Assembly: GCA_964455975.1 (NCBI GenBank)
Contig: CAYVYP010000001.1
Coordinates: forward strand, 592-64,591
Origin: an uncultured Lachnospiraceae bacterium
Lineage (GTDB): Bacteria; Bacillota; Clostridia; TANB77; CAG-508
DNA length: 64,000 bases
Reading direction: 5' to 3'
Position 1 is the first letter of the stretch; every line of letters begins with the position of its first letter. This document shows, one piece after another, positions 1 through 64,000 of the stretch. The position numbers were made by a program, and so were the translations under genes. Below the pieces are notes generated by a model. It was not told where the DNA came from and did not search any database. It saw only the letters and a list, made by a program, of their open reading frames with translations.

Positions 1-11672: not shown

Positions 11673-14600
11673 CTATCCTATTACATATTTTTTAATTAAT
11701 ATTACTCCACCTGTTATTGTTATTAAAACTGCTCCTACTAATCCTAAATACATTGGTACAGAACCTGTTGAAACACCTAATAAAACTGGTGCATCATCTA
11801 TATCATCTTCACCTGGCACTTTATTGTCTGGTGTAGAATCTATATCTGGTGTATGACTATCATTATAGTCTTTACTTATTTCTGCTATATTTGTCATTAC
11901 TCCCATATTATCGTTTCCATTTACCCATGTAAGAAGTACCTCTACTGTTGCACTTTCTCCTGGTTGTAATAATGTATTTTCTAGTTTTTTAGTTGCTATT
12001 TTAGATTCGTCATTATCTCTTATATACCAATCTGGATTATCTGCTTGAACAAATTTTAATCCCTTTGGAACATAATCTGTAACTTCTTTAGCATATCCTG
12101 CTATTTCACCTTCATTAGTTACTTTAATTTTATATCTAAATTTTACTGTTACTTTATTAATATTTTTTCTATAAAGTTCTACTTTAACAATTGGCTCTGG
12201 ATTTTCGTCTCCTGTATGTCCTGTTTCTTGTACTGTTGTTTTTCCATTTTCAGTTACAATTGCTTGTGTTACCCATTTTTTTAAGCTTAAATCAAAGTAT
12301 TTAACTTTAACTTTATCAATATCAATATCATCTTCTCCTGGTTTATCATTATCTGGAGTTGAATCTCTATCAATTACATCTTTTCCATTTTCATCTGAAT
12401 CGTTTGAAATTTGTGCTGTATTTATTAAAATTCTATCAGATGTTTCTGGTTCTGTTACTTTAAAGTTAACTTTAACATCTTTGTAATCTGGATTTAATGG
12501 TTCTACTGTACTTAATCCTTTAGTATTATCAAAAGCATTTATTAAATTTGCTCCACTTGTTTTTTCTTGCTCTTTAGATAAATAGTCTGTTCTAATATCA
12601 ACTGCTTTTGTAAGATCCTCTGTAACATTTCCTTCTTCATCATACATTACCCATCTATACTCTTTATTTAATTCGTTATCTGGTAAGAATTCTAATCCTT
12701 CTGGAATATCATCTTTTATTTGTTTTGCATATCCAGATCTAGTTCCTTCATTATAAACTCTTATTGTATATGTAACTATATTCCCAGTAACTACATCTAT
12801 TGGGTCTTTTGGATGTGTATATGTTGCTGTAGTTATTAATTTTCCATCTTTATCAACTGTATTTATTTTACTAACATCTACAACTGGCTCTCTTGATGGT
12901 GATACTACTTTTCCTTCAACTTCAGTAATAAATTTTCTTAATGCTAAATCAAAATATGTTAATTTAACATGATCAACATCTATATCATCTTCTGTTGGAA
13001 TATTATTATCAGGAGTTGAATCTCTATCTGTTACATCATTTCCATTATCATCTGCATCTTTTGAAATTTCTGCTGTATTTGTTATTATATTAGTTGATGT
13101 ATCTGGTTCTACAACTTTAAAATTAACTTTAACATCTTTATATGATAATGTTTTCATTGTTGTTTCATCATAAGCTAATATTAAATTATCTTTGCTTATT
13201 TTTTCTTGCTCTTTTGATAAATAATCTGTTCTAATTTCTACTGCTTTTGTAACATCTTTAGTTACTTTTCCATCTTTATCATACATTACCCATCTATATT
13301 CTTTATTTAAAGCATTATCTGGTAAAAATTCTAATCCTTCTGGAATATCATCTTTTAATTCTTGTACATATCCATCAATTTCACCTTCATTATACATTCT
13401 TATTGTATATGTAACTATATCTCCTGTAGCTACAGGAACTGGGTCTTTTGGATGAGTATATTTTGCTGTTGTTACTACTTTTCCATCTACTGTTTTATTT
13501 AAATTTGTAACATCTACTTGTGGTTCTCTTGATGGTGATACAACCATATCATTTACTTTTGTTATAAATTTTCTTAAAGATAAATCAAATTGTTTTATTA
13601 CTAATTTTTCAAAATCATCATCATCTTCTTGTCCTGGTACATATGATTTGTTTATTTCATTATCTTTATAGTTTGGTAAATTTTCATCTGATGGTAAAAC
13701 AACATTTTTAGGTGTTGAATCTCTATCTATTACTTCATTTCCATTTTTATCACTATCATTAGTAATATCAGCAATATTTGTTATTTTTTTATCAATTACT
13801 GCTGTAGATTTCACCTTACATTCAACTTGAATATCTTTATAATCTAATTTAGTTCCGTCATACGCTTTTAAAAGATTTTTATCATCTTGATTTTTTGATA
13901 AATAATCAGTTCTTATTGTTCTAAGAGTATCATCATTTCCATCTAGTAACCATCTGTATTTTGTATTTATTGTACTATTTACAATAAACTCTAACTCTGC
14001 TGGTAAATGATCTGTTATTTCTTTTGCATAACCATCTGTCTCGCCTTCGTTATATATTCTTAAAGTATATACAACTATGTCACCAATTTGTACTCCAACT
14101 GGAGTTTTTGAATGATTATATGTAGCTGTAGTTATTCTGTTTCCATTTTCTATAGTATTTAATTTACTAGTATCTACTTGTGGTTCTCTTATATAATTTC
14201 CACTTGCATCTTTTAAATCTTTATCATTAACTTTTGTTATAAATTTTCTTAAAGATAAATCAAATTCTTTAACTCTTAATTTTTCAAAATCGTCATCATC
14301 TTCTTGTCCTGGTACATATGAATTATTTATTTCATTATCTTTATATCCTGGTAAATTTGTATCTGATGGTAAAACAACATTTTTAGGTGTTGAATCTCTA
14401 TCTTTATCTATTTTAGTTCCACTTGAATTAGCTTCTTCTGTAATGTCTGCTATATTAGTTATTTTAATTGATGTGTCTGTTAATTTTACTTTACATGCAA
14501 TTTGTACATCTCTATAATCTAACTTTGTACCATTAAATGCTGATATTTTATTTTCAGAAGTTGTATTTGCATTATTTGCAAAAGATAAATATCCTGTTTT

Positions 14601-16211
14601 TATTGTTCTTCCTGTAGAATCATTAATTGTATCTACAACCCATCCATAAGTTTTATTTATTGCATTATCTGGTAAAAATTCTAATTCTGCTGGTAAATGA
14701 TCTGTTATTTCATTTACATAACCATCTACTATTCCTTCATTATATACTCTTATTGTATAAACAACTACATCATCTGTATCTACTACAATTGGATTTTTAG
14801 TATGATTATATATTGCAGTTGTTACTAAATTTCCATTTACTATTTTATTTAAATTTGTAACATCTACTTGTGGCTCTCTTGATGGAGATACTGTTACATT
14901 ATTTATTGTTGTTATAAACTTTCTTAATGCAAAATCTGGAGATGGTTTTGTTATATCCACTGGTTCTTCTAAAGATAAACTCTTATCTTCTCTATCTATT
15001 ATAGCTAATGGTTGTGTTGTTGTAAACTGCGTATCTTGACTTGATGCTATTAAATTAATTGTACTATTTCCTTTATAATTAGCTGTTACAGAAACCTTTA
15101 CCTTTGAAATTGTATCATTTGTTAAAGGTATTTGAATATAAAAATTTTCTCCTATTAATTGTTCTATTGTTTTTGTTGTTTGAGCTTTGTTACTATCTAA
15201 CATTGTATAGTTTGTAATATTTGCTCCATTTTGATCTTTAATTGTTGCTGCAAAATTTGTATATGCATTGTCATTTTCTTTTGTAATTTTAAATGGTCCT
15301 ATTACATAATTGCTACCACTTATTTCACTTGTAGCATTATTGTTAATTGATAATGGTGCTGATATAGTATTTTGAGTATAACTTGTTTTAGTTGCTGCTG
15401 TATTTATTAAATATCCATATAAAGCTCCTGCATATTGTAAACGATAATCTGCATCATCTTGTGTTTTATTACTTGTTGTTTGTGTTGTTCCTAAAGAAGT
15501 ATACTCAGATTGATCTATGCTTGTATATTTTCCAGGTGTACGCTCTGTTTTTGTTATATATGGTGAAATAGTATTTCCTACATCAAACCCTGTACCATCA
15601 TCCATATTTGTAAAATGCCAAATTGCAGCTTGTTGAATAACCTCTATATCATCATCTGTTAGAAGTGTTTTTGCATCTTCGGCATCCATCTCGTTTGAAT
15701 CATAATTTTCTGCAGCTTGTAATAAAGCTAATTTATCTGCTACTTTATTAGCATTTTTAGGAAGATATATATTATCTAATAACCATAAAAGTGATCCATA
15801 ATTATTAGTAGGTATTAAACTTATATATTTACTTAAATATGAATCTGTTTTATCCCCATTCATATCTCTAAAAATATCATATTGTATTTCTGCTAAATTA
15901 TTTCCTTCAACTGAAAAACCTGGTCCACCTTTAATACAGTATATGCTATTACTCCAGTCTATATTTGTATTATTTGCTTCTCCTGTTAATGGATAAGATA
16001 CAACTTTAAATACAGTTTTTGAACCAGACATATATCCATATCCAGACTCTCTAATTTGAACTATTCCTAATTTTAATGGAGTTGTTCTTGTTAAACTCAT
16101 ACCTGCAATTTCTTCTTTTGTTAATGCATATGATGAATTAATTATTCCTCCAAAAATTAAACTTAAAATTAGCATAAAAATAATTGCTAAAAATACTTTT
16201 TTAGTTTTCAT
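11673..16211 (-). CDS. Giant cell-surface protein with five tandem DUF11-type (TIGR01451-like) repeat modules and an acidic sorting-signal-like C-terminus.
   Basis: Signal peptide MKTKKVFLAIIFMLILSLIFGGIINSSYA. Five repeats of about 190 aa (FDLSLRKFITKVND…REPQVD…TTATY.H.K.P…GD.V.YT.R.YNEG…GY..E..D..P..LEF…DRDSTP.N). C-terminus VPGEDDIDDAPVLLGVSTG, then a TM segment and KKYVIG. Confidence 0.75.
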   Translation of the reverse strand: MKTKKVFLAIIFMLILSLIFGGIINSSYALTKEEIAGMSLTRTTPLKLGIVQIRESGYGYMSGSKTVFKVVSYPLTGEANNTNIDWSNSIYCIKGGPGFSVEGNNLAEIQYDIFRDMNGDKTDSYLSKYISLIPTNNYGSLLWLLDNIYLPKNANKVADKLALLQAAENYDSNEMDAEDAKTLLTDDDIEVIQQAAIWHFTNMDDGTGFDVGNTISPYITKTERTPGKYTSIDQSEYTSLGTTQTTSNKTQDDADYRLQYAGALYGYLINTAATKTSYTQNTISAPLSINNNATSEISGSNYVIGPFKITKENDNAYTNFAATIKDQNGANITNYTMLDSNKAQTTKTIEQLIGENFYIQIPLTNDTISKVKVSVTANYKGNSTINLIASSQDTQFTTTQPLAIIDREDKSLSLEEPVDITKPSPDFALRKFITTINNVTVSPSREPQVDVTNLNKIVNGNLVTTAIYNHTKNPIVVDTDDVVVYTIRVYNEGIVDGYVNEITDHLPAELEFLPDNAINKTYGWVVDTINDSTGRTIKTGYLSFANNANTTSENKISAFNGTKLDYRDVQIACKVKLTDTSIKITNIADITEEANSSGTKIDKDRDSTPKNVVLPSDTNLPGYKDNEINNSYVPGQEDDDDFEKLRVKEFDLSLRKFITKVNDKDLKDASGNYIREPQVDTSKLNTIENGNRITTATYNHSKTPVGVQIGDIVVYTLRIYNEGETDGYAKEITDHLPAELEFIVNSTINTKYRWLLDGNDDTLRTIRTDYLSKNQDDKNLLKAYDGTKLDYKDIQVECKVKSTAVIDKKITNIADITNDSDKNGNEVIDRDSTPKNVVLPSDENLPNYKDNEINKSYVPGQEDDDDFEKLVIKQFDLSLRKFITKVNDMVVSPSREPQVDVTNLNKTVDGKVVTTAKYTHPKDPVPVATGDIVTYTIRMYNEGEIDGYVQELKDDIPEGLEFLPDNALNKEYRWVMYDKDGKVTKDVTKAVEIRTDYLSKEQEKISKDNLILAYDETTMKTLSYKDVKVNFKVVEPDTSTNIITNTAEISKDADDNGNDVTDRDSTPDNNIPTEDDIDVDHVKLTYFDLALRKFITEVEGKVVSPSREPVVDVSKINTVDKDGKLITTATYTHPKDPIDVVTGNIVTYTIRVYNEGTRSGYAKQIKDDIPEGLEFLPDNELNKEYRWVMYDEEGNVTEDLTKAVDIRTDYLSKEQEKTSGANLINAFDNTKGLSTVEPLNPDYKDVKVNFKVTEPETSDRILINTAQISNDSDENGKDVIDRDSTPDNDKPGEDDIDIDKVKVKYFDLSLKKWVTQAIVTENGKTTVQETGHTGDENPEPIVKVELYRKNINKVTVKFRYKIKVTNEGEIAGYAKEVTDYVPKGLKFVQADNPDWYIRDNDESKIATKKLENTLLQPGESATVEVLLTWVNGNDNMGVMTNIAEISKDYNDSHTPDIDSTPDNKVPGEDDIDDAPVLLGVSTGSVPMYLGLVGAVLITITGGVILIKKYVIG

Positions 16212-16515
16212 ATTTTTTACCTTCCTTTTACTCTTAAATATAAGTATCTATCATTATTTTACTAAATATAAAATATAAGTCAATACCCATATTTTAGCAT
16301 TTTTCTTACATTTTAATAAAATCAAAATTTATGTGTTTTTTCCTTTTACGGAAGCTGGTAATCTACGTTCCCACTACGTTTTTAAACACTTATATAACAA
16401 TTATATTACATTTTTGTTAAAAAATCAACTTATTATGTATATTTAATCATATTTTTGCGTATTTCCCTAGTATTGGGTCAAAAAAAGACAAGCTTTTTTG
16501 TAATATGCTTATCTT

Positions 16516-17331
16516 TTATTTTACTTCTCTTGCTTTTACAACAACTCTTGATTTACTATCATCAGTACATGTTATTAATGTTATTTCTTTTTTTCCATCT
16601 GTTAATTGAGTTGTAAAAGATCTATCTTGTGTATCTGGATCAATAGTAAATTTATCATATACTGCATACTGTATTGTTCTTCCTTTACTTACATCTTTTA
16701 TTTCTATTATATCACCATTTACTAATGTTGGAACTTTACTAAAAAATCTAGTATTTCTATAATTATGCCCTACTATACAAAAGTTTCCCACTTCATTTAG
16801 TCCTGAACCCCAGAATTCACAAGGAGAATTTTTAAGTAAATTTTCTGTTTCTTCAAGTGATTTTGTTTGTCCCGATAATATTGGATAATTTACATTAATT
16901 TTAGGTATAGTTATTGTTCCTATTGTTGTATATTTATACCCTGCTGAAGATGTTTGAACCTCAAGTGGTACATCCTTTTCTTTTTCTAGTAATTCATCTA
17001 CTTTTATTTCTTCTACCTGAACTTGCTGGTTATATTCTAATGCTACAACTATAACATCATTATCAGATACTTTTATTGTTGTATCATCTTTTATTTTTTC
17101 TGGCTCTTTAAACTCTATTTCAGATAAAATTTCCTTTGAAACCTCTTCTGCCTTGTTCATATCATATTGTGCATATATGTAATAAGAAAATAAAGAAAGC
17201 ATTAAAAGAATAGAAAAAACAAACTCTATTTTATACAGTTTTCTTTTTCTCTTCAGTTCAGGTGTAACATATAACTTTTCAGTAATTAGAATCTGATTCA
17301 TACCCTTTCCCTTTCTTACATATCTATACAA
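16516..17331 (-). CDS. Sortase (transpeptidase) with SrtA-like active-site region.
   Basis: N-terminal membrane anchor. Catalytic signature …GHNYRNTRFF…(His)…KKEITLITCTDDSKSRVVVKAREV (TLITC Cys motif; compare S. aureus SrtA LTLITCDDY…). Embedded among the surface-protein genes. Confidence 0.8.
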   Translation of the reverse strand: MYRYVRKGKGMNQILITEKLYVTPELKRKRKLYKIEFVFSILLMLSLFSYYIYAQYDMNKAEEVSKEILSEIEFKEPEKIKDDTTIKVSDNDVIVVALEYNQQVQVEEIKVDELLEKEKDVPLEVQTSSAGYKYTTIGTITIPKINVNYPILSGQTKSLEETENLLKNSPCEFWGSGLNEVGNFCIVGHNYRNTRFFSKVPTLVNGDIIEIKDVSKGRTIQYAVYDKFTIDPDTQDRSFTTQLTDGKKEITLITCTDDSKSRVVVKAREVK

Positions 17332-17359
17332 TTTTATTATAACATATTAATTAAAATTT

Positions 17360-18145
17360 TCAAATATTTTTTGGAGATTTCATTTTGTATTTTTCAGCTA
17401 TATATAAACCATTTATAAATTTTTTATATTCTTTTATATTAGTTCTAATTTCAGCATATTTCATTAAACGCTTTAAGTCAATATCATATTTTTCAAAAAT
17501 ATTTTCATATATTGTTTGTAATTCTTTTCCTTGATATTGAATATATAATTTGTCAACATATAAATCAATCATTATTTTTTCTATTGATACATATGTTTTG
17601 TTTTCTTCTTTGAGTAATGGTGATTTTATATGTAATGGTTTAATAATTATTAAATTTTCAGTATTTATATATAAATTTCTATTATGATTAAAAATATCCT
17701 GTGTTATTATTGTATATTTTCTAAAACATTTCATTTTCAATAAATTAACAATTAAATCTAATGCTATTTTTTCTGTTTCAATAATTATATAATTACTCAT
17801 TACATAATGCAAAGTAAATTCATTTAAAATGTTTGTATTCCAAACTATAAAATTAATTTCTGGGTATTCTTTTTTTATTAATTTATATATTACATTCTCT
17901 TCATTATTTACTTTATACTTGTAAATTAGCTTTGTAACTATGATATACTTGTTTTTTGCAATTTCTTTTATTTTATTTTCACTTTTTAATATTCCAATAA
18001 TATTTCTAATTGTTTTTTCGTTTTCAATATTATTTACTTGTTTAGCTATAATTTTGATGTCATTCTTTTCAAAGCTTTTATCTTCGTATTCTTCTTTTAA
18101 TTTTTCTAATATTTCAATATATCTCATTTTGCACCTCACAGGCAT
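17360..18145 (-). CDS. Hypothetical cytoplasmic protein of 261 aa, lysine/isoleucine-rich, with a possible N-terminal wHTH-like segment. Function unknown; a candidate locus regulator.
   Basis: ORF only; no TM or signal peptide. N-terminus MRYIEILEKLKEEY… resembles wHTH regulators, but this is weak. Confidence 0.3.
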   Translation of the reverse strand: MPVRCKMRYIEILEKLKEEYEDKSFEKNDIKIIAKQVNNIENEKTIRNIIGILKSENKIKEIAKNKYIIVTKLIYKYKVNNEENVIYKLIKKEYPEINFIVWNTNILNEFTLHYVMSNYIIIETEKIALDLIVNLLKMKCFRKYTIITQDIFNHNRNLYINTENLIIIKPLHIKSPLLKEENKTYVSIEKIMIDLYVDKLYIQYQGKELQTIYENIFEKYDIDLKRLMKYAEIRTNIKEYKKFINGLYIAEKYKMKSPKNI

Positions 18146-18289
18146 TTTGATTTTTTCTGTTTTTTTTCACTTTGCCCACTTTTATTTTAACATATTGTTT
18201 TTAGTTAGTCAATATTATAAAAAAAGATGTTCTAAGATTTTAGAACACCTTTTTTAGAATTAAATATTTTATTTTTATAGAATTAATTT

Positions 18290-21200
18290 TTATTTTTTAG
18301 AATCTAATACAAATTTTTTAATTATTACTATACCAACTATTAATATAATTGCTCCTATAAATCCTATTACGTAATAAATTGGTGTTTCTCCTGTAGGTGG
18401 CATAATACTTATATTTTTTGCCCAGTCTGTATCTGGTTCTTCTGGTTTAACATCTGGATCTGATAAATTTGGATTTTGATTTCCTGGTACAGATGAATAA
18501 TCTCTTCTACCTGTTGTAGTTGAATATTGTAATATTTCTGCTATATTACCATAAATCATTTCTTCAGAATCATTTCCTGGTGATAATACTTTTGACAATG
18601 TTAATTTTAATTCTTTTGTACTATATGGGTCCATATTATCAGTATTTAAACTTTCATTTACTATCATACTATTATTATTTAATTTTATACTTCCATTAAT
18701 TAAATTATCTTTATCAAATGTATTAGTATTTTTTTGTAAATCTTGATATGTTTTACTTCCATCTTCCAAAGAATTTTTATTTAATGAATATAAGTTCCAT
18801 CCCGTATTATCTTCTTTTCTGAAAGTAATATTGTTATCTACATAGTCCAATACCTTATTAATTCTTAATATTGATAATTCAGTACTTGCATCATGTTTTC
18901 CAGTATAATAGGTACTTCCCAAATATGTTCCTATACTATCTTTTCCTTGGATTTCAGGAATTTCTTCATATTTTTCATTATTAGGATTATTAATATTATT
19001 CAAAAATTCTCGTTTGTCACCTGCAACAGTATTTATTTCACTATTATTTGTTATTGTAATTTTATAATCTATTATAATAGTTGAACCCTGCATTAATTCT
19101 TTATCTAAATATATTAATGTTGTTCTATTTAAAGTATCTCTTATATGCTCTTTTTTCAAGTTTCCATTATTAACATCTGGCATTAATCCAGCATTTGAAT
19201 CAACTTGCGTTTTTCCATTTGCTAATATTAATCTTAATCTAGTTATTTCTTTATTAAGAACTATATTTGTTTTTGGTCTTTCTTCTAACCCCAAATCAAT
19301 ATTATTTACACTATATGCTCTACTGTCTGTTTCTTTAAGTTCATTTGTATTATATTCAATTCTTATAGAAATTTTAGCAGTATCAGCATACATCCAAGTT
19401 TCTTTCTCAAGTTCTGCAATTAGTTTTTTATCATCTTCAGTTTTGCCCGGATTTCTATCTGGTGATGCTAAAACACTTCCATTATAATTTGATATTGTAC
19501 TTGAATATTTAATTTGTCTTAATCTTTGTGCTTCATTATCTTTTGCATCAGATATTTTTTCATTATTATTAAATTTGGCTAAATCAAACCATTCTTCTTT
19601 TAATGAATCTTTTCCAGTTTGATATGCTGTTGATTTGTAATCTTGTCCATTATAAGATTTCTCATTAGATCCACCATTTTCAATAGTTAATACTGTTTTA
19701 TCTGTATCACCATATTTAAATCTTACAACAAAGTTTCCTGCAACAAATTGGCTAAATTCATATTTACCTTTGTCTGCTGAAATGTTTAAGAAACTTCTAA
19801 ATGGACTATTAGTATCATTTTTTATTTCTTCTTCTGCTGTATCATTTAAATTTCCATTATTATCTACATATTTATATGTATTATCTCCGGTTAACATTTC
19901 TCTCCAAATATATTCATATTCTTTTCCGTCTATTTGTACTAATTCTACTAATTGAATTGTAACACCATTAATTCTTGTTTTTTCAGTGTCTTTTAATTCT
20001 CCATCTCCTACAATTTGCCCAGATTCTAAAGTATTTGTTCTTGAATCCTCCCAAACAATACCATTAATTTTTCTATCTTCTTCTGAATCTTCTCTTAATT
20101 TAATAGTAATTATTGGTGCTGCAGAAGTATCTGTTTCATAGTTTTTATCTCCTGGTGTGTAATTATATGGAGCTGAATTACAATCTATCTTTCCTAAATA
20201 ATTATTATTTGTATAATTTCCATTTGAATCTTTATTATTATCATAGTATGTAGAATAAGATTTTACTTCTGTATATTGTTCTTTATTTCCTCTTATTACT
20301 GAATTTTTTAAGTTCTCATAATCTTGTTTATTTACTTCAAATGTTACAGATATTATTGCATATTCTCCTGGTTTCATTCTTACATCTTTTAGGCTAGTAG
20401 TAGTCATTACATTATAACCATTAACTTTAGTATTTGAAGTGTTCCAAACAATAGCATGTTCTGTGTTAGATGATTCTGTATTTAATCTATATGTAGAAGC
20501 TTTTGCAACTGTCTTGCTTTCCGTTTCTTGTGTAGTTGCATTTTTATAAATTTCTAATTGTTTTGCCTTATCTACTAATGTATATGTTTCATCATAGTAA
20601 TTTACAATTTCATTTACTCCTACATAGTTTTGTTCATCTACAGATTTATTTGTTACTCTTATTTTATATGTAACAAATACTTTTAATTCTTCATCTGTTA
20701 CTTTGCTACTATAAATTTTATCAATTACCTCTTCATTATTATTTAAATTATTAGTATTTTTATAATCATCTATTCTATAATTATAATCTGATTTATATAA
20801 AGCAGTATTATATGTTATTTTAGAACTATCAGCTGGAGATAATATTGAATTTTGTATATCTATTTCTAGTCCTTCCATATCTGTTCTTCTATTGTATTTA
20901 TAAGTTGTTTCATTTTTGTTTATTGTTACAACAGATTTTTCAACATCTTCTCTTATATCTAAATCTACTACTGACCTTTTTACTAGTCCTAAATTTATAT
21001 GCTCTAAATATGGATATACTTTATTATAAGTAATTCCTGCAACAGTTCTATCTATATTTGAAATATGAATACTACTATCAATAGGTAATTTATCAATTCC
21101 AGCTGCCTGTGTTGTAGCAGAAATTTTATATTTATCTAAAGTTCTTCCATCTTTATCTGTTGTAATTAATGAAGCATAATTTTGATTTGTCTCATTATTT

Positions 21201-23581
21201 TCTGTAATAGAATACTCTAAATCTGTCTTAGAATTATTATTACTATATGCTTCTCCTGTATTTTTATCTGTTATTTTATCATTTGTTATTGTTGCAAATT
21301 TATTATTAAAAGAAATTCTCCACTCTGCTTTTTCCATTGCTTTTGAATTATTATAATATTTAGTAGTGTTTCTTTCAGAACTATTATTCATATATTCGGA
21401 AATATTATTTTTTGATGAACCTTCAACAGCAAATTGTTTATTTTCGGCTAAAGATTGGTATACAATACCATTATATTTAAATTCTATATAATATTTTTGT
21501 GCAATAGGAATATCTGTTAAACTCCAATTTCCATTATTATCAGTTTCTGTTGTTTTTACAACAGTTCCATCTAACTTATGTAATATAACTTCAACATATT
21601 TTACCGGCTTATCAGTTCCTGTGTTTATTCCATTTGCTTCACTTTCTTTTCCTTCTGCTAAATTATCTTCCCAAACTTTACCACCCATATTCATGGTAAG
21701 TGGAATTGGATTTTTAAAGGTAATACCTATTTCGTGATATATTTCTCTAATCCATGCTGAATTTAATGAAAATAATCCTTGTGAATTAGCACCAGAAAAT
21801 ATTCCTGCTTTTGCTACAACTGTAGAACCTCTTCCTTGTATATGTGATCCAGCAGGTATATTGTACGGATCTCTATTATATTGACTTCCATTTTTAGCAT
21901 ATGCTAAAAGTCCACATCCCATACCATGTGCTGGGCAATGTCCTTCATCTCCAATTACTTCATGTCTATTAAGAGCTCCTTCTTCTCTTCCGCATGTATC
22001 ACAACGTCCATCTCCAACTATGGTTCCTTTAATATCTACATACACATGTCCTTTTGATGCTGTAGTATGAACTCTTCCACCACATGTATCACAAAATCCA
22101 TTTCCAGTTTCTCCACCACTATTATCTACAAATTGATGTTGCTCATCTTCTCCAGTGCTATCATGTACTCTATAATTATGATACCAAGTATCTCCATCTA
22201 AATATAATGTAGAATTGTTCTTATTACAAACCGGTGATTCAGAGCAATACGAATATGGTCCAAAATACAATAATCCATTTGCTGATCTTTTTACAATTAA
22301 TTTTATATCATTGTATTGTCCTGCAAGTTCATTCATAGAACCCCCATATTCTTGCAAACTATAATATGTAAAAGAAAGATTTGTTAATGTTGTAAAACTT
22401 TCATTTCCTGAATATGGTATTTTTATATAAAATTCTTCTCCAGAACTTGGATATAAATTATTTTGTACAGGATTATTACATATAAATGAATACCCTTTTA
22501 CTTCTCCTGCATCTCCACTTAATTTTGAACCTACAATTGCTCCAAATAATACTCTACTTCCATTTGCACCAGCTTGTCTTAATGTTGAATCTTGATTTTG
22601 CCTTTGTGCCATAGTACTGTTTGCTTTAACATTATATATGTCTTGATTATATGTTATTCTAAATGGTCCCACTAAATATGAATTATCTACATCTGAATAT
22701 GATACAGAAACCTCATTTGATGCTGCATATCCATTTTGTGGTGGATAATTACTATTATCTGTAATTGTATTTCCATTATTATTAATATTTTTTATATGAT
22801 TATTAAATGCTTTAGCTTCTTCAAACAAATTACTTCCTTCTGCTGCACTAGTTGCAGAATTAGATCCACTTGCTGAAAATCCACCTTCATATGCATTTTG
22901 ATACATCCAATATGCATATTGTACTTTATCTGCCCAATTATGTGAATAAGAAACTACTCCTGTTTTAGTAGAATTATGTGAAAGTATATATGCTTGCATT
23001 GAATTTAATAATGTTACACCTGTTGTTTTATAAAACGAAATTGTTTTAATTCTATCAAGATATGATTCTCCAGTTGTTGGATCTATAAATTCTTCATTAT
23101 ATAGCTTACTGTTATCTATCGCATTATTTAAATTTTCAAGTGTGCTTAAAGCAGGGCTCCATTGTATTGGCATTCTTTCTGGTGAAACATATAATTCCTT
23201 TATTTCTTCACCATCCTGTATAACTCTATTATTAAATGTTACTTTATTTATACCTAATATATCTGCTACTTTACCACTTATAAATACCGTCATATCACTA
23301 ATTCCAGTTGGACTTGCATAAATATCTTCATCATATGAATGTGATGGTGCCCCTGTATTTTCAAATCCAATAAAAGTTCCATGTTGTCTACAAAATAATC
23401 CATTTGTTTTTTGTAAATCATCATATGATATTAATCCACCAGTAATTCCTGATGTAGTTCCACTCCAATATGTTTTTCCATCAGTTTGACTTGCAAATAC
23501 TTGTCCAATATTAATTATACTTATCATTAATAATGTTACAAAAATTATTATCAGATATTTTATTATTTTACTCTTTTTCAA
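18290..23581 (-). CDS. Giant wall-anchored adhesin with a putative N-terminal thioester (TQXA-type) domain, a Cys/His-rich insert, multiple CnaB/SdrD-B-like (prealbumin-fold) domains and a C-terminal MPPTGE sorting signal.
   Basis: TTG start 4 nt after the stop of the upstream gene. Signal peptide; FCRQHGT (candidate thioester Cys) and …SMQAYILSH (TQxA-like Gln). CnaB-like segments (VKYVEVILHKLDGTVVKTTETDNNGNWSLTDIPIAQKYYIEFKYNGIVYQ; VELVQIDGKEYEYIWREMLTGDNTYKYVDNNG). C-terminus SIMPPTGETPIYYVIGFIGAIILIVGIVIIKK. Confidence 0.7.
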   Translation of the reverse strand: MKKSKIIKYLIIIFVTLLMISIINIGQVFASQTDGKTYWSGTTSGITGGLISYDDLQKTNGLFCRQHGTFIGFENTGAPSHSYDEDIYASPTGISDMTVFISGKVADILGINKVTFNNRVIQDGEEIKELYVSPERMPIQWSPALSTLENLNNAIDNSKLYNEEFIDPTTGESYLDRIKTISFYKTTGVTLLNSMQAYILSHNSTKTGVVSYSHNWADKVQYAYWMYQNAYEGGFSASGSNSATSAAEGSNLFEEAKAFNNHIKNINNNGNTITDNSNYPPQNGYAASNEVSVSYSDVDNSYLVGPFRITYNQDIYNVKANSTMAQRQNQDSTLRQAGANGSRVLFGAIVGSKLSGDAGEVKGYSFICNNPVQNNLYPSSGEEFYIKIPYSGNESFTTLTNLSFTYYSLQEYGGSMNELAGQYNDIKLIVKRSANGLLYFGPYSYCSESPVCNKNNSTLYLDGDTWYHNYRVHDSTGEDEQHQFVDNSGGETGNGFCDTCGGRVHTTASKGHVYVDIKGTIVGDGRCDTCGREEGALNRHEVIGDEGHCPAHGMGCGLLAYAKNGSQYNRDPYNIPAGSHIQGRGSTVVAKAGIFSGANSQGLFSLNSAWIREIYHEIGITFKNPIPLTMNMGGKVWEDNLAEGKESEANGINTGTDKPVKYVEVILHKLDGTVVKTTETDNNGNWSLTDIPIAQKYYIEFKYNGIVYQSLAENKQFAVEGSSKNNISEYMNNSSERNTTKYYNNSKAMEKAEWRISFNNKFATITNDKITDKNTGEAYSNNNSKTDLEYSITENNETNQNYASLITTDKDGRTLDKYKISATTQAAGIDKLPIDSSIHISNIDRTVAGITYNKVYPYLEHINLGLVKRSVVDLDIREDVEKSVVTINKNETTYKYNRRTDMEGLEIDIQNSILSPADSSKITYNTALYKSDYNYRIDDYKNTNNLNNNEEVIDKIYSSKVTDEELKVFVTYKIRVTNKSVDEQNYVGVNEIVNYYDETYTLVDKAKQLEIYKNATTQETESKTVAKASTYRLNTESSNTEHAIVWNTSNTKVNGYNVMTTTSLKDVRMKPGEYAIISVTFEVNKQDYENLKNSVIRGNKEQYTEVKSYSTYYDNNKDSNGNYTNNNYLGKIDCNSAPYNYTPGDKNYETDTSAAPIITIKLREDSEEDRKINGIVWEDSRTNTLESGQIVGDGELKDTEKTRINGVTIQLVELVQIDGKEYEYIWREMLTGDNTYKYVDNNGNLNDTAEEEIKNDTNSPFRSFLNISADKGKYEFSQFVAGNFVVRFKYGDTDKTVLTIENGGSNEKSYNGQDYKSTAYQTGKDSLKEEWFDLAKFNNNEKISDAKDNEAQRLRQIKYSSTISNYNGSVLASPDRNPGKTEDDKKLIAELEKETWMYADTAKISIRIEYNTNELKETDSRAYSVNNIDLGLEERPKTNIVLNKEITRLRLILANGKTQVDSNAGLMPDVNNGNLKKEHIRDTLNRTTLIYLDKELMQGSTIIIDYKITITNNSEINTVAGDKREFLNNINNPNNEKYEEIPEIQGKDSIGTYLGSTYYTGKHDASTELSILRINKVLDYVDNNITFRKEDNTGWNLYSLNKNSLEDGSKTYQDLQKNTNTFDKDNLINGSIKLNNNSMIVNESLNTDNMDPYSTKELKLTLSKVLSPGNDSEEMIYGNIAEILQYSTTTGRRDYSSVPGNQNPNLSDPDVKPEEPDTDWAKNISIMPPTGETPIYYVIGFIGAIILIVGIVIIKKFVLDSKK

Positions 23582-23585
23582 GCTA

Positions 23586-26500
23586 TTACACCTCCTTACT
23601 TAAAATTTTCTTTTTTATTACATATATTCCGCTTCCAATAATAATTATTAAGACAATTGCTATTGTTGTATATATTATTATTGCTCCTGTTTTTATTGAT
23701 ATTAAAACATCTGCACTGCTTATATCATCTTCTCCTTGAACTTTGTTTCCTGCAATAGAATCATTATCTTTTAAACCTTGTTCATTATAACTTTCAGCAA
23801 TTTCTGCTATATTATTTGTTATTCCTAAATTTTCATCTGTCATTTTTTTAGTTAAAATCAATTTAACTTCTCTACCCTCTCCTGGCTTTAATTCATCATT
23901 TGCAAGTTCTGTATTATATAAGTTTCCAGATTTATCTTGGTACCAATTTGTATTTAATTCTGAACTAAATTTTAAATCGTTTGGCATATAATCCACTATT
24001 TTTTTAGCATATCCTGCTATTTGCCCTTCATTTTGAACTACTATTGTATATTCAATTATTACTGTAGACTTTGCTACTTGCTTTCCTGTTATATCTGCTT
24101 TTGCAAGTTTAACATTTTCATAATTATATACTTTAGTTCCTTCTCCATTTTGAACTGTAATTTTACTTACATATTTATCTAGTTTTAAATCAAATTTAGG
24201 GCTTTCATATAAACCTATATCTATATTAGATTTACTTGTTCTTACTATTTTAATTATATCTGTTACTGCTGCTTGTCTTAAATTTCCATCTTCATTAATT
24301 GTTGTTGAAATAGCATCTGAATTATTATTTTCTGTAGCTTCATTTGACTGATATTTTGTTACATTGTATTTATTGGCATCATAATCAAATAATACTAAAT
24401 AACTTCCTTGTTCTAATTCTGTAAAACTATATGTTCCATTATTTTCTGTTTTTGTTGTTTTTATTATATTGTTATTTTGTGTTGAAAGTAATTTAACTGT
24501 AATTCCTTCTAATACATTTTCTGTATCTTCTCTTATTCCATTTTTATTTTCATCTAACCACGCTGTACCTTCTATTTTATATTTTACAGTTTGTCCTCCA
24601 TTATTTTCGCTTTCTCCATTATTTTCTGGATTTGGTTGAATAATATGAGTTATTTTATCTGTTGTAAATTCTACGTCTGTTCCATATATAGTCATATGAT
24701 TTGTTACTGCTAATTCATCAATATCATTTGCCAATTCTTGTGCTTTAGCAGTAAGTATTAAAGTAAATGTTTCTCCAACATTTAATACTAAATCTGTATT
24801 ATATTCACTTAAATTTGATTGAATAGATTCTGAATAATTTTCATCTGTTCCATATTTTACTTTTACCGTTTTTAATCCATCTGGAAGGATATCTTTTATT
24901 TTTACATTAGAATCCATCCAACTTCCTATGTTTTTTAATATTAATTTATATTCTATTTCTTGTCCTTCTACAACATATTTAGTTGTTGGGTTTGCCTCTA
25001 TACTTGCAACTATATGTGGTGCACCAACTTTTATTCCATATGATAATGCTTCAACTTTTTCATTATTATTTACACTAGCATTTGCTGTTATTGGTATTAT
25101 CTTCTCATATATTCCATTTTGTAATTTATCTATTTTTACAGTTACTTCTAGAATAATTTCCTCATCCTTTTTTAAAGTATTTATTAAACTATTTAAAGTT
25201 TTTTCATTTTCTTTATATGTTGCATTTGTTGTATCATTTTCTCTTGTAGGATAAAAACTAATTTTTGAAGATTGATAAATTAATCCTTCTGGTACAATAT
25301 TATTTATAACTACATTTTCTAAATCTTTTCCTTCAATATTTTTAACATATATTTTATATGTATATTCTGAATCTACTTTCAATTTACAATTTTCCCATGA
25401 ACTAATATCAATTTTTATTTGTGCTGGTATTACAATATTATCAACTTTATTTGAATTAACTTCTTTACTTAAATCTTTTGCTAATACTGTTGCAGTATTT
25501 GAAAGTATAAGTTCTGTTAGTTTTGTTTTTGTTCCATCTGCTTTATAATAGTAATAGTCGTCTCCTTCTTTAAACATTCCTTTAACTAGATATCTTCCAA
25601 CTTTTACTTCAAATTCAACAGTTTTAGTTTCTCCTTTTTTTAATGTACCAATAGCCCATTCTAAATTTGGCTTAGAAAAATTCGTTTTATATCCAATTGG
25701 TCCATTTTCTATATTTTCATTATAATATACATATGTACATCCTGTTGGTATTGTATTTTTTACTACTACATTTTCTACTGTATCTTTTCCTGAATTTGTT
25801 ACTTTAATTGTATATTTTATAATTTCATTTTCTTTTACAGTATTTCCATTTCCTGCTGATGAAGATAATTCTAACCCAAGTATTGGTCCTGCTCCTGTTG
25901 TTAATCCTAATTTATTTGGGTATGATGTTTTTGTTTCTGCTTCTAACACATAATTTGTTTGTGTTGTTTGATATAAATATTGTTCATGTTCTAAATTTGC
26001 TGGTATTATATAGTTATATTCAAAATTACTTTCATCTCCTATAGCAAAATCTTCTGTAAATATAATTAAATATGATTTAATTGCAGAATAATTACTAGGA
26101 TTAGCTGTCCAACCATTTGATGTTAAAGCTATATCTTTTGTTGCTTCTTTATTTTCTGAATAATATACAGTGTAATTTTTTGTACTGGTTACATTAATTG
26201 CTCCTGTTAAAATTGTATCCATTGTTGTTCCTAAATTTTTACCAGTTTCTAAATCTTTATTATTAGTAAAACCTATTCTTCCTAAAACTACTACATTATT
26301 TGCTACTTTTGTTTCATTATTCATTAATGTTACTTTGTATTTAGATGTTTTAGCTTCTGTATATATTTCTAACTTTCCTGTTCCGTCACCTGTAAGTGAG
26401 TTTATAGTCTTTCCAGTATTTTCAAAGTTTGAAAGTTCTACTCCCGTTATAAATCCTGTTGGTGCTGCATATGTTAACTCTTGTGTTGCAACTCCTATTA

Positions 26501-28691
26501 TTTCTATACTTCTTGCTTTTGCATTTTGTAGTTCCATTTTATTTTCATAACTTGTTGCATTTTCATTTGTATAATATAAATTTATATTATCTTGTTTTGC
26601 TGGTGTTGTTATTTTAACTTTTATATCTGTTACTAATACAATATTTGTACCATTTGTTATTTTTAATTCATTAAATATATTTTGTATTCCTTCTAATGAT
26701 AATTTTATATATATTTTTCCATTTTCAATATATTTATTTGCTCCTACTATTTTTAAACCTTCATTAAATAAAATATTTGCTGATTTTATATTAATATCTT
26801 CAATAGCTTCTGGTAATTCTATTGTAAATGTTGGGTTTATATAAAAATCTGAATATGATTTATCATTATTAAATTCAATTTTTAATTCTACATCTTGGTT
26901 TAATACCATTGTAGATAAATTTGTATTACTTAATTTTATAGTAGCATTTGTTTTTGTTTCTTCTAAATTAATACTTTTAGTTTTTGCTGTATTTTCTGCT
27001 ATTTTATATTCATCCACATTTGTTAATTTTATACTAGCTTTACTTCCAACTTCTAATATTTTAAATTTTTGTATCTCCGCTTTTGAATATATAACATCAG
27101 TTCTTATTTGCTTTGTATTATTTATTTCTAAAATACCTTCTTTTTGTGGTTTTGATGTTTCAATTATTATATTTGAAATATTTTTTCCTTCATAATTAAT
27201 TACAATATTTCCATTTTTATCTACTTCAAAATTTTTATCTATCGTAAATAATAGTTCATTATTTGTATTTAAAATTTTTATTGTTCCATCTTCTCCAAAT
27301 AAATTTAGAAAATCAACTTTATTTATTTGTGTTTTTTCAAAATATGTAATATTTTGATTATTTATAATAGTTTTATTTTTATTTTCATTTTCATCCACAA
27401 AATAATCTTCTAAACTTTCTACTTTTATACTATCTAATACATTTGCATATCCAATATTTAATTTATAATTCACATCATAAGTTGTCTCCCTTTTATTTGC
27501 TTCATCTTGTATTTGATAATTTGAATACATATTTCTTTTTGATATTGAATTGTTTGTTACTTCCACATCATATGATAAAATATCACTAATATTTTCTTTT
27601 AATTCTACTTGATTTATAACTTTGTTTTCTATTAATTTTGTGCTATCATTACTATATATATTTAGGCTAACTTTTGCATTTAAATCTATTTTATCTATTT
27701 CTTGCCCATAACTTTCTTTTCCATATACATATGTAATTTCATAAATATCGCTAGAATTTTCTTCCATTGCTATATTTATAATATTGTTACTATCTGCTTT
27801 ATTTTCTACATTTATTTCTAACTTTCCTGTTTCTTTGTTATATGTAAAATTCTCGTTTGTAAAATTTTCTGCTAATTTACTATTTGTTAAATTTGTTTCA
27901 ACTGCTACTACATTCACATAATTTGGTAATGTATTATTTATTTTTGGTACATCTATTTCAATTTTTGTTTTTGCTACTGGAATACTATTTTTATCTAATG
28001 ACACTGTTACTTTATTCTGTAATAATTTTTCGTTTTCTCCATTTGCTGTATATTTAACATATTTTGATATTTGGCTATTAATATTTATGTTTGCATCTAT
28101 ATTCCAATTTAATTTTAAATTTATTTGTTTTTCTATTTTTACTTCTTTTCCATTATTGTCTATATATGTTCCTTCTAAAATTATTTTATTTGTTTTACTT
28201 AAATTACTTAAATTAAATTCTTTATCTATATTTAATTCTATCTTACTTTCAACTGTAAAATCTGCATTGGCATTTATTTGTTTTAAAATAATTGTATTAT
28301 TGTCTTTATCTAAACTTTCTGTATTATCTACTCCTTGAAGAAATTCACTTGCAACAAAATTACTACTATTTTTAGCATTTTCATCTCTAAATAGTATTTT
28401 TGCATCTTTTAGATATCCTGCACTTTGTACAGAGATTCTTGTATATACTTTATTTTCTTCATTTTTATTTAAAGTTGCTTCATGAACATTTTTTTCATTA
28501 ACTTTAAAATATGCGTCAAATTCAATATTTGAGCTTTGTGTTTTACTATCTTGTCCATCTTGTGCATCTAATGCTAGTACTTCTCCTAGTCCTGCACCTA
28601 TTATTGCAATATTACTAGATAGTATTGCAATAGTTAAATATGTTGCAACAATCTTTGACAATATTTTAAGTCTTTTTGAAAGCATAGACAA
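23586..28691 (-). CDS. Giant surface protein with many Ig-like/Big domains, a CnaB-like domain and a terminal DUF11 domain, ending in an acidic sorting-signal-like C-terminus.
   Basis: Signal peptide MSMLSKRLKILSKIVATYLTIAILSSNIAIIGAGLGEVLALDAQ. CnaB-like segment (ITVKLLSTQNNNIIKTTKTENNGTYSFTELEQGSYLVLFDYDANKYNV). DUF11-like segment (KSTVIIEYTIVVQNEGQIAGYAKKIVDYMPNDLKF). C-terminus NKVQGEDDISSADVLISIKTG plus TM plus KKKILSKEV. Confidence 0.7.
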   Translation of the reverse strand: MSMLSKRLKILSKIVATYLTIAILSSNIAIIGAGLGEVLALDAQDGQDSKTQSSNIEFDAYFKVNEKNVHEATLNKNEENKVYTRISVQSAGYLKDAKILFRDENAKNSSNFVASEFLQGVDNTESLDKDNNTIILKQINANADFTVESKIELNIDKEFNLSNLSKTNKIILEGTYIDNNGKEVKIEKQINLKLNWNIDANININSQISKYVKYTANGENEKLLQNKVTVSLDKNSIPVAKTKIEIDVPKINNTLPNYVNVVAVETNLTNSKLAENFTNENFTYNKETGKLEINVENKADSNNIINIAMEENSSDIYEITYVYGKESYGQEIDKIDLNAKVSLNIYSNDSTKLIENKVINQVELKENISDILSYDVEVTNNSISKRNMYSNYQIQDEANKRETTYDVNYKLNIGYANVLDSIKVESLEDYFVDENENKNKTIINNQNITYFEKTQINKVDFLNLFGEDGTIKILNTNNELLFTIDKNFEVDKNGNIVINYEGKNISNIIIETSKPQKEGILEINNTKQIRTDVIYSKAEIQKFKILEVGSKASIKLTNVDEYKIAENTAKTKSINLEETKTNATIKLSNTNLSTMVLNQDVELKIEFNNDKSYSDFYINPTFTIELPEAIEDINIKSANILFNEGLKIVGANKYIENGKIYIKLSLEGIQNIFNELKITNGTNIVLVTDIKVKITTPAKQDNINLYYTNENATSYENKMELQNAKARSIEIIGVATQELTYAAPTGFITGVELSNFENTGKTINSLTGDGTGKLEIYTEAKTSKYKVTLMNNETKVANNVVVLGRIGFTNNKDLETGKNLGTTMDTILTGAINVTSTKNYTVYYSENKEATKDIALTSNGWTANPSNYSAIKSYLIIFTEDFAIGDESNFEYNYIIPANLEHEQYLYQTTQTNYVLEAETKTSYPNKLGLTTGAGPILGLELSSSAGNGNTVKENEIIKYTIKVTNSGKDTVENVVVKNTIPTGCTYVYYNENIENGPIGYKTNFSKPNLEWAIGTLKKGETKTVEFEVKVGRYLVKGMFKEGDDYYYYKADGTKTKLTELILSNTATVLAKDLSKEVNSNKVDNIVIPAQIKIDISSWENCKLKVDSEYTYKIYVKNIEGKDLENVVINNIVPEGLIYQSSKISFYPTRENDTTNATYKENEKTLNSLINTLKKDEEIILEVTVKIDKLQNGIYEKIIPITANASVNNNEKVEALSYGIKVGAPHIVASIEANPTTKYVVEGQEIEYKLILKNIGSWMDSNVKIKDILPDGLKTVKVKYGTDENYSESIQSNLSEYNTDLVLNVGETFTLILTAKAQELANDIDELAVTNHMTIYGTDVEFTTDKITHIIQPNPENNGESENNGGQTVKYKIEGTAWLDENKNGIREDTENVLEGITVKLLSTQNNNIIKTTKTENNGTYSFTELEQGSYLVLFDYDANKYNVTKYQSNEATENNNSDAISTTINEDGNLRQAAVTDIIKIVRTSKSNIDIGLYESPKFDLKLDKYVSKITVQNGEGTKVYNYENVKLAKADITGKQVAKSTVIIEYTIVVQNEGQIAGYAKKIVDYMPNDLKFSSELNTNWYQDKSGNLYNTELANDELKPGEGREVKLILTKKMTDENLGITNNIAEIAESYNEQGLKDNDSIAGNKVQGEDDISSADVLISIKTGAIIIYTTIAIVLIIIIGSGIYVIKKKILSKEV

Positions 28692-28921
28692 TATCCTCCC
28701 TATTTTTATATATAACTATAGTATAAACTGTTTATTTTTAAATTTAAATACATATAAATGTCTAAAAATTAAATATTACAAAAAAACTTCCATAATTGTT
28801 TACGGAAGCTCTTTTTAAGGATTTTTTTTTAATTTTATTAAGAATTTATTACATTTTCGTTACAAAACATTGTGTATTTAACTGTTTTACTTACGAAGAC
28901 TAAAGTTTTTAATAGTTACTT

Positions 28922-28953
28922 AAAAAAGGCACACACAATAAATTGTGAGTGCC
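28922..28953 (-). terminator. Rho-independent terminator of the lipoprotein gene.
   Basis: GGCACACACAA-taaa-TTGTGAGTGCC hairpin (one mismatch) followed by a U6 run in the minus sense. Confidence 0.7.
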
Positions 28954-28960
28954 AGTTTGA

Positions 28961-29422
28961 TTATTCTGCTGCTACCAAATGATATTCATGTTCATAGTAT
29001 TCTCTTGTTCCACTAAAAGTTACTATTACTTTAAGTGTTGCTTCAGCTTTTCCTTTCATTGATTCCAATATATTTTCATATGCCCCATCTTTTCCTATAG
29101 AAGAGCTATAAATTATCCAGTTTTCTCCCTTTTCTTTTACCCCCAGTCCATCTGTGACGGTAATAGTTTCTCCATCTGCATATGTGGATCCATCTGTAAG
29201 TTCCAAACGAAACTCTTTGTCACATTCAGGTCTTTCATCATCGGCTTCAGAGGAAGCTGCTATAGAAGATACAGCTTCGGAAGAATCCGGAACACTAGAA
29301 ACACTTTCTGTTTCAGCAGAACTTGCAGTACTTACTGCACTTGTTGTAGTTTGGCCACCACACCCAACCATAATGACTAGGCAAAGTACCAATGCTGTGA
29401 AAATTGCAATTGCTTTTTTCAT
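28961..29422 (-). CDS. Small lipoprotein with a Ser/Ala/Glu-rich linker.
   Basis: MKKAIAIFTALVLCLVIMVGC|GG lipobox. GGAGG RBS 8 nt upstream of the ATG at 29420-29422. The longer listed ORF starts further upstream, which is unlikely to be the real start. Confidence 0.65.
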   Translation of the reverse strand: MKKAIAIFTALVLCLVIMVGCGGQTTTSAVSTASSAETESVSSVPDSSEAVSSIAASSEADDERPECDKEFRLELTDGSTYADGETITVTDGLGVKEKGENWIIYSSSIGKDGAYENILESMKGKAEATLKVIVTFSGTREYYEHEYHLVAAE

Positions 29423-29573
29423 AATGTTTTCCTCCATATGTTTGTTGTTAATTGTTCTTCGTGTATATATAAACTCCATAAGGAGATAATAAGGTTGTTA
29501 CGCATATATTATACATTATATTTATGTAAAGTTCAATAGTTTTATAGTAATTTCTGCTATTTTTTACAAAATT

Positions 29574-30437
29574 TTACATTTTATTTATTACATTACTCAT
29601 TTTTTCAAAATCTTCTATTTTTAATTTTTCTGCTCTTATATTTTCATCCAATTTTAATTCTTGTAATATATCTTTTCCTGTTTGTTTATTTTGTATTATT
29701 CCTCCATTTACTAGGCTGTTTAATAATGTTTTTCTTCTTTGCATAAATGCTACTTTTATTATTTTAAAAAATAGTTCTTTATTATTTGGATTAACCTGCT
29801 TTTTACTTCTTATATTTAATTTTATTACTTCAGATTCTACTTCTGGTTCTGGTATAAATGAATTATTAGGAACAACCATAATTTCTTTTGGTTTAGAATA
29901 GTAATATACACTATATGTAATTGCTCCTGTTTCTTTACCTCCTGGAACAAAGCTAAGTCTTTTAGCTACTTCTTTTTGTATCATTATAGTAATACTTTCT
30001 AAATCTAATTCTTCTTCTAATAATTTCATGACAATTGGTGTTGTTATATAATATGGCAAGTTTGCTACTATTTTAACATTTTTTATATTGTTTATTTGTT
30101 TATTTTCTAATATTAGATTTTTTAAATCTATTTTTAATACGTCTTCATTTATTATCTCTATATTATCATACATAGAAAACCTATCATTTAATATTTGTAT
30201 CATTTTAGAATCTAATTCTATACATATTACTTTTTTAGCTTTTTCTAATAATGGTAATGTGAGTGTGCCTAAGCCTGGCCCAATTTCTATAACCATATCT
30301 TCTTTTGTTATACAGGCTGATTCTACAATTTTATTTACTACTTCTTCATCTATTAAAAAATTCTGTCCTAAACTTTTAGTTGCTGTTATTTTATATTTTT
30401 TCATTATATTTCTTGTTTCTTCATATAAATTTTTCAT
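29574..30437 (-). CDS. rsmA: 16S rRNA (adenine1518-N6/adenine1519-N6)-dimethyltransferase.
   Basis: SLGQNFLIDEEVVNKIV…IEIGPGLGTLTLPLL SAM-binding motifs; KsgA/RsmA family. Confidence 0.9.
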   Translation of the reverse strand: MKNLYEETRNIMKKYKITATKSLGQNFLIDEEVVNKIVESACITKEDMVIEIGPGLGTLTLPLLEKAKKVICIELDSKMIQILNDRFSMYDNIEIINEDVLKIDLKNLILENKQINNIKNVKIVANLPYYITTPIVMKLLEEELDLESITIMIQKEVAKRLSFVPGGKETGAITYSVYYYSKPKEIMVVPNNSFIPEPEVESEVIKLNIRSKKQVNPNNKELFFKIIKVAFMQRRKTLLNSLVNGGIIQNKQTGKDILQELKLDENIRAEKLKIEDFEKMSNVINKM

Positions 30438-30613
30438 ACTTTCATTTCCATCCTTTAATAATCTTCTTTTATATTACTATATTTGCATTTTTTTGTAAAT
30501 CTTTTTTTTATTTTTACTATTGTGTGTTTATTATTATCAATTTATATTGACTCTACTTCTAAAAATTGTTATTATTTATAAATAATAATTTTGAAGGAGA
30601 TTTTTAAATTAAT

Positions 30614-31360
30614 ATGTACTATAAATATAATGGATTAGATATTTTAAAAAAAGCTAAAACTCCATATTCATATATTGAAAATTTAAATATATTATTAATT
30701 CGCCATGGAGAATCTGAAGTTAATGCTATGCAATCAAATTATAAAAATTTAGGAAAACCATTAACTGAAAGTTTAAAGATAGAAGATGCTTTAATAAAGT
30801 TAACAGATAATGGAGTTGAACAAGCAAAGAAATTAGGTATATCTTTAAAAAATTATATGGTAAAAAATAATATCCTTCATAATAATGTTTTAGTTTTAGT
30901 TTCTCCATATGAAAGAGCTCGAAAAACTTTTGAAATTGCTAATGAGTATTTAAAATTCGAAGAAAATTCTGATAATATTTTTGTTCTAAATTCTCTAATT
31001 GAGCAATTTTTTGGTGCATTTCATATGATTAGTAGAGATGTAAAAAAAGAAGTATATTCTAAAATATATGAAGAATGTATTAGAAACTCTATCTCTTATT
31101 TCAAACCAACTTTTTTAGGAGAATCTCCCTTTGATGTTTGCAACAGACTTTGGAGTGCTATATATTTTTTAAAAGATTACACACAAGAAAATAATATTAA
31201 AAATGTATTTATTTTTGGTCATGGTAATGCAAATAAATGTATGCTTATGAATCTTTTAAACCTACCTCCAGAATTTTATAATGATTTTCCAAAAGCTACT
31301 AATTCATCAATTATCAATATTAAATATGGTAAATTTAATCAAATTAATCTACTAAATTAA
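30614..31360 (+). CDS. Histidine phosphatase superfamily (phosphoglycerate-mutase-like) protein.
   Basis: LLIRHGESEVNA (RHG motif) and FIFGHGN second His motif. Confidence 0.7.
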   Translation: MYYKYNGLDILKKAKTPYSYIENLNILLIRHGESEVNAMQSNYKNLGKPLTESLKIEDALIKLTDNGVEQAKKLGISLKNYMVKNNILHNNVLVLVSPYERARKTFEIANEYLKFEENSDNIFVLNSLIEQFFGAFHMISRDVKKEVYSKIYEECIRNSISYFKPTFLGESPFDVCNRLWSAIYFLKDYTQENNIKNVFIFGHGNANKCMLMNLLNLPPEFYNDFPKATNSSIINIKYGKFNQINLLN

Positions 31361-31426
31361 AATTATATTTATAATTTTAATTTTTTAATTTCACCTTGTT
31401 TTTTTAGTGTTTTTAATATAAAATAA

Positions 31427-33686
31427 TTGAAAGAAATTTATATAAAAATCGAGGTAAAAATATTGAAAAAAAATATAAAAGTTGAAAAAGAAAAAGTTCC
31501 TGACGTTCTTTCATTTAAAAAGCTACGCTATGCTATGTTAGTAATATTATTATTGTTATTATTACTTGTTGTTAGGCTTACTTGGATACAAGTTTTTGAT
31601 AGTAGCTATTTAAAAGAGGAAGCGTATAAACAACTTACTACAAATAGAGTAATAAGTCCTAAAATGGGAAGTATTTACGATTCTACTGGTCAAGCATTGG
31701 CAGTTAGCGCGATTGTAGATACTGTTTCTATTAATCCTACAAAAATAATTGTAAAAGATGATGAATCTGCAACTAAAATTTTAAAAGAAAAAGTTGCAAA
31801 GGCATTTTCCGAAATATTTGAATTGGATTATGAGGCAACTTTAGAAAAAGTAAATAGTGAAGCTTCAATTGAAAAAATTGCAAAAAAAGTAGAACAAGAT
31901 AAAATAACTAAATTAAAAGAATGGATGGAGGAAAACAAAGTTTATTCTGGAATTAATATAGATGAAGATACAAAAAGATATTACCCTTACAATAATTTAG
32001 CTTCTAACCTTATTGGTGTTACAGGAGATGATAACCAAGGTTTAGCTGGATTAGAAAAAAAATGGGAAAGTGTTTTAACTGGTACAAGTGGAAAAATGAT
32101 TGCAATTGAAGATGCTTCTAGAGAAATTATTCCAGACCAAAACCAAACATATATCCCTGCACAAAATGGTAGTAATTTAATTCTTACACTTGATGTAAAA
32201 GTTCAATCTATTATAGAAAAATATTTAAAACAAGCTGTAGAAGAAAATGATTGTAAACGTGGTGGTATTGCTATGGTTATGAATCCTAAAACTGGAGATG
32301 TTTTAGGTATGGCTTCATATCCAGACTTTGATTTAAATGATCCATTTACACTTAAAACTGGTTATTCAACTGTTCAAGAAATGTGGATGAATAGATGTAT
32401 TGGTGAAACTTATGAACCTGGTTCTACTTTTAAATTAATTACAGCTGCTACGGCTTTAGAAGAAAATATAACACAAACTGATGTTGCTAATGATTTTTAT
32501 TGCAAAGGATATGAAGAAATAGCAAAAGAGAGAATTACATGCTGGAGACCTCTATGGAATCCACATGGTTATCAAACATTACGAAAAGCTTTAGAAAATT
32601 CTTGTAACCCTGCTTTTATGCAATTAGGAAAAAGAATAGGTGCAGAAACATTATATAAATATTATGAAGCATTTGGTTTAATGCAAAAAACTGGATTTGA
32701 CTCTAACGGAGAAAGTTCTAGCGTATTTCATAAATTAGAAAATGTTAAAGAAACAGAACTTGCTACGATGTCATTCGGTCAAAGAATTAAAGTTACTCCA
32801 ATACAATTATTAACTGCAGTTTCAGCTATCGCAAATGATGGAATTTTAATGCAACCTAGAGTTGTTAAACAAATAGTTAATACTGATGATGGTAGTATTA
32901 CAACTATTGACCCAGTTTCTGTAAGACAAGTTATTTCAAAAGAAACTTCTGACCAAATGAAAAGTTTAATGGAATCTGTTGTAGTAACAGGTACTGGTGG
33001 TAATGCAAGTGTTTCTGGATATTCTATTGGTGGAAAAACTGGAACATCAGAACCAAACCCTGATCATCCAGAAGAGGGTTATACAGCTTCATATATTGCA
33101 ATTTCTCCTGTTGAAGATGCACAAGTTGCTATATTAGTTGCTTTATATAAACCAACTGGAAATAATGGTCATCAAGGTGGACAAGTTGCAGGTCCTGTAA
33201 TTTCTCAAATGTTATCTGAAATACTTCCTTATTTAGGAATTGCTTCTGATGATGTATCTACTAACGAAACTTCTACTAGTGATTCTGAAAAAATAATATA
33301 TGTTCCAGATATTACTAATATGACAGTAACAGAGGCAGAGAAAAAATTAGAAGCTTTAGGGCTTACAGTTAGCATTTCAATAACAGGTGATAAAAATTCT
33401 ACATTAGTAAAAAATCAAGTTCCTAAAAAAGGAACTGGACTTTTAAAAAATGGAATTGTAAAAATTTATGGAGAAGGAAATGATGTAAGCGTTTCCACAA
33501 CAGTTCCAAATTTAAAAGGAATGACTTCAGCCCAAGCTAAAAATGCATTAAAAGCTAAAAATTTAAATATACATATTGAAGGTTCACGGTGTTGTTATAA
33601 CACAAGACCCAGCATTTGGTTCTTCTATTGAAGAAGGAACAATTGTAAATGTAACATTAAAAAAAGAATTAACAGACGCACATTAA
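31427..33686 (+). CDS. Class B penicillin-binding protein (FtsI/SpoVD-like transpeptidase) with C-terminal PASTA domains. The 3' end is disrupted by an in-frame CGG at 33587-33589.
   Basis: TM anchor, PBP dimerisation domain, SxxK (GSTFK), SxN and KTGT motifs, two PASTA repeats. The listed ORF ends …IEGSRCCYNTRPSIWFFY*. Dropping the C of the CGG gives the canonical PASTA end …IEGSGVVITQDPAFGSSIEEGTIVNVTLKKELTDAH* (stop 33684-33686). True start may be the TTG near 31463. Confidence 0.8.
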
Positions 33687-33706
33687 AATAACCTATAATT
33701 ACTATA

Positions 33707-33732
33707 TAAAAGCTCCCCTAAGGGGAGCTTTT
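33707..33732 (+). terminator. Rho-independent terminator of the PASTA-PBP gene.
   Basis: Perfect hairpin AAAAGCTCCCC-TAA-GGGGAGCTTTT followed by a T-rich tract, 20 nt after the restored stop codon. Confidence 0.7.
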
Positions 33733-33755
33733 ACCATATTATTTTTAATTTTTTT

Positions 33756-33795
33756 CTGCAGAATTCTCTGCAGCGCTCTGCAGAATTCTCTGCAG
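33756..33795. repeat. Tandem direct repeat 2 x 18 bp (CTGCAGAATTCTCTGCAG) separated by CGCT, built entirely from 6-bp palindromes.
   Basis: ctgcagaattctctgcag-cgct-ctgcagaattctctgcag, lying between the convergent PBP and AAA_4 genes. Confidence 0.8.
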
Positions 33796-33796
33796 T

Positions 33797-35215
33797 TTAT
33801 TTAATTTTCCATATTGATTTAGTATCAGAACCATCATTTTCAATAATTTCTTTTTTTCTTAAATATGTTAATGCTGTTCTAACTCTATTATTCATGATAT
33901 CTTGCTTATCATTTAATAACGGATATATGTATTCGTTTATTTCTCCTCTATTTCTGCCACTACTAATTCTTATAAAATCAAGTATTAATTCTTTTAACTT
34001 TTGGCTATTTATATATTCTACCTTATCTTCTTTCAATTTTATAAGTGGAATTTTAACTTTAAAAATTTCATCATCTCTAAATTCAGGAACATTACCACTA
34101 TATATTTCTGTATATTTTACAATTTTTTTAATTCCTGACCCTAATTCGTCTGCAAGTCCTATTTCTTTAAAAAAGTTAGCTATTTTAGGATTTTTAGGAT
34201 ATGGTGAATAATTATCTAAATCTATAAATCCTATTATTCTAGGCTTATTTGCATTCTCTGTTAAAATTTCTGTGTTAGTTAAAATCAATTTTGCTGGATA
34301 AGGATTTGAATATTCTCTGTGTATTAATAAATTTGTACATAACTCACGTGCTATAACATCTCTAATATTTATTCTTTGATCATTTTCAATATAAAATTTA
34401 TCATTTAAATGTTTTTTTATAAAATCAGTTAATCTTTCATAGCTTTCAAGCAGATTGGTTTTTATATCATCTCTATCATCATATCTATCTAAATCTTTAA
34501 CTTTTAAAATAGCATCTGTTCTGTAATATGATAATGCTGATGCTATAACATCATCTTTGCCAAAAAGTAATATACATGCTAAATTTATTCCTTCTTCTCC
34601 AGTTTGCAAATTTTTTTCATATAAAGAAGCACTTCTTAACATTTCTATGTCATTCATTTTAGACCATGGATGATTTACAGTTCTATTAGATGCCATAATC
34701 CTCGCTTTTTCTATTAAATCTTTCCTTAAATCTTCCATTGTAGCAAATGGATATATTTTATTTTCTATATAAGTACTATTTTTTCTAATGTATAAATTAG
34801 AAATCTGATTTGTGTTAGTTGTTATATCGAAATCTCCATCTTCATTTCTATCAAAAATTTTATTAGCAGTTTTATGAACATCTGAACTTTCATAAACATA
34901 AATATATAGTATATGCTTTTCTTTATAGATATATTCCTTGATTTCTAAATGTGCAGTAGGAAATAATTTTTCTGGATTATTACATTGATTTACAAAATCT
35001 TTTTTCATTTCCTTTATACTATCTTTATAAATCCCATCTACATTTCCATTATCTTTAACTCCTAAAAAAATGTTTCCACCATTTCTATTTAGCATTGAAC
35101 ATACGCTTTCAAATAAGTTTGATGGTAACTTCTGTTTTGCTTCTTTAAACTCTACTGTTATACTCTCACCTTTTTCCATAATTTTTAAAAGGTTATTTGG
35201 CAACATATCTTCCAT
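33797..35215 (-). CDS. Putative ATP-dependent DNA-binding protein/transcriptional regulator (divergent AAA_4/AlbA_2 plus HATPase_c_4 'RecG-like' family).
   Basis: N-terminal GESITVEFKEAKQKLP…NGGNIFLGVKDNGNVDGI (AlbA_2/Schlafen-like). C-terminal ATPase-like region with a wHTH end. Confidence 0.6.
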   Translation of the reverse strand: MEDMLPNNLLKIMEKGESITVEFKEAKQKLPSNLFESVCSMLNRNGGNIFLGVKDNGNVDGIYKDSIKEMKKDFVNQCNNPEKLFPTAHLEIKEYIYKEKHILYIYVYESSDVHKTANKIFDRNEDGDFDITTNTNQISNLYIRKNSTYIENKIYPFATMEDLRKDLIEKARIMASNRTVNHPWSKMNDIEMLRSASLYEKNLQTGEEGINLACILLFGKDDVIASALSYYRTDAILKVKDLDRYDDRDDIKTNLLESYERLTDFIKKHLNDKFYIENDQRINIRDVIARELCTNLLIHREYSNPYPAKLILTNTEILTENANKPRIIGFIDLDNYSPYPKNPKIANFFKEIGLADELGSGIKKIVKYTEIYSGNVPEFRDDEIFKVKIPLIKLKEDKVEYINSQKLKELILDFIRISSGRNRGEINEYIYPLLNDKQDIMNNRVRTALTYLRKKEIIENDGSDTKSIWKIK

Positions 35216-35274
35216 ACTATACCTCCTATTTATTTTGTAGCATATTATTATATAAATATTGTTTCATATTATTT

Positions 35275-37768
35275 TTAATTTTTTTCTATCTTCATTACTA
35301 TTATAGTCATATCATCTTTTGCCACTCCATAATTATTGTCAATTGCCTCTAATAGTAATAAATCTGCTATTTTTTGAGGATTCGTAGTTTCTATTTTATC
35401 TATAAAATCTTTTACCCATAATTCCTTATTTTTATATTCATTATTAGAATCCACAACTCCATCACTACACATTACAATAATTTGATTTTTATCTATATCT
35501 TTATCATATATATTTAAATCTATATTATCTAATATTCCTGCTGGTAATGATAGTGCTTTTATTATTTGAGTTTCTTTTCCTTCTTTTATAAAAGTTGGAC
35601 ATGCTCCATTTTTTATAAACTCTAAATTTCCATTATATAAATCTAAAACTAATACATCTAAAGTTGCATACATATCATCTTTTGCATTTAATGAAAGTGT
35701 TGAGTTTATTAACTTTAATGAGTTTTCTTTATCAAATCCTGATGATAATAATTTTTCTAACATATTTAATGCTGTTTTACTACTTTTTTTAGCATTTTCT
35801 CCTGAACCCATACCATCACTAATTGCCATTAAATATTTACCGTCTTTTAGCTTTATTTGTACACTACTATCTCCTGAAGCTATTTCTTTTTCCTTTGTAG
35901 CTTTAGATATTCCTATTTTTATATTATATTTATCTTCAGATATATATGTATCTACATTTTCTTCTTTTAATAAATTTATTTTATCTTTTTTTACCTTTTG
36001 TTTTATTATATTACTTAAAATTTTTTCTATTTTTTCATCTGATATTTTTTCATTTAAGAAATTGTTTTCCACTTTTTTATATATTTTTATTATATACTTT
36101 CCACTTTTTTCTACATTTACAGCTATTTCTTCAAATTCAATACCTTTTTCATTAAAAATATGTTCTATTTCTTCTTTTTTATTTTGAATATTTATTTGAG
36201 GATTTGCTCCGTATATCTTGTGCTAATGATGAAATAGCTTTTGATACTCCTTCTAATTGGTTTGAAGCTAATTTTTTTTCTTCATCTATTTTCATTTTCC
36301 ATACATAACTTAATTTGCTTATTTTATATGTATAATTAATTGCTTTAATTGCCTTTAAAATATCTTTTGCTGCATCTTCTTCAAGTTCTTCAGATTCAAA
36401 CCCAACTATAAAATTATTATATTTTGCAAATATTTCAATAAGTTCTCCTTTTTCTATTTCTTCTTTTTCTATTAATTTATTGAAAATATCTTTAGCTATT
36501 TCAGAGTCTTTAGAAGTTATATCTTCAAATAATATGTTTTCTTCATCACCTATCATACTATTTTGTAATTCTTCTAAAAATATTTCTCTTGCTTGTTTTA
36601 ATTGTTTTGTTTCGTTTATTTCTAATGTTGTAGCTGCTGCTTCATCATAGCTTCTGGCTATTTCAGAAATCGTTTCAGACATATTATTAAGTTTTAAAAT
36701 TGTTTCTTTATTTGCTTCTAATACTCTTCCTGAATTGTTTGGAAGATATTTTGTTTTTCCAAATAAATCTTCTATGTCTATAACTATAGATTTTGGAATT
36801 GCTAAAAGCCCTAATGATGCAATTAATATTTCTTTTATTAAAATTATAGTTTGTGTATTTCCATTTGTGAAATATGCAACTATTCCATTTCCTACTATAA
36901 AACCTACTATTACTCCAACTTTTCCAAACCTATTTAACACACCTGCTATCATTCCACAAACAGCATATGAAGCCACCATAATAGGATTACTATTACCTAT
37001 TATTCCAAGTACAACACCTATTGTAGTACCTGTTGTTGCTCCAACTAAAATTCCATTTTTCCATCCCATTATCATTACTAATAAAATGCTTAATATATTT
37101 TTTAAAGAAAATCCAAATATTTGAAAATTTCCAAATGCTGAAATTGCTATTGATAACATTAAACTTGCACCAATAACTTCTTCTACTGAAAAAGCTTGTT
37201 TTATTCCATAATCTTTTATTACTAAAATAGAATTTGCAAATATTTTATAGAATACAAATGCAACTACAGCGTTTGCTATACTACTTAATAAATCATATAC
37301 ATAAAAGTTTGTAAAAAACATTTTAGTAATATTTACTACTAAACATGCAAATATTAAATATCCACCTAGTTTTTTCTGTTCGTTTGCATCATCTATTTTT
37401 ACTTTTGGTCTTTTAATTAATATTGCTACTGTAAAGACAGCTATTGTTAATATGTAAATAAGCAAATTACTTGCCCCAAATTTAATAAATGTTCCAATTG
37501 CTGTTGCAACAAACACCATACCAACACTAACATAATTACTAGCACATGCTGCTACTATTGCTAATGCAAATGGAGTAAACCCCATGTCAAATCCAACCAT
37601 AGACATCATAAATGATATAATATAAAGTACTATCTGTCTTATTGAAAACAAATCTTTTACTATATTTTTTAGCTTTTCACCTTTATTTAGTTGTGTTTCC
37701 TCATATTTTATTTCATCATTTGTACAATCGTCTTCTTGTATGTTTTGAAACATTTTATACCACCTCAT
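35275..37768 (-). CDS. spoIIE: Stage II sporulation protein E (membrane-anchored PP2C phosphatase), split into 529-aa and 265-aa ORFs by an in-frame CGG at 36209-36211.
   Basis: About 10 TM helices in the N-terminal part; PP2C domain in the C-terminal part (AISDGMGSGENA…MCSDGVVD). Dropping the C of the CGG joins the frames (…LAQDIGANPQINIQNKKEEIEHIFNEKGIEFEEIAVNVEKSGKYIIKIYKKVENNFLNEK…), total about 830 aa. Confidence 0.8.
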
Positions 37769-37901
37769 ACTCTTTCTTTTATATATGTATTTTAGTACAA
37801 GCTATATTAAAAAGTTTGTCATTTTAATGTACATAAATAGAAAAAGTTTTTTACATATTACGATTTGTTTTTTTATATTTCTTTTTTTTGCAAATTAAAA
37901 A

Positions 37902-37938
37902 GCTAATTTACGATTACTATTTTATCGTAAATTAGCTA
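37902..37938. promoter_or_regulatory. Perfect 14-bp inverted repeat AGCTAATTTACGAT-n9-ATCGTAAATTAGCT about 135 bp upstream of spoIIE; a candidate operator.
   Basis: Perfect palindrome arms. A third TTACGAT copy lies at about 37855-37861. Confidence 0.4.
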
Positions 37939-38019
37939 AAAATACAAGGTTTTAGAAGAAAATTAATCTATATAAAAGTTAATGTTCAGACTAATTACAA
38001 ATATTTTAATAATTAGCAA

Positions 38020-38219
38020 GTAGGGGAGAACTCTGTTCTCCCGATTATTCGATCTGCTATTATTATAATCATGTGTATATGGTTTAGCATAATTACATAT
38101 TTATCAATAACAACATTTATATATTTTTCTTTTATTTCTTCTATTTCTTTTTCTATTCGTATTCCTATTTCAGTTAATATTATATTTTTATATTGCGGGA
38201 GAACAGAGTTCTCCCCTAC
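38020..38219. repeat. Pair of perfect 24-bp inverted repeats (38020-38043 and 38196-38219), each itself a GC-rich hairpin, flanking a 152-bp AT-rich spacer in the spoIIE upstream intergenic region.
   Basis: GTAGGGGAGAACTCTGTTCTCCCG … CGGGAGAACAGAGTTCTCCCCTAC; the loops tct/aga are reverse complements, so these are true inverted copies. Confidence 0.8.
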
Positions 38220-38280
38220 ATTTATATTCTCTTCTACAACTTATAGTTTAGTCTGAAAATCAACATATAAAATTCAAATT

Positions 38281-39975
38281 TTAAAAATTATAATTTGCTT
38301 TATCTACTTTATAATTTATATTTCTTTCTCCTTGTGTTAAAATTCTATTATAAACTCTAACTGAATATATTGTTCCTTTTAAACCTCCACTACCATTAGT
38401 ACCATATGGATTCGTTCCTAATGCTAATATAGTATTATTAGCAGGAGTTTTAATTTTATCCGGAATAATATATTGTGTTTCAACTCCATTTTCAAAAATT
38501 CTTAATACATTTTGATCATAATCACCTGATAAATAATACATTTTATTTACTTCAACATTACTATTTGAAAATACCTTTTTATATCCATTTGTTATTCCTC
38601 GTATTTGCATAAAATTTTTTCCATCAACATATGATAGCCCATATCCCCCGTCTTCATAATTACAAATATATATTGTTTCAAATGTATTTATTGCACTATT
38701 TTTTACTACTACTTCTAATGTTATAGTATCATAATTTAATTCTCCTATTGAAACCCAACTATTATTATTTCCATTAAAAACCAATCCATTATCTGTCCAT
38801 ACAGTTCCACCTTTTAGAATTCCATCATTTCCATTTCCACTTAAATCCTTCCACACTGTTGCATTATTATCATGCTGATTTCCTGTATTATTAATACCAT
38901 CATACCACAATATTAATCCATTTTTTACTATTTCTTCTACATTTTTAATTGTAATTGTTTTTTCTATTTCTTGCCCTTTCATATTTTGCACTTTTATTGT
39001 AATTAGTCCGTTTGCTGTTGCTGCATATATAAAATTTCTAAATGTTTCTCCTTCACAATTTACTATTTCTCCATTTGGCATTGTTATTTGCTTTAATCCA
39101 TTTATATAATCTTGAACTTTAACTTTTACATATGAAATTGTATTACCTAAATTTGATGATTCCTCCATACTTATTGCAAATTTACTTGTGACTACTGTTT
39201 TTGCTGATCTTACATTTTTAACACTTGTATCAGAATCTAATACACAAGTATCTTTATTTACAATTATTGTTTGAGTATTTTTATCTTCTTGAATTGTAGC
39301 TTCTAATGTATATTTTTTTCCTGTTTCTATTTCTTTAAATGTTCCTTTTGTTCCATTTTCTAATGTTATCCCATTTATTGTAAAACCTGTTACTTTATCT
39401 GAAAATTCTAATGTGTATATTATCTTATTTTGTAATTCTACATTAGTTAAATCAGCTGTAATTTTGCAAACTGGTTTTAATTTTATATCATCTGTTTCAT
39501 ATAATGAATAAATTGTTTTCCCTTCTTCAAGAGTTATTCCCTTTGGATAATATATTGTATAACTTTGTTCATTAATAATGTATACATCTCTGGTATTTAC
39601 TGAATTTGCTTTATATTCAAAATATCCTCTTCCATTAGTTAATGTTAAATTATCTAATAAATCTAAATCTATTACATAGTAATTTCCATTATCATTCTTG
39701 CTTCTATTTCCTATGTGACTTATATCTGTATATTTTGCTCCAATTACTGGCAATTCTCCATTTTCAGATACATATAAACTCACTCTTTCTTCTAGTACAT
39801 CCATATCATTTTTAAAATCATTAAAAAGTTTTAATTTATTACCAGTGTTTAAATTAGATGAAATTGTAAAGCTTAATATTAATATTACAATTATTGTTAT
39901 AATTAAAGCTATTAATGTTATTCCACTTTGATTTTTTATTTGCTTAATAACCTTCTCTTCTTTTGGAAACTCCAT
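38281..39975 (-). CDS. Secreted/membrane-anchored protein with a prepilin-like N-terminus and a C-terminal LamG (concanavalin-A-like lectin) domain.
   Basis: N-terminus MEFPKEEKVIKQIKNQS|GITLIALIITIIVILIL resembles type IV pilin/pseudopilin G-F-T-L-I-E… but has Ala at +5. C-terminal LamG-like jelly roll (…WKDLSGNGNDGILKGGTVWTDNGLVFNGNNNSWVSIG…GTIYSVRVYNRILT). Confidence 0.5.
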   Translation of the reverse strand: MEFPKEEKVIKQIKNQSGITLIALIITIIVILILSFTISSNLNTGNKLKLFNDFKNDMDVLEERVSLYVSENGELPVIGAKYTDISHIGNRSKNDNGNYYVIDLDLLDNLTLTNGRGYFEYKANSVNTRDVYIINEQSYTIYYPKGITLEEGKTIYSLYETDDIKLKPVCKITADLTNVELQNKIIYTLEFSDKVTGFTINGITLENGTKGTFKEIETGKKYTLEATIQEDKNTQTIIVNKDTCVLDSDTSVKNVRSAKTVVTSKFAISMEESSNLGNTISYVKVKVQDYINGLKQITMPNGEIVNCEGETFRNFIYAATANGLITIKVQNMKGQEIEKTITIKNVEEIVKNGLILWYDGINNTGNQHDNNATVWKDLSGNGNDGILKGGTVWTDNGLVFNGNNNSWVSIGELNYDTITLEVVVKNSAINTFETIYICNYEDGGYGLSYVDGKNFMQIRGITNGYKKVFSNSNVEVNKMYYLSGDYDQNVLRIFENGVETQYIIPDKIKTPANNTILALGTNPYGTNGSGGLKGTIYSVRVYNRILTQGERNINYKVDKANYNF

Positions 39976-39987
39976 TGTGTACTCCTC

Positions 39988-40497
39988 TTATTTTTTAAAT
40001 ATTCTATAATCATAAGCATTTGTAAAGTCTGCTGTTACTTGTGTTGAAAATACCATTTCTTCATTTGGATTTATTTTATTTATATATCCTTCAAATGAAA
40101 TTATTAAATTTTCATTTTTGTCTAAAATTCTTATTTCTACTTCTTGTCCATTTATAGTCTTTTCAGAAACATTTTTTACATTTGCTACAACTGTAGATAA
40201 ATTATCTTTTTGTGTTATCATCATATTTGATATTTCTAGTCCTTCAACACTTGTTTTTACTTCTTTTAATTTTTCACTTTTATTTTGTTTAGTTCCATCT
40301 GATAAAACTGTTACAAATTCAGTATTTGAAATATCTTCTAACACATTTTCACTTGTATTATTGGTTCCATTATTTTTATTTTTGCTTGAAAATGCATTTA
40401 CTGCAAATACAATAACTCCAATTATTATAATTAATATTACTATTCCTATACTTATTTTTTTTATTGAAAGTTTTCTCTTTTTATTCATATTTTCCAT
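39988..40497 (-). CDS. Small type-II membrane-anchored hypothetical protein (DUF4352-like beta-sandwich?).
   Basis: N-terminal TM ISIGIVILIIIIGVIVFAV, then an extracytoplasmic domain of about 120 aa. Confidence 0.35.
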   Translation of the reverse strand: MENMNKKRKLSIKKISIGIVILIIIIGVIVFAVNAFSSKNKNNGTNNTSENVLEDISNTEFVTVLSDGTKQNKSEKLKEVKTSVEGLEISNMMITQKDNLSTVVANVKNVSEKTINGQEVEIRILDKNENLIISFEGYINKINPNEEMVFSTQVTADFTNAYDYRIFKK

Positions 40498-40590
40498 TTG
40501 TTTTCCTCCATTATTTAATTTATTATAACTATTTTATACATAATTTTATTTTTTAGCAATGGTTTTTGTAAATTAATTTATTTTTCTTAA

Positions 40591-40620
40591 ACAATAAAGG
40601 ACGTGCATATTGCACGCCCC
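40591..40620 (-). terminator. Rho-independent terminator of the 1381-aa adhesin gene.
   Basis: GC-rich hairpin GGACGTGCA-tat-TGCACGCCC followed by a U-rich tract in the minus sense. Confidence 0.6.
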
Positions 40621-40639
40621 TCTAAAAATTATTTAAATT

Positions 40640-43600
40640 TTATAAAACCTTTTTCTTTATTATAACTATTCCAAATATTAGTATTACTGCTGATATTGAA
40701 ATTATTACATAATAAATTGGTTGTTCTCCTAATGGAGGTAATATTGATACCATTTCTGCATTATCACTATCTTGTTCTCTAGCTTTTTCTTCTGGATTTT
40801 GATTTCCTACTAAAGAATTGTATGTTACTGTTCCATTACTTGATGTTGTTTTTAATACTTCAATAATATTATCATATGATAAGTCTCCATTATCATTTTC
40901 TGTACTTATAGTTTTTGATAATATTAAATTAGTATTTGCCTTTTGTCCTGGTTCTAATTTAGTATTTAACTTTTCTGTTGTTATTATTGTATTAATATCT
41001 GCTAAATTAATGTTACTACTTATTAAATTTTCTTTGTTTTGTAAATTTTCTTTTGAAGAAATAGTCCAATTTTCATTATCATCTTGTCTATATATTATGC
41101 TGTTATCTACATAATCTGCTAGCATATTTACTTGAAGTGTAGCTTTAGAGTCATTTTTATTAACTATTCCTTTATAATAGAAACTGTTACTTAAATAATC
41201 AACTTCTCCAGTATTTTCTACTGTAATTTTATATGTTATTTCTATTCTTGCTCCATGCATTAACTCTTTATCCATTATAATATTTACAAATCCATTTTCA
41301 GTAGAAGTTGGTTTTGACCATTGAACATTTGACATTGATTCGTTTGTATCTATTTCAACCTTATCGTTTGCTAAATACACTTTAACTCTTTCAACATCTT
41401 TAGAAACCTTCATATTAGCTTCTGGTCTTTTTACTAATCCTAAGTTTATATTATTTAAAATATAATCTGTGTTTTGTCCATAACTTGTTGCGTTTCTATT
41501 ATATTCTAATTCTACATTTATAGTTCCTGTTTCAGCTCTCATCCAAGCTTTTTCTATTAATTCATTTATTAATGCTTCATCTGTACCATTATATGCATTT
41601 GCTACCATTGCTAAATGATTATTAACTGTTGCAAAATTATTTGTTACTTCTTTTCTTCTAGATAAAATATCTTTTGCATCTGAAATATTTGTTTTTGTGT
41701 CAGCTGCTGAAATGTCATATGTATATGTTCTTGTTTCATTTTGATCATTATATGTATTTAGACCTTCTTGATATATTGTTGACTTATATTTTAATCCGTT
41801 ATATTCAATATTTTCTTTTTTATTTCCATATAAAAATCTTACTGTATAATCACCTGGAATATAATTTTCAAATGAATAATATCCATTAACATTTGTTGAT
41901 GTTTCATTCCAAATACGTTCTGTTCCATCTTTTCTTAATTCTACTAATTGTACTGTTATGTCTGATACTTTTTTCTCTTTTTCTTCAATTATACCATTTC
42001 CTATATTTGCTCCTGCAACAGATAAATTTCTATCTTCTTCCCATGTTGTACCATTTACTTTTCTTGTAATAATATTTCCTTGTTCATCTCTATAAAATAT
42101 TATTTTTGTATTTGGTGCTTTATCTGTATCATCTTCAAATTTAGTTATATCACTTGATGTTATATTTCCTGGTTTTGAATTATCATCTATAACTCCTGCT
42201 ATTTCTCCATTTTGTTCATATGATTTATATCCATTTATTTCAACTATATTTTCTTTTCCTGTACCTATTTCGCCTTTTCCATTTTCATCTATTAAAACAG
42301 CTCCATTTTGGTCTTTGTTTACTCTAAATGTTATGTACATATATTCTTTTTCACCTGCTGATAATTTTGTATTTTCTACTCCTGTTAGATATATCTTATT
42401 ATATCCACTTATTGTATATTCAGAGTCTTGTCCATATTTACTTGAATTAGAGCTTTGAATATTTCCAGTTTTATCACCTGATGAATTTCCTACATAAGAC
42501 ATATCTTGTACAAATGTATAATCTTCATCATAATAATCTACAACTTCTGTAATTGCTGCTTTTTTTATTTGTGAACTATTTCTCATACTTATTTTATATG
42601 TAACATATACATTAAGCTTATCTTCTTCTGATACTTCTTTTCCATCATATATTCCATAATTATAGTCTGATTTATATATTGTTCTATCATATGAATTAGT
42701 GTAATATTGTTGATCTTGTAATCTAACTTCTACCTTCCAATAACTATCATCTATTAATTGTCTTCTATTATACTCATATGTATGAGTTTTTCCATTAATT
42801 ACTACTGTTGCTTTATATACGTCTTTTCTTATTGCTACATCAAAAATATCTCTTCTATCTAATCCTAAATTTACAAATCTTTGTCCATTATATAATGCTG
42901 TATATCCATCTATAGCTTCTGTACTTATGACAAATTTTGTTGGAATTGGATATAAATCTATTTTATCTTTTCCATTACTTCCTGTATATGCACCAATTTT
43001 TGCATCTTCTATATATTGTAATTTACTTTTTGTTTCATAATTATTACTTTGTTCTAATATTTTTGCATATATATCATTTTTTAAGTCTGGATATTTATTA
43101 TTTGCATTTATATATTGCTTTGTTTTTTCTAATATTGTTTGTTTTATTTTTGCAATTTCAGATTCTGTATATGCTATATTATATTCTAATCCATATCCTA
43201 AAGAATTTGAAGATTTATAATTTTTTGGTGTAGAACCAATTTCTGCAAATATATTATTAAAATTTGTTCTATTATTTGTTCCTTCTGTTGCTTTTGAATT
43301 AAGTGCCCAGGCATTAGAATTATACTCGTTTCCACCAACCATATATTGTACATTTTTATATGTTTGTCCATTATATATAAATTCTACATAATATTTTTTC
43401 ATTGGGTCTAATCCTTTAAACTCATATAAACCATTTGCGTTTGTAATTGTTGGATTTGTTCTTATTTCTACTTGTGTGCTACTTGGATTTTCATCTTTAT
43501 TTGAACAAATTGCTGCTAAATTTCCATTTTGCTCATATAATCTTATTTCTACGCCTTCTAGTGGAGCATCTACTGCATTAGCCCCTATATCTATTATTCC

Positions 43601-44785
43601 ATTTTTAATACTTTCTTTTCCACTTGGTTTATCTACAAATACTATACCAGTTAAAATCATTGTTAATGGCTTATATTGATTTATTTCTAAACTTGCTTCA
43701 CCAATTAATCTTTGACTAACAACTCCTGCTGTTGATACTATTTCTTTTACTATTGGTGTTATTAATTGTTGTGCATTATATGTTCCTACTTTTATGGCTT
43801 CATACCAATAATATGTATGTCTTTCTAATTCATATTTTTTTGTTATTGAATTCCATACTTGTGTAGAGGCATCTGATGATTTTAATTGCCACTCTAATAT
43901 GTTTCCTGAACCATCATATGTATCATATGTTCCTGTAGAATCTTGTATATATTTAAAGTCTACATGTAATTTTACGCCTTTTGCAGTTTGTGCATCTACA
44001 TTTTTAAATTTTATATAAAAATTTGCTCCTGATGAAGGATTATTTCCTGTTTTTGAATCTGCTATTATTTCAATATTTTCTATTTTATTTCCATTTTGAT
44101 CTATCAAATACATTTTATCTATCCAATCAAGATATACTTCTTGACCATTATATGCTGATGCAAAATGTTCATTTGGATATGAAATATTATATGGTCCTAC
44201 CATATATGTACCTTCTTGTGTATCAACTGCTACTTTTAATTTACTTTCATCTGTATTATTTGAAATTAAATTTGAATATCCACCACTTTTTTGAAGTTTA
44301 TTATAAAAATCTTGATATTGTAATCCTTGTTTATACATTCCAAGTATTGTTTGTCCTGATATTCCTTCATAATCTGCTCCTGGAACTATTGACATACCAT
44401 GGTTTAATTCACTTAACCAAATAACATATTGAATAAGTTTTTTATCATTTGATGCTTCACTTGTTAAAACATATGATAACCATTTAGGTAATTCATTTGT
44501 TCCTGTTTTAGTATATACAGTTGTTTCATTTATTTTTTCTGATGTTGGTGCTGCTCCAACATAATCTGTCCATCCTCCATATGTATTTGCTTGTTTAACA
44601 CTATTCATATGTATAGGAGTTCCCTTTTGTATACAATAAAAATCTTGTACTTGTCCATCTACTGTTTGCACAAAAGGTGTCCAGATATCTGGTACATCAA
44701 AAGATGTAGCAAAACAATTGCTACTTCCAAATATAATTCCTACTGCCATTAATATAAAAAGTAATAATATGAATTTCTTTTTCAT
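40640..44785 (-). CDS. Giant wall-anchored adhesin, paralogue of 18290..23581: putative thioester domain, CnaB-like domains and an LPPLGE sorting signal.
   Basis: Signal peptide; YCIQKGT (candidate thioester Cys) and …LIQYVIWL (TQxAIW-like). CnaB segments (GVEIRLYEQNGNLAAI…; VQLVELRKDGTERIWNETSTNVNGYYSFENYIPGDYTVRF). C-terminus VSILPPLGEQPIYYVIISISAVILIFGIVIIKKKVL. Confidence 0.7.
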   Translation of the reverse strand: MKKKFILLLFILMAVGIIFGSSNCFATSFDVPDIWTPFVQTVDGQVQDFYCIQKGTPIHMNSVKQANTYGGWTDYVGAAPTSEKINETTVYTKTGTNELPKWLSYVLTSEASNDKKLIQYVIWLSELNHGMSIVPGADYEGISGQTILGMYKQGLQYQDFYNKLQKSGGYSNLISNNTDESKLKVAVDTQEGTYMVGPYNISYPNEHFASAYNGQEVYLDWIDKMYLIDQNGNKIENIEIIADSKTGNNPSSGANFYIKFKNVDAQTAKGVKLHVDFKYIQDSTGTYDTYDGSGNILEWQLKSSDASTQVWNSITKKYELERHTYYWYEAIKVGTYNAQQLITPIVKEIVSTAGVVSQRLIGEASLEINQYKPLTMILTGIVFVDKPSGKESIKNGIIDIGANAVDAPLEGVEIRLYEQNGNLAAICSNKDENPSSTQVEIRTNPTITNANGLYEFKGLDPMKKYYVEFIYNGQTYKNVQYMVGGNEYNSNAWALNSKATEGTNNRTNFNNIFAEIGSTPKNYKSSNSLGYGLEYNIAYTESEIAKIKQTILEKTKQYINANNKYPDLKNDIYAKILEQSNNYETKSKLQYIEDAKIGAYTGSNGKDKIDLYPIPTKFVISTEAIDGYTALYNGQRFVNLGLDRRDIFDVAIRKDVYKATVVINGKTHTYEYNRRQLIDDSYWKVEVRLQDQQYYTNSYDRTIYKSDYNYGIYDGKEVSEEDKLNVYVTYKISMRNSSQIKKAAITEVVDYYDEDYTFVQDMSYVGNSSGDKTGNIQSSNSSKYGQDSEYTISGYNKIYLTGVENTKLSAGEKEYMYITFRVNKDQNGAVLIDENGKGEIGTGKENIVEINGYKSYEQNGEIAGVIDDNSKPGNITSSDITKFEDDTDKAPNTKIIFYRDEQGNIITRKVNGTTWEEDRNLSVAGANIGNGIIEEKEKKVSDITVQLVELRKDGTERIWNETSTNVNGYYSFENYIPGDYTVRFLYGNKKENIEYNGLKYKSTIYQEGLNTYNDQNETRTYTYDISAADTKTNISDAKDILSRRKEVTNNFATVNNHLAMVANAYNGTDEALINELIEKAWMRAETGTINVELEYNRNATSYGQNTDYILNNINLGLVKRPEANMKVSKDVERVKVYLANDKVEIDTNESMSNVQWSKPTSTENGFVNIIMDKELMHGARIEITYKITVENTGEVDYLSNSFYYKGIVNKNDSKATLQVNMLADYVDNSIIYRQDDNENWTISSKENLQNKENLISSNINLADINTIITTEKLNTKLEPGQKANTNLILSKTISTENDNGDLSYDNIIEVLKTTSSNGTVTYNSLVGNQNPEEKAREQDSDNAEMVSILPPLGEQPIYYVIISISAVILIFGIVIIKKKVL

Positions 44786-45017
44786 AATATTTTTCCTCCA
44801 AAATTTATTTATTTTATTAGGTATTTTGCATTATTTATATGTATTTATAATTTAACACTCATATAGTATACACTATTTTCCGTAAGATTACAACCATTTC
44901 TTGGTAATTTTGGTAATTTTTTATGTAAATTTGTAATATTTTTGTAACATTTGATTTTATACAGCATATTATATAGTAGTTTATTTTTAAATAAAATTTA
45001 TTTATAAGGAGGTTCAT

Positions 45018-45174
45018 CTTGAGCAATAATAATGATATGTCTAGTCTTTTAGGAATGCTTGCAAAAATGGATAAGAAACAGATAGAGGAAGGATTAGCTA
45101 AAGCTAATCAGATATTAAATTCTAATGATAAAGATAAAATTTTAGATGAAATTAAAAAGATTCAAAACAAATAG
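45018..45174 (+). CDS. Small hypothetical protein of about 50 aa.
   Basis: AAGGAGG RBS just upstream. ORF …MSSLLGMLAKMDKKQIEEGLAKANQILNSNDKDKILDEIKKIQNK*. Confidence 0.3.
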
Positions 45175-45184
45175 GAGGTTACAT

Positions 45185-45599
45185 ATGGAAAAAGAAGATA
45201 TGTCTGATTTTGCAAAAAATTTAAGTGATATTCTACGGAAATAAGGATTCTTTAAATAATCTTAAGGAGATTTTTAATAATTTTACCTCTAATTCTGAAA
45301 ATCAAAATAATAATAAACAAGAAAATGATATATCTTCTGAAAATACCTCTTCAAAAGATAATTCTTCTAATGAGAATTCTAGTTTTCCAGATATAGATAT
45401 TGGTACAATTTTAAAAATGAAAACAATTTTTGATAAAATGAATAGTTCAAAAGATGATCCAAGATCTAATTTATTATTATCTTTAAAACCATATCTAAAA
45501 GAAAGTAGAAAAAATAAATTAGATCAATATGTTAAATTACTTAATATGGAAAAAGTAATAAAAGTTATTAATCCTTTAGGTGGTGGAAAAACATTATGA
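45185..45599 (+). CDS. Hypothetical Asn/Ser-rich protein of about 138 aa; an in-frame CGG at 45236-45238 splits it into a 17-aa ORF plus the listed 124-aa ORF.
   Basis: GGAGG RBS before the ATG at 45185. Dropping the C of the CGG gives MEKEDMSDFAKNLSDILGNKDSLNNLKEIFNNF…VINPLGGGKTL*. Confidence 0.45.
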
Positions 45600-45922
45600 T
45601 GTTTAATTACCCTTATTTTGGTTTTCCTAATTATAGAAAATATTATAATTATAATCCAAATTTTTATAAGAACTCTTTTAATAGTTCTAATACTCATACA
45701 AAAAATTTTAAAAATTTGCAAAAAGATTCTAATACTACAGCTTCTAAAAAATTAGATAATGATGAAAATAATAAAAATAAAGAACAAGCCATGTTTGACT
45801 TGTTCGGTTTAAAATTATATTTTGATGATATTTTAATAATTGCACTTCTATTTTTTCTATATAATGAAGGTGTTAAAGATTATGGACTTTTTATTTGTTT
45901 AATTATGCTATTATTAAGTTAA
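45596..45922 (+). CDS. Hypothetical small protein with a Tyr-rich N-terminus and a C-terminal TM segment.
   Basis: ATGA overlap with the upstream gene. NYPYFGFPNYRKYYNYNPNFY followed by a hydrophobic C-terminus. Confidence 0.4.
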   Translation: MMFNYPYFGFPNYRKYYNYNPNFYKNSFNSSNTHTKNFKNLQKDSNTTASKKLDNDENNKNKEQAMFDLFGLKLYFDDILIIALLFFLYNEGVKDYGLFICLIMLLLS

Positions 45923-45924
45923 AT

Positions 45925-46545
45925 TTATTCAAAAATCATCTCATCTTGTTCATTTAAATATGCATATGTAGGAATAATTTTTATTTCGTCATTTTCTACT
46001 TTTTCTATCTCTTTTACTATTTTTGAAATTCTAATTTGAGGAACATCTATTCCTTCTGCTGCTATTATTGCCTGTTTATTTCCTTTAGCTCCTGCATGTG
46101 CTAATCCTCTTAAATTTCCAAGTACTATAATATTTTCTCCTGCTACAACTTCTGAACCTCCATTTACGTCTCCTATAACAACAATACTTCCTTCAAACTC
46201 AATTCTTTGTCCTGATCTTAAAGAACCCTTATGAAACATGGTTTCAGAAGTTTCTATATATTTATTAAAAGTCTTTTTTATTCCATGCAATCCTAAAACT
46301 TTTGGACTATCAAATTCAATTTTTACATCAATTGCAGATTTAATAACTTTTTGTATTTCTTCTATTTCTTTATTTTTTAATACTTTTCCCGTTATAAATA
46401 TTGGAGTTTTTTCTTCTTTATATAATTTTTTTAATTCTTCTATTTTTTTCTTTAAACATACAATTATTTCTTTTTGTTCTGCATCTTCTGCTATTTTTAT
46501 TAATATTTCATTTTTTTTAAGAGTTATATTTATACAATTACTCAT
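45925..46545 (-). CDS. minC: Septum site-determining protein MinC.
   Basis: C-terminal beta-helix motif LRSGQRIEFEGSIVVIGDVNGGSEVVAGENIIVLGNLRGLAHAGAKGNKQAII. Lies downstream of mrdA in the mre cluster. No minD/minE follows. Confidence 0.85.
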   Translation of the reverse strand: MSNCINITLKKNEILIKIAEDAEQKEIIVCLKKKIEELKKLYKEEKTPIFITGKVLKNKEIEEIQKVIKSAIDVKIEFDSPKVLGLHGIKKTFNKYIETSETMFHKGSLRSGQRIEFEGSIVVIGDVNGGSEVVAGENIIVLGNLRGLAHAGAKGNKQAIIAAEGIDVPQIRISKIVKEIEKVENDEIKIIPTYAYLNEQDEMIFE

Positions 46546-46577
46546 ATTTTATCATCCTTTCAAAATTCACATAATTA

Positions 46578-48674
46578 TTAATTTTGTACTTCTGTTGTTG
46601 GAATTACTGATGTATCTTCATCTACTCCATTTGAGTTCATTCCAAAATATTCTGCTACAATGTCTCTTACAACTTCTGCTGTATAATATCCATGTACACC
46701 ATTTTCTACAAATACTACAACTGCTATTTCTGGATTATTAAATGGAGCAAATCCAGCAAACCAAGCATTAACTTTTGTTCCAGCTTCTGTTGAACCTGTC
46801 TTACCACCAACTTCTATATTGAAATTTTTAAATATAGAATATGCAGTTCCTCCAGTCTCTGTTGTAACAGACTTCATACCCTCTAATATTGCATCTAGAT
46901 TTTCTTTCTTTATATTTAAATCTTTTGATGTACTACCAGAATCGCCTAATTTTTCTCTAACAAATTTTTGTATTTCATCTTTTGAAACTTCATTTCCATT
47001 CGCATCTATAATATTTTTTACAACAGATACGTCTATATTTTTTCCTCCATTTGCAAGCATACTAATATATTTAGTCATTTGAAGAACTGAAAAGCTATTA
47101 TCATGTTGCCCAATTGCTGCTGATAAAGTATTTCCTTCCTCCCATCTTTGACCATCTATTTTTTGTGACAACGTTCCAGTAGTTTCTCCTAAAAGCTCTA
47201 CTCCAGTTTTACTTCCTAGCCCATATGATTTTGCATATTCTGACAATTTATCTATTCCTAGTCTATATCCCATTTCATAAAAATAATAATTACATGAATG
47301 TTTTATTGCATCTGAAACATTTACATATCCATGACCTCTATGTGCACTATTATATATCCAACATTTCCATGTTCCATCCCATTTTTTATATATTCCAGTA
47401 TCATTAATTTTTTCTTTTATTGTTGTTGTTCCCGTTTCTAGTGCTGCTGTTGCAGTTACCATTTTAAATATAGAACCTGGTGAATATGAATCTTGTATTG
47501 CTTTATTCCTCATTGGTTTTAATATATCATCATTATATATTTTCCAATTTTCATTACTTAATCCTCCAACATAATCTTGAGGATTAAAATCTGGATAACT
47601 TGCCATAGCAATTATTTCGCCTGTTTTAACATTCATTACACAAACAGCTCCTGCTTTTGCATCTATTTTACTTCCAAATCCACCATTTACTATTTTTTGT
47701 ATATTATTTTTTAATGCTTTTTCTGCTACTGTTTGCATATTTGAATCTATTGTTAAAACTACTGTATTTCCTGCTACTGCTTCTTGTGTTATATATTCAT
47801 CTGTAATTGTACCATCTACAGACATATCAATTTGCTTTACTCCATTTTTGCCTTTTAAATATTCTTCAAATACATATTCTATTCCTGTTTTTCCTATATT
47901 ATCATTACTACTATATGTATCTTTCCTTGTTTGATATTCTTCATTATCTATTTTTCCAATATGTCCTAATATATGAGAAGCTAAACTTCCTCTTAAATAG
48001 TTTCTTATTGGCTCTTGAACAATACTAACTCCTGGAAATTTATCATTTTGTTCATTAAATTGGTTTGTACTCACAGCTCCTATATTTTCTGCAAGTTTTA
48101 CTGTTTTTGTACTACTATAGCCTTTAGAAGATATTTCATATCTTAATGTCATTATTTTTCTAGCATCTATATTATTACTTTCTTCTATTTTATATTTTTC
48201 TTTTAATTTTTCAAAAGTTTCTGTTGCAGATAAAGTTTCATCTATTCCTACATTTTTTTTAAATATTTTTTGGCTATCTTCATTTTCATTTGTAAATCTT
48301 ATTGGTTCTACTTGTAATGGAAGAGAATCTAAATATGTATCTCCATTTTGTTCTAATGTATTTGCTATTAAAAGTAGTGTAGAATTAAGAGTTTGATTAT
48401 CTATTTTTGTTTTATACATTTCTAAACTAAACCCTGTCTTTGTAGTAGCTAATTTATTTCCTGATGAATCTGTTATATTTCCCCTTGCCGCTTCTAGAAC
48501 AGATTCTCTTGTAAGCCTTGTATTAGATTTTTCTCTATATTCTTCACCATTTACTATTTGCAAATTAAATAAACCACATAATAAAACAATTCCAATTACA
48601 TACACAAATACTGTTAAAATATTATATCTAAATTTAATTTTTGATGACTCATTACCAGAATTAATTTTATTCAC
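46578..48674 (-). CDS. mrdA: Penicillin-binding protein 2 (elongasome transpeptidase).
   Basis: TM anchor, PBP dimer domain, transpeptidase motifs (SIFK, KTGS). Position after mreD. Confidence 0.85.
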   Translation of the reverse strand: MNKINSGNESSKIKFRYNILTVFVYVIGIVLLCGLFNLQIVNGEEYREKSNTRLTRESVLEAARGNITDSSGNKLATTKTGFSLEMYKTKIDNQTLNSTLLLIANTLEQNGDTYLDSLPLQVEPIRFTNENEDSQKIFKKNVGIDETLSATETFEKLKEKYKIEESNNIDARKIMTLRYEISSKGYSSTKTVKLAENIGAVSTNQFNEQNDKFPGVSIVQEPIRNYLRGSLASHILGHIGKIDNEEYQTRKDTYSSNDNIGKTGIEYVFEEYLKGKNGVKQIDMSVDGTITDEYITQEAVAGNTVVLTIDSNMQTVAEKALKNNIQKIVNGGFGSKIDAKAGAVCVMNVKTGEIIAMASYPDFNPQDYVGGLSNENWKIYNDDILKPMRNKAIQDSYSPGSIFKMVTATAALETGTTTIKEKINDTGIYKKWDGTWKCWIYNSAHRGHGYVNVSDAIKHSCNYYFYEMGYRLGIDKLSEYAKSYGLGSKTGVELLGETTGTLSQKIDGQRWEEGNTLSAAIGQHDNSFSVLQMTKYISMLANGGKNIDVSVVKNIIDANGNEVSKDEIQKFVREKLGDSGSTSKDLNIKKENLDAILEGMKSVTTETGGTAYSIFKNFNIEVGGKTGSTEAGTKVNAWFAGFAPFNNPEIAVVVFVENGVHGYYTAEVVRDIVAEYFGMNSNGVDEDTSVIPTTEVQN

Positions 48675-48722
48675 CTTCTTTTTATAGTTTATTTATAAAT
48701 ATTGTTTGTACACAAAATTTTA

Positions 48723-49256
48723 TTAAAAATATCTTGTAAGGATTTTATTTCCTTTAAATTCATCTTCTATATAATATCCTGCTTTTTGTATTATTGGATA
48801 TAATATAATTGTTATAATTGTATTATATAATATTTCTATAGATAAAATCTTTAAGAAATTTACAATTTCAAAAGCTGCATTTTGCATGAATACTCTTAAG
48901 ACGTATGAACCAATTTCAAATATTGCAGTACCTCCAATAACCATTAACATTATTGTAATTCTACTTTCTTTTGAAAAGTTTTTATCTAAAACTCCTCCAG
49001 AAAATCCAATTATTCCTAATAATATTGCCGTTATTCCTACATTTTTATTTAAAATAATATCTAAATACAATCCAAAAATTATTCCACTTGCTAACCCTAA
49101 TTTATTTCCTGCAAAAAGTCCTATAAATAACACTAAAATAACAAATAAATTAGGCTTTATTCCTGCAATTGTGAACCAACTAAAAAAATTAGCTTGTATA
49201 AAATATGTTATTAAAAATATTAAAATTAATCCTCCTATTATACATGCCTTTTTCAA
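48723..49256 (-). CDS. mreD: Rod shape-determining protein MreD.
   Basis: Small polytopic membrane protein immediately downstream of mreC. Confidence 0.75.
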   Translation of the reverse strand: MKKACIIGGLILIFLITYFIQANFFSWFTIAGIKPNLFVILVLFIGLFAGNKLGLASGIIFGLYLDIILNKNVGITAILLGIIGFSGGVLDKNFSKESRITIMLMVIGGTAIFEIGSYVLRVFMQNAAFEIVNFLKILSIEILYNTIITIILYPIIQKAGYYIEDEFKGNKILTRYF

Positions 49257-49346
49257 GTTTGTTCTCCTTTACTTTTAATTCTTAATTTCATCATTTATAT
49301 CATTTAAGAGGGCTGATACGAATCAACTGGGGGTTCTCCTTTATAT

Positions 49347-50166
49347 TTAATTAGTTATTACTAAAACTGTTTCTAGTTTAGTAAAATCAACTGCTGTTTC
49401 TATAACAGCATATCTATCTATAATGTTTTTTGTATTTATAACTTGTTTTATATTTCCTATTAATATTCCTTTTGGATATATTCCGCCTATTCCGCGAAGT
49501 TTCTATCATTTCGCCTTGAACTACGTTGCTATCTGCTGCAATATATGTTGCTTTTAATGTATTATTGCTATCTTGTGTTCCTCTAACTATTATTCCATCT
49601 CTAGAGCTACTTATAATACTACTTACAATACTTGAAGTGTCTACTATTGTTTGAACTTTTGCTGTGTTTTCAGTAACTGATATAATATGTCCAACTAATC
49701 CAGCATCTGCTATTACTGTCATTCCCTCTTTTATGCCCTCTTTTGTACCTACATTTATAATTATATTTTCACTATAATTACTAATATCTTTATTAATTAT
49801 ATATGCTGGTACTGCTTTATAATCTGTATATTTTTCTTTTAAATTTACTAATTCTTTTAATGTATAGTTTTCTGCTTTTATTATTTCTAGTTCTCTTAAT
49901 TTTTTTTCTAATTCACTATTAGCATTTTTTAATTCTTGATTTTCTTCTTTTAAGTTAGCTATATCTGTAAAAAATGCATCATTACCTGAAAATTTATTTT
50001 TTAGATATGTAAGCCCATTTTGAATTGGCATAACTAAAGAGCTAAAAGCATTTTCTAAATATGAAAGCTTACCTGTATCTAAGTTTGATAAAAAAACTAA
50101 TAAAATTAGTATTATTATTGTTATTATTATTCCTAAAATACCGGTTTTTTTATTATTTCTATGCAT
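49347..50166 (-). CDS. mreC: Rod shape-determining protein MreC; the C-terminus is restored only if the C of the in-frame CGG at 49492-49494 is dropped.
   Basis: TM anchor, coiled coil, beta-barrel domains. The listed ORF ends in a nonsense basic tail. The shifted frame gives the conserved …TSGIGGIYPKGILIGNIKQVINTKNIIDRYAVIETAVDFTKLETVLVITN*. Confidence 0.85.
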
Positions 50167-50182
50167 TCTTTACTTTCCTTTC

Positions 50183-51232
50183 CTATTTTCTTTTTCTGGC
50201 ATTTATTAATACTGTTTTTAATCTTTCTAGGTCTTCTAAAGTTTTGCCTGTTCCTTTAACAACACAATCTAATGGTTCTTCTGCTATATATACTGGCATT
50301 CCTGTTTTTTGACTAACTAATTTATCTAAATTTTGAATTAATGCTCCTCCACCTGCTAATATTATTCCCTTTTCCATTATATCTGATGCGAGTTCTGGTG
50401 GTGTTTTTTCTAAAGTTTGTTTTATAGCCTCTACTATTTCTGAAATTGAATACATCATTGCTTCTTCAATTTGAGCTGATGTTATATCTACATTTCTAGG
50501 AAGTCCTGTATTTAAATCTCTTCCTCTTACATTAATTGTTTGTTCTGTCATAAGTGGCATTGCACATCCAACTTTAAGTTTTATCTCCTCTGCTGTTGTT
50601 TCTCCTATTGCTAAATTCATTTCTCTTTTTATATAATTAACAACATCTTCATCTAATTCATCTCCTGCGACCCTAACTGAATTACTTACAACAATTCCTC
50701 CAAGAGAAATAACTGCAACTTCTGTTGTTCCTCCACCTATATCAACTATTATACTTCCACTAGGCTCTGAAACATCTAAATTAGCTCCAATAGCTGCTGC
50801 CATAGGTTCTTCTATTAAATATACTTCTTTTGCACCTGCTTGAAGTACAGATTCTTCTACTGCTCTTTCTTCTACCTCTGTTATTCCAGAAGGTACTCCT
50901 ACAACAACTCTTGGTCTACCTAAATTATACCTTTGACATACTTTTGTAATAATATTTTTTAACATAAGTTGTGTGGCTGTAAAATCTGCAATAACTCCAT
51001 CTTTTAATGGTCTTACTGCTTTTATTTGGTCAGGTGTTCTTCCAAGCATTTCTTTTGCTTCGTGTCCTGTTGCTAATATATTCCCACTTTTTCTATCAAT
51101 TGCAACAACAGATGGCTCTTTTAATATTATTCCCTTTCCCTTTAATGTTACTAAAATATTTGCTGTTCCTAAATCAATTCCTATATCTCTTGATCCCATT
51201 CCAAAAAGTTTCATTTTTACAAATCCTTTCAT
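50183..51232 (-). CDS. mreB: Rod shape-determining actin-like protein MreB.
   Basis: GIDLGTANILV…; full-length actin/Hsp70 fold. Confidence 0.9.
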   Translation of the reverse strand: MKGFVKMKLFGMGSRDIGIDLGTANILVTLKGKGIILKEPSVVAIDRKSGNILATGHEAKEMLGRTPDQIKAVRPLKDGVIADFTATQLMLKNIITKVCQRYNLGRPRVVVGVPSGITEVEERAVEESVLQAGAKEVYLIEEPMAAAIGANLDVSEPSGSIIVDIGGGTTEVAVISLGGIVVSNSVRVAGDELDEDVVNYIKREMNLAIGETTAEEIKLKVGCAMPLMTEQTINVRGRDLNTGLPRNVDITSAQIEEAMMYSISEIVEAIKQTLEKTPPELASDIMEKGIILAGGGALIQNLDKLVSQKTGMPVYIAEEPLDCVVKGTGKTLEDLERLKTVLINARKRK

Positions 51233-51248
51233 TTTCTATTTTTAAATT

Positions 51249-51957
51249 TTACACTTTTTGCTTTTGTAACTTTTTATAAAATACACTTTGATATCTTCCG
51301 TCTCCTATAACAATATGATCAATAAGCTGTATTCCCATAATATCTGCCGCCTCATAAATTCTATCTGTTACTTGAAAGTCTCCGTGAACTTGGCGTAGGG
51401 TCTCCACTTGGATGATTATGAACTAAAATAATTTTAGGGGCTCCCATTTTTATAGCTTCTTGTAACACATCTTTCGGTGCTATAATCGCAAAATTGGCTC
51501 CCCCTAAACTAATATCTAATATTTTCATTATTTCATTTTTATTATTTAAAATAATTACTTTAGCATATTCTCTTTTTTCATATCTTAATTCTTCCATAAA
51601 TAAGTTTGCGGTATCTTCTGAAGTGGAAATTTTAATTTTAAGAGAATTAATAGGTCTTGCCATTCTTTTTGCTAATTCACATATTGCTTTTAGTTCTATT
51701 GCTTTTACTCTTCCTATCCCTTTTATAGACATAAATTCTTCTATAGAAATGTCTTGCATAAATCTTAAACTTTCATTTTTTGAATTTTTGTTTAAATTTA
51801 ATATGTTTTTTGCTAAGTCTATTGAGGTTTCCTCTTTTGTTCCACTTTTTATTATAATTGCTAGTAATTCTGAATTTGATAATGATTTTTCTCCATACAT
51901 TTCTAATTTTTCATATGGTCTTTCTGATAAAGGTAAATCTTTTATTTTTAACGCCAT
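51249..51957 (-). CDS. radC: RadC-like JAB-domain protein (UPF0758); the C-terminus is restored by dropping the C of the CGG at 51382-51384.
   Basis: HhH N-terminus, JAMM motif HNHPSGDPTPS. The shifted frame continues …SGDFQVTDRIYEAADIMGIQLIDHIVIGDGRYQSVFYKKLQKQKV*. Confidence 0.8.
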
Positions 51958-52001
51958 TTACATATTCCTTTCTATAATTTACCCCTATAACTTTATTTTA
52001 A

Positions 52002-64000: not shown

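Follow-up and report, generated by a model that had tools for sequence, protein, structure and literature searches.

What do the N termini of two giant surface proteins in the genome of an uncultured bacterium do? Thioester adhesins tie bacteria to their targets by covalent bonds and also serve as protein-engineering tools; to our knowledge, almost all of those that have been characterised come from cultured pathogens. The stretch of DNA analysed here (the window, 64,000 nucleotides) encodes two large proteins, W1 (18290-23581, 1763 aa) and its paralogue W2 (40640-44785, 1381 aa), for which the initial annotation had proposed N-terminal thioester domains (TEDs). We conclude, with a probability of roughly 0.6, that the paralogues W1 and W2 are fibrillar adhesins whose N termini are strongly diverged class II TEDs forming an internal Cys-Gln thioester. 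Two other proteins of the window enter the argument, the surface protein W3 (23586-28691, 1701 aa), which combines DUF11/CLIPPER and SdrD_B domains, and W4 (11673-16211, 1512 aa), which served as both bridge and positive control. Every feature given below lies on the reverse strand. The host is an uncultured gut bacterium of the Clostridia, of low GC content (about 25%), that probably forms spores.

W1 and W2 Are Paralogous, Anchored Surface Proteins

The paralogy that had been claimed for W1 and W2 is far beyond chance, as BLASTP aligns 1212 columns of the two proteins at 30% identity (E 7e-111); the N-terminal regions by themselves reach only E 0.004. W1 starts at a TTG codon 7 nt 3' of a GGAGGTG ribosome-binding site and comprises a signal peptide, a TED-like N-terminal region, a stalk of SdrD_B and CLIPPER-like domains and a C-terminal anchor. 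The family to which both belong is very small in public collections (26 of 5.8 billion clusters, 29 of 1.84 billion representatives), and its ecological weight is small because of this.

In each stalk, two stretches exceed the Pfam gathering score for SdrD_B (PF17210), the first in W1 being a CnaB-like domain at aa 631-711 (21449-21691; 33.5 bits against a cutoff of 29.7) and the best-scoring in W2 lying at aa 929-987 (41825-42001; 49.4 bits against the same cutoff), which bears out the SdrD-B-like stalks described initially. Two further stalk domains are similar to the CLIPPER-like domains of W3 and W4, and it is with such CLIPPER-like Ig domains, which Pfam misses, that SdrD_B alternates in both proteins.

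The C termini read NISIMPPTGETPIYYVI... in W1 and VSILPPLGEQPIYYVI... in W2, and in both a hydrophobic helix and then a KK tail come next. The anchor of W1 (18293-18412) thus consists of IMPPTGE, the helix and the tail KKFVLDSKK, and that of W2 (40643-40750) of ILPPLGE, the helix and KKKVL. The near-identical sorting signals that had been claimed are present in all these parts, but they are not canonical LPXTG signals: the W1 pentapeptide MPPTG is a loose fit, LPPLG in W2 lacks the Thr, and the family as a whole usually has Phe rather than Thr at position four (mostly LPPFG). When the anchor motifs of 37 members were counted by hand, including two that scripted labelling got wrong, PPFG occurred in ~23 and PPTG in 11. 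A literature search found no publications on LPPFG, IPPFG or LPXFG motifs. The LPPFG-type anchor may be the more original lead, since it lacks the scissile Thr and raises the question of what processes it. W1 and W2 are secreted, fibrillar surface proteins, anchored at the C terminus and bearing SdrD_B stalks, and this part of the earlier reading stands for both.

A Conserved Cys and a Hairpin Gln Are the Candidate Thioester Pair

All the motif strings on which the TED proposal had been built are present in the two proteins: FCRQHGT at aa 63-69 of W1 and YCIQKGT at aa 50-56 of W2, SMQAYIL at aa 194-200 of W1 and LIQYVIWL at aa 117-124 of W2 (a pair of Gln strings that had been listed in swapped W1/W2 order), and the FYIK strand, which reads FYIKI at aa 384 of W1 and FYIKF at aa 256 of W2. 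Their assigned roles need revision. TEDs as published (Walden 2015, Miller 2018) have three motifs, of which [YFL]CΦζ lies on a strand, TQxxΦW on a helix and ΦQζΦΦ on a late strand. The Gln and Trp of TQxxΦW, both in helix α2, make hydrogen bonds to the backbone of the Cys and can be dispensed with; the Gln that forms the bond belongs to the weak ΦQζΦΦ motif, on a β-strand close to where the domain ends (PMC4450167, PMC6194298). The TQxAIW-like Gln named as partner of the Cys is, by this literature, not the bond-forming residue; the candidate for that role is a Gln in a late hairpin, conserved in 28 of 30 sequences. Nor is SMQAYIL the W1 counterpart of LIQYVIW in W2, because BLASTP, the 30-sequence alignment and a leave-one-out family HMM all pair IQYVIW with KVQYAYW (Gln221), and SMQAYIL maps to a different conserved helix with the consensus HQDAAYILA. 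Both SMQAYIL and the TQxAIW Gln were rejected as bond partner on the TED literature, the alignment and the leave-one-out HMM.

Across 30 complete family N termini, the Cys and the Trp are invariant (30/30 each), the QxxΦW Gln is kept in 26 and the hairpin Gln in 28, and these four are the only near-invariant polar residues among sequences that elsewhere are merely 20-35% identical. In the family the Thr of TQxxΦW varies. Judged by this conservation, the Cys and QxxΦW motifs are not chance pairs.

The invariant Cys column contains the candidate thioester residues Cys64 of W1 (LFCRQ; 23390-23392) and Cys51 of W2 (FYCIQ; 44633-44635), the latter at the end of strand 19-25 in the W2 model described below, with a single further Cys in the 1355 aa of mature W2. 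In the FCRQ of W1 an Arg occupies the position at which the motif expects a hydrophobic residue, as it does in a YYCR[KN] subgroup of the family. The TQxxΦW-type helix motif is represented by Gln221 of W1 (KVQYAYW; 22919-22921), which is not the bond-forming Gln if the role described in PMC6194298 applies, and by Gln119 of W2 (LIQYVIW; 44429-44431), which the model places on helix 89-98. The candidate bond-forming residues are Gln601 of W1 (ANSQGLFSL; 21779-21781), which falls in the 28/30 column and is aligned by the family HMM to the motif 'kktQkliav', and Gln339 of W2 (YNAQQLI; 43769-43771), which lies in model strand 291-319 and aligns with the Gln of TTQPLAII in W4. At the level of sequence, and in W2 of modelled secondary structure, both are ΦQζΦΦ-type sites (A-Q339-Q-L-I in W2, S-Q601-G-L-F in W1), making C51–Q339 in W2 and C64–Q601 in W1 the candidate thioester pairs.

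W4 as a Probable Link between the Family and Class II TEDs

Sequence profile and structure prediction agree that W4 has a class II TED, at aa 29-430 (14922-16127). The Pfam TED model (PF08341) scores it at 25 bits against a cutoff of 22, and Foldseek matches its AlphaFold2 (AF2) model to EfmTIE86-TED (6FWY, E 5.8e-9) and BaTIE (6FWV, E 8.4e-8) with a probability of 1.00 over about 390 columns. W4 shares with W1 and W2 their locus and organism, a colinear N-terminal architecture with the motifs in register and a C-terminal hydrophobic anchor. It differs from them in matching Pfam TED and the solved class II TEDs, in having a stalk of five DUF11/CLIPPER repeats from which SdrD_B is absent, in possessing neither an extra hairpin nor a Cys-rich insert, and in its anchor motif, GVSTG.

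The 30-sequence family alignment was compared by hhalign with the W4 family (W4 and nine homologues). The local alignment, which covers the β-sandwich, reached a probability of 97.3% (E 2e-11). Aligned globally, the two profiles reached 98.3% (E 1.5e-13), and this alignment keeps the motif Cys, QxxΦW, GPF, FYIK and the Gln of the hairpin opposite their W4 counterparts. This significance comes almost wholly from the β-sandwich. Alignment of the heads only is weak (score 19-21, P 0.02-0.03, matched by 1 of 100 column shuffles), and the local matches that score best coincide exactly with the Cys motif and with QxxΦW.

In W1 the candidate class II-type TED, delimited by the family alignment and HMM, spans aa 31-626 (21704-23491) including a Cys/His-rich insert; the leave-one-out family HMM recognises two segments, aa 40-479 (78 bits) and aa 594-686, and aligns the Cys, QxxΦW and hairpin-Gln motifs there. 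In W2 the candidate domain, drawn from the AF2 model and hhalign, spans aa 27-372 (43670-44707) and is predicted to consist of a compact head, a three-helix bundle, a seven-stranded β-sandwich and long β-hairpins. The model (pLDDT 83, pTM 0.76), in whose numbering Cys51 is Cys25 and Gln339 is Gln313, has early strands at 2-3, 12-16, 19-25 (with the Cys), 42-47 and 64-72, helices at 75-81, 89-98 (with the Gln and Trp) and 118-141, seven strands within 158-235 and then the long hairpins with Gln313. This order of secondary structure fits the one described for class II in PMC6194298, and the three motifs follow the published TED definitions both in sequence along the chain and in structural setting. 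The modelled Gln lies inside a long strand that is followed by a low-confidence loop, whereas the Gln of W4 comes right after the hairpin tip, and the geometry may therefore differ.

The HMM check that had been proposed for the TED assignment came back negative. Pfam TED and NCBIfam TQXA have no match in W1 or W2 at E ≤ 1, nor has Pfam TED at E ≤ 10. Pfam TED is likewise absent from 26 other family N termini, of which 17 were scanned to E ≤ 1 and nine to E ≤ 10. Sequence and profile searches of the PDB with W1, W2 and the alignment profiles A1 and A2 found nothing, as did a word-indexed homologue search with the W2 N terminus alone. A Foldseek search of the PDB with the W2 model returned no TED among the best 50 matches, the top E being 0.049 and the hits unrelated or spurious matches to Fabs and channels, so that comparison with solved TEDs does not place the W2 model in the TED fold; this negative is meaningful because the W4 model finds TEDs by that same search. 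Of the original thioester-domain proposal, what holds is that the N-terminal regions are best read as TEDs, on the basis of residue conservation and the hhalign link to W4, and what does not is the choice of Gln and the expected HMM match.

An Extra Hairpin with a Cys/His-rich Insert

Ahead of the Gln strand the family has an extra hairpin of about 45-60 residues. By alignment, the tip of this hairpin carries the Cys/His-rich insert of W1 (aa 446-556; 21914-22246), which has 8 Cys, including those of two CDTCG motifs and of HCPAHGMGC, and matches GFA and DUF7351 of Pfam weakly; many family members have similar inserts at the equivalent site. The family could be regarded as a third TED class, derived from class II and defined by a minimal head, a β-arm mostly with a Cys/His-rich and possibly metal-binding knob, LPPFG-type sorting and an obligate W3-like partner, in which case the change of the scissile Thr to Phe would imply a processing enzyme, sortase or other, of another specificity. 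We regard this classification as doubtful.

Does the Domain Form a Thioester?

In the mechanism that we propose, the adhesive region of ~350-600 aa that follows the Sec signal peptide would be built from a small β-barrel bearing the [YF]C motif, a three-helix bundle bearing QxxΦW, a β-sandwich of seven strands, inserted behind helix 3, and a returning β-hairpin bearing the partner Gln. By analogy with SfbI, Cpa and BaTIE, Cys51 and Gln339 of W2, and Cys64 and Gln601 of W1, would after folding, and with loss of NH3, autocatalytically form the internal thioester, which would in turn be attacked by a nucleophile, usually a Lys amine, of a ligand on a host or microbial surface. The MPPTG or LPPLG signal, the hydrophobic helix and the basic tail keep the protein at the cell surface.

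The same domain could instead descend from a class II TED and have no thioester, acting as a non-covalent ligand-binding head in which the Cys, Gln and Trp are structural only. Such a loss would fit a head that is strongly reduced and beyond the reach of every TED HMM and of Foldseek, as well as the placement of the Gln in the W2 model. According to the cited literature, class II TEDs are also often without a clear ΦQζΦΦ motif, which weakens a motif-based assignment of the Gln. Against this stands the retention of the Cys in all and of the hairpin Gln in nearly all N termini at such low overall identity, a pattern that has been reported as the mark of functional TEDs, in which the thioester Cys and Gln are the only universally conserved residues (PMC4450167, PMC6194298). 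A lone, purely structural Cys would moreover be unusual in an extracellular domain. We therefore consider a thioester-free descendant unlikely and retain the thioester-forming class II TED as the preferred reading.

The W1 Gene Cluster and Alternative Roles

W1 is encoded in an operon-like cluster with the same-strand order W3-W1-DUF6577-sortase-W4. Only 4 nt separate the W3 stop from the W1 start, and the two genes are translationally coupled. W3 has no N-terminal Cys motif, and we do not read it as a TED protein because its only two Cys sit within DUF11 repeats; it is a conserved upstream partner of the family, with a W3-like gene directly upstream of a family member at 7 independent loci. 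Downstream of W1 come a DUF6577 protein (17360-18145), in which no signal peptide or transmembrane segment was noticed on reading the sequence by eye, and, ~1 kb from W1, a divergent sortase with a TLITC motif (16516-17331; Pfam Sortase E 3.4e-22).

This arrangement invites the view that W1 is not an adhesin anchored independently to the wall but the TED-bearing tip of a pilus-like fibre polymerised by sortase, to which W3 and perhaps W4 would also contribute subunits. Cpa is such a TED-bearing tip of Streptococcus pyogenes pili. The one-strand gene order, the tight and recurrent pairing with W3 and the top-scoring NCBIfam model of the sortase, that of the pilin-polymerising class C, all favour a fibre of this kind. 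The class C score, however, is 58.9 bits and far below the cutoff of 160, no sortase was found within 10 kb of the other family loci, proteins of 1700 aa are much larger than known pilins, and W2 stands alone with neither partner nor sortase nearby. Assembly into a fibre, which would be compatible with the TED reading of W1, thus appears quite improbable.

That the conserved Cys, invariant and placed at the end of a β-strand with helices after it, is the nucleophile of an extracellular cysteine protease or transglutaminase-like enzyme is a very remote prospect, and we dropped it because the 30 N termini have no conserved His, nor an Asp or Asn suitably placed for a dyad or triad (what is conserved is C, Q, W, G, P, F, Y and one Asp within the β-sandwich), while Pfam, NCBIfam and the PDB gave no match to a protease or transglutaminase family and the region is homologous to the TED region of W4.

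Comparison with Known Adhesins

Should the thioester be confirmed, its mechanism would reach into rare, uncultured gut Clostridia, whole TED subfamilies would be seen to escape current HMMs and Foldseek, and TEDs would gain an unusually compact head together with a new insertion site, the β-arm or its Cys/His knob.

The stalks of W1 and W2 recall SdrD-type B-domain proteins in their SdrD_B content and, judged by eye, in D/N/G-rich stretches such as VWEDNLAEGKESEANGI that resemble Ca-binding loops. They differ in alternating SdrD_B with CLIPPER-like domains, and no MSCRAMM A-domain makes up the ligand-binding region at their N termini.

With class I TEDs (SfbI, FbaB, Cpa and CpTIE/Cpe0147 of Clostridium perfringens) W1 and W2 would share, by analogy, the proposed Cys-Gln thioester and its reaction with a ligand amine, as well as the TIE-protein logic of a reactive head on a stalk of cross-linked Ig domains. 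Class I TEDs differ in having no β-sandwich insertion, canonical LPXTG signals and known ligands, fibrinogen Aα in the case of SfbI and FbaB.

The closest comparison is with the class II TEDs BaTIE (6FWV), EfmTIE86 (6FWY) and SaTIE (6FX6) (Miller, Banfield & Schwarz-Linek 2018). The W1/W2 family departs from these in its lack of HMM and, for the W2 model, Foldseek matches, in a shortened head (just 68 aa between the Cys and QxxΦW in W2), in the extra hairpin with its frequent Cys/His-rich knob, in the unconserved Thr of TQxxΦW and in an LPP[F/T/L]G rather than LPXTG anchor. Like W1 and W2, however, they occupy the N termini of secreted, anchored and stalked proteins, and the family has their [YFL]C and QxxΦW motifs, which the W2 model places on a strand and in a three-helix bundle. 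The order of elements in the model would also fit their seven-stranded β-sandwich behind helix 3 and the extended hairpin that comes next, with its conserved Gln. W1 and W2 most likely extend this known adhesin family rather than representing a new kind of system, and their own family is probably a rare, divergent variant of the TED adhesins.

Paralogy and Architecture of W1 and W2

The candidate thioester-domain surface adhesins W1 (18290-23581, minus strand, 1763 aa) and W2 (40640-44785, minus strand, 1381 aa) both start with a typical signal peptide and are paralogous, as the initial annotation had proposed (BLASTP, 30% identity over 1212 columns, E 7e-111); all the sequence strings it had quoted were found in place. 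The similarity sits in the stalk and C terminus, the N-terminal regions alone giving a BLASTP E-value of 0.004. The predicted SdrD_B stalk was recovered as two stretches in each protein above the Pfam cutoff, and two more stalk domains per protein weakly resemble the last CLIPPER/DUF11-like domain of the neighboring proteins W3 (23586-28691, minus strand, 1701 aa) and W4 (11673-16211, minus strand, 1512 aa), at ~1e-3 to 1e-4 against a database of four sequences only.

Conserved Residues and Predicted Fold of the N-terminal Regions

The bond-forming Cys of thioester domains (TEDs) lies on a strand in a [YFL]CΦζ motif and the bond-forming Gln on a late strand in a weak ΦQζΦΦ motif; TQxxΦW is found on the central helix, where its Gln and Trp are dispensable, serving only to hydrogen-bond the Cys backbone, and class II TEDs add a seven-stranded β-sandwich after helix 3, followed by an extended hairpin that brings the Gln back to the head (PMC4450167, PMC6194298). 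Because the TQxxΦW Gln has only this dispensable role, the reactive pair first suggested, the Cys motif with the TQxAIW-like Gln, contains the wrong Gln. The W1 string SMQAYIL was also rejected as the QxxΦW motif, as it aligns with another helix motif, HQDAAYILA; the true motif of W1 is KVQ221YAYW.

In an alignment of 30 complete N-terminal regions of the family, the Cys and the QxxΦW Trp (30/30 each) and the QxxΦW Gln (26/30) are near-invariant. A second Gln is present in 28 of the 30, about 25-50 residues N-terminal to the linker that leads into the first SdrD_B domain (YNAQ339QLI in W2, ANSQ601GLF in W1), and the hydrophobic and Gly/Pro positions of the β-sandwich are conserved too (GPFxI...FYIKF). 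A Cys-His enzyme is disfavored as a reading of the region because no His is conserved in this alignment.

The suggested HMM check returned no match to W1 or W2 with either the Pfam TED or the NCBIfam TQXA model. The Pfam TED model likewise matched none of 26 other family N termini (17 scanned at E<=1, 9 at E<=10), and sequence searches of the PDB found nothing. This is a very small family: a search among 5.8 billion sequences recovered 26 clusters, and one among 1.84 billion recovered 29 representatives.

An AF2 model of W2 residues 27-385, built from an 18-sequence alignment (mean pLDDT 83, pTM 0.76), opens with short strands, of which strand 19-25 (model numbering) ends with the Cys, followed by helices 75-81, 89-98 (holding the motif Gln and Trp) and 118-141, and seven strands within 158-235. 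Strand 244-257 then leads into a very long hairpin (260-286 / 291-319), on which Q313, Q339 of the protein, lies; a low-confidence loop and strand 333-347 complete the C-terminal part. As modeled, the order of elements is that of a class II TED with one extra hairpin. At the tip of the extra hairpin, W1 and many relatives carry a Cys/His-rich segment; in W1, this insert (21914-22246, aa 446-556) has 8 Cys (CDTCGG…CDTCGR…HCPAHGMGCG) and only weak GFA and DUF7351 matches in Pfam. Comparable CxxC- and His-rich inserts occupy the same position in many relatives, not including W2, and in several relatives the stretch from the Cys motif to the QxxΦW helix contains a CxxC element. The weak Pfam matches are the support for reading the W1 insert as a possible metal-binding or disulfide knob on an extracellular domain.

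W4 Links the Family to Known Thioester Domains

W4, whose motifs are YCIKGG and QQAAIW, belongs to the class II thioester-domain proteins; it matches Pfam TED (25 bits, cutoff 22), and its AF2 model matches 6FWY and 6FWV in Foldseek (E about 1e-8). Its candidate Gln is in TTQPLAII, and the TED is followed by five DUF11/CLIPPER repeats, then GVSTG and a TM anchor. Only nine homologues were found, none with a precomputed Pfam TED annotation.

Comparison of the W1/W2 family profile with that of the W4 family (hhalign) gave 97.3% and E 2e-11 over the β-sandwich in local mode and 98.3% and E 1.5e-13 in global mode, the global alignment pairing, family to W4, FYCIQKG with IYCIKGG, IQYVIW with QQAAIW, GPY with GPF, FYIKF with FYIQI, and NAQ339QLI with TTQPLAII. 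Comparison of the heads only is marginal (score ~19-21, a level that 1 in 100 column shuffles also attained), and its top local matches are precisely the two TED motifs.

Anchoring and Genomic Setting

At the C terminus, W1 (18293-18412) has the motif MPPTG and W2 (40643-40750) has LPPLG. A manual tally of W1, W2 and 35 relatives (37 full-length sequences), including two motifs mislabeled by script, gave PPFG in ~23 and PPTG in 11; the family pentapeptide is [LIV]PP[F/T]G, with Phe replacing the scissile Thr in those ~23 and Leu present in W2. No mention of LPPFG-type sorting signals was found in the literature. The sortase beside W1 has a TLITC motif and scores highest with the class C model, yet far under its cutoff. 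The homologous loci, always with a W3-like gene directly upstream, lack a sortase within 10 kb. W1 and W2 may be wall-linked by an unusual sortase, polymerized, or plainly membrane-anchored.

GC content is ~25% across the whole window, where SpoIIE, MreD, MinC, PBPs and KsgA represent chromosomal housekeeping and sporulation genes. Relatives of W1 and W2 come exclusively from uncultured Clostridia, in genomes that were assembled from gut samples of animals and humans. The minus-strand cluster runs W3, W1, a DUF6577 protein, the divergent sortase, W4. The TTG start of W1 follows the W3 stop codon by 4 nt and a GGAGGTG ribosome-binding site by 7 nt, and a W3-like gene lies directly upstream of a W1/W2-family gene in seven independent metagenomic loci (L001-L006, L008), encoding a protein of ~1700 aa with DUF11/CLIPPER and SdrD_B domains, about 33% identical. 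W3 itself has no TED motif. The 4-nt gap in the window suggests that the two genes form a functional pair. The DUF6577 protein (17360-18145, minus strand; Pfam E 1.7e-41), in which no signal peptide or TM segment was noticed by eye, was not found beside homologues at other loci.

W2 lies ~17 kb from the cluster, beside MinC, a PBP and MreD, in a position syntenic with the homologue in metagenomic locus L003. The stretch downstream of W2 (38281-40497, minus strand) may supply further surface components of the W2 locus: it encodes a small membrane protein with an FxLYD domain (39988-40497) and, at 38281-39975, a protein of 564 aa that combines Big_12 and LamG-like domains with a TM segment at its N terminus. 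SpoIIE is split over two minus-strand ORFs, 35275-36072 and 36179-37768, with an N-terminal membrane part of 529 aa and a PP2C part of 265 aa that has a GTG start; it is a single 809-aa protein in L001, and the split is possibly a frameshift or assembly error. A giant GH2 glycosidase/MucBP surface-protein gene (394-8580, minus strand) seemingly occupies three ORFs (6853-8580, 1167-6575 and 394-1074). The reading frame carries on in another frame across both junctions, which therefore represent frameshifts, through pseudogenization or assembly errors.

Discussion

The best explanation of the W1 and W2 N-terminal regions, to which we give a probability of about 0.6, is a divergent class II-type TED, because profile comparison and colinear motifs connect them to W4, Pfam and Foldseek connect W4 to solved class II TEDs, and the conservation pattern agrees. 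The results establish the paralogy, the motifs with their conservation, the order of secondary-structure elements, the homology of the β-sandwich and the status of W4 as a TED protein. In such a domain, Cys51 and Gln339 of W2, and Cys64 and Gln601 of W1, would be adjacent and form the thioester, which would in turn mediate covalent adhesion. Divergent TED clusters outside the reach of Pfam have already been described (PMC9210967), and the W1/W2 family is thus a rare variant rather than a novel kind of system.
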